Source: a virus
Direction: 5' to 3' (one strand)
Length of the DNA: 64,000 nucleotides
Virus record (IMG/VR): IMGVR_UViG_3300023499_000220
Location: 113,645 to 177,644 of that record
Made by a program: the position numbers and the translations under genes. The notes below the pieces were generated by a model that saw nothing but the letters and a program-made list of their open reading frames with translations, had not been told where the DNA came from and ran no database searches. Numbering within the stretch: the first letter of the stretch is position 1; the number at the start of each line of letters is the position of its first letter. This document shows, piece after piece, positions 1-64,000 of this stretch.

Positions 1-92
1 ACCTCCGGATACGGTAGACATTATCTGCGCTGATTCCGCTCAGGTCAATAGTATCGTTCATATTCATAAATCTTACCTCACTTCACTTTTTG

Positions 93-437
93 TCAAGTTG
101 TAGATACAACCGTTTGAATTTTCTCGGCAATCATAGTCGCCATACGCTTTGCTTCTTTTTCCGCACATGCGTCCCAGACCTCAAAATACTGGTAACCATA
201 ATAGCGACCATGAATTTCGGAATCACTCCCGCTTTGGTGGAACCAGATAGCTGAACCTTTTTTATCTTGCATTGCCTGCCGCACAGCGACCACAAAGTTC
301 GTTGCATCAGCATCCCAGAAGGGCCGCTCATAATTGAAGTCAATGCCCCAACCGTGGCAAGAATCTGGCTTGTGAATTCTAATAGGAGAAATAGCTGTCA
401 TTTTCAATTCATTCCTTTCGCAAAAAATAGCGGCCAT
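93..437 (-). CDS. hypothetical protein (114 aa)
   Basis: Intact minus-strand ORF lying directly downstream of family-A promoter copy 1. No recognisable motif. Confidence 0.4.
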   Translation of the reverse strand: MAAIFCERNELKMTAISPIRIHKPDSCHGWGIDFNYERPFWDADATNFVVAVRQAMQDKKGSAIWFHQSGSDSEIHGRYYGYQYFEVWDACAEKEAKRMATMIAEKIQTVVSTT

Positions 438-526
438 CTCTGACGAGATGGTCGCAATGTAACTTGATTTTAAATTAAGATAATAGAAGCTAACAAATAG
501 CGCTTTTTATTTATCTTAGTGCTTTT

Positions 527-554
527 ATTGTAGCTACTTTGCAGCAGTTTGCAA
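527..554 (-). promoter_or_regulatory. Family-A promoter copy 1: -35 TTGCAA, 16-nt spacer containing the TTGCTGCAA palindrome, -10 TACAAT (read on the minus strand)
   Basis: Plus-strand text attgta-gctactttgcagcagt-ttgcaa. One of 7 near-identical copies. Drives the ORF at 93..437. Confidence 0.6.
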
Positions 555-570
555 GAACGGTGTCGTCTTC

Positions 571-2034
571 TTAAGCATGTTCAGGCAACCACTGCTGCGG
601 GTAGGCTCGAAGTTTATTCCGTGGCACACAATCGTTCAGGGCAGAGTTTTCAGCGAGCGCCATGTCGATGATGTAATAATCATCACCATTGCGCATCACA
701 TCAATACTCCACTGTCCTACCAGTTCAACAGCGGAAAGAATCTTCTTGATTTCATCCAAAATCATCCTAGCACTGTCATCATATCGAGACTGCAGGATAT
801 CCTCGTGCATCTGATAGATGACATAATCGTGGCGTTCCTGCGGCGTACTTGCGTTTTTGAACTTACCCTTCATCACATCGGCACGCCAATAAGGACTGAT
901 ACCCAGCACCTCATCAGCGTCGAAATCGACGAATACGCGGTACTCAGTATGCAGCGGCAAACCGTTGTAGATGGTCGGGTTATTTTCCTTGTCTTTGATA
1001 TATTCCCTGAGCACCCACTCGTTTGTGGTATTTGCACCATAGAAGCAGGTATTGTTCAACGGCGAAGCCATAGAACAGGTCAGATGATTCAAAAACAGGA
1101 AATACTCGCCCATCTCATTGATTTCCTTTGGGTCATGGATATGAGCGTTGCGAAACTCATACTTGGAAGAATAAGTTCCGGTCTTGATGAAGTAATCCTC
1201 GTGCTCATCCAGCTTGAATATCCGCTTGCAATAACGGTTCACGATTTCCTTGGTTACGGGATTCAGGGTTTCAAAACCAAGGCGAGTGAGCTGCAGCATC
1301 GGCAGCGGAACACGCAAAATCTTGGTATCAGGAATCCTGAAGAATTTGTTCCCGTACAACGCTTTTGCCAGCGGCGGAAGCCAGAATCCCATCGTGTTGG
1401 GATTCATTTCGAGCATCTGGTAGGTGAAGTCGTCGAGGTCAAGAATATCAAGACCCTGACGGAACTGGTTGTAGTAGAACTTTTTCATGCGGTCATCGCG
1501 TGCATCCTTGTACTCGGCGTAATTCTGAAGCAGAATCTTATACGACGGCTCCGAAATATCGACCTTCACGAGATTTCCTGTCAGCTGAGGTCTGAGCTCT
1601 TCCGGGTATTTTTTCAGGTCATTGTTCGTTACCGGCACAGCGTATCGAGATGCTGCATAGTTTACATAATATCCGCCGCGTTTATCATTGTAGATGTACA
1701 GGCGAGTACCATCTGTTAACTCACCTACGATACGGTCAATGAGTGTTTCAAGGTCCCGCGTAAACGGCACCCTCTTGTCAAGCATAGCTTTGACAGTAGC
1801 AGTATCCCACTGTAAAAAGTTCTCGGATAATGCCCCGCTGTCCAGCACCTGTTTCTTGTAGGTGTCCTCGAATGTTTTGAGGGCATCAGGGCTTGTTTTC
1901 AGCATTGCGGCAAGTTCTTCGTAGGAAAACGATTTATCTTCCCTTTTGGTCATCATTTTACCAATTTTGGCAATCATATTTTCGATTTCCTCCTTTTTGG
2001 GAATCAGGTGTTTGCAAAATTCGGATTCTTCCAA
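571..2034 (-). CDS. ATP-grasp-like domain protein (487 aa)
   Basis: Motifs FIKTGTYSSKYEF, EYRVFVDFD and WSIDVMRNGDDYYIIDM resemble the central and C-terminal signatures of ATP-grasp enzymes. Substrate unknown. Confidence 0.4.
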   Translation of the reverse strand: MEESEFCKHLIPKKEEIENMIAKIGKMMTKREDKSFSYEELAAMLKTSPDALKTFEDTYKKQVLDSGALSENFLQWDTATVKAMLDKRVPFTRDLETLIDRIVGELTDGTRLYIYNDKRGGYYVNYAASRYAVPVTNNDLKKYPEELRPQLTGNLVKVDISEPSYKILLQNYAEYKDARDDRMKKFYYNQFRQGLDILDLDDFTYQMLEMNPNTMGFWLPPLAKALYGNKFFRIPDTKILRVPLPMLQLTRLGFETLNPVTKEIVNRYCKRIFKLDEHEDYFIKTGTYSSKYEFRNAHIHDPKEINEMGEYFLFLNHLTCSMASPLNNTCFYGANTTNEWVLREYIKDKENNPTIYNGLPLHTEYRVFVDFDADEVLGISPYWRADVMKGKFKNASTPQERHDYVIYQMHEDILQSRYDDSARMILDEIKKILSAVELVGQWSIDVMRNGDDYYIIDMALAENSALNDCVPRNKLRAYPQQWLPEHA

Positions 2035-3077
2035 ATCAACTTATTCCCGTAATAGACTTCGGGAATGTACTTGATGGAAATTCTGCGATTGTCTTCGAGT
2101 TGCGAATCGTTGTTCACGATAAACTCCTCGATGCGATTTTCTTCACTGCGCGGGGTGATGTTGCAAGTCGAGAAACCTCCACCGTACAGGATATCACTGT
2201 TCATCATACCTTTGACCGGATACTTTACTTCGGTCGTTTTACCGTTGATGTTCAGGACAAGGCGAACGGTTTCGTATTGCTTAGCAAGTTCCACAAGAAG
2301 CCTGAACATGATTTCCTGAGTGTTCGGACTATTGTACTTTCTCATATACTCTTCCGTCAACTCTTCCACCACAGCCAATGTAATCCCGTATAGGCGTCCA
2401 GACCGCCCGGAATTTGCCTTTTTGATTTTCTCCATCGTCCGTTCAGCCCAGCCGGTTGGATTAGCAAGATAATCCACTACCAGTTCATCGGCATTTGTGG
2501 ATGTCAGGCCAAAGCAAGACCCGTTTCCAATCTCATCGACAATGCTGTCAATAGGGCTGCGATAATTCTTATACCCCTTTATTATGCGACAGAAAGCGTT
2601 CTGTCGTGCTATCTTGTCGTAATGACTGCCCTTGAGAATTTTCTTGTCTTCTTCCGTCACATTCTCTCGGAACATATCGAACAGCTTATGTGCCATTTCC
2701 TCTATGACAGAATCCGAGGTAAAAGAAGAACGGCAGAAAATCGTTTTGAAGTCCTGTGTTTCATTGACGGTTTTGGCATTGTCGACAACGAGGCAAAGGA
2801 AGCGTATCTCTTGGTTGAATGTTACGGGTTTCTTTTCCAAGATTCCATAAAACCGCTGCCCGTACAAGGCATCTACCTTGTGCTCGCCATTGGCGAGCGG
2901 CACACGAATGAAACGGTAGTAGCGCCCGGACGGTTTTCCGGTATCGGGAATTGTGTTGCCTTCGAACACGGATGCGCCGGATTTGATAGCCTGCTCAAAA
3001 TCCTCACGAGTTAAATTGATAGTCATAATTTCTTCCTTTCTGTTTTTATTATTTTTTAGCTGTTTTCTTCGATGCAC
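2004..3077 (-). CDS. hypothetical protein (357 aa; alternative start MTINL near 3026)
   Basis: Long intact ORF flanked by the ATP-grasp-like gene and the radical-SAM gene. No motif recognised. Confidence 0.4.
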   Translation of the reverse strand: MHRRKQLKNNKNRKEEIMTINLTREDFEQAIKSGASVFEGNTIPDTGKPSGRYYRFIRVPLANGEHKVDALYGQRFYGILEKKPVTFNQEIRFLCLVVDNAKTVNETQDFKTIFCRSSFTSDSVIEEMAHKLFDMFRENVTEEDKKILKGSHYDKIARQNAFCRIIKGYKNYRSPIDSIVDEIGNGSCFGLTSTNADELVVDYLANPTGWAERTMEKIKKANSGRSGRLYGITLAVVEELTEEYMRKYNSPNTQEIMFRLLVELAKQYETVRLVLNINGKTTEVKYPVKGMMNSDILYGGGFSTCNITPRSEENRIEEFIVNNDSQLEDNRRISIKYIPEVYYGNKLIWKNPNFANT

Positions 3078-3841
3078 AATTTGCTGCTACGAATGTTTTC
3101 CAACCATTTTTCATCCATAACATTGCCAATACGATACTTCCTCTGGGATTCATAGGACCAGTCACAACCGACGACAACATCACCGATGGCATTCAGATAC
3201 AGTTCTCCATCAGTGATATTGATTCCGGCTTCATTTCTCGGTTTACAATCTCTCTCATATTCAATCACAAGTTCCGAAACTATAGGTTCTCTCTTTAGAA
3301 TCTGATTTGCGTTGATAGTTTTGGCACGACCCTCGTTAATGAGATATTGCTTGCGAAAATCCGTTACTTTATCATTACGATTATATCTCAAACCGCTAAG
3401 AATACTCGCACTTTCGCGGGGAATTTCTTCATGAAAATCATCGCTGCTGATACAAAGACCACACGAATAGTCATCCTTGTCATCGCAATAATTCCACCAT
3501 TCGAGGCTCGCCAAAGCGAGTTCTACCATCTTATCGACGGCTTTCCCGTTGGTTACCATATAAAAACTCCCAACGGAAATGTTTCGCTCTCTTACGGCGT
3601 TCAAAGTATAGCGGATAGCAGGAATATTCAAAGAAATTTCTCCACCCGTAAAGGTCAAGGAACTGATGTATCCTGCATTAGCAAAACTGTCAAGAAACGC
3701 ATCGATATATCTTTCCTGAATATCGACCGCCTCCGCATCACCACGCAAACAATGCGCACAGCACATATTACAGCGACGGGTAACCTCAATTACCACATCA
3801 CACGCGCTCGAAATATACATTCTATTTACTCCTTTCATCAA
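3056..3841 (-). CDS. radical SAM domain protein (261 aa)
   Basis: CNMCCAHC gives the Cx3Cx2C 4Fe-4S/SAM cluster motif near the N-terminus. TFTGGE provides the glycine-rich SAM-binding motif. Activase, QueE-like or maturase cannot be distinguished from sequence alone. Confidence 0.65.
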   Translation of the reverse strand: MMKGVNRMYISSACDVVIEVTRRCNMCCAHCLRGDAEAVDIQERYIDAFLDSFANAGYISSLTFTGGEISLNIPAIRYTLNAVRERNISVGSFYMVTNGKAVDKMVELALASLEWWNYCDDKDDYSCGLCISSDDFHEEIPRESASILSGLRYNRNDKVTDFRKQYLINEGRAKTINANQILKREPIVSELVIEYERDCKPRNEAGINITDGELYLNAIGDVVVGCDWSYESQRKYRIGNVMDEKWLENIRSSKLCIEENS

Positions 3842-4218
3842 TTCTCGTCCGCAAAGCTCTCATTGCGGTCAACGATGATATCCACATCCAGTGGTGTAAT
3901 TTTACCCAGACCGTAATTCAAGAAGAACGAGCCGGGAATGTCATCGACATCGCCCCAGTTCCAGCAACCACAGTTAATTTCAAGCTGTCGTTTGCCTTCG
4001 TCCGTCTTGAGATAATCTTTGATTGCGCCGCGCAGGACACTTTCCGGGTCATGGATTTGCTCCGGATTATAGCTAAACTGAATCAGTGTGCATTCCACTG
4101 CACGGTCAACAACCTCATTAGCAACGATTGTAAAAACCTTTGTCATAGTAATCCTCCTCAATAAACAGTCAGGCACAACGAACGCGAATGACATTATCAT
4201 CATTCGACAAGCAAACAA
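3838..4218 (-). CDS. hypothetical protein (126 aa)
   Basis: Intact ORF, probably translationally coupled to its neighbours. Confidence 0.35.
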   Translation of the reverse strand: MFACRMMIMSFAFVVPDCLLRRITMTKVFTIVANEVVDRAVECTLIQFSYNPEQIHDPESVLRGAIKDYLKTDEGKRQLEINCGCWNWGDVDDIPGSFFLNYGLGKITPLDVDIIVDRNESFADEN

Positions 4219-4624
4219 TCACGTCCACATCCGGTCCCTCTTTCTCAAGAGCACCTTCAAGGATTGGCTTGATTTTGTGCCATTGATTTTCTGTGATTTT
4301 ACAGCCGGGGCTCATAAGCAGAATATTTGCTTCGGCCAGCTTTGCTTTCATGACCACTTGTAGGAAACAACCGTATAGGTATCCGTAATTCACCTTGTTA
4401 CTTTCAAGACAAATCATATCTGCTATTACGGTCCTTTTATTACCATAGCAGTTCACAACATGTCCCAAGCGATGCTCAGATTTGTCATACCGTACCTTGG
4501 CATCCGGAAACATGCTTTCAATAGATTCGTTTTTGAAAACACCACTGCTATCACAAAAAACACAAACGATATTTTTGCCGGGAAACTCCTGACTTGATAA
4601 ACAGCTTTTTGTCTTTTTTATCAA
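4169..4624 (-). CDS. hypothetical protein (151 aa)
   Basis: Intact ORF lying immediately downstream of family-A promoter copy 2. Confidence 0.4.
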   Translation of the reverse strand: MIKKTKSCLSSQEFPGKNIVCVFCDSSGVFKNESIESMFPDAKVRYDKSEHRLGHVVNCYGNKRTVIADMICLESNKVNYGYLYGCFLQVVMKAKLAEANILLMSPGCKITENQWHKIKPILEGALEKEGPDVDVIVCLSNDDNVIRVRCA

Positions 4625-4732
4625 TTCTTCTTCATCATCCTTTCGGCGATAACAAAAAATACCGCCACCTCTTACGAGATAGCGGTATGTTGATTTTGAA
4701 TTTTTATTGTTTTTTATCTATCGGATATACTT

Positions 4733-4760
4733 AGTATATCGATTTTGCAGCAATTTGCAA
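4733..4760 (-). promoter_or_regulatory. Family-A promoter copy 2 (TTGCAA-16-TATACT)
   Basis: Plus-strand text agtata-tcgattttgcagcaat-ttgcaa. Conserved downstream element ccgatagataaaaaa. Confidence 0.6.
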
Positions 4761-4812
4761 GCGCAGCTATGGCGCTTCAACTTTTTTCGGGGGTTTTATT
4801 TTTTCGCTTTAC

Positions 4813-5610
4813 TTACAGCAAACTCATCTCTGCACGATATGCATCGGCATCGTAGCCCCAGATATTACAAGCAAAATCGATTGCTGCGTTACCTTCGCTG
4901 GGATAACCGTCGTCAACAAAATCTCCTTTGCAAAGCGCATACCAGCCACAATTACTTCCGATATCCTCATCCGCATATTTTACACGAATATTGGCGTGTG
5001 GGAATTTACGGCTCAGTTCGACAATGGCGCATGCAGGTGTATTCCAAGGGGTTTTAAAATTGATGGCAATTTCCGTATCATTTATTCTACGGATATTCAC
5101 ATCAAAAACATCCCACTTTACGCCCCAGTTTGCGACACGCCAATAATACCATGAAGCATATCCATATTTTACGGCATTTTCCAAAGCACGCTCCGCTACA
5201 GTATCGAACTCTTCGACATTATAGGGGATACGTTTCAGGTTGATGAGTTTGCTATCTTTCACGTGTTCCAGTTTGGAGCGAGCTTCCGCAGCTTCCTTGC
5301 AAACACCAACCATATCTGATGCAGTAAGTTTTTCCTTCCTGTGCAGGAGAAAAGTTTCTCTGCAAATAGCCTTTCTTACGTTTTCCGGATACTTCTCCGG
5401 GTCAATTCCGTATTTATTTACGGCCGCCCATGCGAGCATCCTGTCACATGGCGATACGATTTGCAGTGATTCCGGCATAGGAACAACAGACTGAAGCGAA
5501 AAATCTTTTTCGCCATCATCGTCTTTTCCCTTGACACGATTCAGAAAATCCTCCAACTCTGCCTGAGAATTGAAAGAAACAGACATGATATTCATGATAT
5601 TGTTTGCCAT
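4813..5610 (-). CDS. hypothetical protein (265 aa)
   Basis: Intact ORF with conserved-looking motifs VPMPESL and NWGVKWD. Family not confidently recognised. Confidence 0.45.
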   Translation of the reverse strand: MANNIMNIMSVSFNSQAELEDFLNRVKGKDDDGEKDFSLQSVVPMPESLQIVSPCDRMLAWAAVNKYGIDPEKYPENVRKAICRETFLLHRKEKLTASDMVGVCKEAAEARSKLEHVKDSKLINLKRIPYNVEEFDTVAERALENAVKYGYASWYYWRVANWGVKWDVFDVNIRRINDTEIAINFKTPWNTPACAIVELSRKFPHANIRVKYADEDIGSNCGWYALCKGDFVDDGYPSEGNAAIDFACNIWGYDADAYRAEMSLL

Positions 5611-5627
5611 TTATTTTCTCCTTTGTC

Positions 5628-5816
5628 TTACGCGGGTACGCGTACGCAAGAATAGTGGCAAGCTCCACAATTCAGGAACTTTGCCCGCTTCATCGCCTCA
5701 TCCAAGCTGAACCGCGTCGCTTCGTTAATGTTGGCAGTATCACTCTTACACTCTACGTAAAAACGCACATCTCCAAAAAACGGGTCTTTACGGCTTAGCG
5801 CATACATATTTTCCAA
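5628..5816 (-). CDS. small Cys-containing hypothetical protein (62 aa)
   Basis: Intact ORF. A decayed paralogous copy of its N-terminus lies at about 6365..6400. Confidence 0.35.
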   Translation of the reverse strand: MENMYALSRKDPFFGDVRFYVECKSDTANINEATRFSLDEAMKRAKFLNCGACHYSCVRVPA

Positions 5817-5845
5817 AATAAGTCCTCCTCAAATATATTTCTCTC

Positions 5846-5925
5846 AGAACTTCTCGAATTCCTCGCTCGGCATCTGTGCTTTCGCTTCATCCAGCAGTCT
5901 TTTGTAGGAATCGCTGGAAACATTT
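5846..5925 (-). pseudogene. C-terminal remnant of a paralogue of the 253-aa gene at 6403..7164
   Basis: The minus-frame translation VSSDSYKRLLDEAKAQMPSEEFEKF* matches the C-terminus (SSDSYERLLDETEAQMPSEEFEKFWERYI) of the downstream gene, but no upstream part of that gene remains. Confidence 0.5.
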
Positions 5926-5943
5926 CCTTTCTATTTATTTTCG

Positions 5944-6285
5944 TCAAATGATAACGGCTTCCAATGCTACAGCACCAGACCCGATTTCATCAGCAACTTT
6001 TGATGCTGTTGCAAAATCGTTGTGAGCATACGGTCCTTGCGAATCCATATAAGTGACTCGGTAGGCATAATCTGGCTCAAATGATGGGCTTACAATAATG
6101 TAAATACCAGTGTTTAACTGATATGTGATGGCATCAGCTTTTTCGATTTGAGCGATGATTTCCTTTCGACGCTTAGCTTCCGACTGCAAGTATTCAGATG
6201 CTGCCTCTTTAATAGGGTCACAAAGGAAAATATCGTCTGGATTACCCGTAATCGGGGGTAGGTCACCCGGATAATAGGATATCAT
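5944..6285 (-). CDS. hypothetical protein (113 aa)
   Basis: Intact ORF. Confidence 0.35.
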   Translation of the reverse strand: MISYYPGDLPPITGNPDDIFLCDPIKEAASEYLQSEAKRRKEIIAQIEKADAITYQLNTGIYIIVSPSFEPDYAYRVTYMDSQGPYAHNDFATASKVADEIGSGAVALEAVII

Positions 6286-6402
6286 GCTTTCATCTCCTTC
6301 TTTTTGTCTTCAGCGATGACTTTTTGGAACACGTTAATGTTGGTGGTATCGCTCTTACGCTTTACGGCTCAACACATACATATTTTCCATAATAAGTCCT
6401 CC

Positions 6403-7164
6403 TCAAATGTACCTCTCCCAGAACTTTTCGAATTCCTCGCTCGGCATCTGTGCTTCTGTTTCATCCAACAGTCTTTCGTAAGAATCACTGGAAACATCGG
6501 TGCCAATAAAATCGGCAACGGCATCATGACCGCGCTGCATCAAAGCGTCTTTCAGAATCGCCCAACGGCATTCGTGAATGGCATCATCCAGCGTTTTGTT
6601 GCCATCAGGCTGCCAATACTCGCCTGTCTGCTGAATTCTATAAAACTCATCCAGCGCATCATCAACATTGTTTTCGAGAAGAATATCGTCAATAAAATTG
6701 ACAGGATAATCCTTGCCGTTGATTTTCACTTCTGCATAACTGAAACAGTCGTCGTCACACGGCATTGCTGCGCATGTGACATCGAAAATTTCGTGCGTTT
6801 CCTTGTTTACCTTGCAAGGCAACTGAAATGTTGCTCCGGACTCGAAACAAGAAAAGACAACCGCTTCCTCAACATCGTTGTCGGGGCACTTTGCAGACTG
6901 GATAAATTCCGGCATGGACAGCACATCAATACTCTCCCTTCGGTCACCCATGGCAGGATAAACCTTCATGATTGTATAACCATCATGCTGCAGCTTTCGG
7001 ATAGCACGGCACAGGTCGAGATGCATTTCATGAAGACTGATGCCACTGCCTCGTCCGTCTTTTTTGGTATAGATTTCGACAACTACATCTTCAGAGGTGG
7101 TCTGAACAACATAATAAGTCTTATCATTACAAATCTTAAACATAGCACTTATCTCCCTTCTCAA
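6403..7164 (-). CDS. hypothetical protein (253 aa)
   Basis: Intact ORF. Its 3' end is duplicated at 5846..5925. Confidence 0.4.
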   Translation of the reverse strand: MRREISAMFKICNDKTYYVVQTTSEDVVVEIYTKKDGRGSGISLHEMHLDLCRAIRKLQHDGYTIMKVYPAMGDRRESIDVLSMPEFIQSAKCPDNDVEEAVVFSCFESGATFQLPCKVNKETHEIFDVTCAAMPCDDDCFSYAEVKINGKDYPVNFIDDILLENNVDDALDEFYRIQQTGEYWQPDGNKTLDDAIHECRWAILKDALMQRGHDAVADFIGTDVSSDSYERLLDETEAQMPSEEFEKFWERYI

Positions 7165-7446
7165 TCAAACAAAAGCCAGAAAATCGTTGGCCGGAATCTG
7201 TCGCTGGGCATCGTAAGCGGTGCCGTAGACATCATCACCCCAACTGATTTGCACATCCTTCGTCCACAGAGCAAGCTCAGACATTTTTGCTGCCACGGCT
7301 TTTGCGGAGCTGCAGATATACTTCTTGACGGCGTTGTTTTCTTTTACGTTAATTGTAAACATTTCAATTTCCTCCTTAACACAACAAAAAACAGCCATCT
7401 CGATTGAGATGGCTGCACGAACAGATTTTGAACTAAAACAAGTCAA
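7165..7446 (-). CDS. hypothetical protein (93 aa)
   Basis: Intact ORF directly downstream of family-A promoter copy 3. Confidence 0.35.
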   Translation of the reverse strand: MTCFSSKSVRAAISIEMAVFCCVKEEIEMFTINVKENNAVKKYICSSAKAVAAKMSELALWTKDVQISWGDDVYGTAYDAQRQIPANDFLAFV

Positions 7447-7479
7447 GGAATTGATACTTTGATTTATCTTAGTTCCTTA

Positions 7480-7507
7480 ATTATATCTACTTTGCAGCAA
7501 TTGACAA
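7480..7507 (-). promoter_or_regulatory. Family-A promoter copy 3 (TTGTCA-16-TATAAT)
   Basis: Plus-strand text attata-tctactttgcagcaat-tgacaa. Confidence 0.6.
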
Positions 7508-7537
7508 GATAGCCACAACAGGAATGCAACATCGTAT

Positions 7538-7759
7538 TCACGGTACTTTTTCAACGACATCTTCACCGTAAACCACGAACAGACCAGAGCCGTTATCCCA
7601 GCGAACCATGATACTGCCGGTATCGTCTATACCTGAAACTGTGCCGAGTGTTCCAATAGGTGGAGCCTGAATATCATCCATTTTCAGCAGTTTCACGCGT
7701 GTTCCGGCTGGATATTCGGCACGGAGCGCAGCGACGATTTCTCGATTTGGGAAAGTCAT
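7538..7759 (-). CDS. DUF4314-like small protein (73 aa)
   Basis: The VSGIDDTGSIMVRWDNGSGL motif is typical of DUF4314, which is common on phages and conjugative elements. Confidence 0.45.
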   Translation of the reverse strand: MTFPNREIVAALRAEYPAGTRVKLLKMDDIQAPPIGTLGTVSGIDDTGSIMVRWDNGSGLFVVYGEDVVEKVP

Positions 7760-7775
7760 AAATGTACCTCGCTTC

Positions 7776-8345
7776 TTAATATGTCACGGTGTCAAAGAAC
7801 TCCTGACATTCCTCATCGTTCAACACAACGCCAAAGTACGCAACACGCTCGACGGTGGTTTCCCACACCTTAACGGTACGCGTCATAGGCTGAACGACCC
7901 ACGAATGCTGTCGCCAAAGGCCATCTTCACTTAAAGCGTACCCGGTTGCAATCTGACATCTGCCACGATTTGCATCCCACAGATAAGCAGCGTTCTGATG
8001 GCAACGACAATCCTCGCCCTTCTTCATGTACTTGGAACCATAGAAGAACTGTCCTCGTTCCAGAACTTTTTCCGCATCCTCATCACGGGTATTGAGCAAA
8101 ACCTCATCACCGCCGAAAGTTAAAATTCTATCACGCAGAGCGCGCAAAGTCTTTTTCATTTCGTTTGTGAGCCAAGGCGCGGTGGCGTCCTCGTTGTACA
8201 GCTGCATTGCCTCTACTCGTTTTTTCCATTCCTTATCCATCGGATTCCAGCGGACATGGTTCGCAACCATATCAGGAGAGGTCATGGGCGTTTTGGCATT
8301 CCAACTAAATTTCTTATTTGCCATTATAATACTCCTTTTCAACAA
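7776..8345 (-). CDS. hypothetical protein (189 aa)
   Basis: Intact ORF. Confidence 0.35.
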   Translation of the reverse strand: MLKRSIIMANKKFSWNAKTPMTSPDMVANHVRWNPMDKEWKKRVEAMQLYNEDATAPWLTNEMKKTLRALRDRILTFGGDEVLLNTRDEDAEKVLERGQFFYGSKYMKKGEDCRCHQNAAYLWDANRGRCQIATGYALSEDGLWRQHSWVVQPMTRTVKVWETTVERVAYFGVVLNDEECQEFFDTVTY

Positions 8346-8383
8346 ATCCGCTTACCTGAAAAAGGTAAGCGGTTATATTTTGA

Positions 8384-9094
8384 TTATGCGAGCATGGGAT
8401 ATATTTCTTTCTTTACCGCCCTCATAAGAGCGGCAGCATGTGCGGCGTTTTGTGCATTGCCAACACCTGCGCGAGATATTTTTGGATTCACACGCTCAAT
8501 GAAATTTTTCTTATACGGAGCAGAAATGCTCCTTGCAGCATCGATAATCTGTTTCATGTTTTCAGCGTCGATTTTTTGCTGAACGCATAATTTTTGTAAC
8601 CGTGTGCAAAAAGCGTCTTTGTTGTCCCGTACAGAAGTAGAATGATTTTTTGTTTCTTTATGTGGGATGACTGCCTCACAGGCTATCCGTTTAACGCTTA
8701 ACCCTTTACTGCACATGGTCTGAATAAGCCCGTCATATCCCTTGTCTGCCGACACGATGATATAATTGCTTTTCTTTCCTGTTGTGCAAAGACTACCAAG
8801 TTTAGCAACAACGTGGAAATCCATGCTGTTTTTCCCTGCATTGGAGACGCAGAACTCTACTTGGTTGACTGGGTACTTTGCCAGAAAAACCTGCAATTCT
8901 TTAAGTGACATGTATGTGGCTTCCGGACCGATGAAGATAATCAGCTTGTCCTTTTTGGTTTTAAAATGCACTACATTTAGCCATTTCTTTTGGACATTCT
9001 CGGTATCTATCAGCCAAACGGTTCGAGTGCAGCTCACACATTTCACCCCCACACTTCGGTGACTTTTCTGGGGATTCCGTGCTTGTCGATACAC
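8384..9094 (-). CDS. NYN/PIN-like nuclease domain protein (236 aa)
   Basis: WLIDTENV, LIIFIGP and IIVSADKGYDGLI resemble the acidic-residue motifs of the NYN/LabA fold. Confidence 0.4.
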   Translation of the reverse strand: MYRQARNPQKSHRSVGVKCVSCTRTVWLIDTENVQKKWLNVVHFKTKKDKLIIFIGPEATYMSLKELQVFLAKYPVNQVEFCVSNAGKNSMDFHVVAKLGSLCTTGKKSNYIIVSADKGYDGLIQTMCSKGLSVKRIACEAVIPHKETKNHSTSVRDNKDAFCTRLQKLCVQQKIDAENMKQIIDAARSISAPYKKNFIERVNPKISRAGVGNAQNAAHAAALMRAVKKEIYPMLA

Positions 9095-9339
9095 TGCCGG
9101 TAAATTGTAAACTTACTGTTCGGGTGCGCCTTCATATAGTCAGCGCGTGCCGCGTCCGTGTTCGCAATCAGTAGATTTTTATCGGCAATAAGAACGCTTT
9201 CCCATCCGGAATCGAGAAGCGTACTGGCAACATCTTTGAAAGATACGTCTGCAGGCGTATCGCACTTACAAACACCTCGTGCGATAGGATGCGCAGTGGC
9301 AATGATTTTTGCTGCCGTCATCACAGTCTCGTAACTCAT
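9043..9339 (-). CDS. hypothetical protein (98 aa)
   Basis: Intact ORF. Confidence 0.3.
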   Translation of the reverse strand: MSYETVMTAAKIIATAHPIARGVCKCDTPADVSFKDVASTLLDSGWESVLIADKNLLIANTDAARADYMKAHPNSKFTIYRQCIDKHGIPRKVTEVWG

Positions 9340-9351
9340 AGTGTCCTCCTA

Positions 9352-9609
9352 TCACGCCACCTCGAAATACTTTTCGACATCGCTGTTGATAGAACGCGCA
9401 GGAACACCCTTGGTCTTCTCACTGTAGTAGCCACGCTTTTTCAGCGTGTTCTTAACAATAGAAATGCTCTTGTCGCTGCGCATGGTACGCTTTCTCTTTT
9501 CGATGCGTGCAGAACGAATGCGCTTTTCGTACTTCTGCATACGCACAACATCCATGATGATAGGAGCAGTAGTCTCCGCGATATACTCATTAAAAGTTTT
9601 CATATTCAC
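9352..9609 (-). CDS. hypothetical basic small protein (85 aa)
   Basis: Intact ORF with a GGAGG ribosome-binding site 4-10 nt upstream. It lies downstream of family-A promoter copy 4 and an intrinsic-terminator-like hairpin. Confidence 0.4.
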   Translation of the reverse strand: MNMKTFNEYIAETTAPIIMDVVRMQKYEKRIRSARIEKRKRTMRSDKSISIVKNTLKKRGYYSEKTKGVPARSINSDVEKYFEVA

Positions 9610-9766
9610 ATATCCTCCGTAATATATTATTTTTCTAAATAAAAAAGGCAGCTATTTTTTCAAAAATAGCTACCTTTAGTACATTGTGATTGGCGATAAT
9701 TCAATCATGCACGCCCATAAAACTCTGGTGCGATGCATTGTGTGATTTTATTTATCGGATAACTAT

Positions 9767-9794
9767 ATATTATTAACTTTGCAGCAATTTGCAA
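9767..9794 (-). promoter_or_regulatory. Family-A promoter copy 4 (TTGCAA-16-TAATAT)
   Basis: Plus-strand text atatta-ttaactttgcagcaat-ttgcaa. Confidence 0.6.
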
Positions 9795-9805
9795 GCGCAG
9801 CATAC

Positions 9806-9841
9806 AATAAAAAGCGCCTCCCGTATTACGGGGAAGCGCCT
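9806..9841 (-). terminator. rho-independent terminator downstream of 9851..10450
   Basis: Minus-strand RNA GCGCUUCCC-loop-GGGAGGCGC followed by UUUUUAUU. Confidence 0.5.
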
Positions 9842-9850
9842 TAGTGTTAT

Positions 9851-10450
9851 TTATTCTTTGTTATCCGAAGGAATTTTCGGAGACTTCTTCTTCTCAACGA
9901 AAGCATCAATCGTTCGGCCGAAACGATTAAGAAGCATTGCGCCAAGATAAAGAATGATGCCGCTAATCATGATACCAACATCAAGCGTCTCAAATCCTGC
10001 AAAACTCTTGCAATAAATAGAACTGACTGCGAGAGCGCCAAGCGTTGGCAGCGAAGCAATCGTTACCGTAAGTGCCGCATACACAACACTATTCAGAACA
10101 GTACCAATACTTGCAATGATGCCGCGCTTTTTAAAAGTGCGCTGCTTATCGTAGGACATCTGATAAGCCCCGATAAGACTTGGTTCACGAATAATGTCGC
10201 GCAGATGCAGCAGGCACCACGCCAAAACAGCACACCCGATGCCGCAGCCGACCTTATAGGCACTCATGCGAGAACCCCACAGGTCATTTGCGTTGGCGGG
10301 AACGACGAACGCCAGAATATTGAACAGGACGGCAAACAAGACGAACATTGCCATGTGGGGATTCTTGGCAGTGTTGCGAGCCTCGTTCTTTGCCTTACTG
10401 GCGACTTCCTCGGTCTGATTGTGAATTTTTACATTGAGAATTTTTTCCAT
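9851..10450 (-). CDS. integral membrane protein (199 aa)
   Basis: Several hydrophobic helices. No signal peptidase site. Confidence 0.45.
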   Translation of the reverse strand: MEKILNVKIHNQTEEVASKAKNEARNTAKNPHMAMFVLFAVLFNILAFVVPANANDLWGSRMSAYKVGCGIGCAVLAWCLLHLRDIIREPSLIGAYQMSYDKQRTFKKRGIIASIGTVLNSVVYAALTVTIASLPTLGALAVSSIYCKSFAGFETLDVGIMISGIILYLGAMLLNRFGRTIDAFVEKKKSPKIPSDNKE

Positions 10451-10494
10451 TTTTTACCTTTCCTTTCGTGTGGACGATTTAGTTGTAAATCGTT

Positions 10495-10827
10495 TTAATC
10501 TCTGTGATAGCGCTGCATCATACCGAACATAGCCGCAAGCGCCAATGCAAGGTAGATGTAAGTGTATCCCTTTTCAATCATGTTCAGAATCACGATGGTA
10601 AAGCTCGAAAAAGCACCACAATAAAAAGCGGCACCAAGTTTATCGACCAAAAACATCAACATCTGGGCAACGACTGCCGCAGGAACAAGAAGCTTGAGAC
10701 GCTTGGCCTCAATGATTCCGTCCCAGTCAAGAACAGCAATGAAGCTGGCTCCCATGCAGATGACCCAAACAAAAGCGAAAATAAGGGTTGCTGTGTCAAA
10801 AAAGTTACTCATATCAGTTACCTCCAA
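10495..10827 (-). CDS. small polytopic membrane protein, paralogue 1 (110 aa)
   Basis: Shares about 45% identity with the adjacent ORF 10868..11197, with the same length and hydropathy profile and an identical 3' end (tctgtgatagcgc). Tandem duplication. Confidence 0.5.
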   Translation of the reverse strand: MEVTDMSNFFDTATLIFAFVWVICMGASFIAVLDWDGIIEAKRLKLLVPAAVVAQMLMFLVDKLGAAFYCGAFSSFTIVILNMIEKGYTYIYLALALAAMFGMMQRYHRD

Positions 10828-10867
10828 AATTACTGATGGTTTACGGGTTTATGGACATCGAATCGCA

Positions 10868-11197
10868 TTATCTGTGATAGCGCTTTGTCATGCCAAACAT
10901 AGCTGCAATCATAATCGCCAAATATGCGTACAAATACAAGTTCTCAATCATTCCAAGAACTGAAATTGTAAGACTGGCGAACATACCGCAATACAGAACA
11001 GCACCAATTTTTTTGATGATGAACAGCGTGGCTTGCGCAATGATGGCGACAACGAGAAAAACTTTGATGTATTTAGCCTCAAATAAACCATCCCAATCGA
11101 TGGCAAGGAAGATACAAGCCCCCACAGCGAGAGCCCAAACCAAAGCAGCAACAGATGCAACAGCGTCAAAGAAGCTTAACATAGCGAATACCTCCAT
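10868..11197 (-). CDS. small polytopic membrane protein, paralogue 2 (109 aa)
   Basis: See paralogue 1. Lies directly downstream of family-A promoter copy 5. Confidence 0.5.
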   Translation of the reverse strand: MEVFAMLSFFDAVASVAALVWALAVGACIFLAIDWDGLFEAKYIKVFLVVAIIAQATLFIIKKIGAVLYCGMFASLTISVLGMIENLYLYAYLAIMIAAMFGMTKRYHR

Positions 11198-11324
11198 GTT
11201 TTAAATAGGTTAATGTTCGGACATCTATATAAACAGCAAAAAGCCGCCAATGGGACAATCCACTGGCGGCTCAGTTGCCGATTGCAATAATACAGTTAAA
11301 TCATTTGATTTATGTTATGTCTCA

Positions 11325-11352
11325 ATTATATTAACTTCGCAGCATAATGCAA
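11325..11352 (-). promoter_or_regulatory. Family-A promoter copy 5 (TTGCAT-16-TATAAT)
   Basis: Plus-strand text attata-ttaacttcgcagcata-atgcaa. Confidence 0.55.
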
Positions 11353-11360
11353 GAGCTTTT

Positions 11361-12332
11361 TCAGAAGACTTCGTCAAGTTTTGCACATACAATAAAACGA
11401 GTATCGTAATTATCACTGCCTGAACAGGTGGACAAAATCAAAACCTTATCATTCAATCCAACTTCTGTGGCGTACTGATTGTAAGAGTAAGCTTTCATAC
11501 TTGCAATCTCTGTCAGAAAATACGAATCATCCGGATTCGCAATGGTATAACTTGGGTCAATAGGATAATCGGCAACGGCAAAGATTTTCCATCGTGTCTG
11601 TTGTTCACCCAAAGTAAGATAAATATACCGATGTTCCTTTGCAAAGTTGACATCGCGAAAGTATTTCAAAACACTGAATTTCTTGTGCATACTATTTCCG
11701 TTGCTATGTCCAAAAATAACAGTTACTCTGTACATATCGTCAACATTGCTGACATTCCATTCGGAGGGAACAAAATAAGCGCCCCAGATACTTTCCCTAT
11801 CGAACTCATTGTGAGTCAGGTAATAATCATCGTCTGTGGGATGCTGCAAAATGGGCTCATCTGTAACATCAACGCCGGGAACAGTTAAGTAACCAACGGT
11901 GTTCTTGGAATACGCTGGCTTTGGTGTTGGTTCCGGTTCTGAATCACTCTCACTTGAATTAGAAGACGGGATAAGAATCGAGGGAGTAGAAACGGGTTCT
12001 TCTACATCGTCGGAGATGTTTCCTGTCTCATATGCAGGGATATGATAGTAATCATACGCCTTCCATCCAATATAGCCAATCATGGCAATAAGAACGATGC
12101 AAATTACGACCAACAAAACTGTCCAGATGGAAAATCGCCGTTTCTCTTTGCCCTCTGACACGTCCATCGCATCCATCGATTCATTGTCATCCTCGTCATG
12201 GCTTGCCTTTTGATGAGGGAAGTTTTCACCAGTTCCATCATCCTCATCATTTGGAATGTAATTGTACGCACCAAGTTCCTGTTCGAAATGTTCTTCTTCG
12301 GGCAGTGGTGGAATAATAGGTGTTTTTGCCAT
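11361..12332 (-). CDS. srtB: class B sortase (323 aa)
   Basis: N-terminal membrane anchor. SrtB-type VGYLTVPGVDV motif. Catalytic triad: His in IFGHSNG, Cys in LILSTCS, Arg in YDTRFIV. Confidence 0.75.
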   Translation of the reverse strand: MAKTPIIPPLPEEEHFEQELGAYNYIPNDEDDGTGENFPHQKASHDEDDNESMDAMDVSEGKEKRRFSIWTVLLVVICIVLIAMIGYIGWKAYDYYHIPAYETGNISDDVEEPVSTPSILIPSSNSSESDSEPEPTPKPAYSKNTVGYLTVPGVDVTDEPILQHPTDDDYYLTHNEFDRESIWGAYFVPSEWNVSNVDDMYRVTVIFGHSNGNSMHKKFSVLKYFRDVNFAKEHRYIYLTLGEQQTRWKIFAVADYPIDPSYTIANPDDSYFLTEIASMKAYSYNQYATEVGLNDKVLILSTCSGSDNYDTRFIVCAKLDEVF

Positions 12333-12343
12333 AATACATCACC

Positions 12344-13507
12344 TTACTCAGCTGCGGCAGACCGCTCGTACACATCAATGCAGTAGTTGCCCATAATCTT
12401 GTTGTACATGCACTCCTGTGCCAAAGGACCTGCCCCATAGGTATCAACGGCGTTATCGTAGTTACCGCCAATATAAGCTTTCACTTCATCGACAGACGGT
12501 TTATAGTCCTGTTCCTCTGCCAGATACTGCGCAACAAGGCTCAGTAAAACATTTTCTTCCGTCTGACTACGAAGACTTTCTGAATACTCCTCCGAGGTCT
12601 TATAATTGCTGTATGTCTGAACGAATGTCTCCAAGTCCATATTGTAGGCAGTTGCTTCGTTTTCGACATACTTCAAGTTGGTTTCAAGACTCAGGTTGAC
12701 AAGGTCTGTCGTATCCTTTTTGAGTTTTACATTGTCAATGAAATACTGTTCAATCTCATTCTGAATCTTATTCATACGAAGATTCTCTTCAACATATTCA
12801 CGAAGCAGGTCTACTGTAGTTACAGCAGTGCCGTCTTGCAGCTTGTAGCCACTCATGATACCGGCAACATCAGCATCTGTCATGCTATATTGAGAAATCT
12901 TATTAAGCGTTACATGGAAAACAGCTTCCTTGTTGGCGAGCTCGATAGTCTGCTCGCCTGTAGTTCTATCTGTTGTACTGCTATATCCATCAGGGAATGT
13001 TACCGTAACATCAAACGAATCCCCCGTGTTATGCCCGACGATTTGCTCTTCAAATCCGTCAATAAAGGTATTGGAACCGAGTTCCAAATCGTAGTCTTCT
13101 GTTGTTCCACCGGTAAAAGCAACACCATCAACCGTACCCTCATAGTCAATGTTCACAACATCACCTTCCTGTGCGGCGCGGTCTGTTACCTCTGTCGTCA
13201 GCTTGTAATTGGACTGAAAATAATCCAACTCGCTTTGAATCTCCTCGTCTGTAACGGCGTATACATCTTTGCTGACCGTATACTTCTTATAATCCTTGGG
13301 CATCTTTATGTATTTGGACGCAGTCACATCACGAAAATACCCGTCATCATCAAGACCGAGGTCATACTCAACAGCGGAAGCTGTTTCGGAGGTGGCTGTT
13401 TCCGCAGTCTCAGATGCACTTGTATCGGCCGTATCTTTACTGCACGCGGTCAATGCAATACATGCGGCACTGATGACTGCCAAAATCTCTTTTGCATTTT
13501 TTTTCAT
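12344..13507 (-). CDS. secreted lipoprotein with trigger-factor-like FKBP-type PPIase domain (387 aa)
   Basis: Signal peptide plus lipobox ALTAC. The stretch GDVVNIDYEGTVDGVAFTGGTTEDYDLELGSNTFIDGFEEQIVGH closely follows the trigger-factor PPIase-domain consensus. Confidence 0.65.
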   Translation of the reverse strand: MKKNAKEILAVISAACIALTACSKDTADTSASETAETATSETASAVEYDLGLDDDGYFRDVTASKYIKMPKDYKKYTVSKDVYAVTDEEIQSELDYFQSNYKLTTEVTDRAAQEGDVVNIDYEGTVDGVAFTGGTTEDYDLELGSNTFIDGFEEQIVGHNTGDSFDVTVTFPDGYSSTTDRTTGEQTIELANKEAVFHVTLNKISQYSMTDADVAGIMSGYKLQDGTAVTTVDLLREYVEENLRMNKIQNEIEQYFIDNVKLKKDTTDLVNLSLETNLKYVENEATAYNMDLETFVQTYSNYKTSEEYSESLRSQTEENVLLSLVAQYLAEEQDYKPSVDEVKAYIGGNYDNAVDTYGAGPLAQECMYNKIMGNYCIDVYERSAAAE

Positions 13508-13565
13508 AAAAAAACTCCTTTATAAAAAAGACCCCGGCAGACAGGTTGCCTACCGGGGCAGTATT

Positions 13566-13817
13566 TTAAACGAACAGGAACGGAACGTGAAGCAACAGAG
13601 CGTATGCCGCATCCATAATGCCAATAATAACGGCGGATACAGCACTCACAACAAGAACTGCTCCGGTTCGATGGAGCGTGTTGTGCATACTCGGCCAAGT
13701 CACATTTTTGGGTGCAACCAAATTGTGAAGCTTCTTAGGCGTGCTCTTGACGAAAGAAGGAATTGCCTTCACGAAATTCGCAATAGCCGTTCCTACCTTT
13801 TTCAGTTTATCTTTCAT
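13566..13817 (-). CDS. secE: SecE-like translocon subunit (about 84 aa from MKDKLKK; ORF extends to 13883)
   Basis: KNVTWPSMHNTLHRTGAVLVVSAVSAVIIGIMD matches the SecE consensus (KKVsWPtrkE..t..Vi...i...lD) with a single C-terminal TM segment. Its start overlaps the SecG stop by 4 nt. Confidence 0.65.
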   Translation of the reverse strand: MKDKLKKVGTAIANFVKAIPSFVKSTPKKLHNLVAPKNVTWPSMHNTLHRTGAVLVVSAVSAVIIGIMDAAYALLLHVPFLFV

Positions 13818-14068
13818 GCCGCACCTCCTACTCCGGTTACTACGAACATGATGATTGCAATAACAAGCAGAATAGCTGTACATACAGCAACCAGTTTATT
13901 TGCGGACGTTTTCGTGCTGTCTTTAGCACTCGAGCGCATTGTATCACTGATTCCGGTGATAACACTAAGACTGTTCTTGTCGGCCTTATCCATGGAAAGC
14001 GTAACCGCACAAACCAGAACAGAAACCAACAGAATCAAGATGCACAGAATGATTTCATAAATTGCCAT
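13814..14068 (-). CDS. secG: SecG-like translocon subunit (84 aa)
   Basis: Two TM helices flank a loop LSMDKADKNSLSVITG, comparable to the SecG LQssKsaGLSGAisGG loop. Immediately follows secY. Confidence 0.55.
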   Translation of the reverse strand: MAIYEIILCILILLVSVLVCAVTLSMDKADKNSLSVITGISDTMRSSAKDSTKTSANKLVAVCTAILLVIAIIMFVVTGVGGAA

Positions 14069-14083
14069 TGTGTTGCCCTCCCG

Positions 14084-15424
14084 TCAATTCAAGAAACCCT
14101 TGTGATGGCGAACCACCAAATGGCTGTTAAGAGAATCGATAACTTCAAGCGTAACACCTGTGACAATCAACAGACTGGTACCGCCAAAGTGCATGTTCAG
14201 ACCTGTAACCGCAGTTGCCAAGATAGGCACACATGCAATAACCGAAAGAACAAATGCTCCCGAACCGGCGAGAGAATGGCAAGCATTGCGCAGATAATCA
14301 CTGGTAGCTTTGCCTGCTCGAATACCGGGGATACTGCCGCCGTTCTTGCGCAGGTTGTTTGCCATTTCGATGGGGTCGAATGTGATGTCGATGTAGAATA
14401 AGTTGAATGCGAAAATCAGGGCTACATACGCAACATCATAAATCCAATTCCGCGAATTCCAAGATGCCAGCGCCATATACAGGCTGGGGTGCTTGTTGTA
14501 ATCGAGGAACATCGTCACGAGAGACGGCATACTGCAAATGGTGGACGAGAAAATAATAGGCATAACACCCGACATAATCAGTTTGATGGGGATATAACTG
14601 GACTGACCAGTGGATGCTTTGTTCCCTACATTTTTACCGGCATACTGAACAGGAACGCGGCGCTCTGCATCGCTTGCGAAAACGACATAGAAGGTGGCCG
14701 CCAAAACAAAGAGGATGACGCCGGGAATCATCAGATAATACCACCATCCATTTTCTTTGCCCATTGCAATAGAGTTCTGGAACAACGAGATGACAGCATC
14801 CCATCTGGAAATGATACCGGTAAAGATGATAAGGGAAATACCGTTGCCAATACCTTTTTCGTCAATCAGCCATCCAAGCCAGATGACGATTTGAGAACCA
14901 GCAGTCAGAATGGCAATAACAGTAATGGCTTCCACGACCTGCGAAATGCCGGAAGTGTATTTCATCGCACCGTAGTTCTTCATAATAAAGAAGTACCCGA
15001 TAGCTGTTACGACCGCCAAACTACAACCAACATACTGCGTGATTTTATTGATTTGCTTCTGCCCGCCGATGTCCTTGCTGATTTCTTCCAGTTTCGGAAT
15101 CGCAACAGTCAAAAGCTGGATAATGATGCTTGCGTTGATGTATGCAGATACGCCAATCGCAAATACCGCACACTGAGAAAGTGCGCCACCGGAAACCAGA
15201 TTGTAATAATCCAGTACAGAGGTGCTTCCGAACATAGTCTGAAGCGCAGCGGTGTTTACGAACGGAATCGTAATACCGCAACCCAGACGATAAATCAGAA
15301 GACAAAGGATGGTGAAGAGAATCTTGTTGCGAACATCATCCACCATCAGCTTCTGAAAGATGGTGCTGTTCGAATAAGACTTTTTGAGTTTCGGCTTTTT
15401 CGCCGGATTTTTAATGTTGTCCAA
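14084..15424 (-). CDS. secY: SecY paralogue (accessory preprotein translocase channel, 446 aa, TTG start)
   Basis: Clear SecY signatures: ASIIIQLLTV, GIGNGISLIIF, PGIRAGKAT, FGGTSLLIV. Not part of an rplO-secY-adk operon. Confidence 0.9.
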   Translation of the reverse strand: MDNIKNPAKKPKLKKSYSNSTIFQKLMVDDVRNKILFTILCLLIYRLGCGITIPFVNTAALQTMFGSTSVLDYYNLVSGGALSQCAVFAIGVSAYINASIIIQLLTVAIPKLEEISKDIGGQKQINKITQYVGCSLAVVTAIGYFFIMKNYGAMKYTSGISQVVEAITVIAILTAGSQIVIWLGWLIDEKGIGNGISLIIFTGIISRWDAVISLFQNSIAMGKENGWWYYLMIPGVILFVLAATFYVVFASDAERRVPVQYAGKNVGNKASTGQSSYIPIKLIMSGVMPIIFSSTICSMPSLVTMFLDYNKHPSLYMALASWNSRNWIYDVAYVALIFAFNLFYIDITFDPIEMANNLRKNGGSIPGIRAGKATSDYLRNACHSLAGSGAFVLSVIACVPILATAVTGLNMHFGGTSLLIVTGVTLEVIDSLNSHLVVRHHKGFLN

Positions 15425-15448
15425 TGCTTACTCCTTCCGCGACTGAGA

Positions 15449-15724
15449 TTATCGAGCAAAGAAAGCAACGATGATTCGCATCAGAAAGGCTACAACGGCC
15501 AACTTCGTTGCAAGCCACATGAACCAATCGAGTTTGTCGATACCTTCGTCGAATACATTTGTTGCGGCAGCATCTTTTTTGTTACTGTCGCAATCCCCGT
15601 CAACATGGTTTTTTTTGATTTTGTTGCGATTAAGCACAAACAAAGTTCGAAACAAAGCCCATGTTGCAATACAGAATCCGTATACGATTAGAAGCTCGAT
15701 ACAGAAACTGTGCAAAGACGACAT
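15449..15724 (-). CDS. small two-TM membrane protein (91 aa)
   Basis: Two hydrophobic helices. First gene upstream of secY in the same orientation. Confidence 0.4.
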   Translation of the reverse strand: MSSLHSFCIELLIVYGFCIATWALFRTLFVLNRNKIKKNHVDGDCDSNKKDAAATNVFDEGIDKLDWFMWLATKLAVVAFLMRIIVAFFAR

Positions 15725-16401
15725 TAAGCGGATGCGCCGTTGGCGTCAGGAGTCGTATTGGAGGCGGTCTCGGCAACGGTCTCTACCGGAGTTTCCGTGA
15801 CAGTCTCTGCGGAAGAAGTAATATCCCCAGTGATTGCGGGGACATTGGCATCTTCTGCGACCGACTCATTGATGGGCGCTTCAATAACCGCATCCTTGAC
15901 TCCATCAGCAGTCACTTTCTTTGCTGCGATTTTTGCGAAGTGCTCATTGCGCTTTTCACGGCAAGCCTTGCAGCGGGTGGGGAGCTTGTAGTCATGGACG
16001 ACATACCAGTACAGCTCGCGATTGGTAAACTGCAGCTTCTGACCGCAATCTGCGCAAGTGTCTTCCAGACCGATGTTATCCAGTCCGCGCTTCACGAAGT
16101 CGCGATGAATCTTGCGGCATTCCGGGCAGTGGTTCGGCAGAGAATAACCGTGGCTCTCGAAGAAATCGCGGTCACGATTGGTGATGTCGAATTCATGACC
16201 GCAGTCAACGCACTTGCGGGTCTCAAACACCTCATTGCTCTTTGCATCAGCTTCCTTGCGAGCTTCATCCTCTGCGCGGCGCTTTGCGAAATCGTCACGC
16301 ATACGACACTCGCGGCACAGCACCTCGCTCTCATTGGCGGTGCTGAACGGCTTGTTGCACTTCTCACAGGTCTTGCGGAATTTCTTTGCTGCATCTTTCA
16401 T
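15724..16401 (-). CDS. triple zinc-ribbon repeat protein (225 aa)
   Basis: Three CxxC-(n)-CxxC units: CEKCN...CRECR, CVDCG...CPECR, CADCG...CKACR. Confidence 0.5.
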   Translation of the reverse strand: MKDAAKKFRKTCEKCNKPFSTANESEVLCRECRMRDDFAKRRAEDEARKEADAKSNEVFETRKCVDCGHEFDITNRDRDFFESHGYSLPNHCPECRKIHRDFVKRGLDNIGLEDTCADCGQKLQFTNRELYWYVVHDYKLPTRCKACREKRNEHFAKIAAKKVTADGVKDAVIEAPINESVAEDANVPAITGDITSSAETVTETPVETVAETASNTTPDANGASA

Positions 16402-16445
16402 GGTTTAAGTCTCCTTTATGGTAAAAAAATTAAAATAATGATTGA

Positions 16446-16961
16446 TTAGGCGTTGGGACCAGAAAAAGAATCAATAATTTCATCAACGTGGACGTTCAAG
16501 TCGGACTTGTCATCATCTTTCTTGGCGGGCTGTTTTACAGGAACAACGATATCAGGCTCATTCTTCTTTTTCTCCGCCGCCTTTTCTTCAACAGGCTTCT
16601 CTGCGGATTCATCCTTGGCCTCAGTGACCTCGGACGCACTATCGGAATCCACCTTGCCGGATTCATCCTTACCGGCATCAGGATTCGCCTCGGTTGCCTT
16701 ATCAGTATCCTTTTTCGTCTCATCATGCTTGCGTTCTACGCGGATGACATGAACGGCAGCCACGGGCGCGTGATGAATGTCATCGATGCGCTCATCACAA
16801 CCGCAGCACTCATCACAGTCATCACAATCGTCGTCATCATAAAGATAACCGTCATCCTCCAACTCTTTGATGACCTCGTTCTTCACATACTTGGTCGTGA
16901 GTTTCAGGGCAACGGCTGCAACAGTGGCGGCACCAATAACGGACAGAATGTTCTTCTTCAT
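16446..16961 (-). CDS. membrane-anchored acidic Cys/Asp-cluster protein (171 aa)
   Basis: N-terminal signal anchor. DDDDCDDCDECCGCDE cluster. Lys/Glu-rich tail. Lies downstream of family-B promoter copy 1. Confidence 0.45.
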   Translation of the reverse strand: MKKNILSVIGAATVAAVALKLTTKYVKNEVIKELEDDGYLYDDDDCDDCDECCGCDERIDDIHHAPVAAVHVIRVERKHDETKKDTDKATEANPDAGKDESGKVDSDSASEVTEAKDESAEKPVEEKAAEKKKNEPDIVVPVKQPAKKDDDKSDLNVHVDEIIDSFSGPNA

Positions 16962-17008
16962 AAATTTCTCCTTTGACTAAAAAGCAATGTTTCGCTTGGA
17001 ATATTTAT

Positions 17009-17037
17009 ATTATACCACATAAATATAATGTGGTCAA
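17009..17037 (-). promoter_or_regulatory. Family-B promoter copy 1 (TTGACC-17-TGGTATAAT)
   Basis: Plus-strand text attataccacataaatataatgtggtcaa. Probable promoter of the operon running from 16961 down through secYGE and srtB. Confidence 0.55.
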
Positions 17038-17098
17038 TACAAATTGCGAATAAAAAAATGCCCCGCCGAAGCAGGGCATGTGAAATATCAGAAGTGCC

Positions 17099-17809
17099 TT
17101 ATCGAATGCCGTACCCCATATCTTGTCGTACGAGTTTTATTTCTGAAGTGTTTTTCAGACTATCGGGGAACATTTCTTTAGCGTAATCCTGATAGCGTTT
17201 CGTAACATACTTTACGCCGAGTTCTTCCGGTTTGATATCTGCTACAGTTTTTCTGATACGTTGATTCGATGCGCGAGAAGAACATTTCTTGCATAAGCAA
17301 AGCGCGACATTAGAAATGCCTTCATTCCCGCAGACGGCGCATTTTGCATGCGTCTTATCTCTGTCCCATTCCTTTATTTCTTTTCCGTTTTCCGGGTCTA
17401 TTACAAGGCGGTTGCGCTTACAGCGGCGCACATAGAACACGCTTTGGCAGCAGGCAACGCATAAGCCTAAATCTTTGCGGTAGTGAGAAGAGAGACCATC
17501 TGTGACTTCACCGCACAAAAGGCATTTATTTTGAGAAACAATATTCTTGTACTTATTAGCCTTGTTCTCTAATAGTTTTTTTATGATTTCGCCGGTCTTA
17601 TCGGGTTCAGGAGGATACGCATCCCATCCGTTTACAGGAAAAAAGCTGGAAAAGTCGTTCCATTCATCATCAGAAAACGAACAGCCGACAGGCTTGAGTA
17701 TCTTAGGAAGTTTATTGGACCATACTTTTTCTGCATTAGACTTCTTCGGCATACAGGCTCCTCCTTTGGAAGGAGTGACAGAATCAATATTCTGCCACGA
17801 TGTTATCAT
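17099..17809 (-). CDS. Cys-rich zinc-ribbon protein (236 aa; start possibly MPKKSN at about 17752)
   Basis: Multiple CxxC pairs: CLLCG, CVACC, CAVCG, CKKCS. Confidence 0.45.
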
Positions 17810-19208
17810 CGGGTTTTTTCTTTATTAAAGAGTCCCCGAATCGATTTACATGTTCTTTCGGCGGTTCAATGACCTCGATATCGGTATCCTCCACCTTTTC
17901 GATTTCGTCAGAGGAATCGTCATCTTTTTCGTTCTGAACCTTATCCGATGGATTGGTGATTTGTGCATCCTCTTTTGCAACATTTGAAAGCAAATCAAAT
18001 GTCAACTGAGAATTCGAGGACGCTGGTTTCTTTTCTCTTTTCTTGGTTGTTTGGCGTTTTTTGGAAGTTCTTTTTGACTTTACAGGTTCATTGGAACCAC
18101 CATCGTTTGTTTTTGCACTTGCTGTGTTTGAATCAACAACCGCATCCGCTGAAGCCTTATCCTTGTTTGTTTCTGTGACGGGTTCCTGAACCTTTTTGTT
18201 TTTTGATAAATCATCTTTGTCTGATTGTTTTGATTCCAAAGCAGAAGACTCTTGTGCGTTTGAGCCTTGCTCTTCTTGCACTACAGATTCTTCCTTTACT
18301 GGAACCTTGGCAGTTCCCTTCTGCAAAAGGCCATCGATTGCTACAACGGCCTCAGACTTCTTTTCTTCGGACTCCGCCTTTTGTACTGCACGGCGAATCG
18401 CCTCAGTTTTTTCTTTCTTTTCTTTTTCTGCTGATGCGGTATTTTCGCTTTCCTTTATCTCAGCAGGCACATTCATGGCAGATTTCGAATTCCACCACTT
18501 CTCAATAGTAGTAATCGTTCTTTCTACTAATATTATACCACAAAATTTGTGGTTTGACAACTTGCGGCTCGGCACAAAGCATACAATACCGCACAGAGAA
18601 ACAACCAGTAAAACAATAGCAAGTCCTGCATCAAAAATAAAACAGATAAACGACACCGGAATCAGCAGCTCGCAGATACCGCGCATGATAAATACTGTTT
18701 TATCTCCTTGGTCTTTTCGGTTTTGCATAAAACTGTCTCTCCCCTTCTGCGGGTGATAAGACAAACCACTTGACAAGCCGTTTGTTGCCCAATCACAAGG
18801 TATCTCGTAAGTCTTTTCTCCTAAGCTGTCTGTGTACTGAATTACAGCAATATCAAAATATTCACCATTCTTCTGTGATGCCAAGAATGCACGTAAGAAT
18901 TCATTTCCAACAGACCGCGCAGGAACAATAATCGTTTCGATGCCGTCAGAATCTTTTGCGGCGATATCTACTACATAGGTATCATCTTCACCGCGCCATA
19001 CGTTCTGCACAATACCGCGCACCAATATACCGCGCTTATGAACACGCCTTCCCATAAAAGTAAAGGAGTTTTCAGAATACCACGTGTTTACCATGCAATA
19101 CGCAGCAATAATAAGCAATGTAAGGTACTTAACATTTATGGTGATAATGCTTAAAGAAAAAATATACGGAACGAGCATCAGCAAGACGAATGATACAAAG
19201 CTATTCAC
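17784..19208 (-). CDS. membrane protein with disordered Lys/Glu/Ser-rich C-terminal region (474 aa)
   Basis: Two N-terminal TM segments and internal TM segments. Low-complexity tail. Confidence 0.45.
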
Positions 19209-19888
19209 TTTGAATCACCGCCTTCGCCAAATCCGTCCAAAAAGACAAGATTTTCTTTTGTGTGTTTCTTTTTTTGTTCAATAACTTCTTTTTCAGCTTC
19301 TTGTTTGACTTTATCGTACGCTTCCAACGGACTCATAGAAGGTACTGATTTCTGCGTATCAGCAGGGACGATAGTATCATCGTTTTTGACGGCTGTCGTT
19401 ACACGACTGCAGGTTACGAGATTTCTGTCATTAAACGCAGTTACGCCATCCTCATTTGATTTAAAAATAAAGTCATACATAGCACCAACGAAGAAAGAGT
19501 TTTTAACGTTTTTCTTTGATTCGTTGACGCTGAGGAAAAAATCGTATTTTCCGTTTTTGTCGATAAACTCTCCATCCTCATTGACAGGGATGATTCGATA
19601 GGTTGAAATCTGCTGGCGAATCATATTTTTGCTGGACTCATCGGATACAACAATTCCCTTAACAGTCTTATACCGTTCATTTTTTTCATCATTATGAATC
19701 TCATAAATTTGAAAAATAAAATAAGCGGCGCACATCAAGCCGATGAGAAGAATCTTCCACTCCTGCATTACAACAACACCGAAAATAGAAGCAATCAAGA
19801 ACAGAATAGCGATAAGCCCATTCTTCACATACATAGATGTGATAAGAGATTTGCAATCCGGATGATAAATCTTAGACATTTTATTCAC
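19205..19888 (-). CDS. membrane protein (227 aa)
   Basis: Two TM helices near the N-terminus. Confidence 0.4.
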
Positions 19889-20942
19889 CGCCTTCTACGT
19901 TAGAATCTTTATCTGCGCTGTTTGTCGTACTGGCAGACTGTAAAATGCTTGCACCCTGCTCATTCAGAACATCCTCGATTGTCTTGTCGCGTAGTTTAAT
20001 GCTGGACAAGACGACATCGTAAGACTCCCCAGACGAAGTAGTTACCCGTGCGATATATTGAATGGTCGTATCCCCCGCAAGCAATGCGCCATCTATTGTT
20101 TGCTTCTGACGATTTCCATCTTTATCTTCGGTCTCAACCACATACATATCCTGTGACGCTTTTTGTGCAGATACAGAAGACGTCATAACAATATCTCCGG
20201 CCTTCATATCAGAGGTCGCGAACTTGTTTACGATAGAACCTGTTCTATCCACAAAGAACACGGGAGTATCCTGCTGCATCTTCCCGTCGCCGTCTACGAA
20301 ATGCGAACCGCATAAGGATTCGTATTCGTTGACACTCAAAGTCTTATAGCTGAGTTCTGAATCCTCGATGGTATCCCCGGAAGGAATATCCACATTTACG
20401 ACAGCAACTTTATATTCTCCGGTAAGCTGTCCACTGATTTGGACCCAGTTTGTGTATACGAAGAAGCCAATAGCGATGGCGACAACGGCAACAATGAACA
20501 TTGCGATACCGATATTACGCTTGTTATTGTTTTTAATGATTTGTGCCTGTTCTAGGATTTCCTTACTGGCATGCTTAGTATCTTTAAGCGTCTGGTTTGC
20601 TTCATCCAGTGTATCGCTTGTCTTTGTAAGCACTTCGTAAGCTTTGGTCTCTCTATGGCCGACATTCACATTCAGCCCTTTTGCGCCATTGTTGTTGGCA
20701 GACTTTGCATTGTTATATTCGGCGCGAAGCGTTTCCACAACGGAATCGTCAAGCGTCATCTGTTCCCCGTTGGGCAGAATTACCGTACCATCATCATAGA
20801 CATCGAAAACACGTTCCTTGCCTTCATACATGGCGCGTACCTGACCGATAACGTAATGTTCGTTCATGTTTATCACACCCCTTATCTCTTGTACTTTTCG
20901 AACACCTTGCGCGAAGGAGCTCTCGGGCCGCACATCTTGCAC
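19881..20942 (-). CDS. single-pass membrane protein with possible SAF/CpaB-like domain (353 aa)
   Basis: The TM segment FIVAVVAIAIGFFVY is followed by YKVAVVNVDIPSGDTIEDSEL, which resembles CpaB/SAF. Weak. Confidence 0.35.
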   Translation of the reverse strand: MQDVRPESSFAQGVRKVQEIRGVINMNEHYVIGQVRAMYEGKERVFDVYDDGTVILPNGEQMTLDDSVVETLRAEYNNAKSANNNGAKGLNVNVGHRETKAYEVLTKTSDTLDEANQTLKDTKHASKEILEQAQIIKNNNKRNIGIAMFIVAVVAIAIGFFVYTNWVQISGQLTGEYKVAVVNVDIPSGDTIEDSELSYKTLSVNEYESLCGSHFVDGDGKMQQDTPVFFVDRTGSIVNKFATSDMKAGDIVMTSSVSAQKASQDMYVVETEDKDGNRQKQTIDGALLAGDTTIQYIARVTTSSGESYDVVLSSIKLRDKTIEDVLNEQGASILQSASTTNSADKDSNVEGGE

Positions 20943-21376
20943 TTTTTACTCTGCTCAACATAATCAATGAGCATCTGACGTTCCCATTCAAGGTATTCGT
21001 CCATATTTTTTTCTTTCCATGAATCGAATTTGCCGTATGAAACACCGAGATAACTGGCGAATATGCTGACAGCATTCAGCATATAATCATTCGGGATTAC
21101 AACCCTTTTCCCGTCCAGATTGTAAGCATGTCCCGTAGTGATTTTGTTTCTTGTCTGTCCTATCTTCATTCGCCTCGTTTCTGTGTTCTTCTTTACCTGA
21201 GTTTCTCTTCTTAGGGTACTGCAGGACTTGCAATATTGAGTATTTTTGGCGGTAGAATAAAAAATTCTGCCGCATTCCTTGCATTTGCGTTCGTACGTTA
21301 TGGTTTTAGGAGTTGTACTTTGTTTTTGGGTTTCTGTATGGTTGCTGTTTTCAGAAGTACAATGATTCCGAGCCAT
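20882..21376 (-). CDS. zinc-ribbon protein (164 aa)
   Basis: CKECG...CKSCS and CKMCG motifs. Confidence 0.4.
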   Translation of the reverse strand: MARNHCTSENSNHTETQKQSTTPKTITYERKCKECGRIFYSTAKNTQYCKSCSTLRRETQVKKNTETRRMKIGQTRNKITTGHAYNLDGKRVVIPNDYMLNAVSIFASYLGVSYGKFDSWKEKNMDEYLEWERQMLIDYVEQSKKCKMCGPRAPSRKVFEKYKR

Positions 21377-21392
21377 AATCTGTACCTCTTAT

Positions 21393-22454
21393 TTAAACGC
21401 GAGCGTCAATCAGGCAATTCAGCAGCCCGTTCGCGTCACAGCCAAACAATAAGCATCCGAACACACCAATGGCATGTCCTTTTCTGGTAGAGAATGTTCC
21501 TGCCGTAACACCAAGATGCCCGGCAATCTGCTCATCTGTCCAGTTGTACTTTTTCCCCTCAATCATTGCAAGGATAACGTCATAATAACGTTGACCAAGC
21601 GGAAACTGTTTCATGATTTCGACAGCCCCTCGTATGAGTTTCACATACTCCACAATGAGATAGGCATCGCTTCTGTTTTTATCAGAAACTTTGATTTTAC
21701 TCAAATCTTCGTACGAAGAAGACCCAAGCAGCTTCATGGCGGGGTCCTTTGACCGTGAGGCACGATACAGAATACGCGTGTATTCCGTAAGGAGCAGCGG
21801 AACATTATGATAAAGGCTTGCTTCTTCTACCCCGTCCACATCACTGCTTGTCATCAGGATTTTATAATATTCCTTGATAACACTACCTGCTGTATTGTAA
21901 ACGGATTCAATGCACCGCTCGCAATACTTCATGATTTTGATGCGTCCATTCTTCGGAAGAACGGCGGGATTCAAAAAGCAATCAAACACCTCCCGCATGC
22001 TGGAACAATAATCGACTTCGTACAAGAGTTCTAACCGCGACTCCTCAATGGCGTCAAGAAGCATCTGACAACTTTCGAAGTATTCTTTGCGTTTCCTGAA
22101 ATGCAAAGACTCTTCCTCAATGTTCGGAGCCAGCCAGCTCTGAATACGGCGCAAACGGGAAATGGCTTCGACATCGCACATCTCATCGTCGTGAACGTTT
22201 TCACAGTTCTGCATCATGACATCAAGGTCTTGTGCCTGCATCATCCATTTGAGTGCCGGATACAATATCATCAGAACAGCCGCTTCTTTCAGTTCCGGCC
22301 GCTCTTCCACAACACGGTTTACGCACTTTGTCAGCACATAAGAATTGGGGATGTCTCCGCCAAAACTTCTACGCAGAACAATGTTGTCCTGCATAATAGC
22401 ATCGAGCAATGCGTAAAGCTGCTGTTCTTGGGCTTTATTCAATGCTTCGGACAA
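21393..22454 (-). CDS. divergent sigma-factor-like protein (353 aa)
   Basis: The C-terminal LGQRYYDVILAMIEGKKYNWTDEQIAGHLGVTAGTFSTRKGHA fits the sigma-70 region 4 HTH pattern (RxVfxLrxxeGxsxxEIAxxLGxsxgTVKSRlhRA). Confidence 0.4.
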   Translation of the reverse strand: MSEALNKAQEQQLYALLDAIMQDNIVLRRSFGGDIPNSYVLTKCVNRVVEERPELKEAAVLMILYPALKWMMQAQDLDVMMQNCENVHDDEMCDVEAISRLRRIQSWLAPNIEEESLHFRKRKEYFESCQMLLDAIEESRLELLYEVDYCSSMREVFDCFLNPAVLPKNGRIKIMKYCERCIESVYNTAGSVIKEYYKILMTSSDVDGVEEASLYHNVPLLLTEYTRILYRASRSKDPAMKLLGSSSYEDLSKIKVSDKNRSDAYLIVEYVKLIRGAVEIMKQFPLGQRYYDVILAMIEGKKYNWTDEQIAGHLGVTAGTFSTRKGHAIGVFGCLLFGCDANGLLNCLIDARV

Positions 22455-22894
22455 TTTGCCTTCCCTCCTTTCGCAAGATTCGTTTCAATATGAATATGTG
22501 TGTTATCATGTACGGTTTCGGACAAAAGGCCACTATAATGGAACATGACCTTGTACTTCTTTGCGCTACAGGCATATTTGAGTCGTGCCCAAAGGTCTTT
22601 GTTATGACTGGGCTCAGTATCGCCGTCCTCTACGCCAAAAGAAGCTCCAGTACGCGCAATCGCATTATCGCTGCTGAATACGACAATCTGAGACCCTGTT
22701 GGCAAACCGATGTTCTCGATAATGCGGCAGAGCTCTGCCAATTTCAGCCTTGTATAACCAATTGGAGTAGCCATAAAATAAGTATCCTTCTGTCTATCCG
22801 ACTTGGCGGAAGGATTTACGACAAAACTGTGAACGCACACCTCCCCATTCAGTTCCGGCGTTTTGACGATATCAAGATAAATAATAGCGGCCAT
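22439..22894 (-). CDS. RNase H-like protein (151 aa)
   Basis: The ordered acidic residues (IYLDI, LAELC, VFSSDN, DLWARL...HYSGL) are compatible with RNase HI. Confidence 0.35.
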   Translation of the reverse strand: MAAIIYLDIVKTPELNGEVCVHSFVVNPSAKSDRQKDTYFMATPIGYTRLKLAELCRIIENIGLPTGSQIVVFSSDNAIARTGASFGVEDGDTEPSHNKDLWARLKYACSAKKYKVMFHYSGLLSETVHDNTHIHIETNLAKGGKANCPKH

Positions 22895-22920
22895 AAATCG
22901 CTCCCCCTAATGTACAGTAA

Positions 22921-22949
22921 TTGACTTTTTCGCGTTTTTGTGGTATTAT
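22921..22949 (+). promoter_or_regulatory. Family-B promoter copy on the plus strand (TTGACT-17-TGGTATTAT)
   Basis: ttgact-ttttcgcgtttttgtgg-tattat. Drives the plus-strand gene 23049..23711. Confidence 0.5.
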
Positions 22950-23048
22950 ATAAGTGCAGTAAAGGTATAATTTATATTACCGGTTACAAAGATTGTTGTT
23001 TTCGGTAATTATATAAACTTGTCTGTTAAACCAAGCAGGAGGGAAATT

Positions 23049-23711
23049 ATGAGTAACAATATCAACAACAACCACGAATCGGTAGAGAATATCTTCAATG
23101 CTTTCTTGATGGGAGGTAAAATGAACACTGCTTCCAAGCAAGAACGGGCAAAAATTGTAGATACCTTTATGGAACAGGCAAAATCTTGCTTTGTTGACAC
23201 GGAGAATACCGTGAAATATCTGAATGTTCTGATGGAACGGACGAGACTCCGTTATGGGTTTACCGCTGATGAATTTGCAGCAATGTTGGGATACAGCAGC
23301 ACTGCCGCTTACAACAAGACATTCATGCAACCAAATGCAAATTTTGGAACTGTAGTATTTCCTTATGTGGTTCAGTTTTGCTATCTGTTTGGCTATAATT
23401 TGTCAATTCCTGATTCCGTGTCTGCTCCGCAAACAGTGGCAGACCTATACTCTTTGGAACTGGCTTCTTTTCTGATTTCTCTTGGCCCCGATGCAATGGA
23501 TGATATTTCAAGAACATTGGTCGGTGCCGAATACCTTGACCCGAATTTAAGAAAAACAAGTTCTCAAATACTTTCAAAGGCAAAGAAATACTTCTATGGT
23601 AATGATGGTGAAGCGTTACCCAATGAAGTTCAGTACCGCAACAGATTAGATAACGCTGAGAATAAGATTAAGCGTCTCGATAAAATAGAGAAAGCCAATC
23701 ACGACAAATGA
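23049..23711 (+). CDS. hypothetical protein (about 221 aa from the ATG following AGGAGG)
   Basis: Strong ribosome-binding site aggaggg 7 nt before the ATG. One of only two plus-strand genes. Confidence 0.5.
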   Translation: MSNNINNNHESVENIFNAFLMGGKMNTASKQERAKIVDTFMEQAKSCFVDTENTVKYLNVLMERTRLRYGFTADEFAAMLGYSSTAAYNKTFMQPNANFGTVVFPYVVQFCYLFGYNLSIPDSVSAPQTVADLYSLELASFLISLGPDAMDDISRTLVGAEYLDPNLRKTSSQILSKAKKYFYGNDGEALPNEVQYRNRLDNAENKIKRLDKIEKANHDK

Positions 23712-24176
23712 TTAGCCGCCAAACATATCGGCTAACTGTAATGCAAGCATCGCTTCTTCTGAAATAGGAGGCGGTGCTTCTTCTGTTTTGGGAGTTGTGT
23801 TGATGGTTTGTGTGTCTGTAATGTTTTGGGGGGAGTAATTTGAAGCTGGCGCAGCTACCGCAATCCCGTTTTTCTGAATGCTGCTTGTCACTGCATCTAC
23901 AATCTGAGGAATACAGCTTCTGATTTCTTCTGCTATTGTGTTTTGCAGTTCCTCTTTTAAGATGGACTGCGCTTCTTGCATCTCATGTTGTTTTGTAGCC
24001 TTGTCGATTATAGCATTCACAACCGCATCGGTTTTTCCGCCGCGTTGCAAACTGTTCAGATAATCATATACAAGTACATGATTGTCTTTGCTTAAATCAA
24101 AAACAAGTGTGGTTCGTACCGTCGTGCCAACGGTCTCTTTTTCTGTTTCATTCTTTTTGGGACGTCCACGCGGCAT
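23712..24176 (-). CDS. parR: ParR-like centromere-binding adaptor (154 aa)
   Basis: Immediately downstream of parM. N-terminal AT-hook-like GRPKK and a ribbon-helix-helix-like segment TLVFDLSKDNHVLVYDYLNSL. Confidence 0.45.
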   Translation of the reverse strand: MPRGRPKKNETEKETVGTTVRTTLVFDLSKDNHVLVYDYLNSLQRGGKTDAVVNAIIDKATKQHEMQEAQSILKEELQNTIAEEIRSCIPQIVDAVTSSIQKNGIAVAAPASNYSPQNITDTQTINTTPKTEEAPPPISEEAMLALQLADMFGG

Positions 24177-24209
24177 TCAGTGCTCACCACGCTTTCGAAA
24201 ACGGTGCTC

Positions 24210-25169
24210 TTAAATTTCACCGCTCATGGTCAGCTTTGCACGAGCCATGATTTCATATCCTTTTGCATTTGCGGTTACATCCGTCAAGAAGAAAAGGTTC
24301 TTGGTGTCAATGGCTCGCTCGATGCTTTCGCGCATCATAGCAGAACCACCACCCATAAAGATGAAATAGGATGTTTTGAAATCGTCCTTGATTTTTTCGG
24401 AAATCGTACGAATCAATGCTGTTGCATAATTGTCTGCGGTTTCCTTGGCAATTTTCACGGCGTTTTCATCGACCAGCATGTTGTTGTTCCCTGCAAGGAT
24501 TGCCTCAGCCATGTAGTCATCGACCGACAAGGAACAATGGACACGCAGCTCGCTCTCGACAGTGCTCAGGAGTTCAATGACTCCACGGTCATAGCTTTCG
24601 CAGAAAGAAAGGTCCGGAGCATAAGTGTTGCTGCGACCAGAGAAACGAATCACATCCGTGGTATACCCGCCGATGTCTACAACATAAGAACGGGGATAGC
24701 GCTTGATTTCCTTCTGAATCTCGCCTGCTGCCGTAATAGAAAAGCCCTGAGGATAGACAAAGACGTGCTTGACAGTAATCTCGAACGGGATATCTTTGTA
24801 CATGAAATTGATGAGTTTCCCGTTTTTGCCGAAATACTCATCATACTTCGCTTTCAGGGACATATGCTGCGGGGGCAAGCCCATCGCGAGGCATACATCG
24901 TATTTGTAGAATTTCTGATTGGGATACTTCTTTATAAGGTTCTTTGCTACGGCAATCAGCGTCAGCAAAAAGTAAGTATCATCCTTCGTCTTATCCTGCT
25001 GATAAGGCGTGCGGCTGTCATTGAGAGAATAATACTTCCCCATATAGCACATCGTCTCTCCCTTGATAGCCGGTTCAGTCGTACCGTGACGAACAAGACC
25101 AGTGGGAAACGGCTCACAGCCAGGCGTCTTCATTGCCTTGTTTCCGGTATCTACTCCAATAATCTCCAT
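24210..25169 (-). CDS. parM: ParM/StbA-type actin-like segregation ATPase (320 aa from MEIIGVD; ORF open to 25346)
   Basis: Phosphate-1 motif IGVDTGNKAMK and phosphate-2 motif VVDIGGYTTDV. GGAGG ribosome-binding site 7 nt upstream of the ATG at 25169. Confidence 0.8.
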   Translation of the reverse strand: MEIIGVDTGNKAMKTPGCEPFPTGLVRHGTTEPAIKGETMCYMGKYYSLNDSRTPYQQDKTKDDTYFLLTLIAVAKNLIKKYPNQKFYKYDVCLAMGLPPQHMSLKAKYDEYFGKNGKLINFMYKDIPFEITVKHVFVYPQGFSITAAGEIQKEIKRYPRSYVVDIGGYTTDVIRFSGRSNTYAPDLSFCESYDRGVIELLSTVESELRVHCSLSVDDYMAEAILAGNNNMLVDENAVKIAKETADNYATALIRTISEKIKDDFKTSYFIFMGGGSAMMRESIERAIDTKNLFFLTDVTANAKGYEIMARAKLTMSGEI

Positions 25170-25406
25170 AAAAAATCCTCCGAACGAGTCGCAATATAGT
25201 TGAAAGTACGAATTTTGGGATACTCTGCGTGATAAAATATAAGTGTCTACCAGATAACAATGGGACTCACTGACTGATGCATAGCGGTTGTTAAAATGGA
25301 AAGAACAACTAATATACAACTGTCTGTTGTTATCATGATACCACACATGCAGTTGTCCAGCAACGAACTTTTGTTCGCATAGGCAACAAAAAGAAAGGAG
25401 TTATTT

Positions 25407-25637
25407 ATGCCATCCACCTTTGATACCATGGTAGGAAAGCGAATCAAAAAGCAACGAATGGAAATCAATTACAGCCAAGAACAGTTGGCGGCAAGCACGA
25501 ATTGTTCCTATCGCTGCATCCAAAAATGGGAGTCAGGAAAGACGATGCCGCGAGCACAAATGCTATGCAATTTAGCAAAAGCCTTACATGTTTCGTCTGA
25601 CTGGCTGCTTGGTATTTCCAATGACAGGAACGGTTAA
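25407..25637 (+). CDS. XRE-family HTH transcriptional regulator (76 aa)
   Basis: QEQLAASTNCSYRCIQKWESGKTMP is a typical Cro/C1 HTH. Divergent from parM. Confidence 0.75.
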   Translation: MPSTFDTMVGKRIKKQRMEINYSQEQLAASTNCSYRCIQKWESGKTMPRAQMLCNLAKALHVSSDWLLGISNDRNG

Positions 25638-26983
25638 TTGTTTACCGGAAAAACCAGCGTCTTAGCGATTGTCTCAGCAAGGTCTTGAAACTCGCTCTCA
25701 ACGTGCTCCGGGATAAAACCGATAGCAGCTTCCCTCTTCAAAACGTCGATAGCCTTCGTAAACTGAGAACGGGTGTACGAATACCCCCAACGAAGACCAT
25801 CGGCGTTTTGCTGTAGAATTTCGCAAAGTGGGTCCAGTACAACAAACATGATTTCCTTCACGTTGTTTTCCGTGCAGATACGCATAGCCTCGATAGCTCC
25901 GGCAAAGCCGTACTCCCATTCATCGCTCGTGTGTCCACACATACCGTGGATGATTCGCTTGTCTCCCATATCTACCACGATACCGTAAGCGCCTTCACGC
26001 GTCTCGTCGTTGTAAACGCAAGTGAGGAATACATTCGTACGGAATGCATTCGAAGCCTTCATGGCGGAATCATATTTTGAACCACGGTCGCTCTTCATCG
26101 GAACAATGCCGGTAATAGAAAGCTTGTCTGTCTTAGGCTTCTCCATCTGCATACCGGACTGTCCACGAGCCATGATTGCACTATTCCCTTTCTGAGGAGA
26201 TTCTGTGCGCTGTGCAGGCTGTGAAACAGGCTTCTGAACGGGTTTCGCCTCTGACTTCATTTCCGGTGCAGAAGCCGTCTTATCCGTCACGGGCTTTTTA
26301 TCCTTAGCCGGAATGACAGGAGGCTTGGGCTGTTCCGAAATCTGTTCGGAAACAGGAGGCTTTGCAATCACCGGAGCGACCTTCTTCTGTTCCGGTTCGG
26401 CATCTTTCGGCCCTTGTTCGTTTTCTTCCGTTTTGTTCAGAACCGTTTCAAAAACATGGAGCGCTTCCTTCGTTTTAGACTCGGTAGCCTCATTTTTGGA
26501 TTCGTCCTTTACAGGAAGAGATTCTTCTTTTACGGGTTCATCCTTTGTTGCAGGCTTGACGGCGGGATTTGATTGCGGTTTCGGTTCTTTCTTAGCGGTG
26601 ACACCGAAAAGGTTTGCGAGACGTTCTTCCTCTTTCTTCTTCCTTTCAGCTTCCTGCTTCTTGCGTTCTTCCGCAAGCTTACGTTCCTGCTCTGCCTTTT
26701 CGGCTTCTTCTTTTTCAATTTGCTTGCGCATCTTTGCGCGGCGAGCTTCCTCGATGCGCTTTGCTTCTTCTTCTTCTTTCTTTTTCTTTTCGAGATACTC
26801 AGAGTGAATCGGACGAGATGTCGTGGGAGCTGCCTGCAGAGGCTTCTTTGCTTCCACCTGTTCCCCCTTATTCTCCTCCTTCTTGAGTTTTTCCTTTTCT
26901 GCGGCATCAACTTTGCGCTGTGTCATATTGTTGAACAGCTTATTCAACGCCTCAGACTCGGCGATATAAGACTCCTTACTCAT
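25634..26983 (-). CDS. Lys/Glu-rich low-complexity protein with C-terminal RNase H-like domain (449 aa)
   Basis: Long KE-repeat segment. The C-terminal 150 aa (VFLTCVYND...TSDEWEYGFAGAIEAM...FVVLDP...ESEFQDLAE) has RNase H-like D-E-D-D spacing. Confidence 0.4.
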   Translation of the reverse strand: MSKESYIAESEALNKLFNNMTQRKVDAAEKEKLKKEENKGEQVEAKKPLQAAPTTSRPIHSEYLEKKKKEEEEAKRIEEARRAKMRKQIEKEEAEKAEQERKLAEERKKQEAERKKKEEERLANLFGVTAKKEPKPQSNPAVKPATKDEPVKEESLPVKDESKNEATESKTKEALHVFETVLNKTEENEQGPKDAEPEQKKVAPVIAKPPVSEQISEQPKPPVIPAKDKKPVTDKTASAPEMKSEAKPVQKPVSQPAQRTESPQKGNSAIMARGQSGMQMEKPKTDKLSITGIVPMKSDRGSKYDSAMKASNAFRTNVFLTCVYNDETREGAYGIVVDMGDKRIIHGMCGHTSDEWEYGFAGAIEAMRICTENNVKEIMFVVLDPLCEILQQNADGLRWGYSYTRSQFTKAIDVLKREAAIGFIPEHVESEFQDLAETIAKTLVFPVNN

Positions 26984-28646
26984 TACCGGTTGCCTCCTTT
27001 TTCGTGATGAGTGTATAGATTAACTCCTCTGTAAGAGGAATAGATGTAACATTGGGCAGATGCTCGAATCGAATACCACGAGCCTTACAAATCTGCTTCG
27101 CCTTTCCGTACAAAGAATGACTCATCTGTGTAACACGGAAAATAACAATGTCACTGTTTGCGATAAGCGCATCGCAGGTAGCCAGATTACACTGGTCAAC
27201 ATACGAGATGTCCGGCTGTGCATTACGAAGCATGTTGACAAAGTTCTGCTGTCCACCGCAGAAAACAATTTTCTTGTTCTTTGCCATCTGATTCAGCTCT
27301 TTATGATAGTCTATGACTTCTGTTTCCTGTTCACAGATACCTGCATCGGAATCATCAAAGTCATCAAACTCGGAAGTTTCTGGCCGAAGCTGAATGAGCT
27401 TTCGCTCTGCGTTCGCCAACAGCTTTTCCAGTTCATGGATTCTACTCTCGGCATCATCGTTCTTTTTGCGCAAAGCCGTTTCTCGTTTCATGGATGTGGC
27501 CTTGAAATCGTAAAGTTCTTTCTTGACCTTTTCCAGTTTGGCGTTTGTACTTGCCTCAGCCACTTCCTTTTTGACTTCGGAAGCTTTTTGCTTTAGCTGC
27601 TCCTCGTATTTTTTGTTTTCGAGTTCGCGTTTTCTCAGCTTTCTCTGGTTATAGATTGTAGTGCTCTTTTCGAGAATCGCATTCTTTTGCTGCTTTTCTC
27701 CAAAAGAAGAAACAACATATTGCCAGACAAGAGCAATATAAGCATCACGAATTCCTCTGTCGATAGACGCTCTATGTACCATCTTTCTCGGGTCTACTGT
27801 GCAGCTCATTGCCATAATTGCGCAAATTCGCTCTTTCATTTTCTCCGTGATGGGGAACTTATAAAGCGAATGATGATTGACACCAATACTGGTAGAAATC
27901 CGGAAAGAACTCATACACATATCGATACGCGGACGACTGGACATATTTAACGGAGGCGCTGGAGCGACGCCATTCTTGACGGCTTGCGTAAAGAAATCCG
28001 CCATTTCCGGCATATCCCAGCTGTTACAGTCACTGTCGTATCGCAGCGCATAAATCATATCGCCGAGTGTGGCGACATCCCAGATATCGGACACTGCTTC
28101 TTTCACAAAGGCCATCATCGCTTCCGTGCCGCTGTCAGAGAAGGAGTTATCGAAATCTTTGACGATTTTCCTGATACTGTCTCCGTCCTTCACGGATGCT
28201 GCCTGAAAAATGTCCAATGCAGCCTTAAATCCACGCGTAATGGTTCTCTTACTCAAATCATTCTCGTGGAACATCTTTTCGAATAGCTTATCCGATTCGC
28301 CGTCGATTTTCTTTACAATCTGGTACAGCGTGGGATTCGTCTTATCGGCTTTGATGACCAGATACGAAAGGATATCAAGTGCCGTATCTGTCAATCCATC
28401 ATTCCCTGCAAGAATGATGGTAAGGTCATTTTCGCCTTTAAGGATTTTCCTTTTCATCTTCTGGCAATCGTTGTCTGACTGAGCCAGTTCAATGATTTCC
28501 TTCCTCAAAGGGAAGCACTCGATTAGAAAAGCAATCCGCTGATACACAAAATCAACGGTGCTGATTTTAAATTCTCGCGGGAAATCCCTGATTTCAGCAA
28601 TATCATCAGGAATCACAAAGCCGTTAATCACATTCTGTGTAACCAA
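26976..28646 (-). CDS. hypothetical coiled-coil protein (556 aa)
   Basis: Intact ORF with a central coiled-coil and a C-terminal domain of unknown function. Confidence 0.4.
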   Translation of the reverse strand: MVTQNVINGFVIPDDIAEIRDFPREFKISTVDFVYQRIAFLIECFPLRKEIIELAQSDNDCQKMKRKILKGENDLTIILAGNDGLTDTALDILSYLVIKADKTNPTLYQIVKKIDGESDKLFEKMFHENDLSKRTITRGFKAALDIFQAASVKDGDSIRKIVKDFDNSFSDSGTEAMMAFVKEAVSDIWDVATLGDMIYALRYDSDCNSWDMPEMADFFTQAVKNGVAPAPPLNMSSRPRIDMCMSSFRISTSIGVNHHSLYKFPITEKMKERICAIMAMSCTVDPRKMVHRASIDRGIRDAYIALVWQYVVSSFGEKQQKNAILEKSTTIYNQRKLRKRELENKKYEEQLKQKASEVKKEVAEASTNAKLEKVKKELYDFKATSMKRETALRKKNDDAESRIHELEKLLANAERKLIQLRPETSEFDDFDDSDAGICEQETEVIDYHKELNQMAKNKKIVFCGGQQNFVNMLRNAQPDISYVDQCNLATCDALIANSDIVIFRVTQMSHSLYGKAKQICKARGIRFEHLPNVTSIPLTEELIYTLITKKEATGNE

Positions 28647-28670
28647 GTTATCAACTCCTTCACCGGCAGT

Positions 28671-28952
28671 TTAAGTTCGATGAACTTTGTTTTTCATACA
28701 ACAAGGAAGGCAACAGACACCGTATGTGTTATTGCCCCACTCGCAATGCGCTCGACTGCAAATAACACCGCGTTGGGCTTTGACGGTTTTCTTCTCTTCT
28801 TTCTTCTTTTCGATTTCGCCTTCCCGAAGAATGGTCTTTACTTCCTTTGTTGTGATACCATACTTTCTGGCAATCTGAACGACCGTTTTTCCTCCGTTGA
28901 ATTCCTCTACAGCCTGTTCATGTGTTACGCCACAGCCAAATTTTCCGTACAT
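28671..28952 (-). CDS. HTH plus Cys-rich small protein (93 aa)
   Basis: VVQIARKYGITTKEV is HTH-like. C-terminal CxxxC...CCLPCC cluster. Confidence 0.4.
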   Translation of the reverse strand: MYGKFGCGVTHEQAVEEFNGGKTVVQIARKYGITTKEVKTILREGEIEKKKEEKKTVKAQRGVICSRAHCEWGNNTYGVCCLPCCMKNKVHRT

Positions 28953-29036
28953 GATTTAACCCTCACTCTAAATACGGCAAAAAGGCCATGCGCTCTATTT
29001 CCTATAAGAAATGGCGGTATGGCCTGTTTGCCTCGC

Positions 29037-29555
29037 TTAAATAATCGAGAACTTACGCTTTTTGTTTGTGAACTCAACAATCATAGAAGGACGACGACTG
29101 CCGATAGTCTCTTTCCGATTCTCAGAGTCAATGAACAGATAAGGGTTCGTCATCTTGATTCTGGCAGGCAGAAACTTTACCCTTACTCCCTGCTGTCCAT
29201 AAATGTATCTCTGGAACCAGTCAGAGTCCGTAGAAACGGGTAAAAGCATGACGACCGTGGTATTCTTTTTCCTTGACTCCTCGTACGCCTTGCGCACCCA
29301 CAACTTAAAGGACTTATGCCCTGTCGGGGGATTGCAAAATACTGTTTCACCTTTCCAGTCCTGCAAGAGGCCATCGACACGCTCCGTGTAATATTTCTTG
29401 CATTTATGATTTTTGTCCGATGCAGCCGCATCCAGAGTGAAACCGTATTCCTTGTTCAGGTCATCGAAAAGCCCCTGAGGCGTCTCCCATTCCTGTTTGT
29501 GAGTATTCTTGACTGCATAAGTCTTATCCGTTGTTTTCGTTTCTACGCTGTTCAT
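29037..29555 (-). CDS. dam: phage-type DNA N6-adenine methyltransferase (Dam family, 172 aa)
   Basis: EWETPQGLFDDLNKEYGFTLDAAAS and the catalytic-loop variant NPPTG match the small phage Dam family (PF05869-like). Confidence 0.65.
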   Translation of the reverse strand: MNSVETKTTDKTYAVKNTHKQEWETPQGLFDDLNKEYGFTLDAAASDKNHKCKKYYTERVDGLLQDWKGETVFCNPPTGHKSFKLWVRKAYEESRKKNTTVVMLLPVSTDSDWFQRYIYGQQGVRVKFLPARIKMTNPYLFIDSENRKETIGSRRPSMIVEFTNKKRKFSII

Positions 29556-29584
29556 GGCAATCTTCCCCTTACGATTGATGATGT

Positions 29585-30223
29585 TTATTTCGTGGTCTTT
29601 GGGCCTTTTAAAAGCCCCTTGGTTCTGAGAATGTTCCGCACATATGCAAGGCGTCTTCTGCCAAAGCCATGTGCATTCTGCTTACTTTTGTTTTCGGCAT
29701 AAGCCATATCAGAATACTTGATGCCGTCTTTGTAATGCTTCAAGAGATAATCTGTAACAGTCGTATCTCTGATTGCAAGAATAGCATCGACAATTCTCGC
29801 TTCTTCTTTTTTCGAATAAGGATAATCGTCGATGTTATACCTGACCCCGTCCAGCCCGCAAATGATATTCACGGGCCAACCCTTACGGAAGGCAATGTTT
29901 GCTTCGCGGATATTCCGTTCTGTCATGACATCGCCGGTCTTATCTCTTCTGTGCCTATACAATGTTCGCTGCGCACAGGCTTTGCATATACCCCGCGCAT
30001 ATATGATAGAAAGCCTATTACAAATAGGGCATTCTTCGATTCGGACATGCTTTCCAGACTTAACGGTTTGATAATCCAACCCGTTGATGTAAGTCTTATT
30101 GTTAAAGGTGATTGTTTCCGCACCCTTGTATTCAGGAAACTCATCTCCCGTATAAGTTCCCTTCATCTCTGCGGGAAGGGTATCTGCGTCGCTTTGAAGT
30201 ACGTAGAATTTCTTTTTGCTCAT
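29585..30223 (-). CDS. zinc-ribbon hypothetical protein (212 aa)
   Basis: CPICN...CKACAQ motif. Confidence 0.35.
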   Translation of the reverse strand: MSKKKFYVLQSDADTLPAEMKGTYTGDEFPEYKGAETITFNNKTYINGLDYQTVKSGKHVRIEECPICNRLSIIYARGICKACAQRTLYRHRRDKTGDVMTERNIREANIAFRKGWPVNIICGLDGVRYNIDDYPYSKKEEARIVDAILAIRDTTVTDYLLKHYKDGIKYSDMAYAENKSKQNAHGFGRRRLAYVRNILRTKGLLKGPKTTK

Positions 30224-30242
30224 AGTCTACCACCGTTTCTGC

Positions 30243-30962
30243 TTATCCTGCGATGCTGCTTTCAGCAACCTCGAATGGCTTTACATCAACAAGCCTTACA
30301 GAAACAATGGTAGCAAGCAGGTCTTTGGTGCTATTGAAGATGATGTTCTTCTTCTCGCCAAAGGTATCATAGAACTGAGCAGAGCAGCGATTCGGATTGT
30401 CATCGGTATCCAGCATTTTGAATCCACTCTCTCCTCTGCACAGCATCGTGGTAATATAACTACCCATGTTGCAGAAGAAATCGGTTGTAGTAAACCGGAA
30501 TACCGGAGGCGTTTTCTTACGGATGGTGATGTACCGCTCGTAAAGTTCTCCGTTGATTTCCGTAACCATCAGAAGTTCAAAGGTACAGATGAACTGCCCT
30601 GCTGTCGGTGACGGAATTCCGTGCGTAGGAGTTCTCTTGTGCTGCGCCGCACTCTCCGCCTCGTACATGATTCCGTACTGTGTGACGTTGACGGTGCCGA
30701 GATTGTCAATCTTCTTGACAGTCTGATGTTTGACGAGATAGCCGTCGTACATAAGACGGTCAATAATTCTCTCGCCCTTGGCTTTCAAATTGTCGCCCTC
30801 AATCGTTGAAACGACTTCGTCAGAACCCTCGTACTGATAGCCAACGACACGACCAAAACATGCAGGCGCATCGTTTTCACTTTCTACTTTCAGGGACATA
30901 ACTGACCCGAAAGGGCAATACTCCGGAATTCTTTTCTTTGCTACATAACGTTTTTCTACCAT
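30243..30962 (-). CDS. hypothetical protein (239 aa)
   Basis: Intact ORF downstream of family-B promoter copy 2. Confidence 0.4.
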   Translation of the reverse strand: MVEKRYVAKKRIPEYCPFGSVMSLKVESENDAPACFGRVVGYQYEGSDEVVSTIEGDNLKAKGERIIDRLMYDGYLVKHQTVKKIDNLGTVNVTQYGIMYEAESAAQHKRTPTHGIPSPTAGQFICTFELLMVTEINGELYERYITIRKKTPPVFRFTTTDFFCNMGSYITTMLCRGESGFKMLDTDDNPNRCSAQFYDTFGEKKNIIFNSTKDLLATIVSVRLVDVKPFEVAESSIAG

Positions 30963-31126
30963 TGAATCTGTCCCCCGTGTTTGCTTGTTGATTCGTATGA
31001 TATTGCCTATTTATTCTAATATAGTCAACATCAAAAAACTGCGTAAAAAATCGCACAGATGTTCTTCTGCGCTGTTCCACCATAGAAATATCACCGATAT
31101 TCCCTGTTCATCTTGAACATATCTAT

Positions 31127-31155
31127 ATTATACCACATTAAAACAAGGTAGTCAA
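31127..31155 (-). promoter_or_regulatory. Family-B promoter copy 2 (TTGACT-17-TGGTATAAT)
   Basis: Plus-strand text attataccacattaaaacaaggtagtcaa. Confidence 0.55.
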
Positions 31156-31223
31156 CGACAAAAACCGTCGCAAATGTTAGTTTTCGCATTTACGACGGCT
31201 GAAGTTATATTTTTTTGAGCAAA

Positions 31224-32759
31224 TTATTTTATATCGCTTGCGTTTTCGTCAGGTTCGATGTGTGCATTGTCATCAGCCTTCTCGATTACAGGCAAACCGT
31301 GAATGTTGATATTGCGGTCAGTCTTAGCATTGATACTGTTCGCACGAACGATATCGGCCATATCGATACCGGTAGCTTCCTTGACGGTCTGCATGGTCTG
31401 TGCCATCAGCACGGGAACATTCCCAGACACGCCGGAAACGCCAGATGCATCGCCGCCAATGATAGACACCTTATCGATTGCGGACAAGGGCTGAGCCACA
31501 TTCTTAGCAATATCAGGCAGGACCTTGATAAGCATTTCAGCGACAGCAGCATCGTTGTACTGCTTGTAAGCTTCCGCCTTTTGCTTCATAGCTTCGGCTT
31601 CAGCAATACCCTTCTGACGGATAGCCTCAGCTTCTGCCTTACCTACAAGGGCAATACCTTCGGCTTCCTGCTGCTTTGCAAATTTCTGAGCCTCAGCAGC
31701 GCGTTCGGCTTCGTATTTTTTTGCTTCTGCTTCTTTTTGGCGTTTATACAATTCGGCATCCGCAGCTTTGCGAACCTCTGCATCCAGTTTTCTCTGCTGA
31801 ACCTCGGCTTCCTGTGCAGCAAGGTCGACCATCTTCTTCTGCTTTGCGATTTCCGCATCAGCTTCGGCTTCCTTGATTTCCTTGGCGCGAAGATTTGTCT
31901 GAATCTGTCCTGCAGCGTTGGCATCAGCAGCAGCCTTGTCAGCCTCGGCTTTCAATTTGGCCTTTGCCAGCTGCAATTCATTGTTGCGCTGTGCAATAGC
32001 AGTCTGGGCTTCAACTTCCTTTTCATTGGCTGCCATTTCAGCGTCAGCCTTTGCGCGAGCAATATCACGAGCGGCTTCGGCACGAGCAATCTCTGCACGT
32101 TTCTTGACGGCTTCTTCCTGCTCAATACCAATAGCCTCAATGACGCCGTGATTGTGACCCTGCGCATCAACGGCGTCTTTTACATCCTGCACATTGAATG
32201 TTACAACTTCGAGGCCCATCTTTGCAAGGTCAGGACGGGCATTTTCGATTACTGACAGCGCCATTTGTTTACGATTTGTGAGAATCTGGTCAACCGTCAT
32301 ATCCGAAACGATTTCGCGCAGGTTGCCTTGCAAGACATCATTTACTTTATCATTGATGCCTTTTTCGTCCATGCCAAGGAAGTTCGAAATAGCCGACTGC
32401 TGACGACCCGTAATATATTCCTTGACATCCTTTGCACCAGATGCCTGAACCTCAGAGTCGAGAACAGTAGAATTATCGCTGTATACCTGAATCGTTACAA
32501 CAGAATCAATCCAGAGCGATACGCCTTCTTTTGTCTTGACACCCGTCTCAGGGGTTTTGACATCAATTTTCAGAAGACGCATATTCAGCTTATCTGCACG
32601 CTGCAGCACAGGGATGACAAATGTACCCTTTCCACAAACGACCTTGGGCTTTTTCAAGCCGAATCCAGTCACAACGATGGCTGCTGTGGGAGGCGCTTTT
32701 TTGTAGCATGTGAATGCGAACAAAACAAACAATACGACAATGATGATTCCTAAAAACAT
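31224..32759 (-). CDS. flotillin / SPFH (band-7) domain protein (511 aa)
   Basis: N-terminal TM segment, SPFH domain, and a long Ala/Glu/Lys-rich coiled-coil (EA-repeat) region typical of FloT/YqiK flotillins. Confidence 0.85.
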   Translation of the reverse strand: MFLGIIIVVLFVLFAFTCYKKAPPTAAIVVTGFGLKKPKVVCGKGTFVIPVLQRADKLNMRLLKIDVKTPETGVKTKEGVSLWIDSVVTIQVYSDNSTVLDSEVQASGAKDVKEYITGRQQSAISNFLGMDEKGINDKVNDVLQGNLREIVSDMTVDQILTNRKQMALSVIENARPDLAKMGLEVVTFNVQDVKDAVDAQGHNHGVIEAIGIEQEEAVKKRAEIARAEAARDIARAKADAEMAANEKEVEAQTAIAQRNNELQLAKAKLKAEADKAAADANAAGQIQTNLRAKEIKEAEADAEIAKQKKMVDLAAQEAEVQQRKLDAEVRKAADAELYKRQKEAEAKKYEAERAAEAQKFAKQQEAEGIALVGKAEAEAIRQKGIAEAEAMKQKAEAYKQYNDAAVAEMLIKVLPDIAKNVAQPLSAIDKVSIIGGDASGVSGVSGNVPVLMAQTMQTVKEATGIDMADIVRANSINAKTDRNINIHGLPVIEKADDNAHIEPDENASDIK

Positions 32760-32774
32760 GGTATACTCCTTTTC

Positions 32775-33005
32775 TTATCTGCAATGGGATTTGCAATACT
32801 TTGACACTTTGCTGGCGACCTCTTTCTTGAATGCATATTCATCACATTGTGCCAAACGCATTTTATATATCTCCTGCTGTTTGGCAACACGAGCCGAATA
32901 GCCTTCGCATACGGAATGACATCCAGCTTTGCGATGTGGGCATTGATAACAGGTTCTAAAAATGTCGTGTTCGCTCGCACTTCCAGTATTGCTGTTCGAT
33001 GTCAT
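32775..33005 (-). CDS. Cys-rich small protein (76 aa)
   Basis: CYQCPHRKAGCHSVCEG plus a C-terminal CKSHC motif. Downstream of family-B promoter copy 3. Confidence 0.35.
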   Translation of the reverse strand: MTSNSNTGSASEHDIFRTCYQCPHRKAGCHSVCEGYSARVAKQQEIYKMRLAQCDEYAFKKEVASKVSKYCKSHCR

Positions 33006-33043
33006 AAATGGAATTCCCCCTGTCTTTCCAATTGATATATTAT

Positions 33044-33072
33044 ATTATACCACAAATAGGCGAATGAATCAA
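33044..33072 (-). promoter_or_regulatory. Family-B promoter copy 3 (TTGATT-17-TGGTATAAT)
   Basis: Plus-strand text attataccacaaataggcgaatgaatcaa. Confidence 0.45.
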
Positions 33073-33124
33073 TGAAAAAAGACGAGCAAGATATTTCTCA
33101 CTCGCCTTCTGCTCTTTTGTGTTG

Positions 33125-34213
33125 TTAGGCTTCTTCGCTGCCTTCGCTATCTTCTTCTTTGCGACTATCCTTAGAGAACCCAACAAAACCGCATGCGCCT
33201 GCAGAAATTCCAAAGATTACTGCCATGATGGGCATGATGAGTCTGTTTCGATATACAGCACCTACAATGAAATTAGCGTTAGCTACCTGCTCCAATACAT
33301 AGTGTGCAATCGCGCAAATTGTAAGTTCAGAAGCGTTACCGAACGATTCATCAAGACCGATGCTGAGCAGCGACATGGAATAGGTTGCACTGGCTACATA
33401 CTTGATTTCGATAGGTGCAGCGGTTTCATATACAGCTACATAACTCTTGCCGGTATTCTTTTGACCGTAGATAGACAGTGTGCGGTAGAATCCGCCTTCT
33501 GCCCTTGCTACTGGGTCGCTTGTCCACTTACCGCCTGTGATTTTATAGGAATCACTGTTCAGACCGATGGCAGACATCAAATCGCTCTTATAACCATCCC
33601 AAAGCGGTGTGGCGGGATTGTATGTGTGGACTTTTCCGAGATAGACATATGCGGTGGCACCTTCCGGAATTACGACTTGTCCATCAATCGTGAAATCGAC
33701 CCATGTATCGGTGTCCTCGACTTCATTGACCTCTTTCAGAACGCCTTCAACTTCCGTACCATCATCAAGAGTGAAGGTCTTGTTTTGCGGGGCGTTCGGT
33801 TTCTTGTCTTCGCCCTTGTACTCCACTGTCATTTCTGTGGGAATATCGGCTTGTTCTTCCGTGTACTGAACATCTTCGAGCGGCAATTCATACTGTTCTC
33901 CGCCCAGCGTTACAGTATAGGTCTGAGGAACTTCTTTTACAGTCAAATCCGTATATTCTACGGTTTCTTGATACTTGGTATTGAGTTCCCTTTGCTGATA
34001 ATCTACGCTGTCTTCGTCGAGGACATAGGTATTACCGTTCTCCTCAATCTCCTTCGGAAGAGGATTGGCATCAGCTTCTTCTTGGTCCTTGTAATTGAAC
34101 TCACGAGTGATATCAATATCAATATCACCAAGAGAAGTCAACGCTTGTGTAGAAATGCATCCTACGCAAAGCAGCGCACTTACAAAAGCAAGCACTCTCA
34201 TTATATTCTTCAT
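33125..34213 (-). CDS. secreted, C-terminally membrane-anchored surface protein (about 362 aa from MKNIMRV; ORF open to 34330)
   Basis: Signal peptide MKNIMRVLAFVSALLCVGC. Acidic beta-rich body. C-terminal TM segment plus charged tail. Downstream of family-A promoter copy 6. Confidence 0.5.
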   Translation of the reverse strand: MKNIMRVLAFVSALLCVGCISTQALTSLGDIDIDITREFNYKDQEEADANPLPKEIEENGNTYVLDEDSVDYQQRELNTKYQETVEYTDLTVKEVPQTYTVTLGGEQYELPLEDVQYTEEQADIPTEMTVEYKGEDKKPNAPQNKTFTLDDGTEVEGVLKEVNEVEDTDTWVDFTIDGQVVIPEGATAYVYLGKVHTYNPATPLWDGYKSDLMSAIGLNSDSYKITGGKWTSDPVARAEGGFYRTLSIYGQKNTGKSYVAVYETAAPIEIKYVASATYSMSLLSIGLDESFGNASELTICAIAHYVLEQVANANFIVGAVYRNRLIMPIMAVIFGISAGACGFVGFSKDSRKEEDSEGSEEA

Positions 34214-34277
34214 AGCTTTTTTTGGCGTCTTAGCAGCTTGTCTGCCTGTACGCCGCCTCCTTTCGAATTCTCCTTTT

Positions 34278-34305
34278 ATTGTATCTACTTTGCAGCAAAT
34301 AGCAA
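34278..34305 (-). promoter_or_regulatory. Family-A promoter copy 6 (TTGCTA-16-TACAAT)
   Basis: Plus-strand text attgta-tctactttgcagcaaa-tagcaa. Confidence 0.5.
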
Positions 34306-34352
34306 AGAAAAAAGCCGAGCGGCTTATCACCGCTCGGCATCCCCATCACATA

Positions 34353-34913
34353 TCAATCTTCATCGACGTCTTCGTTGACAGTCGTGTTTACTCGTTCCTC
34401 TTTCGGAATGTACTTAGGTGTGGGCTCACAACGACATTTGAGTACATATTCACTATCGCCAAACGCAAGTTCCTTTAATGCTAACGGGTAGGCAAAAAAC
34501 AGCTTCTTGGCAAATGCTTCATCCTTATCAAACGCTTTTGCCAGTTTCTTGTAGAAGAACCAGCAATAAGCAGACAATGCAAGAGTGTAAGCAATGGAAT
34601 CGAACTGGAACATTGTAAATCCAGTTCCCAACTCGACATGGTTCATAAAATACCACACCCAAAGCCAAGACGGAACACACTGAATGATAGAGCCTACACC
34701 GTATACCAGCGGATACACGCCATAGGTACCATAGGCGAAAATAAGCGGAGAAGCTCCCTTCTTATATGCCTTATAGGACATTTTCATAACACAAACAAAA
34801 ATAAAAAGAAGTGTTACGGTAGTCAGCAGATTAGCAATGAAGTGTAAGAAGCCAAGCCCCTTCGTACAAAGATGTAAAGTCAATCCTAAATAAAGAATAA
34901 TCGGCATTTTCAT
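34353..34913 (-). CDS. polytopic membrane protein (186 aa)
   Basis: Five or six hydrophobic helices. Downstream of family-B promoter copy 4. Confidence 0.45.
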   Translation of the reverse strand: MKMPIILYLGLTLHLCTKGLGFLHFIANLLTTVTLLFIFVCVMKMSYKAYKKGASPLIFAYGTYGVYPLVYGVGSIIQCVPSWLWVWYFMNHVELGTGFTMFQFDSIAYTLALSAYCWFFYKKLAKAFDKDEAFAKKLFFAYPLALKELAFGDSEYVLKCRCEPTPKYIPKEERVNTTVNEDVDED

Positions 34914-34929
34914 TCCTCCTCTTTTCTAT

Positions 34930-34958
34930 ATTATACCACATTTTGCCTTAATGGTCAA
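34930..34958 (-). promoter_or_regulatory. Family-B promoter copy 4 (TTGACC-17-TGGTATAAT)
   Basis: Plus-strand text attataccacattttgccttaatggtcaa. Confidence 0.55.
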
Positions 34959-35155
34959 CTTGTATAATACAAAAAAGATAGCCACCCATTTCTGAGCGGC
35001 TATCTGAAGATTTGAGGTCCACATTCAGCGCCTAAACCCTGTTCTGCTTCCCTGATGACTGGTTTTATCGTTGCTCGCCAACCGCAGGTCTATACATCCT
35101 GCATCGCACTTTGAGAAAATAATCGAGTTTATGTGCCAGCCTCACAAGGCGTCTT

Positions 35156-35860
35156 TTAGCCTACTGCAGTTTCGTCAGCAGGGGCCTCGGACTCAGCAGC
35201 AGAATCAGCCTCGGCAGTATCCTCAGAGGAAGCCTCCTCAGTGGATTCGGCGGCATCGCCATCAGTCTCGGCGCTTTCAGCCTCGCTGTCGGAAGCCTCA
35301 CTGTCAGCAGCTTCAGATTCAGCAGTGCTCTCAGCCTCGGATGCAGCCGCTTCCTCAGCAGGCACGGAGGTAGCCACCAGCAGATTGCCCTCGGCATCAG
35401 CCTGACCACAGTTGTACAGATATGCGAACGCAGCACTCAGATTGTCGAACTTGGACAGGTCAGGAACCTCAACAGTAGAACCGTCATCAGCGGTCTTGGT
35501 ACCGTCGAAATGAACGCTGCCATCCTCGTCATAGCGAACGGTGACGGTATAGCCATCGCTTGCCAGAGCTTCAGTCATATAAGCGGCATAAGCGTTCATG
35601 GTGGTCTTCATCTGGTCCTCACTCAGAGAAACACCATCGGGCATCTCAGTCAGCTTGCTGTTGTCCAGAACCTCAACTGCGGACTCACTGGTCGCGCCGC
35701 TTGCACTGGCAGCATCATCCTTCTTGCCACAACCAACAAATGCAGTGCAGGCCATTGCCATAGCGAGACACAGCGCAGCACCCTTCTTTACAGAACTCTT
35801 GTTAACCTTCTGCATGAGTAACTTCTCCTTTTTCATGTGTGTTTGATGTGCATATTTCAA
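35156..35860 (-). CDS. acidic lipoprotein (234 aa; lipobox FVGC)
   Basis: Signal peptide with lipobox AFVGC. Asp/Glu/Ala/Ser-rich C-terminus. Preceded by a ~330-nt leader containing tandem palindromic repeats. Confidence 0.5.
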   Translation of the reverse strand: MKYAHQTHMKKEKLLMQKVNKSSVKKGAALCLAMAMACTAFVGCGKKDDAASASGATSESAVEVLDNSKLTEMPDGVSLSEDQMKTTMNAYAAYMTEALASDGYTVTVRYDEDGSVHFDGTKTADDGSTVEVPDLSKFDNLSAAFAYLYNCGQADAEGNLLVATSVPAEEAAASEAESTAESEAADSEASDSEAESAETDGDAAESTEEASSEDTAEADSAAESEAPADETAVG

Positions 35861-36040
35861 TCTAACGCAACCCGTGCAGGTTGCAACTGAAAGCAGCGCA
35901 CGATGCTAGTCTATTTCAATCTAACGCAACCCATGCGGGTTGCAACAGCAAACTTACACATTTTCATGTGTGTTTGTTCGATGTGCATATTTCAATCTAA
36001 CGCAACCCGTGCGGGTTGCAACAGCAAACTTGCACAAACG
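35830..36040. repeat. three tandem ~60-75-bp repeats, each with the core ATTTCAATCTAACGCAACCCGTGCGGGTTGCAAC (an 18-bp palindrome)
   Basis: Cores at 35854..35887, 35913..35946 and 35989..36022. The flanking ttttcatgtgtgtttg(ttc)gatgtgcat and agcaaactt(a/g)caca segments are also repeated. Confidence 0.8.
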
Positions 36041-36176
36041 GAGCAATAAGTTGTCATGCATTTTGTACAGTGTTTGTCTGTTTTTTGACCATACAATATG
36101 GTCAGATGCTACTTACTGCAATGGAATCATATCCTTTCATCATATTGTTTGAACAAGCTTCATGCACTATGCTTAT

Positions 36177-36205
36177 ATTATACCACTAAAAGTATAAATA
36201 GTCAA
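36177..36205 (-). promoter_or_regulatory. Family-B promoter copy 5 (TTGACT-17-TGGTATAAT)
   Basis: Plus-strand text attataccactaaaagtataaatagtcaa. The transcript would traverse the tandem palindromic repeats before reaching the lipoprotein gene. Confidence 0.5.
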
Positions 36206-36212
36206 CAAAGAA

Positions 36213-36246
36213 TAGCGCCCCACAGATTTTTCTGCGGAGCGCTATA
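36213..36246 (-). terminator. probable intrinsic terminator of the 2,672-aa adhesin gene
   Basis: Inverted repeat agcgctccgcag / ctgtggggcgct followed by a T-rich tract on the minus strand, directly after the stop at 36285. Confidence 0.45.
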
Positions 36247-36284
36247 TGTTATCTCTTACACGGAGTAGAGATTATTTCAGTTGG

Positions 36285-39200
36285 TTACTGCTTCTTTTCC
36301 TCGGTTTTATCCTCAGGCTTTTCAGCAGCTTTTTCTTCGCTATCGCCATTCTTCTTCTTGACGATGACAAATGCGCCAACACCAATCAGAGCAACAACAA
36401 CGATAACAGGAACGATAACTTCTGCGCCAAAACCAACGCCAGTCTTGTAGTTGACTACAACAGGTGCCGGAGTGGGAGCGGGTTCATTCTTGACTACAGG
36501 AGTCGGAGTCGGTCTGCTTTCTTCCGGAGGATTCTCCAGCTTAACACTTGCTACCCGAACATCACCGTAGTTGCCTGCCTTATCGACTGTACGGGTCACA
36601 ATGTAACCAGTCCAATCGGGGCTCAGCTTAAAGGTGACGTAACCGTTGTCCTTATCAATGTTTGTAACATTGACAGTCTCGAACTTGGTTTCGTCGAAGG
36701 TGTAATCGCCATCAGCACTCTTGGCAATAGCAGAACCATTGACCTTGTAATACTGAATCTTAGCGACACCGGAGTTGTACTCGCCATCCAGAGCGGAGAT
36801 AGCAGGAACGGAATCCTTGACCTTTACAACAGGCACGAAGTCGGGGTCTTCGGTATCATCCTTGCCACCGTTTTCGTCGGGAGTAGCAACGACATCGTTA
36901 CCGTTTTCATCACCGGTCTCGTCGCCGGTTGTGAAGAGAGCGGGCTTACCATGAGCAATACGAAGCGTAGTGGCTTCGGTCTTGTCATTGGTCGTTTCGG
37001 TCTTTTCGGACTCGGCGGGAACCTTCTCATCTGTACCGGATTCGGTTTTATCCTTCTTACCGGAATCTTCCTTCTTGTCGGTATCGTCCTTCTTATCGTC
37101 CTTCTTATCGTCGTCCTTTTCGGGAGCCTTGCCAGTCTCTTCACCAGTAATGAACACATTGATGGTGCTCTCGAACTTGACGAACTTCTCGTTCAGCAAA
37201 TCGGTCTTATTGGTGGAATCAACCTTATCGGCAGCGAAAGCAGAAGCAACGACAGGAGCTTCGGTATCAACAGATGTGGTGATAGTTCCCATCTCGGTAA
37301 TGGCACCGGTCTTCAGGTCAATCAGGTAATAGGTAGAAGTAACCTTCTCACTATTAGCGGAAATGACCATCTTCTCGGCCCACTCAGCATCGGTCAGGGA
37401 ATCGCTGGTTCCGATTGCGTAACCCTTAGGAGCGATAACTTCAACCTTAGAGTTGAAGTACAGGCCACTCAGGTCATCAGTCGTCTTCTTGGTAACCTCA
37501 ACAGGCTTACCGGTCTTTTCGTCAGCCACAGTACCAACGATAGTTGCGGGTTCTACATCGGCAAGATGCAGACGCTGAACTTCGAGGTCTCCGGTGGTAG
37601 GCAGGTAATTGTAGTTGTCGTAAGCGCCGCCAACATACTTGAAAGCGTCCTTCGTCAAACCAACATTACCGAAGATACCATCGATGCTGGAAGCAACAAT
37701 GAGTTCGAAGGAAGGCAGCTTAACGGTTTCAGCAGTCTCGTCGAAAGCGTAACCACTGGTCTTGATTTCGGGAATCTCCGTCTTAGTGCCATACAGCTTG
37801 ACGACGGGGTTCGGGTCGAGAGTAACCGTCAGGTCTTTACGAGCGATAACGAACTGACCATCGGCTTCGTTCTTATCGGCATCGACGACATTGATTGTTA
37901 CTGCGTAATTCTGCTCAACAGCAGCATCGTAATCAGAGGTAACGGTGTAGGTGTAAGTACCAGCGTTCTTGACGTTTTCAGTCTTGAACTGGCTGTCACT
38001 CTCCACGCCGTCATCGCCGCTTGCAATATCAGGAGTCAGAGTAGCCTTTGCATCAGCGGTCAAGGGAGCAGTCTGTGCATTGTCGGTGGTCTTGTCATTC
38101 TCGAAAGGAGTATAAACAAGCGCCATTTTCAGGCCCAGAGAATCAGGCTTGACAGCTGCACCGTGCGTACCATCGCCATTGGTGGCAACAGCATTTACGG
38201 TGAAGTCTGGGTTAGTGGTATCGCCATAGACGATATCCTTGGGCTCGGTGACAGTGACTTCGACCAGACGCTCGCCAATAGTATAAACGCCATTAACAAT
38301 CGTAATCAGGTAATCGTCATTGTCGTAAGAACCGACCATGTCGTATGCACCGTAATTCTTGACAGATTCGGGCACGCTCTCCGCAACCAGAGAAGCAGCA
38401 CCATCAGCAGACTTCATGGAAATCTCTTCGGCAACCGCATTCTCAACATCCTTCTGAGTGATGCTGATAATAGCTTTCAGGTCATCGCCATTTACGATGG
38501 TCTTCTTATCGGCATCGCCAGTATAGGTAAGAGTATTGCTCAGTTCAGCCATTTCATTGCCGTAGACAGAACCAACAGTGCCGATGGTCCAAGTCAGAGG
38601 ACGCTGAGTGACCGTGTAAGTGCCGTTCATAGCAGTTACCAGATAATCCTGATAAGAAGCCTGACCGACGCGGTGAGCCAGACCGGAGAAGGAAGGAACA
38701 ATGTCATAGCCTCCGACATGGCTTGCAGAAGTGACGAGGCACAGGTTCGTGCCTTCCAGAATATCACCATTGACCAGAGCTGCCTTGGCAGTGTCACCAG
38801 TGTATTCCAGAACGTTCACGGTACCGTAATCAGACCAATCTTCAACAGCAACATCGTCGCCATAGATAGAAGTCTGGGGTTTAGCGGTGACAGTGATGGG
38901 ACGCTTGTCGATAACAAAATCAACGGGAGCGTAAACAAAGGTGTAGTTGTTTGCTGCGGCATTCTCAACATTTGCAGGAACGACCTTGCCGGTACCAGCG
39001 TGAGAAGCTACCGTTGCGGGAGCTCCCTCAGCATCGGTGAAGTTGAAGGTCAGGTTTGCAATGCTCAGGACACCAGCATCATCAGGAGTGGTGTTGCCCT
39101 TGACGGGTTTCACAACGAATCCATCGAAAATCAGGTCGTCGCCGGAGAGAACAGGGTTCTCATCGCCGTAAATCTTGCTCTGGGGAGCCAGAGTAACATT

Positions 39201-42200
39201 CAGCGTAGCAGGAGTGATTTCAAAGGTGTTGTTTACGCGGGTGATATTGAAGTTGGCATCATCGCCCTCGATAATCATCGGGTGCTTGCCGACATCTTCA
39301 CCAGCATCGGTGCCAGCGTCAGGACGAACAACCTTCAGATTTGCAAGGTCGCCTGCATCCTCGCTCACATAGTAAGCGCCGTCGCCAGTTGCAGTCCAAG
39401 TCAGTGCGGGGTCAGCCTCACCGTAGACCTTCTTCTGGCCTTCGTCAACAACCACGATTACATCGCGCTTATCGACATGCAGAGAACCATCAACAAAGAC
39501 GATGGGGTCATAGTTCTTTGCGCCCTTGTTTTCCAGACCGCTCATGGTGATGACATAATCGCCAGCAGCAGGACGAGCAGGAATCTCGGACAGAGAACCG
39601 TCAGCATTCTTGATGTTGTAGACAACCGAGCCAGTGAATGCGGAAGCAACGGTGTCATTGTTCTTCAAGCCAGTAACGGTGTAGCTGAACGTGGGAACGG
39701 TGCCGCCATAAATCATGGAGTAACCGCCAGCCACAGTAAAGGTGACCTTAACGGGCTTGATGGTCAGAGTAGCAACTTCCATAGCTTCGGGCTCGGTGGT
39801 GGAAGAACCAACATCGACGGAAGTGCCGGAGCCAGTCACGATGGTGATGGCGTAGTTGCCGTACTTGTTGTACAGAGTGGAGCTGATGGGATATTCACCG
39901 ACATCCTCACCGGCTTTGCGAGTGACAGAGCCGCTCAGAGCACCAGTAGTCAGTTCCAGCGTATTCTTCTTCAGACCATCGTTGGAAATGTTGCCGGAAA
40001 TCTCGGTGTAAGAGAATGCGGGGTCTGCATCGCCGTAATCCTTCTCGTAGTTGGAGAAAGTCAGGGTGATGGGACGAGGAGTGATGGTGATGGTGGAGTC
40101 AATCACCGTCAGGTCGTAGTTGGCAGGCTGTGCGTAGATAGCTTTCAGAGCATAAGTGCCAACGCTTGCGGAAGCAGAAGTTGCACCGGAAGTCAGGGTA
40201 ATGCCCTTAAGAATCTTTTCGGCTTCTGCTGCCTGAACATCAGTAGTAGTCAGCAGACCAGTGCCGCCCTTGATGTAATCCTTCACGTTCATAGAAGTGA
40301 GGGTCTCACCATAGGTCTTTTCGGTTTCGAGCAGGTTGATAACGGCAGTACGCTTATTGATGGTAAAGCGAACATCATTGGTGAAGCTGATACGATAGTT
40401 CTTTGCCATCGTCTGCTCATAGATGTTACCGCTGTAAATCGGATAAGTGCCAGCGTTCTCGCCTGCTTCACGGCTCAGACGAGCCTGTGCGAAGTCGGCC
40501 TTGGGCTCTGCGAAGCTGGTGGTGTTGTAGTCGAAGATGACATAGGTATCGTTGACTGCAAAGCTGGGGTCAGTCTCGCCGTAAGTCTTGGACAGGCCAT
40601 AGCGAGGAGTGATGGTCAGGGGCATCTGATGAACAATCAGCATGTTCTTGCCATCGGGTTCAGACAGCTTAACGCTGTTTGCGGGCTGGTTATCCAGACG
40701 GAAGGTCAGGTTGTAAGAACCTGCATCGTACAGACCAGAAGCGTTCGCAGTAGCCTCAACGGCGATACGAACAACACCCAGAGAAACATCCTTGCCGTCC
40801 ATCTTGATATTGACGGTTTCGCCATCGTGGTAAATCTGAGTGCCATCGGAGGTATTTACGTTGACAGAAACTTCCTTGGCGATGGTGTCGGGCTTCTTCT
40901 CACCGTAAGTAGTCTGCAGTGCGTTGAAGGTGACAGAGACATCAGCCTCTGTGACTTGGAACGTAGCCTGCGGGGCAATCGTTACGATGTAGTTGGGGTT
41001 CTCATCATAAGAGATGGTAGCCTCATAGTTGCCGACAACCGTGGTGGGGTCTTCCCACTTGGTCAGGTCGATGTGGATGTTCAGCGGGCTGCCCTGCGGG
41101 TCAACCACATTGATAGCCTGAGAACCGGTCTCGTCATACAGCGCATAGCTGGGGGTGTTCTTACCGGCAACGCCGTACTTACGGACGCTGTTGGTAGTAC
41201 CCTTGATGGTGACAGGCAGTGCATTGATAGTCAGCGTACCGCTTGTACCATCGCTGTAAGTGCCGGTGTAAACGATGTTGTAGTTGGGGTTGGTGTAACC
41301 GGAAACAACAATAGGATAGGTACCAACACCAGTCAGCTTACCAACGGTATTGTCAACGCCATACTTGATGGTGACAGTGCCGCCCAGAGAAGCGACGGTA
41401 TCATGGATGCCAATTTCATCGTTGCTTGCGAAGTTCTTGTATTCCAGTGCGCCGGTAATGTCGGCATCGCTGGGATTCTCGGAACCATACAGACGCTCAC
41501 GATTCGGAACGGTGATGGTCAGAGTACGCTTGGTGATAGTGTACTTATCGGGAGCATTGAAGGTGATGTCGTAGTTCTTGGCGATTTCAGCAGTCTGGAA
41601 CTGTGCATCGCTGTAAGCGTAAGAGCCAACGGTCTCGCCAACCTCACGAGTCACAACGCAGCCAGCAAAATCGGAACCAACACGGCCACCCTTGCCATTG
41701 ACGGGGTCAAGAGTAAAGGCAACGCCGCCCTTGGCATCACTGTCGCCGTAAACCTTCGTCTGACCGCCCATCACATTGATGGCGATAGGACGCTTGGTGA
41801 CGGTCAGCTTGCTGTTGACAAAACGAACCAGATAGTTGTCGTAACGGTCATAGTTCTTGCCATCGGCATTGGGGTCCCAGTCAGAAGACCAACGCTCCTG
41901 AGAAGCACCCTGCACAGATGCGCTGACAGTGTATTCGCCAACATTGGCAGTTGTAGGAGTGCCGCTGTTGCCAGCCGCATCCACCATGGTAAAGCCAAGC
42001 TTATCCTCGGTCAAACCGATGCTTGCCTGTGTATCGTTCAGCTTGAAACCTTCGATGGATTTAATCTTGCCAGAACGAGCAGCACCATACATTGCGGACA
42101 GGTCATCGAGAGTGACAGTCAGCATTGCAGGATGGATGATGTACTTGCTGTTGATGACCTTGACGTCATAGTAAGCAGTGCATGCAGGGGGAACTTCGAC

Positions 42201-44303
42201 AGTCATCGGATATTCGCCAACATTCTTATTGTCGATATCCTGACGCTGTGTTGTCAGAACCATGCTGACCAGTTTGTTCACACCGTCATCAGCGGTGATG
42301 TCAGAACCAGCGACAATACGCTTATCGGAGGCCACTGCCTGAGCAGCACCGTTATAAGCAACAGCGTCGAAGGTGATGGTGGAAGACTTGCCCTTTTCAG
42401 CCTCACCATAGATGGCATCAATCTGGTCGTTGGTGATGGTTACGTTACGCTTGGTAATTTCAAACGTTGCGGTAGCAAGGTTGATGTTATAGCCATTGAT
42501 AGGCGCATTCGTCTGGATATTGCCGATTGTAACAGTATAGCCACCGGGAGCAGAGGTGATGCTGGGCAGAACAACGGTGGGTTCACCGCTCAGACCAAGC
42601 ATCTCTTTCAGAGCAACTGCGTTGGACTTGTGTTCGTTGTTGGTCTTATACTCGAAATTCGTCTTATCGGTATCAGACCAGCCAGTAATCACGAAGTCAA
42701 CCTGAGGATTCTGCTGACCATACTGACGAGTGGCTTTGCTGCCGGTCGTCTGTACGCCATCATTGCCCTTGAAGACAAATACAGGAGTCAGGGTCAGAGT
42801 TTTTTCGGAAACGACAACATACACATCGCCGGTATTGGGCTGAATGTCGATGTTGTAGTTTGTGTTGCTCTTCGCGGAGGAACCTAAGATGATTTTGTAA
42901 GAACCGGTAGTGTCCTTATCAAAGTTCTCTGTGGTCAGAACATCCGCAGGAAGCAGGTCGCCGTCAACCAGACCACCATTGGTATCCATAACGGTGTAGT
43001 TAATCTGGCTGATGGTATTGCCCTTCGTAACATAGGTGGTATGAGGGACAATGTAAATCTGACGCTTGTTGATAGTCACACCCGTGTCATTGCGGATGTT
43101 TTTGGAAGAATCCAAGTTGGAACCATCAATGATGGTGTAATTCAGACCATTCACAGTAACGCTTGTGGCACCTGTATCAACATAAGTCGGATAAGTACCG
43201 GCATTGCAATGAATGTCTGTGGGATTCTGGCCGTCGCCGTCAGCCGGAGCATACATGATGAAGCTCAGACCGTCGATAGCTGCCTGAATATCCTTTTCGA
43301 CTTCCTGAGAAGTACGGGAATCAGCAGTGCTGTATTCGATGGTCAGACCCTTAGACTTGAAGGAGTCACCGTAGGTGTAGGTAACAGTCTGAGGCAGAAT
43401 GCGAATAACATTCTCCTGACCGCTAATCTTGGTATACTGAATACCAGTTCCTGCGGCAATCTGCTTACCAGTCTCAGCAGCGGTGATTGCCTGATAGTCC
43501 CCGATGACAGTCGTAGAACCGCCGCCATCAAACGCGCTGGCACCGCTGTTGTCTACAGGGTTTTCCTGACGGTCGCAAACCTGCAGATACAGGTCAGACA
43601 TGTCAAGGTATGCGTCCATGACGGGCTCGGCGACCTGCTCATCCTCGCTCAGAGAATAATACATGTCCTCAATGGGTTCCCAGTCATAAACTGCATCCAG
43701 TTCCTCAGTGCGACGCGTGACCATCGCATCAAGAACCGCGTTTTCCTTGTCAGCCTGCCATGCCTTGCTTGCAAGACCGAAGTTGTTTGCAGCAGTCAGA
43801 ATTTCATCTTTACGGCTTACAAGGGCGTTAGCCGCATCGATAAATGCCTGTGCTGCTTCACTGATGCTGCCAGTGGTAGAAGCTTCGCTGGAAGTGCTGG
43901 TGCTTGCACCAGTATCAGAGGCAGCACTGTTTGCGTAGGCAGTGGTCGTTTCAGACCCCGCCTGACTTGTAGCCTCAGAAGAAACATCGCTCGTCACAGA
44001 AGTGTCGCTGGACGCGGAACTTGCTGTGTCGGTAACATCGCTTTTCGGCGCGGGAGTAGTAGCGGAAGAGTCGGAGTTTGTTGTCGTAGTGCTGAGTGCA
44101 TCAGTTTCCTTCGGAGCTTCTTCACTCTGCGTGATTCCACTCGCGCTCTCCACTGCATAAGCAGTGACAGGAGCAAACTGAGACAGGCACATTGCTACGG
44201 CGACAATCGCACTCAAAAACCGCTTACGAGGTTTCTGCATGTTAGTTGCCCTCCTAATAATGTGAGTGTTCTGTGGTTTTACCACAGCCGGATTTATATA
44301 CAC
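36285..44303 (-). CDS. giant cell-surface adhesin with MBG-type repeats (2,672 aa; likely start MQKPRK at about 44240)
   Basis: Signal peptide. About 100 aa Ser/Thr-rich segment. Dozens of repeats of the KxYGxxDPxxTYxV...G...NYxI...GxLTIxKR type. KDD-rich spacer. Pro/Thr linker. C-terminal VVNYKTGVGFG plus TM segment plus KKK tail. Confidence 0.85.
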   Translation of the reverse strand: MYINPAVVKPQNTHIIRRATNMQKPRKRFLSAIVAVAMCLSQFAPVTAYAVESASGITQSEEAPKETDALSTTTTNSDSSATTPAPKSDVTDTASSASSDTSVTSDVSSEATSQAGSETTTAYANSAASDTGASTSTSSEASTTGSISEAAQAFIDAANALVSRKDEILTAANNFGLASKAWQADKENAVLDAMVTRRTEELDAVYDWEPIEDMYYSLSEDEQVAEPVMDAYLDMSDLYLQVCDRQENPVDNSGASAFDGGGSTTVIGDYQAITAAETGKQIAAGTGIQYTKISGQENVIRILPQTVTYTYGDSFKSKGLTIEYSTADSRTSQEVEKDIQAAIDGLSFIMYAPADGDGQNPTDIHCNAGTYPTYVDTGATSVTVNGLNYTIIDGSNLDSSKNIRNDTGVTINKRQIYIVPHTTYVTKGNTISQINYTVMDTNGGLVDGDLLPADVLTTENFDKDTTGSYKIILGSSAKSNTNYNIDIQPNTGDVYVVVSEKTLTLTPVFVFKGNDGVQTTGSKATRQYGQQNPQVDFVITGWSDTDKTNFEYKTNNEHKSNAVALKEMLGLSGEPTVVLPSITSAPGGYTVTIGNIQTNAPINGYNINLATATFEITKRNVTITNDQIDAIYGEAEKGKSSTITFDAVAYNGAAQAVASDKRIVAGSDITADDGVNKLVSMVLTTQRQDIDNKNVGEYPMTVEVPPACTAYYDVKVINSKYIIHPAMLTVTLDDLSAMYGAARSGKIKSIEGFKLNDTQASIGLTEDKLGFTMVDAAGNSGTPTTANVGEYTVSASVQGASQERWSSDWDPNADGKNYDRYDNYLVRFVNSKLTVTKRPIAINVMGGQTKVYGDSDAKGGVAFTLDPVNGKGGRVGSDFAGCVVTREVGETVGSYAYSDAQFQTAEIAKNYDITFNAPDKYTITKRTLTITVPNRERLYGSENPSDADITGALEYKNFASNDEIGIHDTVASLGGTVTIKYGVDNTVGKLTGVGTYPIVVSGYTNPNYNIVYTGTYSDGTSGTLTINALPVTIKGTTNSVRKYGVAGKNTPSYALYDETGSQAINVVDPQGSPLNIHIDLTKWEDPTTVVGNYEATISYDENPNYIVTIAPQATFQVTEADVSVTFNALQTTYGEKKPDTIAKEVSVNVNTSDGTQIYHDGETVNIKMDGKDVSLGVVRIAVEATANASGLYDAGSYNLTFRLDNQPANSVKLSEPDGKNMLIVHQMPLTITPRYGLSKTYGETDPSFAVNDTYVIFDYNTTSFAEPKADFAQARLSREAGENAGTYPIYSGNIYEQTMAKNYRISFTNDVRFTINKRTAVINLLETEKTYGETLTSMNVKDYIKGGTGLLTTTDVQAAEAEKILKGITLTSGATSASASVGTYALKAIYAQPANYDLTVIDSTITITPRPITLTFSNYEKDYGDADPAFSYTEISGNISNDGLKKNTLELTTGALSGSVTRKAGEDVGEYPISSTLYNKYGNYAITIVTGSGTSVDVGSSTTEPEAMEVATLTIKPVKVTFTVAGGYSMIYGGTVPTFSYTVTGLKNNDTVASAFTGSVVYNIKNADGSLSEIPARPAAGDYVITMSGLENKGAKNYDPIVFVDGSLHVDKRDVIVVVDEGQKKVYGEADPALTWTATGDGAYYVSEDAGDLANLKVVRPDAGTDAGEDVGKHPMIIEGDDANFNITRVNNTFEITPATLNVTLAPQSKIYGDENPVLSGDDLIFDGFVVKPVKGNTTPDDAGVLSIANLTFNFTDAEGAPATVASHAGTGKVVPANVENAAANNYTFVYAPVDFVIDKRPITVTAKPQTSIYGDDVAVEDWSDYGTVNVLEYTGDTAKAALVNGDILEGTNLCLVTSASHVGGYDIVPSFSGLAHRVGQASYQDYLVTAMNGTYTVTQRPLTWTIGTVGSVYGNEMAELSNTLTYTGDADKKTIVNGDDLKAIISITQKDVENAVAEEISMKSADGAASLVAESVPESVKNYGAYDMVGSYDNDDYLITIVNGVYTIGERLVEVTVTEPKDIVYGDTTNPDFTVNAVATNGDGTHGAAVKPDSLGLKMALVYTPFENDKTTDNAQTAPLTADAKATLTPDIASGDDGVESDSQFKTENVKNAGTYTYTVTSDYDAAVEQNYAVTINVVDADKNEADGQFVIARKDLTVTLDPNPVVKLYGTKTEIPEIKTSGYAFDETAETVKLPSFELIVASSIDGIFGNVGLTKDAFKYVGGAYDNYNYLPTTGDLEVQRLHLADVEPATIVGTVADEKTGKPVEVTKKTTDDLSGLYFNSKVEVIAPKGYAIGTSDSLTDAEWAEKMVISANSEKVTSTYYLIDLKTGAITEMGTITTSVDTEAPVVASAFAADKVDSTNKTDLLNEKFVKFESTINVFITGEETGKAPEKDDDKKDDKKDDTDKKEDSGKKDKTESGTDEKVPAESEKTETTNDKTEATTLRIAHGKPALFTTGDETGDENGNDVVATPDENGGKDDTEDPDFVPVVKVKDSVPAISALDGEYNSGVAKIQYYKVNGSAIAKSADGDYTFDETKFETVNVTNIDKDNGYVTFKLSPDWTGYIVTRTVDKAGNYGDVRVASVKLENPPEESRPTPTPVVKNEPAPTPAPVVVNYKTGVGFGAEVIVPVIVVVALIGVGAFVIVKKKNGDSEEKAAEKPEDKTEEKKQ

Positions 44304-44557
44304 CCTTACCTACTCCCTAGTGTGCAGCCTCGATTGTAGATAAGAAAGTATATCAAAACACAAGCAATCAAATTGCATATTTACAATATGCCACAAAAAG
44401 ACAGAAAAGTCAATCAAAAATTTTGGCACAAAAATGCCACCCATGAACGCATTCTCATATTTCGTATGGACATGGATGGTTGAAACATTAACGCAAAACC
44501 TGCTTGACTATAGCTATTATTTGTTCTAAGAAATTTGATGCTGTATTTATATCTATT

Positions 44558-44585
44558 ATATTACTTACTTTGCAGCAACGGTCAA
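44558..44585 (-). promoter_or_regulatory. Family-A promoter copy 7 (TTGACC-16-TAATAT) upstream of the 2,672-aa adhesin gene
   Basis: Plus-strand text atatta-cttactttgcagcaac-ggtcaa. Confidence 0.55.
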
Positions 44586-44611
44586 TAATTATTCTGAAAG
44601 TTAGAAGTTTT

Positions 44612-44662
44612 TTACGCAAAAAAAAGAGCGGCAGCTCTTTCGAACCACCGCTCTATTGTTTT
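44612..44662 (-). terminator. rho-independent terminator of the >6,442-aa adhesin gene
   Basis: Minus-strand RNA AGAGCGG...GAGCUGCCGCUC hairpin followed by UUUUUUUU, immediately after the stop at 44668. Confidence 0.6.
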
Positions 44663-44667
44663 ACCGC

Positions 44668-47600
44668 TTATTCAGCGGAATCATCCTTATGGTTATCTTT
44701 GTTGTCGTTTTCGTCCTTCTTGCGCTTGTGGTTTACTACCACCAGAGCAGCGACGCCAATGCCAACCATTGCTACCAGACCAACAATGCTCTGTGCAAAT
44801 CCGATACCCGTCTTCTTGTTGCTCGTGAAGATAGAGAAGAGGGAGAAGGGTTTGCCGTCTACCTTGAAGATATCGAGCCAACCAATCGGCGGGGTCTTGG
44901 GCTTCTCAGTAGGAACAGGGGTCGGAGTAGGCTTCGGGTTGTCGGGAGTCGGAGTCGGTTTAGGCTCGTCAGGCGTTGTGGGAGTAGAGGGCTTCACAAC
45001 AGGGACTTTCACCTCGTTGGAAGGTTTCTCTACATCTTCATCAATCGGCTTGGACGGGTCCTTACCATGACCCGGATTCTCGGGGTCTTCGGGATTCTGA
45101 CCCGGAGCCTTAGCGACAGCCACGTTAATGACATCGTGTCCGGCATCCGCGTCAACGGCAACATAAGAATAGGTCAGAGTGAAGGATTCGCCAACAGGGA
45201 TACGAGCAATAGTGAACGTTGTCGTTGCGCTATTGTAAGTATATCCATCACCGTTCTGGGCTTCAATATGGCTTGCGCCGTCATTGTTGTCCTTTACGGT
45301 TACATTGACAAGGTCTACTTCACCGGTATTGGTTACTACCACACGATAATTGATGGTTTCACCGACATTGACTTTCGTCTTGTCAGCACTCTTCACAATC
45401 GTGAGGCTCTTTTCGAGCGGAATATCAGTTTCCGTACCGGAACCCGGAACTTCCACATCGACCTTGTTGGACGGAATATCCGTATCAGGGTCAATCGGTT
45501 TCGTCGGGTCTTTACCCTGTCCGGGATTCTCCGGGTCTTCGGGGTTCGTACCGGGAACATGAATCGTCGCTACGTTTTCAAGAATGTGCGTAGTCACATC
45601 GGCGATACCGACAGTATAAACGTAGTGGACAACCACATCGCCACCAGCAGGAATCGTGTCGATGGTGAATACACCATTCTCATAGTGATAACCAGCGCCA
45701 TCCACTGCGAAAATGCTTCCGGAGAAGTTATTCTCATCAGTCAGAGCAGCATTCTGAATATCGTGGTCTTTGCCATTGTGTACCGTTACGGTATAGGTGA
45801 CAGTCTCACCCGGCTTTGCGACAGTCTTGTTTGCAGACTTCCAGATGGTGACAACGCCATCATCAGGCTTCTTCACATCGACTGTATTGGACGGGATATT
45901 ATACTGCTCGCCATCGTGCGTGTACTTAATGGTTGCGGTATTTTCCATAACGCTCTCATCGGTCGTCTCTACCGTATAGGTATAAACGATATCAAGAGCC
46001 TCACCGGCATCCAGATAACCGATAGTCCAAGTACCGTCTCCGTTATAGGTATAGCGGTTAGAACTCTCAGCCGTAACATCACCCGCAAAGTTGTTATGGT
46101 CTGCGACAGTGATATCGTTTACGGTTTCGTCTGTCATATTCTTCACCGTAATGGTGTAGGTCACAACATCTGTCACCTTAGCGATATACTTATCGGCATC
46201 CTTTTCAACATCGATAGGCGGTGTCGGGTCTTTCACAACAGCAGCGTTCAGAACCTTAGGAGCATCAGCGGTAACTACCACATAGGTGAAGTTAAGCGTT
46301 ACGCTCTCGCCAGCCTTTACAGTGCTGATGGTATAGGAGTTGTCGCCGTTATCCGCAACGCCATCCATGGGCACAAAGTTGAGCGTTCCGTTGCCATCGA
46401 AGAAGTCTTCGACCACAACATTTTCTGCATCAGCCTTGCCCTTGTTGGCGACAGTAACCGTATAGTTGAGCGTATCGCCAACCTTGGCTTCTGCCTTATC
46501 AACGGACTTGGTGATTTCGATTACAGGAATCTCTGTTTCGGTTTCAGAGCCGGGAACTTCCACATCAACCTTGTTGGACGGAATCTCCGTATCGGGGTCA
46601 ATGGGCTTCTCGGGGTCTTTGCCGTGACCCGGATTATTCGGGTCTTCAGGATTCGTGCCGGGAACATGGATTGTTGCAATGTTTTCGAGAATCTGCGTGG
46701 GCACATCAGCAATTTCAACCGTATAGGTGTAGTGGATAACCACATCACCGCCTGCGGGAATCTTATTGATTGTGAATTCGCCGTTCTCGAAGGTGTAATC
46801 TGCACCGTCAACGCTTACGATTTCACCAGCAAAGTTGTTGGTATCTGTCAGACGAGCGTTTTCGATGTCGTGATTCTTTCCGTTATGAACCGTGACGGTA
46901 TAGGTTACAACCTCACCCGGCTCAGCCTTTGTCTTATCTGCAGCCTTGCGGATGGTAACAACACCATCATCGGGCTTCTCGACATCGACGGGGTTAGAGG
47001 GAATATTGTAATCTGTGCCATCCTTGCTGTAAGTCACATTTGCAATGTTTTCGATGACGGTGGCATCCTCAGCCTGCATCGTATAGGTGTAGGTGATATG
47101 GATGGTCTCGCCAGCGGCAATAGTCGGAATAGTCCATGTCTTATTGCCATTGTAAGTGTACTTGTCAGCGTTTTCGGCCTTGATTTCGCCCTTGAAGTTG
47201 TTAGTATCGGTGACGGTTACATTGTCAACAGGCTCAGAAGTGGTGTTCTTCACGGAAATCGTGTAGGTTACAACCTCATCTACCTTTGCAATGTGCTTGT
47301 CGGCTTCCTTCTCAACGTCAACAGGCGGTGTCGGGTCTTTGATTACTGCGGCGTTCAGTACGAGAGGTTCGTCTCCTTCAACTACAACATAGCTGAAACG
47401 AAGTTTTACGCTCTCCCCTGCCTTGACCGTAGAAATTGTGTAGGTGTTGTCTCCGTTATCTGTCACGCCATCCATGGCCTTGAAGTTCAGCGTTCCGTTT
47501 CCGTCAAAGAAATCCTTAATCAGGATATTCTCAGCATCCGCGTTACCGCCGTTCTTGACAGTGACGGTGTAGTTTAGCGTATCACCAATCTTGGCAGTAG

Positions 47601-50600
47601 GCTTATCTACAGACTTGGTAATAGAGATTTCCGGAATCTCTGTCTCAACTTCGGAACCGGGGACTTCCACTTCGACCTTATTGGACGGAATGTCCGTATC
47701 GGGGTCAATAGGTTTATCCGGGTCATTGCCGTGTCCGGGATTCTCAGGGTCTTCCGGATTCGTGCCGGGCACATGTGCCGTGGCAACATTTTCCAGAATG
47801 TGAGTGGGTACATCTGCAATCTGCACCGTGTAGGTGTAGGTCAGAACAGCGTCTGCACCAGCAGCAATCTTATCGATTACAAAGTGTCCGTCAACGAACT
47901 TGTAGCCGACACCATTTGTGCCGGTAATCGTTCCAGCAAAGTTGTTGGAATCGCTTACGACCACATTGGTGATGTCATGCGCCTTGCCGTTGTGAATCGT
48001 AACTGTGTAGGTCACGACCTCACCGGGTTCTGCAATCTTCTTGTCACCGCTCTTGACAATCGTAACTTCGCCATCCTTCGGGACAACGACTTCAACGGGG
48101 TCTGCCTTGATGACATACTCGCCGTCATCGGTCGTGTAGCGAACATCAGCTTCGTTGACCAGCGTAGAGGGGTCGGTAGTCTTCACCGTATAGGTGTAGA
48201 GAATATCGATGCTTTCACCAGCCTTGATGCTGGGGATAGTCCAAGTATGGTTGCCATTGTAGGTGTACTTGGCGTTGTCTTTAGAGGTGATTGCACCTGT
48301 AAAGTTGTTGGTATCGCTGACCAGCAGGTCGGTAACGGCCTTATCGGTCGTGTTCTTCACCGTGATGGTGTAGTTGACGACTTCGTCGACCATCGCTACA
48401 TGCTTGTCTGCGGTCTTCTCGATGTCAACAGGAGGAGTCGGGTCTTTCACAACAGCAGCGTTCAGGACCATCGGCGCATCTCCGGCAACGACCGTGTAAG
48501 TGAAGCGGAGCGTAATGCTCTGACCCTTCTCCACATTCGCAACCGTATAGGTGTAATCACCGTTATCCGTCACACCGTCCATCGGAACGAAGTTCAGGAC
48601 ACCGTTACCGTCAAAGAAATCCTTGACGACAGCGTTCTTGACTGCCTGTCCGCCAACATTCGTCAGCGTAATCGTGTAGTTCAGCGTATCGCCAACCTTG
48701 GCTTCCGTTTTGTCTACACTCTTAACGATTTCGAGCTTGCCTTCCGGCACATCAACATGCGTGCCGTCACCGGGAACCTCAACATCGACCTTGTTGGAAG
48801 GAATCTCCTCGTCAGGGTCGCCGGGGTTCTTGCCGGGGACATGAGCCGTTGCAACATTTTCAAGAATCTTGGTCGGAACATCGGCAATCTGGACTGTGTA
48901 GGTGTAGTGAACCACTGCGTCACCGCCAGCAGGAATCTTGTCAATGACAAATTCGCCGTTGATGAACTTGTAGCCAGCACCGTCAACGCCCTCAATCTTG
49001 CCTGCGAAGTTGTTCGCGTCAGTCAGACGGACATTCTTGATGTCGTAATCCTTACCGTTATGAATCGTAACCGTATAGGTAACGACCTCGTTCGGTTCAG
49101 CCTTGGTCTTGTCGGCAGTCTTAAAGATGGTAACGACACCATCGTTAGGCTTTTCGACTTCGACGGGGTTGGACGGAATATCGTAGTCAGTACCGTTGTA
49201 GCTATAACGCACATCGGCAGTGTTTTCAATGACAGTTTCATCGCTTGCCTGCATCGTATAGGTGTAGGTAATGTCGATGGACTTGCCGGATTCGAGCGTT
49301 GCGATGGTCCAAGTCTTATCACCGTTGTAGGTGTAGCCCTTGCCATCCTTGCCTTCGATTTCGCCCTTGAAGTTGTTCGTATCGCTTACCAGCAGGTTCG
49401 TCAGCGTGTCCTTGGAATTGTTCTTCACCGTGATGGTGTATGTAACAATCTCATTGACCTTGGCGATATGCTTGTCAGCGCTCTTCACAATATCCGTGGG
49501 CGGTTCGGGAGTTGTGATAACTGCCGCGTTCAGAACCTCAGGTGCGTCACCGTCAACCACCACATAGGTGAAGTTAAGCGTTACGCTCTCGCCAGCCTTG
49601 ACACTTGCAATCGTGTAAGTGTCATCACCGTTATCGGTGACGCCATCCATAGCCACGAAGTTCAGTGTGCCCTTGCCGTCGAAGAAGTCTTTGACTGTGA
49701 CATTCTCAGCATCGCCCTTGCCGTTGTTCTTGACAGTAATCGTGTAGTTCAGAGTATCACCGACAACGGCTTCATTTTTATCCACACTCTTTGTCAGAAC
49801 AAGGTCAGGAATCTTGGTTTCAGTCTCGGAACCCGGAACCTCAACATCGACAGGATTCGAAGGAATCTTCTCATCGTTATCGATAGGCTTGTTCGGGTCT
49901 TTACCGTGACCGGGGTTGTTCGGGTCTTCGGGGTTCGTTCCGGGAACATCAGCCGTAGCGATATTCTCCAGAATCTGAGTAGGCACATCACCAATTTCAA
50001 CCGTGTAGGTATAGGTCAGAGTGACCGAAGCGCCTGCGGCAATCTCAGCAATATGGAACTCACCGTTCTCGAAGGTGTAATCTGCGCCGTCAACGCCAGT
50101 GATTTCACCAGCGAAGTTATTAGCATCGGTTACTACAACATCGTGAACATCGAAGCCCTTGTTGTTGGTAACGGTGACATTGTAGGTGACGACCTCACCC
50201 GGCTTTGCCATCTTCTTGTCAGCTTCCTTGTGGATGGAGACAGTGCCCTTATCGGGTACGACCACATCGACAGTCGGCGTATCAAGTTTCACGGTATCGC
50301 CGTTCTCGGAATACGTCACATCAGCCTTGTTCTCGAGGAGCTTCTCATCATTGCTCTGTACCGTGTAGGTATAGGTAATGTCGATGGTCTCCCCTGCTCC
50401 GATTTCCGGAATCGTCCAAGTATTATCGCCGTTATAGGTGTACTTGTCTGTATTGGCGGCATTGATGCTGCCAACAAAGTTATTGGTATCCTTGACAGTG
50501 ACATTCGTCTTTGCCTTGGTATCGGGGTTATACACGCTGATGGTGTAAGTCACGATTTCATCGACAAATGCGAACTTCTTGTCAGCCGTCTTGGTGGGTT

Positions 50601-53600
50601 CGAGCGGCGGGTCAACGGGCGGTGTCGTGACGACAGCGGCGTTCAGGACCTCAGGCTCATCGCCTTCCACGATAACATAGGTGAAGCGGAGCTCCATGAA
50701 TGTACCGGCAGGCAGTTTGTTGATGGTGTAAGTGCCATCACCGTTCACTACAACACCGACAGCCGGGATGTAGTTGAGTTTACCGTGTCCATCGAAGAAG
50801 TCTTCGACCAGAATATTTTTCAGTTCGCCATCGCCAACATTAGACACCTTAACGGTGTAATGCAGCATATCGCCAACAGAAGCACTCTTCTTGTCTACGA
50901 ATTTCTCGACTTTCAACTTGCCCTCGGGCGGGTTGACAGGAACAGGTACATCACTGCCGGGAACCTTGACGGTGACCTCGTTAGAAGGCTTCGTCTTTTC
51001 ATTCTCAGGAGTCTGGTCTTCGTCAGCGAACCAGTAATGCAGCGTAGCCACATTCTTCAGCTCGTTGTAAGTATCCTGACCCTTACCGGCATCGGTGTTC
51101 AACACAATGTAATCATATTCTACCGTGACAGTCTTGCCAGCCGGAATAGTGCCGACCTTGATGACTGCGGAACCTGCAGATGCAGATTCCAGAGTACCGT
51201 TCTTGACATTCGTGATAACGCCGTTGAAGTTGTTCTTGTCGTGCAGCGCTGCATTCACATAGTCAACAGTGTCATTGTTGTGCATGACGACGGTGTAATG
51301 CACCGTATCGCCGATGTTTGCAATGGCCTTGTCTGCCTGTTTTACAACGGTGGGTCCGACATGTTCCGGCGTGGGAGTTTCGGGGATGACAGGGATATCA
51401 ACCTCATTGGAAGGAATCTTTACCTTGCCAGAATCCGTCACATATGTCATTTCGGCGTTATTGACAAGCATGGTATTGGGAGCATCTTCATTCATTACCG
51501 TGTAGGTGTAGACAATGTCTACGCTCTCACCAGCGCCGATAGAAGAAATATTCCAGACCTTATCGCCAATATAGCTTACAACATCAGTGTTTTCGGCAGG
51601 CGTGATAACGCCCGTGAAGTTGTTTGTATCCTTGACCTCAACATTCGTCTTGGTCTCGTTAGTCGTATTGGTAACGGTAATGGTGTAAGTCACCACTTCG
51701 CCAACCACTACGGTCTGTTTATCTGCCTTCTTCTCGATTTCGGGAACTTCCGGAATCTCAACAGCAGCATTGTTCACGACATCCTTGTCGCCTTCCTGTA
51801 CGGTATAGGTGACAGGAATCTCAACAACCTCACCAGCCGCAATTTCTGCGATGGTGAAGGAATGAGTCGCTGCGTCATAGGTGTACTTGTCAGAACTTGC
51901 AGCATTGATTTCGCCAATGCCGTCATTGAAGTCGCGCACAACTACATTCTGAGCAGTCATTGTGCCGTTGTTCGTAACGGTAATGGTGTAGTGAATGGTA
52001 TCGCCAATCATCACACTGGATTCAAGAGAAGTCTTCACAACGCGAATATCGCGGTCAGGCACTTCGCCTACATGGACAGTCTCAGTATCGGGGTCGCTCG
52101 TAACAGTCTTGTTGTCGGGGTTCTTGCCCTCAGCAACAGCCGTATTCACGATGTTACCGTTATCGAGGTTCATATCCTCTGCCACAGCAGTGTAGATATA
52201 AGTGATTTCAACGGATTCGCCTGCGTTCAACTCAGGAATCATCCACTTGCCGTTTCCGTCATACATCAAATCGCCAGTGTACTCGACAGTGCCGTTGCCG
52301 TTGGACGTATCGGTAACGATAACATTCGTCAGCTTGGTATTGCCGCTGTTCTTAACGGTCAGAGTATAGGTTACGGTCGTGTCATTGCCGTTCATATCAA
52401 CGAAGCTCTTGTCAGCGTTCTTTACGATGGTCAGTTCATCACGGAGCACATCAACCTCAACAGGCTTAGAAGGCTCTTCGATGTCCTTGTCACCCGGAAT
52501 CTCAGTATCGGGATTCTTGGGAGCGTGAGCAGTAGCTACGTTGATAATCGTTTCGGGGTCACCGTTCTGCACAATATACAGGTAATTCAGCGTAACGGAA
52601 TCGCCGACATTCAGAGCAGGAATGGTGAACAATCTGGTTTCGGGGTTATAGGTATATCCGTCGCCAGTAGAGACGATAAACATACCCAGAGCATTGGTGT
52701 TATCGGAGACGGTAACATTCGTCATATCGACAGTGCCGTCGTTCGTGACAGTGACCTGATACTTGACGACTTCGCCGGGATAAGCGTGGTCGCGGTCTGC
52801 AGACTTGACAATCGTCAGGTGCTTGTAGTACAGCGGCACGATTACTTCGTTGGAATCGACAGGTTTCTCAGGAATAGTCGGGTCTTCGCGAGCAGGAATC
52901 GTTGCGGTAGCAATGTTATCCAGCTTGCCGTTTGCGAGGTCATCTGCAACAACCGTGTACTTATAGGTGATGGTTACGGACTTACCAACGCCAAGGCTGG
53001 TGATTGTCCATGTTCCATCATCGTTGACACGATAGCCGAAGTGGAGCTTCGTGTTCTCGACAGGCTCGCCCATGAAGTTGTTCGTATCCTTTACGACAAC
53101 ATTTTCAAGCTTCGTGTTGCCCGTATTGGTGACTTTCAGCGTGTAAGTGACGACATCACCTACGCCAGCCTCAGTCTTATCAGCACTCTTTTCGATGGTC
53201 AGATTCTGACGGATGATTTCCACATCAACATCAGGAGTCTCGACCAACCAATCCTTGTTAGGCTCGGTATAGTTCGGAGTGGTGCTGCCATCAGGGTTCT
53301 CAGTATAGTTCTCGACTACCTTCATATCGGTAATCTTAGCGTTGTTTTCGAGGATATCGTTGTTGTTGGTGCCGTGGTCGGTCGGGTCTACCGTGTAGGT
53401 ATAGGTGAACGTTACGGCATTGGTATGGGTTTCATCGCGCAGATGGGAAATCTCTGCGATAACGAACTCGCCCTTCTCTGCATCATAGGTCACACCGTTT
53501 GCCTGAGACAGGACAGGAACACCAACGAAGTTGTTGGTATCTTTAACGATGACGTTGTGCAGGTCATGACTGGTCGCGTTCGTAACGGTAATCGTGTAGC

Positions 53601-56600
53601 GAATCACATCGTAATCCGTAGCGCGTTCACGGTCAGCAGATTTCTCGATAGAGACAATTTCCTTATCGCGAACGGTCAGAGTACCATCCACATACTTGAT
53701 GATGTAGTTGGCATTGCTGCCGCTGCCATCTTCGGTGTTGATGATAACTGCATCGCTGGAAACGTTCTTGCTGGAACCCACTTCGGTCTGAGAACCGGTT
53801 ACGGTCACAGAATCCATCTTATCGTGAATGCCAAGCAGGTCGTTATCTACGAGTTCCGGAGCGTAGGTATAGCCGGGTTCCGTCAACGGAGTGCCGTCAT
53901 ATACCTTTTCTGCGGAGTTTGCAGTAATGGTTACCTCACGCGGGTCAATGAAGAAATGTCCGGGAGTTACTGTGCCAATCTCAATATTATCCACCTCAGT
54001 ATAGGTAGGAACAATGGAATAGCCGGGGTTCTCGGTACGAACATTCTCACCCGGAACACGAGCTGCATCCAGATTCAGGGCACGGTCGATATAATCGCGC
54101 AGGTCCTTATCCGGAGTGTAAGGCTCATCCTTCTCGTTCGTGAGCGTATAGGAAACATTGAACTTATCGGGGTCGTTATCACCGTAGGTCTTGCGGTCGT
54201 CTTCTGCCTTGATGTTAATAATCAAGGGTTTGACGGTCAGCTTACCATCGATGTAAACGAAATCGTAGTTCGGGTTATGGAAAGTAGAATCCTTGGCAGA
54301 TACAGGGTATTCACCAACAGGGCTCCACTTCTCTGCATCAGTCTTGGTCTTGAGCGCATCTTTACCACCGATATCATCGATGGTGTCACCGCGCTTATAG
54401 CCGGTAATGGTTACGTTGGGTGTCGGGTTATCTTCGCCGAAATACTTTTCGTCGTCAATAACTGTAACAACGATGGTTGCAGGAACAATGGTCAGAGTTC
54501 CGGGAGTGGTAATGATTTCGTAGTTGCCGGACGGGTCAGTGCCATCAATGGTGATGGGATACTTGCCTACCTGCTCACCGTCATCAGTATCAGCGCCGGG
54601 ACGCTTTGTGGTGATATCGAAGAAGTCTTCGTCACCGGGATTGACCAGTTCTTCGGGGTCAGTAATCGTCCAAGTCAGCGGGTCGGGGTCTTTCTCTCCG
54701 TAAACCTTCTGCTGGTCATCTGCCTTCACATGGATAGGTTTCTTACCAATCGTCAGGTCACCGCCAACATAGATAAACTTGTAATTGCTGTTGTCAGCAA
54801 CCAACTGCTGTCTATCGTAGTTGATGGGATAATTACCAACTTTCGTCTTATTCGTTACGGGATTGCCAGCGTTATCGTTGCAGTACATTGTAGCAGTGCC
54901 GGAGACCTTGGATTCATCGTCCTTGATACCGGTACCGGTTTCGTCCTTAACGTCACGACCGACAAAACCTGTGATGGAATAAGTGAATTCGGGAATCTCA
55001 TCGCCGTAGGTGGTCTTGTATCCGCCATCGACCGTAACAGTGAGCGTTGCGGGGATGATTTTCAGAGAACCATCGTATACGGTAACGGCATAGTTCTTGT
55101 TGTTTGTATCGTACTTTGCGGAAATGAGGTAATCACCATCATAGAGGGTAGTTCCCCACTTATTGAGAGAATCTGCTGCAGTGACATCGCCGCGCACAAC
55201 ATTCTCACCCTTGGTGCGGTACAACTCAACATTCAGCGGGCTGTTTTCGGGGTCAATCAGGCCAATCACATTGCCAGCATTGTCTTCGTAATGGAAGGTA
55301 AATGCCGGGTCAGCGGTGCCGTAGGTCTTGACCTTATGGTCAATGCGAACAATCAGTTCCTTCGGGTTGACAGTGATATCGCCATTGACATAGCGGATAA
55401 CATAGTTCTTCTCGAAGTTTGTGTTGCTCTTGACTTCGAAAGTGGAGCCGATATGCTCTTCACCGTCTTCCAGAACAACGCAATCCGGGTTCACCGCATC
55501 CTCATTGTTGTTGCCAGCAGTTACGATGTACTTGCCAGCGTCAGACAGGTCGAAGCACAGAGTAGCGAAGCCAAGTTCACCGTTCAGAACGGTTTCCTTC
55601 GTGTCATCACGCTTGAAGCCGGTAATATCGGCATCAAATGCGGGATTCTCTTCGCCATAGGTCTTGGAATAGCCACCCTTTACGGTAACAACCAGCTCAG
55701 CCGGAGTAATCGTAAAGTTGCCATTCTCCATGGTAATAACGTAGTTGGTGATGCCATCCTTGCTGACAGGGCTGATATCGTTGGCGTTGATGGCGTAAGC
55801 CTTGCCGAACGAATGCTCGCCAGTCCAGACATCTTCACCGGGTTCACGAGTCACGCCAGTACCTTCGAGGTCGCCGGGCTGGACAGGCACATCCGCGCCT
55901 TCCTTCTCGGTGAGAACAGGGCCATTCGCGTACTCAATGTAGTAGTTGCCATCTTCGCCACGGACACCGTCATGGAGCGTGTACTTCAATTCGGGGTCAG
56001 CGTCGCCGTAAACCTTGGTGTTATCCGCAGCAATAACGGAAACGGGGCGAGGAATGATAGTCAGGTTGCCAGCGGTAATCGTGATGTCGTCATCATCATA
56101 GATGGTGCTGTGGACACCGGACAGGCTGATGCAATCCTTGTAAGTGCCGCTGGAACTGGTCTGCGTATCCAGATGGGTAAAGGTAAAGGAATTGGTGTTG
56201 ATACCGGCTTCCTCTGCCGTGATTTCAACAGCCTCGCCGTTTTCTACCTTAAACACATGATAGGTGTAATCGGTAGAACCATCGTAGAAGCGGTTGACAC
56301 GGTCGCCGTAATAGCGAACCTTATCATCAACGGTAATCATCAGACCCTGACGCTTGACAATGAGGTCGTTTGCGTAACGGTACTCAAAGTCGTAGTTCGG
56401 GTTATCCAGCTCAAGCTGTTTCTGGTCGTTTGCTGCGAGGTTTCCAATCTGACGGTCCTGCGGCGTGGAGTAGACGGGATAAGAACCGACTTCTTCACCC
56501 TCTGCACGAACCAGATTGAAGACGATGGGAACCTTATCGGGGTTCACAACAACGCTTGCATCCGTGATACGGCTGCCTGCGCCGAGCTTCTGCTGACCAT

Positions 56601-59600
56601 TTACGGAATTATGGGTAATCATATCGGTCAGGGTGAAATCCTGAACCTTATCAGCATCGCCCAGTTCCTTCTGCCAGCCAGTGACTTCCAGCAGCATCGG
56701 ACGAGGTTTGATAGTCAGAACACCGGGCGTGTAGTTCGCAATCGTATAGTTATAACCGCCATCTGCGTTTTCACGAGGTACGAGAATCGTATGCTCTTCG
56801 CAGTAACTCTTATCGCCATACAGGTAATTGGAACCGACATCGGTGTACTTATTGTAGGTCAGGTTGATGTAATCGCTCAGAGTATTCTTTGCGGTTTCAA
56901 GAACCTTTGCGGTTGCGCCATCGTTATTCTTTAAAGCAACATCAGCGGTATCGCCGTGCTTCAAACCAACAACGGTCAGCGTGTAGTCGTTTTTGTTATC
57001 TTCGCCGTAGTAACGCTCCTGATTACTAAATACGATTGTCAGCGGGACAGGCGTAATAGTCATCTTAGCGTCGTTCGTTTCGACGATATAGTTGCTTGCT
57101 GTGCTCTTTTCGTAAGAGATGCGGATGGTATAGCCTTCGTCACGGACATTCTCGCCGCTGTCACGAACTGCCTTGATGCCGAGCATTTCGCTGGTAGGCT
57201 TAATGATTTCGCCATCAACAGTCCACTTCAATGCGGGTTCCGTGCCGCCGTATGCCTTCGTTGCATCCAGAGCCGCAATGCGAATCAGACGAGGATGTAC
57301 TTTCAGAACATTGGACTCGTAAACGAGTTCGTAGTTGGAAACTACTTGTCCTTCACTGTTCGTGACGGTCTTGATGCCAAGAGTATTGCCGTAACCAGTG
57401 TTTTCGTTCACGGATACAGGATATCCGTTTACAGGAACATGGGTATGCGGATGGTCATCGTCATGATAATGCTCATGACCTTTGTGCATTTCATTGTATT
57501 TCTCCAAGCAGTAAGCGCATTCTTCTTCGGGAACATCCGTCTGATAGATTACATCACTGCTCTGTGTAGCGGTTGTCAGATAAGGCAGATTAGAAGTGCC
57601 GTTCTTGAATGCCAGAGCGGTACGAGAAGCGCCGTTTACGACTTCAACTACATTACCGATGGTATCATTGCCAATCAGATGCATGTTGTTGTAATCAACG
57701 GTAGCGTCATCACCCAGAACGGTCCAGTTGTTCTCGTCCGAAACATCCAGCTCATTGCCTTGGTCATCTGTGCCAAGAACCTTGAATGTGGAGTTGAAGA
57801 ACGGGTTCGTTGTACCGTAAATCTTCTGGCTTTCGTCAACGGAAATCATAATCTTGCGGGGCTTGACCTCGATAGAACCGGGGTCTTCCGTGACAACATA
57901 GTTCTTCAATACATCATAGTTGAACTCGTTCAGACCAATGTAAGATACAGGGTAAGAACCAGCATCCGTTGTTTCACTCGGTACTACATTGTAAACGAAC
58001 TTGCTCTGATAGTTGTTTGTTTTCTTCGCTTTCAGGTCGAGTTTTTCATCGTCCTGTGCAGCAGTCTTATGGTCTTCGACCAGACCTTCCATGGTCAGCC
58101 AGCTATCAGAACCCTTATTCCAGTAGTAGACATCGTCTGCATACGGAAGTTTGATATTCTTGAAGCCATGTCCATAAGTGGTGCTTACGCTCTTGACCTG
58201 CGCACGCAGCGTCGTACGGTAAATACCACCGCTGAAAGTCTTGTCTGCGATATAGTAGTCGTTGTAGTTATTGTTCACAAGGTACATTTCATTGTTCTGT
58301 TCAATGTCACGCACCAGCGCGTTCGTATCATCGATATCCTGTACGGTGTACTCAAATACGATGTTTACGGTGCCGCCAACCGGAATTGTGTCAATGTAGA
58401 ACTCTGTGCCCTGCTGGTTCATACGAATGCCATTTGTGGATTTCAGGGTGATGGGACCATTACCTGCAAATCTGCTCTTCAGACGCAGGTTCTGGATAGC
58501 AACAGGAGCAACATAATTGTTCTGCGCTGCCAGACCATATCCGGTATCCTTGTTCGTTACTGCAATCGTAACAGTCATCTTCTGACCAACCTGCGGGGTG
58601 GTCGTGCTGTAGCTGTACTTTACAGAATACGGCAGATGGCGAATCGTATTCGTCGAAAGACCATTGTAACGGTCTTCCTTGATGACACCATTGTCGCCGT
58701 TTGCATCATACCCGGTCAGCTGTTCGCCAGCATTGCTGTCAGCATAAGAACCAACATAGGTCTGAGCATTCAGTTCAACGGAATCGTAGTTGGTGATATT
58801 ATCAATATAGATATTTCCCTGTCCTTCTTCACCGATATTGGCGTTGTAGTAGGAATCATATACCTTGATGTTGTTCGGATTCACTACCGTGTTCTGGTAG
58901 TTATCCTGTTCGGTCTTGGTATAGCGGGTAATATCGATGTTTTCCTGTTTACCAGCAAGAATCATTTCATATGCCTGCTCGATAGTCACATTCTGATTAT
59001 CGTAGACAGTCGTGTCGGTCAGATACTTGCCGTTTCCGATATCATTGGAGTTACCATCGTAGTTCCACTTGTATTTGTTCACATCATGATACTGACTGTG
59101 GACATACAGAGGACGAGGATTGATGGTACCAGTGAAATCTTCACTTGCAATATAATAGTTGTCGAACGGATTGTTAATCAGTTCAAGAATCGTAACGGTC
59201 TTAATACTGTGCAGACCCGTGTGGATGGACTCTCTGAAACTCGTCTTTGCGAAGTCCTCAGGAGCATAGTTTTCGCAATAATAGCCGTAAGCCAGTGTGC
59301 TGTTCAGCGCGACAGTATCGCCGTGAACAATACCGGAATCAGCAGTTGCTGCTTTGATTTTAATATCAGATACCTTTGCGGTGCTGATATTGTCGTAAAT
59401 CTTATTGTTGTCATAGCTGTAAAGATGCAGCGGGCGCGGATAAATATCGAAGTATACGACATTACCGTTGCCGGATACATATTCATCAGGTGTAGTGCTT
59501 TCGCCACGGACTACATAAGTCTTGCCGGGTTTCGTGTTTTCCCAGCAGAAAGTAACTTCGTACTTGCCCGTGTAGGTTGCCGTAGCAGTGTAGGAGCCGG

Positions 59601-62600
59601 TACGAACGAGAGGCTTCTTCTTGCTATCGGTAGTAGCGTTGGTAGGATATGTGATGTTGGGAGATTCGTTGTTTGAATAGGTGATGTTTACACCGCGCAG
59701 GACTTCCTGTTCGTTGATGCCTGCATCGGTATCGCCGTCCCATACAACGTGTGCGGTAACAGTCAACTGGTTGCCGTCGTACATCTTGTTAGCAACAGTC
59801 AGCATGACCTTGGCACGAGTAGGAGTGCATTCGTTTGCATCCTCGAAGCCAATATCCATTGCGTTCTTGCCAACGCGACGATACAGACGCTTGTTCAGGT
59901 CAACGACCTTGATTTTAGCACGACCAGCCTGACCAATACCGGAACCGGCACCGTCATTCAGCTGGTTTGCACCAGTGACGTTTGCTTTAATGATGATGTT
60001 GCCGTTGTCAAGGTTTTCACCAACAGAAGCGGCATAAGAAGAACCACGCAATGCACCATCGGTAGAAGCAGACTGCCAACCAGAACCGCCGCCGTTTTCG
60101 TGCAGAGTGTTGTTGTAGCCTTCCTCGTCTTCTCGCTGCATTTTGATATCACTGCTGTGGGTGCCACTGTAAGTCCAGCCACAGATATCGCCATGATGGT
60201 ATTCGTAGCCATCGCTGAAGACCTTGTCTTCCTTTAATGCACAGTGATAACGCTGACCACTGTAGTCTGAACCAGAACCGCCGACACCACGCTCGGTGTA
60301 TCCATTGCCGGAGATAATTGCAGCACCGGAACCGCCGCCAGCAACGCCGAACATCGACGAGCCGTCACCGTAGTTCTTCAGCTGTCCGTCACCAATAAGG
60401 CCGAATGCAACCGTGGTAGCGCCACCACCACCGCCAAAGCCTATGGGAGAATTGCTGTGGTAGCTGTGGTCAGGGTCGCCTCCCCCTTTATAGCAGTCAT
60501 AGAACACTGCGCCGACACCACCGGAACCACCGCCGTTATAGCCACCGGAACCACCGGAACCACTGCCGGTAGAACCGCCACCGGAACCACCACCGGAACC
60601 GCCACCGCCTGCACCGCCAGCGACAAAGTAGAGGGTCGTGCCTTCCTTAATGTCTGCTGTGATAATGGTGTGGCTGCCGGAGTTGCCGCTGATACCATCT
60701 GTCATACTTGCATTGCCGCCGCCAGCACCCCACAGGTCAATCTGATAGGTTGCATCGAACGGAGCGGTCCAAGAAGAAGTGGGATTGTTTCCGTCATTGG
60801 CTTTGAACGACTTGTCGGCCGCACGAACATTCTTTTCATCGATGTAGAAGAAAACCTGTTCGTTGGTGCCGTCAAACTCTTCCATGTCGTAGCAATGATA
60901 CTGGATAGCATTGCGCCAGAACCATTGCCAGATTTCCTTCGGGTAAGAATAATCGGACCATAATGCATAGCCGTGGTCCAGATAAGGCGCATAGTCCTCG
61001 TTGTTCTTGTCCAGATATCCGCGTTCATCGAGGGAAATGCCAAGTTCAGCCATCGTCTTGCCCTGAACATCAATCTGAGAAGGATTGCCGTTCATGTCAT
61101 AACGAGTAACGGTTGTCATTTGTCCACGATACTGAGTACCGAGATTGACGCTCAGATGGTCACTCTGGTTAAACACAGTACGAGAAGTGTCTCTGTGCTT
61201 GCCATACGGGAACTCATTCACAATCTGATAGCGGGACATAATGTACCGAAGTCCATTAGGCGCTTCAATTGTCAGTTCGGGATACATGAAAATAGAGTGC
61301 TTATCAACGCCGCAACTAACAAGATTGCGCTCGTTTGCATGGATACTGATATTGTAATCCAGCCACAACTCTGCACCAGTGTCGGTGTTATCTTCATCGA
61401 TACCGCCGTTCACATAGTCAAAGTTATGAGCAAGGGTATTTGTGATGGTCTGACTCTTCAGTTTCGTGCTGTTGTAGCCGCGAATGTATTCCAGATACGG
61501 CTTGCACTGGAAATAGAAGTGCTCAGTACCGAAGTCCATCGGGTTCGTTGCGGATTCAATGTGCAGGCTCGTGGTAATGCTCCACTTAGCATATGCACTG
61601 TTGATGTCAAACGGCTGACCATTCAACATCGTATCCTCAACAGGTTTGATATCATCAATGGTGATGTAGGCGGTGAACTTGCCGAACGGAGAACCGGAAT
61701 GCTCAGTTTCGATTGCGTCCACGACCTGCTTCATCACAGAACTGTCATCTGTATTGATGTCGTATCTGGTTTTGACGATATTTGCCCAGTCTTTGTAGTT
61801 TTCGGTAGTCAAACCGTTACCGTTGTTAGCGTACCCGTTGATATTGATGGGGTTGATGACGGGCTTATAATCGGTAGATTCCGAATTCAAGTCGTCTTGG
61901 AAGCCCCACTGCAATACAGGGATAAGGATACGGTTTCCGGATTCTGTCAATTTGCTGGGAGAGAATGTGATAGTCGTTGTATAAACGGCCACGTTCTTAT
62001 CAGAAATCAACGGGTTATTGGAATCGCCTCTGCTGGCATTCCAGTTATCCACTTGGTCTTGCGTTGTCTCAACAGACCAGTAATTCTGACCAAAATCGCC
62101 AGTCGCATCGCCCTCGCTGTTATGCTCTTGCATCATCAATGCACGAGCTTCCAGCATAGTTGCGGAAACGAAAGGCGCATCGACCTGCAACAGGCCATAA
62201 CGGGAAGTATCGAATCCTGCGTTGTCAGCATCGCCGATTGCGCTGTAGGAGTTCTCGACCTTGGTTCTCTTTTCGTTAAAACGATAGCTTGCAACGATAC
62301 GGAAATAATATCCGGACCAGTTGTAATCTGCCGCGTGCAGGGTAAGGGTGATAGTAGTGTGTTTCTGAGCACACTGCTGGTCAGTGAAACCATCAGGACG
62401 CCAGAAATCAGCAGGCAGCCATTTGTTGTCATGAATCATGCTTGCGGTCTCTTTCCCCTTTGCGAGGGTATCGACCGTATGTGCTTCGATGTCAACCTTG
62501 TTTACCTGACTATTATCTACGGTATTCAGTGTATAAGTACCGCCGAATGTAACGGATGTGGCAAGAGTCTGCCAATCGTCATCATAGGGGTCTTTGTACT

Positions 62601-64000
62601 GAACATCGTAGCTGTAGCCCTTATCATCAAGGCCCTTCCAGTAATCTGTTTCAAATACGAAGGTTGCTTCGTCCTGAGTCATAACACGCTGATTCGGTGC
62701 CTGCGTCATGGACATGGGGCGTTCTTCGATTTGAATGATACCGGAAGCTTCCGGAGTGATTACGCCGGGGTCGATGGTGGAATAAGTCTTACCCTCAACC
62801 TCGTAGTCTGTACGAAGCTGAATAGCGTTTCCTGTATATGCCAGCATTTGCAGCTGTACATCCACGGAACTGTGCGGGTAATTGTATACACCATCATTGC
62901 CGTCGTGGAATACCGGCGTTTTGATGATACCTGTTACGGCACCGTCTTCGGTAGTGAACTGACCGTAATGACCAATCTTGACCCAGTCACTCAGAGCATT
63001 ATTGGTATTACGCAGGTCAACCACGCGGTAATACCATGTTACAGATTCATTGCTGATGGGCTGATTGTAGATGATACCGGAACCTTCGAGAACCTTAGTG
63101 GTCTCGCCTTCCCAGTAACGGTAGTTCTCAATAGGTGTTGCTTCGATTGTCAGCAGTTCCAGAGGAACCGTTTCGCAGTCGTTCCAGAAATGAGGAGGAA
63201 CCTTTGCAACGATAGGACCGTATTTGGTGACCTCATTGCCAGCCTTGTCATATACGCGGGCACGAAGAATCGTTTTACCGCCTACATAGATACAGGGCAG
63301 GTTAGAAATACAATACTGGTCTACGTTGTTGACTACACAGCTGAAATCGTCGCCCGGCTGTAATAGTGCCGTGTTATCCTCGTACCGGATATGAACGGTA
63401 TATCCCTCGTGAACCTGACCATCGTTGAACAACTTTGCGTCGCTCAGCTTGCCGTAGATACGAGCGATACCGGTGGTACGAACAGACGGAGAGCTGTTAC
63501 CGCTGTCCTTAAAGACAGTGTCCCAACCTTTCAGTCTGTCAGTACCAAGGTTCCAGTCGTTGCCGTCTCCGGTACGGTATGCACCCAAATCACCGGTGGT
63601 GTTATCGAACAGAGCACCGTCTTTGGGAACTTTTACATCGAAGTATTTGCTGTTCCAGTGACCTGTGAAGTTCTTGATGGGCTTCCAAGTCGTGGAATCA
63701 AAGCCCAGCTTCGTCAGGTCGAGGTCTTCCATCAGTTCGTAGCAATCGCTCAGAGGATACCAGTAGCTGCCGCCGTTGGCGAGAGCCGTCAGAATCTTCT
63801 TGGCGTTTGCCGCATTGACACGATGGACGAAGTGCGTCATCTGCTGGTCGGCTTGGTCAGCGGCACAGACTTCACACTGCTTGCGCTGAGAAATCCACAT
63901 CAGGGTGTTGACGCAAAGCTGCATCTCTTCGGTTGTTGCAGCATTCAACTTATGGCCACCAATCGTTTCAATCGGCAAGTGACCAATCTGGTTCATAACA
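44668..64000 (-). CDS. giant cell-surface protein, 5'-truncated by the window edge (>6,442 aa)
   Basis: The N-terminal part (57-64 kb) has non-repetitive domains and a Gly-rich low-complexity stretch. MBG-type repeats lie at about 53.7-57 kb. About 32 DUF11-type repeats (VKDTNNF...TYTYTV) lie at about 44.95-53.67 kb, organised in ~1.1-kb triplet super-repeats. Pro/Thr linker. C-terminal SNKKTGIGFA plus TM segment plus HKRKK tail. The frame is open to the end of the window, so the true start lies upstream. Confidence 0.85.
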   Translation of the reverse strand, partial: VMNQIGHLPIETIGGHKLNAATTEEMQLCVNTLMWISQRKQCEVCAADQADQQMTHFVHRVNAANAKKILTALANGGSYWYPLSDCYELMEDLDLTKLGFDSTTWKPIKNFTGHWNSKYFDVKVPKDGALFDNTTGDLGAYRTGDGNDWNLGTDRLKGWDTVFKDSGNSSPSVRTTGIARIYGKLSDAKLFNDGQVHEGYTVHIRYEDNTALLQPGDDFSCVVNNVDQYCISNLPCIYVGGKTILRARVYDKAGNEVTKYGPIVAKVPPHFWNDCETVPLELLTIEATPIENYRYWEGETTKVLEGSGIIYNQPISNESVTWYYRVVDLRNTNNALSDWVKIGHYGQFTTEDGAVTGIIKTPVFHDGNDGVYNYPHSSVDVQLQMLAYTGNAIQLRTDYEVEGKTYSTIDPGVITPEASGIIQIEERPMSMTQAPNQRVMTQDEATFVFETDYWKGLDDKGYSYDVQYKDPYDDDWQTLATSVTFGGTYTLNTVDNSQVNKVDIEAHTVDTLAKGKETASMIHDNKWLPADFWRPDGFTDQQCAQKHTTITLTLHAADYNWSGYYFRIVASYRFNEKRTKVENSYSAIGDADNAGFDTSRYGLLQVDAPFVSATMLEARALMMQEHNSEGDATGDFGQNYWSVETTQDQVDNWNASRGDSNNPLISDKNVAVYTTTITFSPSKLTESGNRILIPVLQWGFQDDLNSESTDYKPVINPININGYANNGNGLTTENYKDWANIVKTRYDINTDDSSVMKQVVDAIETEHSGSPFGKFTAYITIDDIKPVEDTMLNGQPFDINSAYAKWSITTSLHIESATNPMDFGTEHFYFQCKPYLEYIRGYNSTKLKSQTITNTLAHNFDYVNGGIDEDNTDTGAELWLDYNISIHANERNLVSCGVDKHSIFMYPELTIEAPNGLRYIMSRYQIVNEFPYGKHRDTSRTVFNQSDHLSVNLGTQYRGQMTTVTRYDMNGNPSQIDVQGKTMAELGISLDERGYLDKNNEDYAPYLDHGYALWSDYSYPKEIWQWFWRNAIQYHCYDMEEFDGTNEQVFFYIDEKNVRAADKSFKANDGNNPTSSWTAPFDATYQIDLWGAGGGNASMTDGISGNSGSHTIITADIKEGTTLYFVAGGAGGGGSGGGSGGGSTGSGSGGSGGYNGGGSGGVGAVFYDCYKGGGDPDHSYHSNSPIGFGGGGGATTVAFGLIGDGQLKNYGDGSSMFGVAGGGSGAAIISGNGYTERGVGGSGSDYSGQRYHCALKEDKVFSDGYEYHHGDICGWTYSGTHSSDIKMQREDEEGYNNTLHENGGGSGWQSASTDGALRGSSYAASVGENLDNGNIIIKANVTGANQLNDGAGSGIGQAGRAKIKVVDLNKRLYRRVGKNAMDIGFEDANECTPTRAKVMLTVANKMYDGNQLTVTAHVVWDGDTDAGINEQEVLRGVNITYSNNESPNITYPTNATTDSKKKPLVRTGSYTATATYTGKYEVTFCWENTKPGKTYVVRGESTTPDEYVSGNGNVVYFDIYPRPLHLYSYDNNKIYDNISTAKVSDIKIKAATADSGIVHGDTVALNSTLAYGYYCENYAPEDFAKTSFRESIHTGLHSIKTVTILELINNPFDNYYIASEDFTGTINPRPLYVHSQYHDVNKYKWNYDGNSNDIGNGKYLTDTTVYDNQNVTIEQAYEMILAGKQENIDITRYTKTEQDNYQNTVVNPNNIKVYDSYYNANIGEEGQGNIYIDNITNYDSVELNAQTYVGSYADSNAGEQLTGYDANGDNGVIKEDRYNGLSTNTIRHLPYSVKYSYSTTTPQVGQKMTVTIAVTNKDTGYGLAAQNNYVAPVAIQNLRLKSRFAGNGPITLKSTNGIRMNQQGTEFYIDTIPVGGTVNIVFEYTVQDIDDTNALVRDIEQNNEMYLVNNNYNDYYIADKTFSGGIYRTTLRAQVKSVSTTYGHGFKNIKLPYADDVYYWNKGSDSWLTMEGLVEDHKTAAQDDEKLDLKAKKTNNYQSKFVYNVVPSETTDAGSYPVSYIGLNEFNYDVLKNYVVTEDPGSIEVKPRKIMISVDESQKIYGTTNPFFNSTFKVLGTDDQGNELDVSDENNWTVLGDDATVDYNNMHLIGNDTIGNVVEVVNGASRTALAFKNGTSNLPYLTTATQSSDVIYQTDVPEEECAYCLEKYNEMHKGHEHYHDDDHPHTHVPVNGYPVSVNENTGYGNTLGIKTVTNSEGQVVSNYELVYESNVLKVHPRLIRIAALDATKAYGGTEPALKWTVDGEIIKPTSEMLGIKAVRDSGENVRDEGYTIRISYEKSTASNYIVETNDAKMTITPVPLTIVFSNQERYYGEDNKNDYTLTVVGLKHGDTADVALKNNDGATAKVLETAKNTLSDYINLTYNKYTDVGSNYLYGDKSYCEEHTILVPRENADGGYNYTIANYTPGVLTIKPRPMLLEVTGWQKELGDADKVQDFTLTDMITHNSVNGQQKLGAGSRITDASVVVNPDKVPIVFNLVRAEGEEVGSYPVYSTPQDRQIGNLAANDQKQLELDNPNYDFEYRYANDLIVKRQGLMITVDDKVRYYGDRVNRFYDGSTDYTYHVFKVENGEAVEITAEEAGINTNSFTFTHLDTQTSSSGTYKDCISLSGVHSTIYDDDDITITAGNLTIIPRPVSVIAADNTKVYGDADPELKYTLHDGVRGEDGNYYIEYANGPVLTEKEGADVPVQPGDLEGTGVTREPGEDVWTGEHSFGKAYAINANDISPVSKDGITNYVITMENGNFTITPAELVVTVKGGYSKTYGEENPAFDADITGFKRDDTKETVLNGELGFATLCFDLSDAGKYIVTAGNNNEDAVNPDCVVLEDGEEHIGSTFEVKSNTNFEKNYVIRYVNGDITVNPKELIVRIDHKVKTYGTADPAFTFHYEDNAGNVIGLIDPENSPLNVELYRTKGENVVRGDVTAADSLNKWGTTLYDGDYLISAKYDTNNKNYAVTVYDGSLKIIPATLTVTVDGGYKTTYGDEIPEFTYSITGFVGRDVKDETGTGIKDDESKVSGTATMYCNDNAGNPVTNKTKVGNYPINYDRQQLVADNSNYKFIYVGGDLTIGKKPIHVKADDQQKVYGEKDPDPLTWTITDPEELVNPGDEDFFDITTKRPGADTDDGEQVGKYPITIDGTDPSGNYEIITTPGTLTIVPATIVVTVIDDEKYFGEDNPTPNVTITGYKRGDTIDDIGGKDALKTKTDAEKWSPVGEYPVSAKDSTFHNPNYDFVYIDGKLTVKPLIINIKAEDDRKTYGDNDPDKFNVSYTLTNEKDEPYTPDKDLRDYIDRALNLDAARVPGENVRTENPGYSIVPTYTEVDNIEIGTVTPGHFFIDPREVTITANSAEKVYDGTPLTEPGYTYAPELVDNDLLGIHDKMDSVTVTGSQTEVGSSKNVSSDAVIINTEDGSGSNANYIIKYVDGTLTVRDKEIVSIEKSADRERATDYDVIRYTITVTNATSHDLHNVIVKDTNNFVGVPVLSQANGVTYDAEKGEFVIAEISHLRDETHTNAVTFTYTYTVDPTDHGTNNNDILENNAKITDMKVVENYTENPDGSTTPNYTEPNKDWLVETPDVDVEIIRQNLTIEKSADKTEAGVGDVVTYTLKVTNTGNTKLENVVVKDTNNFMGEPVENTKLHFGYRVNDDGTWTITSLGVGKSVTITYKYTVVADDLANGKLDNIATATIPAREDPTIPEKPVDSNEVIVPLYYKHLTIVKSADRDHAYPGEVVKYQVTVTNDGTVDMTNVTVSDNTNALGMFIVSTGDGYTYNPETRLFTIPALNVGDSVTLNYLYIVQNGDPETIINVATAHAPKNPDTEIPGDKDIEEPSKPVEVDVLRDELTIVKNADKSFVDMNGNDTTVTYTLTVKNSGNTKLTNVIVTDTSNGNGTVEYTGDLMYDGNGKWMIPELNAGESVEITYIYTAVAEDMNLDNGNIVNTAVAEGKNPDNKTVTSDPDTETVHVGEVPDRDIRVVKTSLESSVMIGDTIHYTITVTNNGTMTAQNVVVRDFNDGIGEINAASSDKYTYDAATHSFTIAEIAAGEVVEIPVTYTVQEGDKDVVNNAAVEIPEVPEIEKKADKQTVVVGEVVTYTITVTNTTNETKTNVEVKDTNNFTGVITPAENTDVVSYIGDKVWNISSIGAGESVDIVYTYTVMNEDAPNTMLVNNAEMTYVTDSGKVKIPSNEVDIPVIPETPTPEHVGPTVVKQADKAIANIGDTVHYTVVMHNNDTVDYVNAALHDKNNFNGVITNVKNGTLESASAGSAVIKVGTIPAGKTVTVEYDYIVLNTDAGKGQDTYNELKNVATLHYWFADEDQTPENEKTKPSNEVTVKVPGSDVPVPVNPPEGKLKVEKFVDKKSASVGDMLHYTVKVSNVGDGELKNILVEDFFDGHGKLNYIPAVGVVVNGDGTYTINKLPAGTFMELRFTYVIVEGDEPEVLNAAVVTTPPVDPPLEPTKTADKKFAFVDEIVTYTISVYNPDTKAKTNVTVKDTNNFVGSINAANTDKYTYNGDNTWTIPEIGAGETIDITYTYTVQSNDEKLLENKADVTYSENGDTVKLDTPTVDVVVPDKGTVSIHKEADKKMAKPGEVVTYNVTVTNNKGFDVHDVVVTDANNFAGEITGVDGADYTFENGEFHIAEIAAGASVTLTYTYTVEIGDVPTQILENIATADVPGTNPEDPNNPGHGKDPNKPIDNDEKIPSNPVDVEVPGSETETKIPDLVLTKSVDKNEAVVGDTLNYTITVKNNGKGDAENVTVKDFFDGKGTLNFVAMDGVTDNGDDTYTIASVKAGESVTLNFTYVVVDGDAPEVLNAAVITTPEPPTDIVKSADKHIAKVNEIVTYTITVKNNSKDTLTNLLVSDTNNFKGEIEGKDGKGYTYNGDKTWTIATLESGKSIDITYTYTMQASDETVIENTADVRYSYNGTDYDIPSNPVEVEKPNDGVVTIFKTADKTKAEPNEVVTYTVTIHNGKDYDIKNVRLTDANNFAGKIEGVDGAGYKFINGEFVIDKIPAGGDAVVHYTYTVQIADVPTKILENVATAHVPGKNPGDPDEEIPSNKVDVEVPGDGTHVDVPEGKLEIVKSVDKTEAKVGDTLNYTITLTNVGGQAVKNAVVKDFFDGNGVLNFVPMDGVTDNGDYTYTVANVEKGQSITLRFTYTVVAGDAPMVLNAAVVKDPTPPVDIEKTADKHVAMVDEVVNYTITVKNTTDKAVTDLLVSDTNNFTGAITSKDNAKYTYNGNHTWTIPSIKAGESIDILYTYTVKTTDPSTLVNEADVRYTTDDGEYVIKADPVEVVVPKDGEVTIVKSGDKKIAEPGEVVTYTVTIHNGKAHDITNVVVSDSNNFAGTITGTNGVGYKFVDGHFVIDKIAAGADAVLTYTYTVQIADVPTHILENVATAHVPGTNPEDPENPGHGNDPDKPIDPDTDIPSNKVEVEVPGSEVETEIPEISITKSVDKPTAKIGDTLNYTVTVKNGGNADAENILIKDFFDGNGTLNFKAMDGVTDNGDNTYTISTVKAGESVKLRFSYVVVEGDEPLVLNAAVIKDPTPPVDVEKEADKHIAKVDEVVTYTISVKNTTSEPVDNVTVTDTNNFKGEIKAENADKYTYNGNKTWTIPTIAAGETIHITYTYTMQAEDATVIENIANVTYSKDGTDYNIPSNPVDVEKPDDGVVTIRKAADKTKAEPGEVVTYTVTVHNGKNHDIENARLTDTNNFAGEIVSVDGADYTFENGEFTINKIPAGGDVVIHYTYTVEIADVPTQILENIATIHVPGTNPEDPNNPGHGKDPEKPIDPDTEIPSNKVDVEVPGSETETEIPVIEITKSVDKAEAKVGDTLNYTVTVANKGKADAENVVVEDFFDGNGTLNFVPMDGVADNGDNSYTISTVKAGESVTLNFTYVVVTADAPKVLNAAVVKDPTPPIDVEKDADKYIAKVTDVVTYTITVKNMTDETVNDITVADHNNFAGDVTAESSNRYTYNGDGTWTIGYLDAGEALDIVYTYTVETTDESVMENTATIKYTHDGEQYNIPSNTVDVKKPDDGVVTIWKSANKTVAKPGETVTYTVTVHNGKDHDIQNAALTDENNFSGSIFAVDGAGYHYENGVFTIDTIPAGGDVVVHYVYTVGIADVTTHILENVATIHVPGTNPEDPENPGQGKDPTKPIDPDTDIPSNKVDVEVPGSGTETDIPLEKSLTIVKSADKTKVNVGETINYRVVVTNTGEVDLVNVTVKDNNDGASHIEAQNGDGYTYNSATTTFTIARIPVGESFTLTYSYVAVDADAGHDVINVAVAKAPGQNPEDPENPGHGKDPSKPIDEDVEKPSNEVKVPVVKPSTPTTPDEPKPTPTPDNPKPTPTPVPTEKPKTPPIGWLDIFKVDGKPFSLFSIFTSNKKTGIGFAQSIVGLVAMVGIGVAALVVVNHKRKKDENDNKDNHKDDSAE
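44950..53670 (-). repeat. DUF11-type Ig-like repeat array inside the giant gene
   Basis: Recurring encoded motifs: KSADK...VTYTITVxN...VxVxDTNNFxGxI...YTYTV. The junction peptide VPGTNPEDPENPGHGKDPxKPIDPDTDIPSNKVDVEVPGSE recurs at least 5 times. Nucleotide periodicity is about 1.1 kb, with landmarks near 45550, 46660, 47770, 48850 and 49950. Confidence 0.8.

What the first reader, a model, noticed from the sequence alone, without database searches (positions are those of the whole stretch)
31224..32759. Element-encoded flotillin next to a private Sec, sortase and adhesin system
This is a canonical FloT/YqiK-type flotillin: TM anchor, SPFH domain and a long EA-rich coiled coil. It is carried on the same accessory region as the secYGE-srtB module.

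In Bacillus and Staphylococcus, flotillin scaffolds organise membrane microdomains in which Sec components, signal peptidases and other multi-protein machines are concentrated. A co-mobilised flotillin could provide the platform for the accessory translocon.
Basis: partly seen in the sequence, partly recalled or inferred. Interest (0 to 1): 0.5.

Follow-up and report, generated by a model that had tools for sequence, protein, structure and literature searches.

The report
Flotillin gene on gut Hodor megaplasmid
This is a genuine, well-conserved flotillin (membrane-scaffold) gene carried by a recently described giant gut plasmid, but comparison with related elements shows that its position beside the plasmid's private secretion and adhesin genes is peculiar to this lineage and is not evidence that the two work together.

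Summary
The ORF at 31224-32759 (minus strand, 511 aa) is a real FloT-type flotillin. It has an N-terminal hydrophobic anchor, an SPFH domain, an Ala/Glu/Lys-rich helical region and the flotillin C-terminal domain. It aligns over its full length with solved human flotillin-1/2 (E about 1e-43).

The window matches the feature set of a 'Hodor' conjugative megaplasmid of the human gut (bioRxiv 2026, PMC12934698). That paper already describes the SecY-SecG-SecE, trigger factor, sortase B and giant-adhesin module. Its main text does not mention flotillin.

- A second lineage with the same module also carries this flotillin, about 77 kb from SecY on one 389-kb contig.
- Five loci of that lineage have the adhesin-to-SecY interval without it.
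- In the window, flotillin sits in a lineage-specific four-gene block with its own promoter-like site and terminator-like hairpin.
- Flotillins 75-90% identical occur on SecY-less contigs. These include about 125-140 kb phage-like contigs, where the gene lies between thyX and nrdD.
- Copies 81-86% identical occur in housekeeping chromosomal contexts of high-GC gut Clostridia.
- Some close relatives lack the gene or carry truncated copies.

The gene is under strong purifying selection (omega about 0.01-0.05). Best reading: a host-derived, functional membrane scaffold circulating among large gut mobile elements, with unknown clients.

The parts
31224..32759 (-). Flotillin gene (511 aa): N-terminal hydrophobic anchor (residues 1-19), SPFH/Band 7 domain (21-229), Ala/Glu/Lys-rich helical region (about 211-400), flotillin C-terminal domain (365-449).
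   Evidence: ORF. Pfam. NCBIfam FloT. Full-length match to PDB flotillin-1/2. Composition and hydropathy. Purifying selection.
32775..33005 (-). 76-aa Cys-rich ORF of unknown function, 15 bp upstream of the flotillin gene. Predicted to be the first gene of a two-gene unit with flotillin. Found only in the window lineage.
   Evidence: ORF. No Pfam, PHROG, PADLOC or NCBIfam hit. Present only in L003, L004 and L147. Sequence context.
33044..33072 (-). Promoter-like site (TTGATT, 17-nt spacer, TG-extended TATAAT) upstream of the 76-aa ORF and flotillin.
   Evidence: Consensus scan. Sequence read. This is a consensus match only and has not been shown to function.
31158..31200 (-). Terminator-like hairpin (14-bp stem) followed by a U-run, starting 24 nt after the flotillin stop codon.
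   Evidence: Sequence. RNA fold of -19.2 kcal/mol, z = -3.7 against shuffles.
33125..34213 (-). 362-aa predicted secreted or lipoprotein-like protein (N-terminal signal-like segment ending in LCVGC, C-terminal hydrophobic segment). Second member of the lineage-specific four-gene block.
   Evidence: No family hit. Absent from all non-window-type loci.
34353..34913 (-). 186-aa hydrophobic protein of unknown function. First member of the lineage-specific block. It has its own promoter-like site (34958..34930) and terminator-like hairpin (34338..34314).
   Evidence: No family hit. Absent from other lineages.
35156..63996 (-). Context, not part of the flotillin unit. Giant-adhesin operon: an ORF of more than 6442 aa (44668 to the window end), a 2651-aa MBG-domain protein (36285-44240) and a 226-aa protein (35156-35836).
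   Evidence: Homologues at 84-88% identity in the sister lineage. Terminator-like hairpins at 36245..36212 and 35005..34976. Matches the surface module described in PMC12934698.
11361..16401 (-). Context. Accessory secretion module: zinc-finger 'hyp' (15724-16401), SecY (14084-15424, 446 aa from a TTG start), SecG-like (13814-14068), SecE (13566-13883), trigger-factor-like PPIase with a lipoprotein signal (12344-13507) and class B sortase (11361-12332).
   Evidence: Conserved order in the sister lineage. Described in PMC12934698.
24210..25169 (-). Context. ParM/Alp7-like actin-type partition protein, a plasmid marker.
   Evidence: Pfam. PHROG partition protein, E 5e-29.

Best explanation
The gene encodes a functional FloT-type flotillin. 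It is a membrane-anchored SPFH protein that, like other flotillins, is expected to oligomerise through its long Ala/Glu-rich helices into a membrane-attached scaffold.

It is carried by a 'Hodor' conjugative megaplasmid of gut Bacillota. It appears to be transcribed as its own small unit: a promoter-like site, a 76-aa Cys-rich ORF, flotillin, then a terminator-like hairpin.

Phylogenetically it belongs to a tight clade shared by at least two SecY-module megaplasmid lineages, by related SecY-less large elements, by about 125-140 kb phage-like contigs, and by chromosomes of high-GC gut Clostridia. It is therefore a host-derived gene that circulates in the flexible gene pool of large mobile elements and is kept under strong purifying selection.

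Its most likely role is a general one: organising or stabilising the host cytoplasmic membrane, possibly by co-assembling with the host's own 81-86%-identical flotillin. That would benefit membrane-embedded machinery of the element in a non-exclusive way (secretion, sortase anchoring, conjugation). A dedicated partnership with the accessory SecYEG is less likely.

Shown here: identity, architecture, selection, distribution and lack of conserved synteny. Inferred: oligomerisation, membrane role, clients, host-derived origin and transcription unit.
For: Family and architecture.

Element identity. The combination of hyp, SecY, SecG, SecE, trigger factor and SrtB, plus adhesins of more than 6442 aa and 2651 aa, plus ParM, matches the Hodor description (PMC12934698). 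Exact window-type flotillin proteins occur on at least 1000 contigs, the longest 382,765 bp. One is a 302,730-bp ENA human-gut contig.

Selection. omega is 0.047 within the window lineage, about 0.015 between the B1 and B2 sub-lineages, 0.007 within B2 and 0.05 within the phage-like group. Between lineages synonymous sites are saturated while pN is only 0.08-0.17.

Distribution, from an NJ tree with 100 bootstraps:
- The megaplasmid-type copies form one clade (99%).
- That clade is sister (91%) to copies on GC 56-63% contigs.
- The neighbours of those copies are housekeeping genes: Prismane/Hcp, ThiM, ThiD, permease, ABC ATPase, GH1, TrkA/TrkH.
- The phage-like group C lies just outside.

No conserved synteny:
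- Apart from flotillin, no window gene is shared within 10 kb in groups B or C.
- The sister lineage lacks flotillin between the homologues of 30243 and 35156.
- In group C, flotillin lies between ThyX and NrdD in a DnaE/RecD/ligase/NrdG/dUTPase module.

Independent transcription signals.

Recurrent carriage of flotillins by other plasmids and phages.
Against: - No experiment or expression data were available, so the membrane role and oligomerisation are inferred from homology only.
- Retention in both SecY-module lineages at 87-90% amino-acid identity, as high as SecY itself (91%), is compatible with a module-linked function.
- The window lineage has placed the gene between the adhesin operon and the Sec genes.
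- Truncated alleles and flotillin-less relatives show the gene is dispensable in some backgrounds. That weakens any claim of an important general role.
- Identification as 'Hodor' rests on matching a published feature set.
Confidence: 0.6

Rival explanations
1. Dedicated scaffold. The plasmid's flotillin forms microdomains that specifically concentrate the plasmid's accessory SecYEG, the lipoprotein trigger-factor-like foldase and sortase B. This would let the 7000-aa and 2600-aa adhesins be exported and anchored efficiently.
For: - Both SecY-module lineages examined carry the flotillin: the window type, and contig 181067.
- Their flotillins form one clade (99% bootstrap) under strong constraint.
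- In the window, the gene sits between the adhesin operon and the Sec genes.
- In B. subtilis, flotillins co-isolate with SecY, and FloT shows its highest colocalisation, among the co-isolated (detergent-resistant-fraction) proteins tested, with SecA (PMC4928834).
Against: - The adjacency is lineage-specific. It is about 77 kb in contig 181067, and flotillin is absent from the compact adhesin-to-SecY interval in five sister loci.
- The gene has separate promoter-like and terminator-like signals.
- Flotillins 75-90% identical sit on 19 phage-like contigs (up to 141 kb) and on 12 of the 13 full-length B-type contigs (up to 222 kb) that have no SecY in a sensitive scan.
- SecY and flotillin have different histories. 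SecY is at most 45-50% identical to cellular SecY. Flotillin is 81-86% identical to chromosomal copies.
- The FloT-SecA association in B. subtilis is transient and seen in a minority of foci.
Confidence: 0.17
2. Element-protective membrane factor. The flotillin helps the mobile element's own life cycle independently of secretion. It might stabilise or repair the membrane during conjugation or phage infection, organise the type IV secretion (mating) apparatus, or exclude competing phages or plasmids.
For: - The same flotillin clade is kept by phage-like genomes inside their early replication and nucleotide-metabolism module.
- Unrelated large gut phage contigs carry flotillins 33-37% identical to the window protein (group D, GC about 30%).
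- SPFH proteins form a PHROG family (phrog_200).
- Hodors encode a T4SS (PMC12934698).
- Agrobacterium T4SS and T6SS are reported in detergent-resistant membranes (title of PMC8656257).
Against: - Neither flotillin nor its neighbours match any PADLOC defence model.
- No T4SS gene lies near flotillin in any locus examined.
- No direct evidence for any of these activities.
Confidence: 0.15
3. Passenger gene. The flotillin was picked up from a host chromosome into a variable region rich in TnpB/IscB-type elements, and gives the plasmid no selected benefit.
For: - It lies in lineage-specific or variable regions.
- Three B-type contigs carry truncated alleles next to TnpB-like and RRXRR/IscB-like ORFs.
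- About 28 related loci have the neighbouring 281-aa/VWA gene pair but no flotillin.
Against: - Very low omega (0.007-0.05) among element-borne copies whose synonymous sites have diverged to dS about 1.4 or to saturation.
- Retention in at least four distinct element types.
- A good Shine-Dalgarno sequence and promoter-like site.
Confidence: 0.08

Closest known systems
Bacillus subtilis FloT (YuaG) type bacterial flotillins (NCBIfam NF058507)
   Same: End-to-end match to the FloT profile (positions 9-473 of 477, E 1.7e-77). Same architecture: N-terminal membrane anchor, SPFH domain, Ala/Glu-rich helical region and flotillin C-terminal domain.
   Different: - The score of 261 bits is far below the 700-bit equivalog cut-off, so it is a family member and not an orthologue.
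- No NfeD (yuaF-like) partner gene lies beside it or anywhere in the window. FloT's stable partner is NfeD2.
- It is carried on a megaplasmid.
- It has an extra stretch of about 20 residues in the SPFH domain (about residues 100-121). This is absent from human flotillin-1 and from more distant bacterial and phage copies.
Human flotillin-1/flotillin-2 (PDB 9l3g, 9bq2)
   Same: phmmer alignment over residues 23-472, E about 1e-43, spanning the SPFH domain, the helical region and the C-terminal domain.
   Different: - It is bacterial.
- It has an N-terminal hydrophobic helix in place of the eukaryotic N-terminal membrane attachment (from my own knowledge; not tested here).
- Whether it forms a comparable oligomer is untested.
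Surface-associated module of 'Hodor' conjugative megaplasmids (Yuan et al., bioRxiv 2026, PMC12934698)
   Same: The window has the published combination:
[quoted passage not shown]
- a giant protein plus a protein of about 2642 aa with MBG domains;
- ParM;
- human-gut origin;
- relatives of 240-389 kb filed as viral contigs.
   Different: The main text of that paper never mentions flotillin, SPFH, Band 7, stomatin, rafts or microdomains. Its supplements were not available. The flotillin is therefore an undiscussed gene of a known element.
Flotillin/SPFH genes on other plasmids and phages
   Same: Flotillin-family genes are annotated on plasmids of Bacillus, Priestia, Peribacillus, Enterococcus and Ligilactobacillus, and on a crAss-like phage. 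Fifteen further IMG/VR contigs of 61-181 kb carry a copy 33-37% identical to the window protein.
   Different: Those copies are only 23-41% identical to this protein. None was examined for an accessory Sec system.

Membership tests
Flotillin (SPFH superfamily, FloT/flotillin-1/2 type) | SPFH/Band 7 domain | tested here: met
   Pfam PF01145, residues 21-229, E 2.3e-9, 38 bits against a cut-off of 23.6.
Flotillin (SPFH superfamily, FloT/flotillin-1/2 type) | Flotillin C-terminal domain preceded by an Ala/Glu-rich helical region | tested here: met
   Pfam PF15975, residues 365-449, E 8.4e-10, 39.2 bits against a cut-off of 27. Residues 211-400 are 28% Ala, 16% Glu and 14% Lys.
Flotillin (SPFH superfamily, FloT/flotillin-1/2 type) | Full-length homology to flotillins of solved structure | tested here: met
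   phmmer: 9l3g_A flotillin-1, E 1.5e-43, query residues 23-472. Flotillin-2, E 2.1e-43.
Flotillin (SPFH superfamily, FloT/flotillin-1/2 type) | N-terminal membrane anchor | tested here: met
   Residues 1-19 (MFLGIIIVVLFVLFAFTCY) form the most hydrophobic 19-residue window, Kyte-Doolittle mean 2.76. This is hydropathy only; no topology predictor was run.
Flotillin (SPFH superfamily, FloT/flotillin-1/2 type) | Assembly into large membrane-attached oligomers or microdomains | not testable with these tools
   Needs biochemistry, cryo-EM or microscopy.
B. subtilis FloT orthologue (NCBIfam equivalog NF058507) | Score above the curated equivalog cut-off (700 bits) | tested here: not met
   261.5 bits. 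It is FloT-like but not an equivalog.
B. subtilis FloT orthologue (NCBIfam equivalog NF058507) | Adjacent NfeD-family partner gene (yuaF-like). Common but not strictly defining. | tested here: not met
   No NfeD hit in any of the 39 window ORFs scanned with Pfam.
Hodor conjugative megaplasmid (PMC12934698) | Cluster of class B sortase, hyp, SecY, SecG, SecE and trigger factor | tested here: met
   Window 11361-16401, minus strand. Same order in the sister lineage.
Hodor conjugative megaplasmid (PMC12934698) | Giant protein of more than 7300 aa followed by a protein of about 2642 aa with MBG/S-layer domains | tested here: met
   A 2651-aa protein with seven MBG_2 stretches. An ORF of more than 6442 aa is cut by the window end, so its full length was not verified.
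Hodor conjugative megaplasmid (PMC12934698) | Rep_3, ParA, ParB, ParM/StbA and a type IV secretion system | tested here: inconclusive
   Only a ParM/Alp7-like gene lies in the window. The other markers would lie outside the 64 kb.
Hodor conjugative megaplasmid (PMC12934698) | Genome of about 211-389 kb from human gut metagenomes | tested here: met
   - 100% matches on a 240,696-bp IMG/VR contig.
- 100% match on a 302,730-bp ENA human-gut contig.
- Exact flotillin protein on contigs up to 382,765 bp.
Hodor conjugative megaplasmid (PMC12934698) | At least 90% nucleotide identity to a curated Hodor genome | not testable with these tools
   The curated genomes (Figshare) are not in any searchable collection here.

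The most novel reading that the evidence does not exclude
The flotillin is a core, anciently retained gene of the SecY-module megaplasmids. It builds a plasmid-specified membrane platform, a 'portable raft'. On that platform the accessory SecYEG, the lipoprotein foldase, sortase B and possibly the conjugation apparatus would assemble, allowing export and anchoring of 7000-residue adhesins in whatever host the plasmid enters.
Probability: 0.15. Interest if true: 0.6.

Novelty: new member of a known kind. Interest (0 to 1): 0.3.

Why it matters
In itself this is an ordinary flotillin on a mobile element, and the element and its secretion and adhesin module are already published. Two things make it modestly useful.

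First, flotillin is a so-far undiscussed gene shared at 87-90% identity by two deeply diverged megaplasmid lineages that otherwise share few genes. It is therefore a candidate for whatever these plasmids do at the cell envelope.

Second, its nearest cellular relatives (81-86% identical) sit in housekeeping contexts of high-GC gut Clostridia. The MAGs are labelled Subdoligranulum and Dysosmobacter. This gives a concrete, testable clue to the still-unknown hosts of these abundant plasmids. It is consistent with the Ruminococcaceae bias of their prophages reported in the paper.

The same clade on phage-like genomes shows that flotillins are traded among large gut mobile elements. Their function there is unknown.

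Tried and rejected
- **Megablast.** 24 kb around the gene found nothing in PLSDB plasmids or INPHARED phages.
- **PLSDB 'plasmid' hits.** The Subdoligranulum and Clostridioides hits to flotillin (40%) and SecY (41-45%) appear to be ordinary cellular copies. The Subdoligranulum assembly numbers at least 23 'plasmid' records of up to 335 kb, so these look like chromosome fragments. They were not pursued.
- **Anti-phage defence reading.** Flotillin and six neighbours gave no meaningful PADLOC hit.
- **NfeD partner.** None in the window.
- **Sortase at 34353-34913.** No hit. The class B sortase is 11361-12332.
- **Hodor paper.** Its supplements are not held, so the published presence/absence table could not be checked.
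- **First NJ run.** Timed out and was redone on fewer sequences.
- **One dN/dS pair.** L012-L157 gave nonsense because of a frame problem and was ignored.
- **Cross-matching on complete contigs.** I tried to match flotillin and SecY on complete contigs of more than 300 kb of the sister lineage by record name or contig length. It failed because only 10 kb either side can be fetched and cluster listings show few members.
- **The B2/B3 elements.** B2 carries flotillin and B3 lacks it. Both have the 281-aa/VWA gene pair, and neither has SecY on contigs up to 222 kb. Whether they are a Hodor group with a different gene order or a separate family stayed unresolved. Their contig starts fall in a tandem-paralogue region and not at a fixed terminus.
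- **G1 versus G2.** Assignment of the window was not possible from GC alone (46.6%).
- **Structure prediction.** Judged unnecessary given the full-length match to solved flotillins.
Full report
**1.

The ORF at 31224..32759 (minus strand) is 511 aa long with an ATG start. A Shine-Dalgarno sequence AAAGGAG lies 7 nt upstream.

- Pfam finds an SPFH/Band 7 domain (residues 21-229) and the flotillin C-terminal domain (365-449). Both are above their gathering scores.
- The NCBIfam FloT model matches end to end (profile positions 9-473 of 477, E 1.7e-77). The score of 261 bits is well below the 700-bit equivalog cut-off.
- phmmer aligns residues 23-472 with solved human flotillin-1, and also hits flotillin-2 (E about 1e-43).
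- Residues 1-19 are strongly hydrophobic. Residues 211-400 are 28% Ala, 16% Glu and 14% Lys.

'Canonical flotillin with anchor, SPFH domain and EA-rich helices' is therefore correct.

**2. The neighbours are as described**

On the same strand lie:
- a zinc-finger 'hyp' (15724-16401);
- SecY (14084-15424);
- a SecG-like ORF;
- SecE;
- a trigger-factor-like PPIase that starts with a lipoprotein signal (12344-13507);
- a class B sortase (11361-12332);
- a ParM-like partition gene;
- a 2651-aa MBG-domain protein and an ORF of more than 6442 aa that runs off the window.

**3. What the element is**

Nothing similar exists at the DNA level in PLSDB or INPHARED. The window matches IMG/VR contig 3300029615_000411 (240,696 bp), with both encoded proteins matching at 100%. 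It also matches a 302,730-bp ENA human-gut contig. Identical flotillin proteins occur on at least 1000 contigs, the longest 382,765 bp.

The peculiar gene combination matches the 'Hodor' conjugative megaplasmids described in a February 2026 preprint (PMC12934698). These are 211-389 kb elements of the human gut that were first filed as huge phages. They have Rep_3, ParA, ParB, ParM and a T4SS. Their conserved surface module consists of class B sortase, hyp, SecY, SecG, SecE and trigger factor, plus a giant protein of 7309-7704 aa and a protein of about 2642 aa.

The 'private Sec, sortase and adhesin system' is therefore already published. The main text of that paper does not mention flotillin, SPFH, Band 7, stomatin, rafts or microdomains. 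Its supplements were not available.

My assignment to Hodor rests on this feature match, not on direct sequence comparison with the published genomes.

**4.

A close-relative scan and a sensitive scan of IMG/VR for flotillin returned 52 contigs:
- 2 of the window type (A);
- 13 with 87-90% identical full-length copies (B);
- 3 B-type contigs with truncated copies;
- 19 with 75-77% identical copies (C);
- 15 with 33-37% identical copies (D, GC about 30%).

The sensitive SecY scan returned only 12 contigs:
- 2 of type A;
- 4 with a 90-91% identical SecY;
- 2 at 72%;
- 3 at 49%;
- 1 at 32%.

Only three contigs carry both genes: the two A contigs, and 3300045988_181067 (389 kb).

**5. The linkage is not conserved**

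In the window, flotillin is 15.9 kb from SecY. On contig 181067 it is about 77 kb away, from the coordinates.

In all five sister-lineage loci examined, the order is: adhesin, 35156-homologue, 30243-homologue, 29585-homologue, and so on to hyp, SecY, SecG, SecE, trigger factor and SrtB. This interval is compact and contains no flotillin (L038-L041; L228 from a 368-kb contig).

The window lineage has an extra four-gene block between the homologues of 35156 and 30243. The block holds a 186-aa membrane protein, a 362-aa secreted or lipoprotein-like protein, a 76-aa Cys-rich ORF and flotillin (31224-34913). The other three genes have no counterpart in any non-window-type locus.

Within 10 kb of flotillin, no other window gene is shared with groups B or C.

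**6. Transcription signals**

These are consensus or folding matches only.

- An extended -10 promoter-like site (33072..33044) precedes the 76-aa ORF and flotillin.
- A 14-bp hairpin with a U-run follows the flotillin stop codon (-19.2 kcal/mol, z = -3.7).
- The next gene has its own promoter-like site (31155..31127).
- Terminator-like hairpins at 36245..36212, 35005..34976 and 34338..34314 separate the adhesin genes from the block.

Flotillin therefore looks like an independent two-gene unit. It does not look like part of the adhesin or Sec operons.

**7. Where else the gene lives**

*Group C.* These contigs are 124-141 kb, with flotillin about 15 kb from one end. The flotillin is embedded in a conserved replication and nucleotide-metabolism module: DnaE, RecD-like helicase, DNA ligase, ThyX, a small protein, flotillin, NrdD, and further on NrdG, dUTPase and a methyltransferase. 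The gene names are my reading of the sequences. The 'phage' label rests on this gene content and on IMG/VR filing. No structural gene was inspected. None of these contigs has a SecY.

*Chromosomal copies.* In GTDB genomes and ENA metagenomes, many copies 81-86% identical sit on contigs with GC 56-63%. Their neighbours are housekeeping genes: Prismane/Hcp, hydroxyethylthiazole kinase, phosphomethylpyrimidine kinase, a permease, an ABC ATPase, GH1, and TrkA/TrkH. These are chromosomal flotillins of high-GC gut Clostridia. The MAG labels are Subdoligranulum variabile and Dysosmobacter segnis.

*Tree.* An NJ tree (320 columns, 100 bootstraps) gives the following:
- the A and B copies form one clade (99%);
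- that clade is sister to the high-GC chromosomal clade (91%);
- group C lies just outside;
- the whole clade of at least 74% identity has 100% support;
- the next relatives are 53-56% identical;
- ordinary Lachnospiraceae flotillins are about 47% identical.

By contrast, the accessory SecY is at most 45-50% identical to any cellular SecY seen. The two genes therefore have different histories.

**8. Flexibility**

- Three B-type contigs carry flotillin truncated after residue 108 or about 260, next to TnpB-like and RRXRR/IscB-like ORFs.
- A scan with the VWA gene that lies just downstream of flotillin in most B contigs found 57 loci.
- In about 28 of them, the VWA gene (93-98% identical protein) and its 281-aa neighbour are present, but flotillin is absent from the locus. 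It is also absent from the whole contig, judging from the contig list.
- The similarity between the flotillin-bearing and flotillin-less versions starts exactly at the 281-aa gene. A TnpB-like gene lies in the alternative upstream region.
- The VWA-SecY spacing of about 61 kb is the same on contigs 181067 and 183752. This confirms the arrangement on two independent assemblies and explains why 183752 ends just short of flotillin.

One question stays unresolved. It concerns the flotillin-bearing B2 and flotillin-less B3 elements, which have no SecY on contigs up to 222 kb. They could be a Hodor group with another gene order, or a separate family.

**9. Selection**

Element-borne copies are under strong purifying selection (Nei-Gojobori estimates):

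| Comparison | omega |
|---|---|
| Within the window lineage | 0.047 |
| Between B sub-lineages (dS about 1.4-1.5) | about 0.015 |
| Within B2 | 0.007 |
| Within C | 0.05 |

Between lineages, synonymous sites are saturated while pN is 0.08-0.17. The gene is therefore functional and its divergence is old.

**10. Interpretation**

The best-supported reading is a functional, host-derived FloT-type membrane scaffold. It circulates among large mobile elements of gut Clostridia and is retained by the SecY-module megaplasmids.

Its clients are unknown. A general membrane-organising or stabilising role fits the distribution best. It might act by co-assembly with the host's closely related flotillin.

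The dedicated-scaffold idea remains possible. It has element-level co-occurrence and shared ancestry of the two megaplasmid copies in its favour. It lacks synteny, operon and distribution support.

Its literature premise is also weaker than stated. In B. subtilis, FloT coincides with SecA in about 22% of foci and only transiently. Its stable partner is NfeD2 (PMC4928834). The window has no NfeD gene.

A defence role found no support in PADLOC.

**11. Verdict**

The gene is a new member of a known kind, sitting on an already described element. Interest is modest.

The most useful by-products are two. Flotillin appears to be one of the few genes shared by the two megaplasmid lineages. Its phylogeny also points to high-GC Ruminococcaceae/Oscillospirales as candidate hosts. 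This is consistent with the Ruminococcaceae-dominated host range reported for two of the four cross-family Hodor-associated prophage clusters.

Noticed in passing
window 12344-13507 (-): The 'trigger factor' of the accessory Sec module (TIGR00115, E 2.6e-50; FKBP_C plus Trigger_C) begins with a lipoprotein-type signal, MKKNAKEILAVISAACIALTAC, with lipobox LTAC. It would then be an extracytoplasmic, membrane-tethered foldase, PrsA-like in role. It would not be a ribosome-associated cytosolic trigger factor.
   Followed up: partly
L171, L163, L164, L175, L177, L155, L069 (flotillin at about 10001-11450 in each): Flotillins 81-86% identical to the plasmid copy lie in housekeeping chromosomal contexts on GC 56-63% contigs. 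The MAGs are labelled Subdoligranulum variabile and Dysosmobacter segnis. This is a possible clue to the unknown hosts of Hodor megaplasmids.
   Followed up: partly
L017-L035 and L050 (flotillin at 10001-11500): Phage-like IMG/VR contigs of about 125-140 kb (GC 41-43%) carry a 75-77% identical flotillin between ThyX and NrdD. It sits inside a DnaE, RecD, ligase, NrdG, dUTPase and methyltransferase module. The role of a flotillin in such a module is unexplained.
   Followed up: partly
L051-L062 and L064-L066; also L002 (MT835492.1): A separate set of contigs of 61-181 kb with GC about 30% carries a flotillin 33-37% identical to the window protein, among many small ORFs and a NAMPT-like gene. 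Flotillin capture by large gut phages seems recurrent.
   Followed up: no
L048 (705-1493), L049 (9983-10825), L063 (9983-10312): Truncated flotillin alleles of 109-280 aa in B-type contigs. TnpB-like and RRXRR/IscB-like ORFs lie immediately beside them.
   Followed up: partly
L229-L270 (VWA gene at about 10001-11620): A 281-aa gene plus a VWA-domain gene form a conserved pair on at least 42 IMG/VR contigs. Upstream of the pair is a variable region. It holds flotillin in 11 loci, and other genes, including a TnpB-like one, in about 28. The same pair lies about 61 kb from SecY on contigs 181067 and 183752.
   Followed up: partly
L042, L043 (SecY at 10001-11260): An accessory-type SecY 72% identical to the window's lies on 90-97 kb contigs of GC about 43%. 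It has a SecE (about 42% identical). No recognisable homologues of the trigger factor, sortase B or adhesins were found within 10 kb. These may be more distant elements with a private SecYE.
   Followed up: no
window 10495-10812 (-) and 10868-11197 (-): Two adjacent small membrane-protein genes (105 and 109 aa) are clearly paralogous. Both share the motif ...W....A.DWDG..EAK..K.., just downstream of the sortase B gene. Function unknown.
   Followed up: no
window 23712-28457 (-): A ParM/Alp7-like actin gene (24210-25169) has a small basic protein downstream (23712-24176). Two large upstream ORFs overlap by 8 bp. One of them (26976-28457) has a weak DUF2325 match. A 25%-identical DUF2325 protein lies about 9 kb upstream of flotillin in the B1-type loci (L007, L015, L227).
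   Followed up: no
window 3056-3838, 4813-5610, 7538-7759, 8384-8911 (all -): Other recognisable genes in the window: a radical-SAM protein, an Api92-like DUF1281_C protein, a DUF4314 protein and a PIN-domain protein. The rest of the first 30 kb is made of ORFs with no family match.
   Followed up: no
window 93-437 (-); L149: The 114-aa ORF at the start of the window has a 94%-identical homologue within 10 kb of flotillin on a B2-type ENA contig (ERZ772858 NODE_530). This is a higher identity than flotillin itself between these lineages and hints at recent exchange.
   Followed up: no

Follow-up and report, generated by a model that had tools for sequence, protein, structure and literature searches.

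The two giant surface proteins encoded in the window (the whole stretch of 64,000 nucleotides analysed here; Table 1), hereafter P1 and P2, share a type of C-terminal segment, and we hold with about even confidence that both segments are cell-wall sorting signals of Hodor giant surface proteins, most likely serving the class B sortase of the plasmid. Anchoring of both giants by a sortase has already been put forward, as a putative function, in a 2026 preprint (PMC12934698), and proline-less class B signals are already documented; the present analysis adds the exact consensus across clades, in which N, K and F turn out not to be the conserved part of the motif.

Table 1. Position and description of the features of the window discussed in the text.
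Feature	Position	Strand	Description
P1	36285..44240	-	2651 aa from ATG; surface protein, N-terminal signal peptide, MBG (YGX-type) repeats
P1 motif N-Y-K-T-G-V-G-F	36429..36452	-	predicted sortase cut between T and G
Whole P1 C-terminal signal	36288..36452	-	motif, ~25-residue hydrophobic segment, KKK, 21-residue mixed-charge, mostly acidic extension
Gene directly downstream of P1	35156..35860	-	conserved; clade-2 homologue with lipoprotein signal
P2	44668..>64000	-	giant DUF11/DUF7507-repeat surface protein; N-terminus beyond the window, full length ~7323 aa
P2 motif N-K-K-T-G-I-G-F	44797..44820	-	
Whole P2 C-terminal signal	44671..44820	-	motif, hydrophobic segment, NHKRKK, 15-residue acidic extension
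Class B sortase	11361..12332	-	membrane-anchored, 323 aa; acidic N-terminal tail, one TM helix, linker, catalytic domain
Trigger-factor/FKBP-type peptidyl-prolyl isomerase	12344..13507	-	lipoprotein signal (LTAC); predicted extracytoplasmic foldase
SecE homologue	13566..13817	-	PF00584, E = 4e-8
SecG-like protein	13814..14068	-	84 aa, two TM helices; PF03840 positions 1-68/70, 18.4 bits (cut-off 29.2)
SecY homologue	14084..15424	-	PF00344, E = 1.6e-86

By comparison with the published description only, the window matches a Hodor-type conjugative megaplasmid of group G2 from the human gut (PMC12934698; Yuan et al., bioRxiv 2026), and the assignment is based on genes inside the window, the Rep_3, ParA/B and T4SS genes lying outside it. 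Hodors of group G2 are human gut elements of 211-389 kb with a GC content of 44.6%, which carry ParM and a hyp-SecY-SecG-SecE-trigger factor-class B sortase module; the Hodor giants, one of >7300 aa and one of ~2642 aa, are described as putative sortase-anchored proteins, and in one G2 Hodor the gene for the >7300-aa protein is reported to be co-transcribed with three downstream neighbours (PMC12934698). The elements studied here likewise come from the human gut, on contigs of 240-389 kb classed as viral by IMG/VR, and the GC content of the window backbone is ~44%. They possess a ParM-like gene and the same order from hyp to class B sortase, and each of their giants, of >7300 aa and of ~2650 aa (with MBG domains), starts with a signal peptide and shows near its C-terminus the motif, then a TM segment and then a basic cluster. 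The main text of the preprint differs in giving no motif sequence, the cross-clade consensus and the distant relatives being drawn from the present analysis. The Inocle elements of oral Streptococcus (PMC12340149) are also giant and plasmid-like, with their own sortase and LPXTG-like surface proteins, but they are oral elements of 24-32% GC with a class A sortase, whereas the window, at 44-50% GC, derives from the gut; these differences in GC content and habitat led us to reject an Inocle identity, and the elements are unrelated.

P1 opens with the N-terminal signal peptide MQKPRKRFLSAIVAVAMCLSQFAPVTAYA and closes with ...PAPVVVNYKTGVGFGAEVIVPVIVVVALIGVGAFVIVKKKNGDSEEKAAEKPEDKTEEKKQ at its stop codon. 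P2, which closes with ...FTSNKKTGIGFAQSIVGLVAMVGIGVAALVVVNHKRKKDENDNKDNHKDDSAE, shares 98.7% identity with the last 6443 aa of P0067, a full-length and near-identical counterpart of 7323 aa with the signal peptide MQKGKTWQRVASAVLAVMMTMSTFSSTIAYA (both signal peptides were read by eye). The two C-terminal sequences quoted in the preliminary description were found, on the minus strand, in P1 and P2, and its statement that these termini are otherwise unrelated held, as similarity over the last 300 aa was not significant (BLASTP E = 0.59) and the sole alignment covered the linker and the signal. A degenerate DNA pattern for N.KTG[VI]GF had exactly two matches in the window, at the P1 and P2 motifs, and none in 100 dinucleotide-preserving shuffles of the window, which excludes a chance origin of the motif. 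P1 and P2 use different synonymous codons for the residues they share (ACT/ACG, GGC/GGT, GGT/GGA), so that the match is not a recent DNA copy, and such synonymous variation around a conserved peptide points to selection. These observations bear on the possibility that another protease, for example of rhomboid or site-2 type, acts on the motif in processing or shedding, or else that the motif is a functionless similarity due to chance or inheritance, which we regard as very improbable. Intramembrane proteases typically cut where a TM helix begins with small residues (G-x-G), but no protease of such type was seen in the window; chance is contradicted by the shuffles, and lack of function by the selection on the peptide.

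The tripartite architecture proposed in the preliminary description is real and common to both proteins in the form of motif, hydrophobic segment and an immediate K/R cluster (KKK or HKRKK), which stands at the head of a long and mostly acidic tail. NYKTG and NKKTG stand 3-6 residues upstream of the hydrophobic run, and the tails past the hydrophobic segment extend for 24 (P1) and 21 (P2) residues, mostly acidic beyond the first K/R cluster, with the start of the motif 55 (P1) and 50 (P2) residues from the C-terminus, outside the range of 17-45 residues used in a sortase-substrate screen (PMC4155245). The Pro/Thr-rich linker that had been placed before each motif does not fit P2, where a hydrophobic stretch (IGWLDIFKVDGKPFSLFSIFTS) immediately precedes the motif. 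Throughout clades 1-3 the tails measure 21-30 residues and are acidic and conserved to their last residues (SAE or KQ at the very end); long acidic tails are atypical of a sorting signal, and their conservation is odd for a segment to be discarded. They speak for the alternative that the giants are uncleaved single-pass proteins held by a plain membrane anchor, in which the conserved T-G-[VI]-G would mark the juxtamembrane region or the start of the helix and the charged tail would function in the cytoplasm, a reading that we consider unlikely. The same alternative is favoured by the sorting-signal models, all below threshold: no curated model reached its threshold for the P1 and P2 signals, the SrtB-target models gave no match, the Rumino_NPXTG model scored 9.5-11.6 bits vs. 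a cut-off of 23.5, and TIGR01167 (LPXTG_anchor), with shortened queries only, scored 15.2 (P1 signal, shortened to 43 aa) and 13.5 bits against a cut-off of 15.9. Canonical LPXTG is absent from the P1 and P2 signals. In both window signals substrate position P4 is Asn and position P1 is Thr, and the Pro of position P3 is missing, with Tyr in its place in protein P1 and Lys in protein P2.

The motif was compared across five related element clades in both giant proteins, giving 25 distinct signals. T-G was present in all of them and was followed by [VI] in 24 as scored (the 25th row was anchored on an upstream TG, and the true motif there is also TGI), while G came next in 23 of the 25, with N instead in one clade. 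NYKTGVGF of P1 did not change in any clade-1 variant, and the corresponding motif of other clades reads QAPTGVGL (clade 2), QSQTGVGI or QSQTGVNV; NKKTGIGF of P2 is the same in clades 1 and 2, although its codons have changed synonymously, and relatives of P2 carry NKQTGIGF or DP[SA]KTGVG[LVP]. The earlier definition of the motif as NxKTG was too narrow, N and K being replaced in relatives (QAPTG, QSQTG, NKQTG) and the F of the adjoining G-F likewise not being conserved across clades. The consensus is [N/Q/P]-x-[K/Q/P]-T-G-[V/I]-G-hydrophobic, where N, K and F are clade-specific and only T-G-[VI]-(G) is invariant.

Conservation among P1 orthologues begins at T-G and spans the whole hydrophobic segment, the residues before T-G diverging, a pattern that also argues for an uncleaved anchor. 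P2 argues against it, as its motif is better conserved than its hydrophobic core, which shows 7 substitutions between clades 1 and 2, and an indel lies just upstream. Positions P4-P2 are not the same in the two presumed substrates of one element (QAPTG and NKKTG in clade 2), and since these are the specificity positions of known sortases, the difference counts against the sorting-signal reading. Homologues weigh on the other side. Close homologues of P2 end in DPSKTG-VGL, NPATG or NPGTG, in distant DUF11-repeat giants of Gram-positive bacteria the corresponding place is taken by LPxTG, LAxTG or NPKTG ahead of a TM segment and an RRR-type tail, and canonical short tails (ending RRKKK, SRKKKDE or NKKGGKKK) occur in more distant relatives of the elements. 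The segments under study are positionally equivalent to genuine sortase signals, and these LPxTG or NPKTG counterparts, together with the short basic tails, support a sortase sorting signal and tell against an anchor that is never cut.

Homologues of the P1 C-terminal domain are confined to the two Hodor groups, and the order P2-P1-downstream gene is retained in 5/5 clades. The search for further proteins with a C-terminal N.KTG[VI]GF, suggested in the preliminary description, recovered orthologues of P1 and P2 and no other protein among the window ORFs or in IMG/VR, and the lack of other such proteins in IMG/VR counts against the sorting-signal reading. Within the window,.KTG followed by a hydrophobic stretch occurred in no other ORF of the six frames; the IMG/VR scan gave 135 loci, and only in P1 and P2 orthologues did a TM segment and a stop follow in the reading frame of the motif, while many matches, from sample 3300045988, represented a conserved DNA stretch read out of frame. 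A motif-only profile had zero matches at E <= 10 among 5.8 billion proteins, and PLSDB and INPHARED contained no nucleotide match. The distant DPSKTG/QSQTG clades did not overlap with sortase loci and were absent from IMG/VR, and no physical link to a sortase was found for them.

Proline, treated as normally essential in the preliminary description, is not so for class B enzymes: Listeria SrtB substrates carry NAKTN and NPKSS, i.e., 'NXXTX' signals, and proline is dispensable in SvpA (PMC8225981, PMC4010754). C. difficile SrtB nonetheless failed to cleave NVQTG, the proline-less signal of CbpA, in vitro (PMC4155245, PMC4371152), a precedent in favour of uncleaved giants, and with NAKTN accepted and NVQTG uncleaved, the missing proline cuts both ways. 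Other class B enzymes widen the range of signals, Spy0129, the class B pilin sortase of S. pyogenes, having (E/Q/V)(V/P)PTG signals (PMC3019223) and B. anthracis SrtB depending also on positions outside the pentapeptide, P2' and P3' among them (PMC11987632).

The ORF that the preliminary description had named SrtB is indeed a class B sortase by its modelled fold and its intact catalytic residues, His209 (FGHS), Cys303 (STCS) and Arg312 (TRF), which are invariant in 28 homologues and match the C. perfringens SrtB triad in alignment. The catalytic domain of the AlphaFold2 model had a pLDDT of ~90 or more, and in a Foldseek comparison with the PDB the best 19 matches were all of class B (E 1e-15 to 1e-11, target TM-scores 0.66-0.85), against E ~1e-7 for classes A, C and E. 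TIGR03064 gave 78.1 bits on the sortase, below its 153.75-bit cut-off, and PF04203 gave no match at E <= 1 on the window sortase and weak or faint ones on its relatives. Two 353-aa ORFs elsewhere in the window (19881-20942 and 21393-22454) proved not to be paralogues. The cassette SecY-SecG-SecE-foldase-sortase is retained in three clades, and the counterpart of its SecG-like protein is named SecG in the preprint (PMC12934698); this fixed place of the sortase in a conserved module is a further point against a plain membrane anchor. The distance between sortase and adhesin is 24 kb in the window, and in the sister clade 2 the cassette lies ~5.5 kb from P1. A contig scan yielded a single distant relative, a 31%-identical sortase in a Lachnospiraceae MAG, directly preceded by a protein ending in SPKTGAG, a TM segment and KK, and sortase relatives at 38-51% identity had no substrate gene within 10 kb.

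Genuine sorting signals could also be read by another sortase, either the class A enzyme of the megaplasmid or a housekeeping enzyme of the host, the class B sortase then serving other substrates. We judge this quite unlikely. A class A sortase is reported in G2 Hodors (class A and C sortases in G1), and the preprint states that a 'class A and/or B' sortase may anchor the giant proteins (PMC12934698); the 24 kb between the class B gene and the adhesins in the window, as well as the unequal P4-P2 residues of the two substrates of one element, point in the same direction. The motifs, however, are without the L and P of LPXTG, and their first residue (N, Q or P) is of the kind seen in class B signals. 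It is also the class B gene that forms part of the Sec/foldase cassette and, in clade 2, adjoins the adhesins, and a related SrtB has an SPKTG substrate as its partner.

If both segments are sorting signals, as we prefer to read them, export of the giants would proceed via Sec, possibly through the SecYEG encoded on the plasmid itself, and their C-terminal hydrophobic segment and K/R cluster would keep them in the membrane. The sortase would then cut between T and G of the consensus [N/Q/P]-x-[K/Q/P]-T-G-[V/I]-G-hydrophobic and join the carboxyl group of Thr to peptidoglycan of the host. The likeliest enzyme would be the class B sortase of Table 1, as part of the same conserved secretion-folding-anchoring module, with recognition probably via T-G and the following [VI]-G and loose demands at P4-P2. 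The distinct specificity of the co-encoded SrtB suggested in the preliminary description is overstated and at most putative, with the sortase 24 kb from the adhesins in the window and a class A sortase reported elsewhere in the element family (PMC12934698). A bolder version, tentative and in our opinion rather unlikely, is that the class B sortase reads mainly Thr-Gly and the primed-side [V/I]-G-hydrophobic, tolerating nearly any P4-P2 (NYK, NKK, NKQ, QAP, QSQ, PSK), and forms with the SecYEG and lipoprotein foldase of the plasmid a private export-fold-anchor pathway for displaying both giant adhesins on Bacillota hosts of diverse phylogeny, in which the acidic tail, long and conserved, acts as a targeting or retention element. 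Were the signals cleaved as proposed, the plasmid would bring its own complete route for placing two very large adhesins onto the wall of any Bacillota host, which would bear on the conjugative spread of these megaplasmids in the human gut, and a proline-less, primed-side-dependent motif would join the few class B sortase specificities on record, which is of interest to protein-ligation engineering.

Known class B systems resemble the present one in different respects. Spy0129 shares the class B fold (3psq, E ~4e-12), and the clade-2 P1 signal QAPTGV resembles QVPTG, with proline beside Thr; the window signals, in contrast, have K and not P beside Thr, and nothing points to pilin polymerisation here. 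The NXXTX systems (S. aureus NPQTN, B. anthracis NPKTG, L. monocytogenes NAKTN/NPKSS) have in common with the elements Asn at P4 in 3/4 clade-1/2 signals, Lys at P2 and Thr at P1, as well as the class B fold of the enzyme. They differ in that the proteins concerned here are giant adhesins and not haem-uptake proteins, Asn gives way to Q or P in relatives, the primed side is not acidic but reads [VI]-G-hydrophobic, and the window sortase lies far below the TIGR03064 cut-off (78 vs. 153.75 bits). From the C. difficile-type SrtB and its (S/P)PxTG signals the present system is set apart by the absence of the P3 proline in clades 1-3, but both share a K-T-G core and a role, putative in the present case, in general anchoring rather than haem uptake; C. 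difficile and C. perfringens SrtB are among the solved structures closest to the window sortase, and the Lachnospiraceae relative of this sortase is itself paired with an SPKTGAG substrate.

The C-termini of P1 and P2, the two giant surface proteins (adhesins) of the window, end in PAPVVVNYKTGVGFGAEVIVPVIVVVALIGVGAFVIVKKKNGDSEEKAAEKPEDKTEEKKQ and FTSNKKTGIGFAQSIVGLVAMVGIGVAALVVVNHKRKKDENDNKDNHKDDSAE respectively, and both carry the motif ascribed to them in the preliminary description. A degenerate motif pattern found only these two sites in the window and none in 100 shuffles, and synonymous codons differ between P1 and P2 at the shared residues, so the match is not explained by chance or by recent copying of the DNA. 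When the window's six-frame ORFs were searched for.KTG with a hydrophobic stretch, none besides P1 and P2 was found. Their C-termini are otherwise unrelated, as had been claimed (E = 0.59 over the last 300 residues); the repeats too are of different kinds. A 7323-aa protein bearing a signal peptide shares 98.7% identity with P2 over its own C-terminal 6443 residues.

Features of the window, all on the minus strand (-)
Feature	Position	Remarks
Class B sortase	11361-12332	323 aa; acidic N-terminal tail, one TM helix, linker, catalytic domain
Trigger-factor/FKBP lipoprotein	12344-13507	lipoprotein signal LTAC
SecE	13566-13817	
SecG-like protein	13814-14068	
SecY	14084-15424	
ParM/Alp7A-like actin	24210-25346	between Sec-sortase cassette and adhesin operon
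Dam-type N6-adenine methyltransferase	29037-29555	between Sec-sortase cassette and adhesin operon
Flotillin/SPFH protein	31224-32759	between Sec-sortase cassette and adhesin operon
P1	36285..44240	2651 aa; N-terminal signal peptide; MBG repeats
P1 tail end	36288-36350	conserved across clades, ..EEKKQ/..KEDKQ
P1 eight-residue motif	36429-36452	
P2	44668..>64000	extends past window edge; DUF11/DUF7507 repeats
P2 tail end	44671-44715	conserved across clades, ..DDSAE/..NESAE/..KSDAE
P2 eight-residue motif	44797-44820	
P2 insertion WLDIFKVDGKPFS	within 44821-44890	13 hydrophobic residues ahead of motif

The window matches the 'Hodor' conjugative megaplasmid type of a February 2026 preprint (PMC12934698), which describes plasmids of 211-389 kb from human gut in two groups (G1, 47.1% GC; G2, 44.6% GC), with a hyp-SecY-SecG-SecE-trigger factor-class B sortase module and giants of 7309-7704 and ~2642 aa that have signal peptides and a motif/TM/basic-tail C-terminus. 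The backbone GC of the window (0.444) fits G2, and a sister clade at 0.47-0.48 GC, with a 389-kb contig among its members, fits G1. The sortase gene was found on metagenomic contigs of 278-378 kb and on IMG/VR 'viral' contigs of 240-389 kb; related loci come from human gut metagenomes, and PLSDB and INPHARED gave no match. A conserved stretch in about 17 large 'viral' contigs (L082-L152, many UViGs, sample 3300045988), with the motif pattern out of frame only, is part of an element family that is abundant and unrelated. The system as such is already known from the text of the preprint, which states that Hodor-encoded sortases likely anchor both giants; the motif sequence is not stated in its main text, and what is new here is the consensus across clades, the finding that the signals are equivalent in position to LPxTG signals, and the corrected motif definition.

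Five clades keep P2, P1 and a conserved small gene in that order. The P1 and P2 signals are NYKTG-VGF and NKKTG-IGF in G2 (the window), QAPTG-VGL and NKKTG-IGF in G1, and QSQTG-VGI or QSQTG-VNV and DP[SA]KTG-VG[LPV] in two more distant clades; in a third clade P2 has NKQTG-IGF and the P1 signal was not recovered. T-G is present in all 25 distinct sequences, V or I follows in 24 (the exception is a row that was anchored by script to a TG further upstream) and G comes next in 23; before T-G, position P4 is N, Q or P, position P3 is free and position P2 is K, Q or P. The N, K and F first taken as fixed are, given this variability, clade-specific. Between G1 and G2 the eight motif residues of protein P2 are identical although synonymous changes are present, with seven substitutions in the hydrophobic core and a 13-residue indel directly upstream of the motif; the insertion is absent from G1 (L021) and present in the third clade (P0068). 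P1 orthologues are conserved from T-G onward, through the hydrophobic segment. In one G2 variant (L176, ~18700-18872) the P1 linker unit PTPTPVVKNEPA is tandemly duplicated just ahead of the motif, a length polymorphism of the Pro/Thr stalk. More distant relatives on human gut contigs of up to 267 kb (L207-L217), which may be the preprint's 'distant Hodor relatives', keep the gene order; before the motif they have a longer block, PTF[IV]...TGV, common to both proteins, and their tails are of the short, canonical kind.

Searched exhaustively, the P2 C-terminus returned other close homologues ending NPATG or NPGTG, and many Gram-positive DUF11 giants in which LPxTG, LAxTG or NPKTG stands at the equivalent position, ahead of a TM segment and an Arg-rich tail; the motif therefore sits where these giants have a genuine sortase signal. 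The reading we rank first, with about an even chance of being right, is that both C-termini are sorting signals, predicted to be cut after Thr by the plasmid class B sortase; cleavage itself, which enzyme acts and what the primed-side residues contribute are inferred. Conservation of the tail ends would be unexpected in a segment thrown away after cleavage, and is consistent with a membrane anchor that stays uncleaved and whose cytoplasmic tail is functional, a reading that the equivalence to sortase signals counts against and that we consider rather unlikely. Distant clades carry canonical short tails (RRKKK, SRKKKDE, NKKGGKKK), so G1 and G2, with their long acidic tails, show the derived state.

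The enzyme preferred for a sorting signal was rightly named SrtB: its best solved relatives are SrtB of C. perfringens, L. monocytogenes, C. difficile and S. aureus, its AlphaFold2 model, confident in the catalytic domain, has class B sortases as its 19 best PDB matches (E 1e-15 to 1e-11), with classes A, C and E only at ~1e-7, and His209, Cys303 and Arg312 are unchanged across 28 homologues. It is divergent, scoring 78 bits vs a 153.75-bit cut-off for TIGR03064, and the Pfam sortase model was not reported for it. Its sole relative in GTDB species genomes (31% identity) is chromosomal, in a Lachnospiraceae MAG (L025, JAQXJP010000003.1, 8802-10573), directly downstream of a gene for a small secreted protein (255 aa) whose C-terminus, SPKTGAGMPVWPAIALFSVVGIAVCGKKMHSL, is a C. 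difficile-type signal (SPKTGAG, TM segment, KK); capsule or exopolysaccharide genes adjoin the locus. With SecY, the SecG-like protein, SecE and the lipoprotein, the sortase forms a complete one-strand plasmid cassette (11361-15424), likewise kept in a 69%-identical sortase clade; no SecA was seen within the window. Given its lipoprotein signal, the trigger-factor homologue would function extracellularly, in the manner of PrsA, rather than at the ribosome. The preprint reports a class A sortase on G2 and class A and C sortases on G1 plasmids, and names 'class A and/or B' as those that may process the giants (PMC12934698); handling of the P1/P2 signal by another sortase than the cassette's own is, in our estimate, improbable.

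In G1 the end of the adhesin operon lies 5.5 kb upstream of SecY, and in the window ~20 kb of other genes separate the operon from the cassette; a PIN protein is also encoded in the window. More distant sortase relatives lie in other contexts, with no substrates within 10 kb. At L032 (GCA_020047415.1, JAHZTL010000674.1, 10001-20091), a SipW-like signal peptidase, three TasA/camelysin-like proteins with SipW-type signal peptides (two matching Peptidase_M73) and a >2165-aa protein come after a 42%-identical sortase, together a different sortase-associated surface module. Some G2 copies (L002, L003, L005; 3974-5077) have an IS605-family OrfB/TnpB insertion ~5 kb from the sortase, absent from the window and L001.

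Known class B signals include NPQTN in S. aureus and NPKTG in B. anthracis. That of C. difficile is (S/P)PxTG (PMC4155245), and Spy0129 recognizes (E/Q/V)(V/P)PTG (PMC3019223). Proline is indeed absent from NYKTG and NKKTG, but it is not essential, contrary to what had been supposed: the L. monocytogenes 'NXXTX' signals NAKTN and NPKSS are both SrtB-dependent (PMC8225981, PMC4010754), and this diversity gives the proline-less motif a precedent. Two independent studies, however, saw no cleavage of NVQTG, the proline-less signal proposed for C. difficile CbpA (PMC4155245, PMC4371152), a warning against inferring function from pattern alone. For the conserved residues after T-G, a precedent is offered by B. 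anthracis SrtB, whose activity requires the P5, P2' and P3' residues (PMC11987632).

Follow-up and report, generated by a model that had tools for sequence, protein, structure and literature searches.

A probable disordered spacer behind the signal peptide of a giant surface protein on a Hodor-type megaplasmid

Introduction

Does a serine- and threonine-rich stretch directly behind a signal peptide mark a giant surface protein as cargo of an accessory Sec channel? The question is raised by a 2651-aa protein encoded in the 64,000-nt stretch of DNA analysed here (the window), which also carries genes for a SecYEG set. [quoted passage not shown] SRRP signal peptides are about 90 aa long (range 55-101) and are followed by an AST domain of 30-40 aa, with 30-50% Ala, Ser and Thr, that is needed for targeting to the accessory Sec (aSec) route. 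Their SRR regions have alternating Ser (SxSx) in repeated motifs of 10-20 aa and are O-glycosylated on Ser/Thr; a second, far larger SRR-2 lies between the binding region and an LPXTG anchor (PMC6973325).

The Element and Its Surface Module

What kind of element carries this locus? The contigs are filed as IMG/VR UViGs; a 'jumbo phage' origin was considered but set aside for a megaplasmid as described in PMC12934698. The window matches a 'Hodor'-type conjugative megaplasmid of human gut Bacillota, an element whose surface-associated module was described by Yuan et al. (bioRxiv 2026; PMC12934698). Hodor genomes come from the human gut, have a GC content of 44.6-47.1%, and encode giant proteins of 7309-7704 aa and ~2642 aa; the module comprises SecYGE, a trigger factor and sortase B, and both giant proteins were proposed to be exported through the plasmid Sec pore and anchored by sortases (PMC12934698). 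The GC content of the window, 46.6%, lies within this range, and its gene set and order are those of the published description. [quoted passage not shown] Both elements have a ParM-like gene; the related contigs measure 240-389 kb and the Hodor backbone (Rep_3, ParA/ParB/ParM, T4SS) exceeds 300 kb, with Rep_3, ParA/B and T4SS located beyond the window. The comparison revealed no essential difference, and a megablast of window positions 24000-36000 against phage and plasmid collections returned no matches.

Both the protein and the plasmid SecYEG, with the relation proposed between them, are already on record in the 2026 preprint (PMC12934698). Its main text does not mention an N-terminal low-complexity linker, glycosylation or SecA, and words that start with 'glyco' or 'transferase' do not occur in it. 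The features of the locus are collected in Table 1.

Table 1. Features of the locus, in window coordinates
Feature	Position	Strand	Basis or remark
Hypothetical protein, hydrophobic, 91 aa, encoded upstream of secY; 'hyp' in the published module	15449..15724	-	PMC12934698
Plasmid-borne SecY, canonical type	14084..15424	-	PF00344, E=1.6e-86
SecG-like small membrane protein	13814..14068	-	Weak PF03840 and TIGR00810, under cut-off; SecG in PMC12934698
SecE, 83-aa gene call	13566..13817	-	PF00584; TIGR00964 30.1 bits (cut-off 27.55)
Trigger-factor-like FKBP protein	12344..13507	-	TIGR00115 171.5 bits (cut-off 180.2)
Class-B-sortase-like transpeptidase	11361..12332	-	TIGR03064 78 bits, under the 153.75 cut-off
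ParM/Alp-like gene	24210-25346
Lipoprotein with lipobox FVGC, encoded downstream of the 2651-aa gene	35156..35860	-	Sequence
CDS, 2651-aa surface protein	36285..44240	-	ORF, translation, SD and ATG
Sorting signal of the 2651-aa protein	36351..36452	-	Orthologues carry QAPTGV, NYKTGV, QSQTGV, IPQTGI, NSKTGV
S/T-rich low-complexity core, aa 50-126	43863..44093	-	Composition, entropy
First 20 mature residues (aa 30-49), VESASGITQSEEAPKETDAL	44094..44153	-	Acidic; A+S+T 40%
Signal peptide, aa 1-29, MQKPRKRFLSAIVAVAMCLSQFAPVTAYA	44154..44240	-	AYA cleavage site; n-region basic, no Gly in the h-region
Shine-Dalgarno AGGAGG, 9 nt ahead of the start codon (44240)	44250..44255	-	Read from sequence
Upstream giant surface protein	44668..63996	-	MBG_2 and 23 DUF11 stretches

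The Surface Protein and Its Neighbours

The adhesin reading frame reported at first pass exists (36285..44303, minus strand), but its length is probably not 2,672 aa: the likely start, the ATG at 44240 with AGGAGG ahead of it, gives 2651 aa. Positions 44241-44303, which were flagged as well, probably belong to the 5' UTR. The translation agrees with the N-terminus quoted earlier, MQKPRKRFLSAIVAVAMCLSQFAPVTAYA followed by VESASG.

From N- to C-terminus the protein comprises the signal peptide, an acidic S/T-rich linker, a helical N-terminal domain, MBG_2 repeats and the sorting signal. The repeats form the body of the protein: MBG_2 (PF18676, E=1.8e-49) was matched over 7 stretches, indicating at least 7 repeats. 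For the N-terminus, family models yielded no meaningful score. The C-terminus reads ...VVNYKTGVGFG, followed by a hydrophobic segment and KKK. Signal peptide, C-terminal motif, hydrophobic segment and basic tail together make up the layout of a sortase-anchored protein, and the motif class x-x-[KQP]-T-G-[VI] is common to the orthologues.

The neighbouring giant protein has 6442 aa in the window and ~882 aa beyond it, and its sorting motif, NKKTG, lies at 44806-44820. The class-B-sortase-like transpeptidase, named a class B sortase in PMC12934698, carries an LSTC motif and has a membrane anchor at its N-terminus. The trigger-factor-like protein matches TIGR00115 at model positions 108-368 only, without the ribosome-binding N-domain. 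It has a lipoprotein signal, LTAC, followed by an S/T/A/E linker, and the lipobox is kept in a related contig (L011); the preprint treats it as a chaperone and does not remark on the lipoprotein signal (PMC12934698). In the lipoprotein encoded downstream of the 2651-aa gene, the Cys is followed by an S/A/D/E-rich linker, and the tail is acidic; this protein is kept beside the cargo gene in distant relatives (tblastn 45-57% in L084, L085 and L087).

The Serine/Threonine-Rich Stretch

How unusual is the stretch behind the signal peptide? The S/T-rich stretch is real and lies far above the shuffled expectation. Residues 50-126 contain 30% Ser, 25% Thr, 16% Ala, 12% D+E and 1% K+R, with Pro and Ala scattered among the 55% S+T; the best 97-aa window holds 48 S/T, against a mean of 28.8 and a maximum of 36 in 2000 shuffles of the protein. 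Windows above 35% S+T are confined to aa 16-150, making this the sole S/T-rich stretch of the protein; another low-complexity patch, at aa 2364-2417, is K/D/E-rich. By sequence entropy the core ranks in the bottom 2% of 40-aa windows, and order-promoting residues amount to 6.5% of it, compared with 30% in the remainder of the protein. A single-sequence AlphaFold2 model of aa 1-420 assigns no secondary structure to aa 34-122, but with pLDDT near 35 throughout (mean 34.9) it cannot tell disordered from folded parts.

Among other MBG-repeat proteins with a signal peptide, 3 of 72 reach 40% S+T, so that the S/T richness is not a trivial habit of the family and could reflect a lineage-specific use, for example O-glycosylation. 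The stretch might be a mucin-like module, modified by glycosyltransferases of the host or of plasmid regions outside the window, that confers stiffness or protease resistance, as do the SRR regions of SRRPs or clostridial Pro/Thr linkers. Such a module would play no part in the choice of channel and may coexist with a spacer role. The composition itself, its rarity among MBG proteins, the T/P/E-rich linker of the upstream giant protein and the O-glycosylation of SRR regions on Ser/Thr (PMC6973325) are consistent with modification. Against it, glycosyltransferases are absent from the window, from ~10 kb on either side and from two related loci (precomputed tables), and the main text of the preprint is silent on the subject.

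Comparison with Accessory Sec Systems

Could the stretch be an SRR1- or AST-like targeting module that routes the protein to an accessory SecYEG, as SRRPs are routed by SecA2/SecY2? SRRPs (GspB, Fap1, SraP, PsrP, L. reuteri SRRP) and the 2651-aa protein are both large wall-anchored adhesins in which an S/T/A-rich stretch separates the signal peptide from the first folded domain. In both cases an additional SecY is encoded on the same replicon, here also on the same strand and in conserved synteny with the cargo gene. The 40% A+S+T of aa 30-49 lies inside the AST range of 30-50% (PMC6973325), although composition alone is non-specific.

Five features of SRRPs are nevertheless lacking. In place of a long signal peptide there are 29 aa with an AYA site and a Gly-free h-region. 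SRRP signal peptides often carry a KxYKxGKxW motif. The pattern K.YK.GK.W has no match in the first 150 aa of the protein; two MBG proteins with a YKGHTGWKVKTR-type signal, which served as a positive control, were not matched by the KxYKxGKxW model in NCBIfam, and the absence in the window protein therefore rests on the direct pattern check. The resemblance to SRR1 fails as well: Ser-Ser pairs at lag 2 number 4 in the core against 6.4 expected, a period-2 signal is absent, and the underlying DNA holds no tandem repeat. There is no SRR-2, and NYKTG stands where SRRPs have LPXTG.

The fifth feature is the translocon. The first-pass annotation called the SecYEG set accessory, but as an analogue of SecY2 it does not hold up. 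The plasmid SecY scores 329.8 bits on the canonical model TIGR00967 (cut-off 253.6), compared with 147.5 bits on the SecY2 model TIGR02920 (cut-off 249.6) and 146.7 bits on NF009082 (cut-off 353). Its nearest annotated relatives are housekeeping secY genes, such as that of the Vescimonas spc operon (42% identity), and tblastn recovered solely housekeeping-type secY, at up to 45% identity, in mislabelled chromosome fragments. SRRP systems have SecY2 with Asp4/5, whereas the canonical-type SecY here has its own SecE and SecG. The hosts also differ: Lactobacillales or Staphylococcus for SRRPs, Clostridia-like gut Bacillota here.

SRRP systems further include SecA2, Asp1-3 and GtfA/B. That SecA2, Asp1-3 and glycosyltransferases are missing from the window was borne out by Pfam and NCBIfam scans of 57 queries, most of them window ORFs, together with precomputed Pfam tables, and ~10 kb on either side of the window, within an element of ~350 kb, contain no secA2, asp or gtf genes. 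No SecA domain was found in the scanned ORFs, the precomputed tables or two related loci. The SecA Walker-A motif MxTGEGKTL, searched as a single exact back-translated motif, had 53 matches in IMG/VR, none of them on the six related contigs, which reach 389 kb.

Judged by these features, the stretch does not appear to be a serine-rich-repeat module of an accessory SecA2/SecY2 system. A role in routing the protein is very improbable; the region is also the least conserved of the N-terminus, and its S/T richness is lost in orthologues that keep the linkage to SecY. The SRRP/aSec analogy is thereby removed for Hodor elements, which have a canonical-type channel and a lineage-specific S/T bias.

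Evolution of the Linker and Linkage of Cargo to Channel

What is conserved at this locus, and what is not? Identity of the signal peptide is 97% with L078 and 86% with P0011, two other lineages, and 52-55% with distant orthologues; the shared pattern is K[KR]x[FL]LSAxxAxAMxx[ST]Qx[AS]Px[TA]AxA. The domain that follows the linker is 92% identical in L078 and 62% in P0011; the linker itself is 36% and 21% identical. The dN/dS ratio is 0.04 for aa 1-49 and 0.50 for the linker, compared with 0.04-0.10 elsewhere, a contrast to be read with the uncertain alignment of a low-complexity linker in mind. Near-identical variants differ at 9 of 77 linker positions as against 3 of 251, and in a sister variant (P0007) aa 30-49 are 80% identical.

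Length and charge are held within narrower bounds. Linker boundaries were set by an automatic heuristic, except in P0020 and P0025, which were judged by eye; leaving these two out, the orthologous linkers are ~80-110 aa long. Their D+E fraction is 0.15-0.30 and their K+R fraction 0-0.04, while S+T ranges from 0.16 to 0.48, with Ala, Pro, Gly or Glu as replacements. S+T is 0.33 in the 86%-identical lineage and 0.16-0.26 in distant orthologues that keep the SecY linkage. The S/T bias is thus lineage-specific, and selection appears to act on how long the linker is and on its physicochemical character rather than on Ser/Thr themselves. The fall of S+T to 0.33 and 0.16 means that the density of glycan acceptors is not conserved, and O-glycosylation as the main role of the stretch is on balance unlikely.

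Might the linker instead be a surface-exposed tip that is selected to vary, for instance as a means of evading host immunity or phage? No other segment of the protein is as variable, and the linker lies at the far end of a molecule anchored by its C-terminus. Low-complexity regions, however, often evolve fast without positive selection; dN/dS is below 1, and composition and length are kept within narrow bounds. A diversifying tip is hence a remote prospect.

The S/T-rich protein had been placed next to SecYEG. The two are indeed on the same strand, but the adjacency is loose in the window, where SecY, the SecG-like protein and SecE are encoded 20.9 kb downstream of the cargo gene with ~25 ORFs between. 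The gap is 5.5 kb in a sister lineage, and distant orthologues (31-38% identity) lie ~5 kb upstream of their own SecY/SecG/SecE-like genes. Orthologues without an S/T-rich linker still sit ~5 kb from SecY; the cargo-channel linkage is therefore conserved and the S/T richness is not. The link between cargo and channel, proposed earlier for the same element (PMC12934698), gains from this synteny, which reaches far more distant relatives; the part of the earlier claim that ran through the S/T stretch and the SRRP analogy is not supported. Comparative sequence data suggest that the S/T stretch is not what ties cargo to channel.

Proposed Export and Anchoring

How, then, might the N-terminus work? 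The evidence as a whole makes it probable that the stretch is a disordered spacer in a giant Hodor surface protein with an export and anchoring path of the kind proposed for these plasmids. Residues 30-126 would form an intrinsically disordered, hydrophilic and net-acidic spacer, almost without Lys or Arg, that separates the first folded domain, a helical one, from a Sec signal peptide that is ordinary but unusually conserved. The signal peptide would lead the protein into a Sec channel, probably the canonical-type SecYEG of the plasmid, with host SecA as the likely motor because no plasmid SecA was found. An unfolded, acidic, base-free leader could make the start of the mature chain easy to thread and later become a flexible distal tip. 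A plasmid sortase, probably that of the class-B-like type, would act on the C-terminus (NYKTG, hydrophobic segment, KKK). As such an ordinary low-complexity spacer, the flagged stretch is of little consequence.

It is conceivable, if rather doubtful, that the private SecYEG reads the whole N-terminus of its cargo; the tag would then combine the unusually conserved signal peptide with an obligatorily acidic, base-free and possibly glycosylated leader. This would amount to a SecA2-independent accessory Sec route on a mobile element, and the S/T stretch would be no SRR but the form that the leader takes in one lineage. Whether the plasmid channel has dedicated cargo is better approached through the lipoprotein 'trigger factor' and the conserved signal peptide than through the S/T stretch.

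For the spacer reading, a parallel is provided by sortase B substrates and other Gram-positive wall-anchored proteins, including lipoprotein tethers, with low-complexity linkers. They share a layout of signal peptide, disordered hydrophilic linker, repeats, Pro-rich wall-spanning segment, x-x-[KQP]-T-G, hydrophobic segment and basic tail, and have, like the 2651-aa protein, a cognate sortase-B-like gene nearby. The Hodor protein differs in its extreme size and in the position of the linker, at the distal N-terminus and not near the wall, and its sortase scores under the NCBIfam class B cut-off (78 against 153.75 bits). Similar linkers follow the export signals of other proteins of the module: the upstream giant protein, whose N-terminus, outside the window, has a signal peptide and a ~90-aa acidic S/T/P/E linker, two lipoproteins (after the Cys) and the sortase (after the membrane anchor).

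The serine- and threonine-rich stretch

Where does the surface protein begin, and what follows its signal peptide? The mechanical ORF call opens with GTG. Sequence inspection places a strong AGGAGG 9 nt ahead of an ATG at 44240; the product therefore has 2651 aa, with the N-terminus MQKPRKRFLSAIVAVAMCLSQFAPVTAYA, and bases 44241-44303 are probably untranslated. The N-terminal sequence quoted in the first-pass annotation matches the translation from this ATG. A 29-aa signal peptide is followed by 20 acidic residues and then by a core (aa 50-126) composed of Ser (30%), Thr (25%), Ala (16%) and Asp+Glu (12%), with a single basic residue. The enrichment noticed earlier is real: the densest 97-aa window holds 48 Ser/Thr, compared with a mean of 28.8 and a maximum of 36 in 2000 shuffles of the protein. 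No other part of the protein is Ser/Thr-rich. The core falls within the lowest-complexity 2% of 40-aa windows, and order-promoting residues make up 6.5% of it versus 30% elsewhere. A second low-complexity patch, of another kind, alternates K with D/E (KDDDKKDDKKDDTDKKEDSGKKDK...) and separates the repeat body from the C-terminal domain.

Coordinates of the features discussed (window coordinates unless a related contig is named)
Feature	Position	Strand	Remark
Flagged interval	43850-44303	-	5' end of ORF 36285..44303
Signal peptide	44154-44240	-	compared with P0011, P0015, P0020, P0025, P0142
Signal peptide, related contig L020	7355-7447		comparison site
S/T core	43863-44093	-	aa 50-126; defined by composition
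K/D/E patch	36990-37151	-	aa 2364-2417
Sorting motif, 2651-aa protein	36438-36452	-	N-x-K-T-G-[VI]-G-F
Sorting motif, giant protein	44806-44820	-	N-x-K-T-G-[VI]-G-F
Sorting motif, sister lineage (L011)	about 4390-4410		QAPTGVG
Giant protein ORF	44668..63996	-	directly upstream of the 2651-aa protein gene; continues past the window edge
Terminator-like hairpin and T-run	44654-44625	-	after the giant gene stop
Promoter-like site 1	44585-44558	-	ahead of the 2651-aa gene
Promoter-like site 2	44413-44385	-	ahead of the 2651-aa gene
Lipoprotein	35156-35860	-	downstream of the 2651-aa protein gene
Trigger-factor-like protein	12344-13507	-	lipoprotein signal
Trigger-factor-like protein, L011	11739-13109		lipoprotein signal kept

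Divergence among orthologues

The protein was recovered in three lineages: besides the window type, those of L078 (overall identity 86%) and P0011 (62%). By region, L078 and P0011 match the window protein at, respectively, 97% and 86% identity in the signal peptide, 36% and 21% in the S/T core, and 92% and 62% in the following domain. Measured against L078 (Nei-Gojobori), dN/dS is 0.50 in the core and 0.04-0.10 in the signal peptide and folded parts; constraint on the core is relaxed. In the sister variant (P0007) the core is kept at about the same length (76 vs 79 aa) but is poorer in S+T (0.34 instead of 0.53), and Ala is its commonest residue.

The representative search gave four distant orthologues (P0015, P0020, P0025 and P0142), which are 31-38% identical in the MBG part and retain the architecture and a sorting motif x-x-[KQ]-T-G-[VI]. 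All have acidic leaders in which G/A/P/E or E/S/A abound; those of P0015 and P0142 have S+T of 0.16-0.26, D+E of 0.25-0.27 and K+R of at most 0.04. As judged from these sequences, the conserved trait is a leader of ~80-110 aa that is acidic, free of basic residues and of low hydrophobicity, not its serine and threonine. Only 3 of 72 other MBG-repeat proteins, with signal peptides assigned crudely, have at least 40% S+T near the N-terminus, and the bias is therefore lineage-specific and not a habit of the domain family. Two of the homologues in the representative search, P0154 and P0102, are the sole others with at least 50% S+T in this position. In both, a long S/T/A-rich region comes after a long signal sequence of the YKGHTGWKVKTR type. 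These N-termini look closer to the style of true serine-rich repeat proteins (SRRPs), a resemblance that no NCBIfam model confirmed.

Comparison with serine-rich repeat proteins

Does the stretch resemble that of an SRRP exported by an accessory Sec system, the analogy drawn in the first-pass annotation? In SRRPs the signal peptide has about 90 aa (55-101) and precedes an AST domain, SRR-1, a binding region, a far larger SRR-2 built of alternating serines, and an LPXTG anchor; they are exported by SecA2/SecY2 with Asp1-3(5), and the glycosyltransferases are co-located (PMC6973325). The signal peptide of the window protein, in contrast, has 29 aa, lacks the KxYKxGKxW motif and has no Gly in its h-region. 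The S/T core has no period-2 serine pattern (4 lag-2 pairs observed vs 6.4 expected), Tandem Repeats Finder detected no tandem repeats in the DNA, the protein contains no second S-rich region equivalent to SRR-2, and the anchor motif is NYKTG instead of LPXTG. The window SecY scores 329.8 bits with the canonical SecY model (cut-off 253.6) and stays below the SecY2 threshold (147.5 bits; cut-off 249.6). Among annotated genes, its closest relatives (about 42% identity) are the housekeeping secY of Oscillospiraceae, located in the rplO-secY-adk-map operon. The sole SRRP-compatible feature is an A/S/T content of 40% in the first 20 mature residues, which agrees with an AST domain and is non-specific. 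The analogy is rejected on signal peptide, serine periodicity, SRR-2, anchor and type of SecY.

The earlier observation that the window encodes no SecA2, Asp1-3 or glycosyltransferases holds. SecA, Asp and glycosyltransferase domains are absent from all 57 query sequences scanned. Precomputed Pfam tables, which cover the window and a further 10 kb past its start, list none, and ORFs of 159 aa or more in the 7.3 kb that flank the giant gene upstream gave none either. In a limited test, a back-translated SecA Walker-A pattern matched 53 IMG/VR contigs and none of the six related contigs.

Linkage of cargo and channel

The first-pass annotation had also suggested a relationship between cargo and channel. 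Downstream of the P0015 and P0142 genes, at a distance of 5-5.5 kb, each locus has a SecY of its own, which is 45-48% identical to the window SecY and is followed by small SecG/SecE-like ORFs; orthologues of the window lipoprotein and ParM-like protein lie between cargo and SecY. In the window, the same strand encodes, 20.9 kb downstream, a 91-aa hypothetical protein, SecY, a SecG-like protein, SecE, a trigger-factor-like FKBP protein and a class-B-sortase-like protein. The distance from the cargo stop codon to SecY is 5.5 kb in the L011 lineage (L009-L012), and thus ~15 kb differs between lineages (window ~15.7-36.2 kb vs L011 4519-10000). The longer interval includes same-strand genes for flotillin, a Dam methylase and a ParM/Alp-like protein, and a DUF2325 protein gene. 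Membrane proteins and the lipoprotein, whose ORF lies a few hundred nt past the 2651-aa gene, are also encoded on the same strand; an internal MQK may be the start of the lipoprotein. Cargo is linked to channel in gene order, independently of serine and threonine richness: synteny is conserved in P0015 and P0142, whose S+T is low (0.16-0.26).

Many gut metagenome assemblies contain exact or near-exact copies of the element, as do IMG/VR contigs of 89-389 kb. Human gut conjugative megaplasmids named 'Hodor', initially taken for huge phages, were described by Yuan et al. (bioRxiv 2026; PMC12934698). The surface module conserved among these megaplasmids comprises hyp-SecY-SecG-SecE, trigger factor, a class B sortase and two giant proteins of 7309-7704 aa and about 2642 aa, both with signal peptides, MBG domains and sorting signals. 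Gene content and order, protein and contig sizes and GC (46.6% in the window) all agree; the cargo-to-channel idea, supported here, has therefore already been published for the same module. The main text of PMC12934698 is silent on SecA, glycosylation and transferases, and on any linker or disordered region. IMG/VR files the element as viral (UViG_3300029615_000411, 3300045988_179664, _181067, _183752, _183257 and _183547); PMC12934698 argues that such genomes are conjugative megaplasmids that at times carry prophages.

More distant elements, on contigs from SRR21392024 (L084) and ERZ1764608 (L085, 97.6 kb), have the same core of MBG giant protein, lipoprotein, ParM-like gene, SecY and small SecG/SecE-like ORFs, with no trigger-factor-like or sortase-like genes in the stretches examined. 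Most contigs with P0142 measure 50-200 kb, and so the module may not be confined to the two Hodor groups published.

As an N-terminal mark of cargo for the plasmid channel, should one exist, the signal peptide is a better candidate than the S/T stretch. It is conserved above the mature protein (86-97% in close lineages; 52-55% where the MBG part reaches only 31-38%), with the shared pattern K[KR]x[FL]LSAxxAxAMxx[ST]Qx[AS]Px[TA]AxA. For aa 1-49, dN/dS is 0.04, and 14 of 29 residues are identical in the signal peptide of the giant protein.

A probable role for the leader

What, then, does the stretch do? Most likely it is an ordinary spacer, with disorder predicted from its composition. Basic residues early in mature regions hinder Sec export. 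The leader, free of positive charge, would offer an easily threaded start of the mature chain to the plasmid SecYEG and host SecA; a plasmid sortase would cut at T-G of NYKTG, and the leader could later serve as a flexible tip. In the two lipoproteins of the module the lipobox Cys is followed by a similar S/T/A/E linker, as is the membrane anchor in the sortase, which is consistent with a generic tether role. In the main rival explanation, which is possible though less likely, the stretch is O-glycosylated. Such modification is not required to account for the data, and the density of potential glycan acceptors is not conserved across orthologues; a disordered spacer is preferred.

Anchors and neighbouring genes

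At least seven MBG_2 (YGX-type) stretches make up the body of the window protein, which ends in ...VVNYKTGVGFG, a hydrophobic segment and KKK. This is a sortase-type sorting signal other than LPXTG. The giant protein (~7324 aa in total) contains MBG_2 and 23 DUF11 stretches and ends in NKKTGIGF, a hydrophobic segment and a basic tail; its N-terminus, recovered via a near-identical contig, is MQKGKTWQRVASAVLAVMMTMSTFSSTIAYA, followed by ~90 aa rich in S/T/P/E. Distant orthologues have the variants QSQTGV, IPQTGI and NSKTGV. The working motif would be x-x-[KQP]-T-G-[VI], of class-B-sortase type and not LPXTG. A terminator-like hairpin and two promoter-like sites separate the two genes here, although four genes are reported to be co-transcribed (PMC12934698).

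The trigger-factor-like protein opens with a lipoprotein signal (MKKNAKEILAVISAACIALTAC, lipobox LTAC). The trigger-factor model matches from position 108 onward only, and the ribosome-binding N-domain is therefore missing. Rather than acting as a trigger factor in the cytosol, the protein is more likely to be a foldase tethered to the membrane outside the cytoplasm, in a PrsA-like role.
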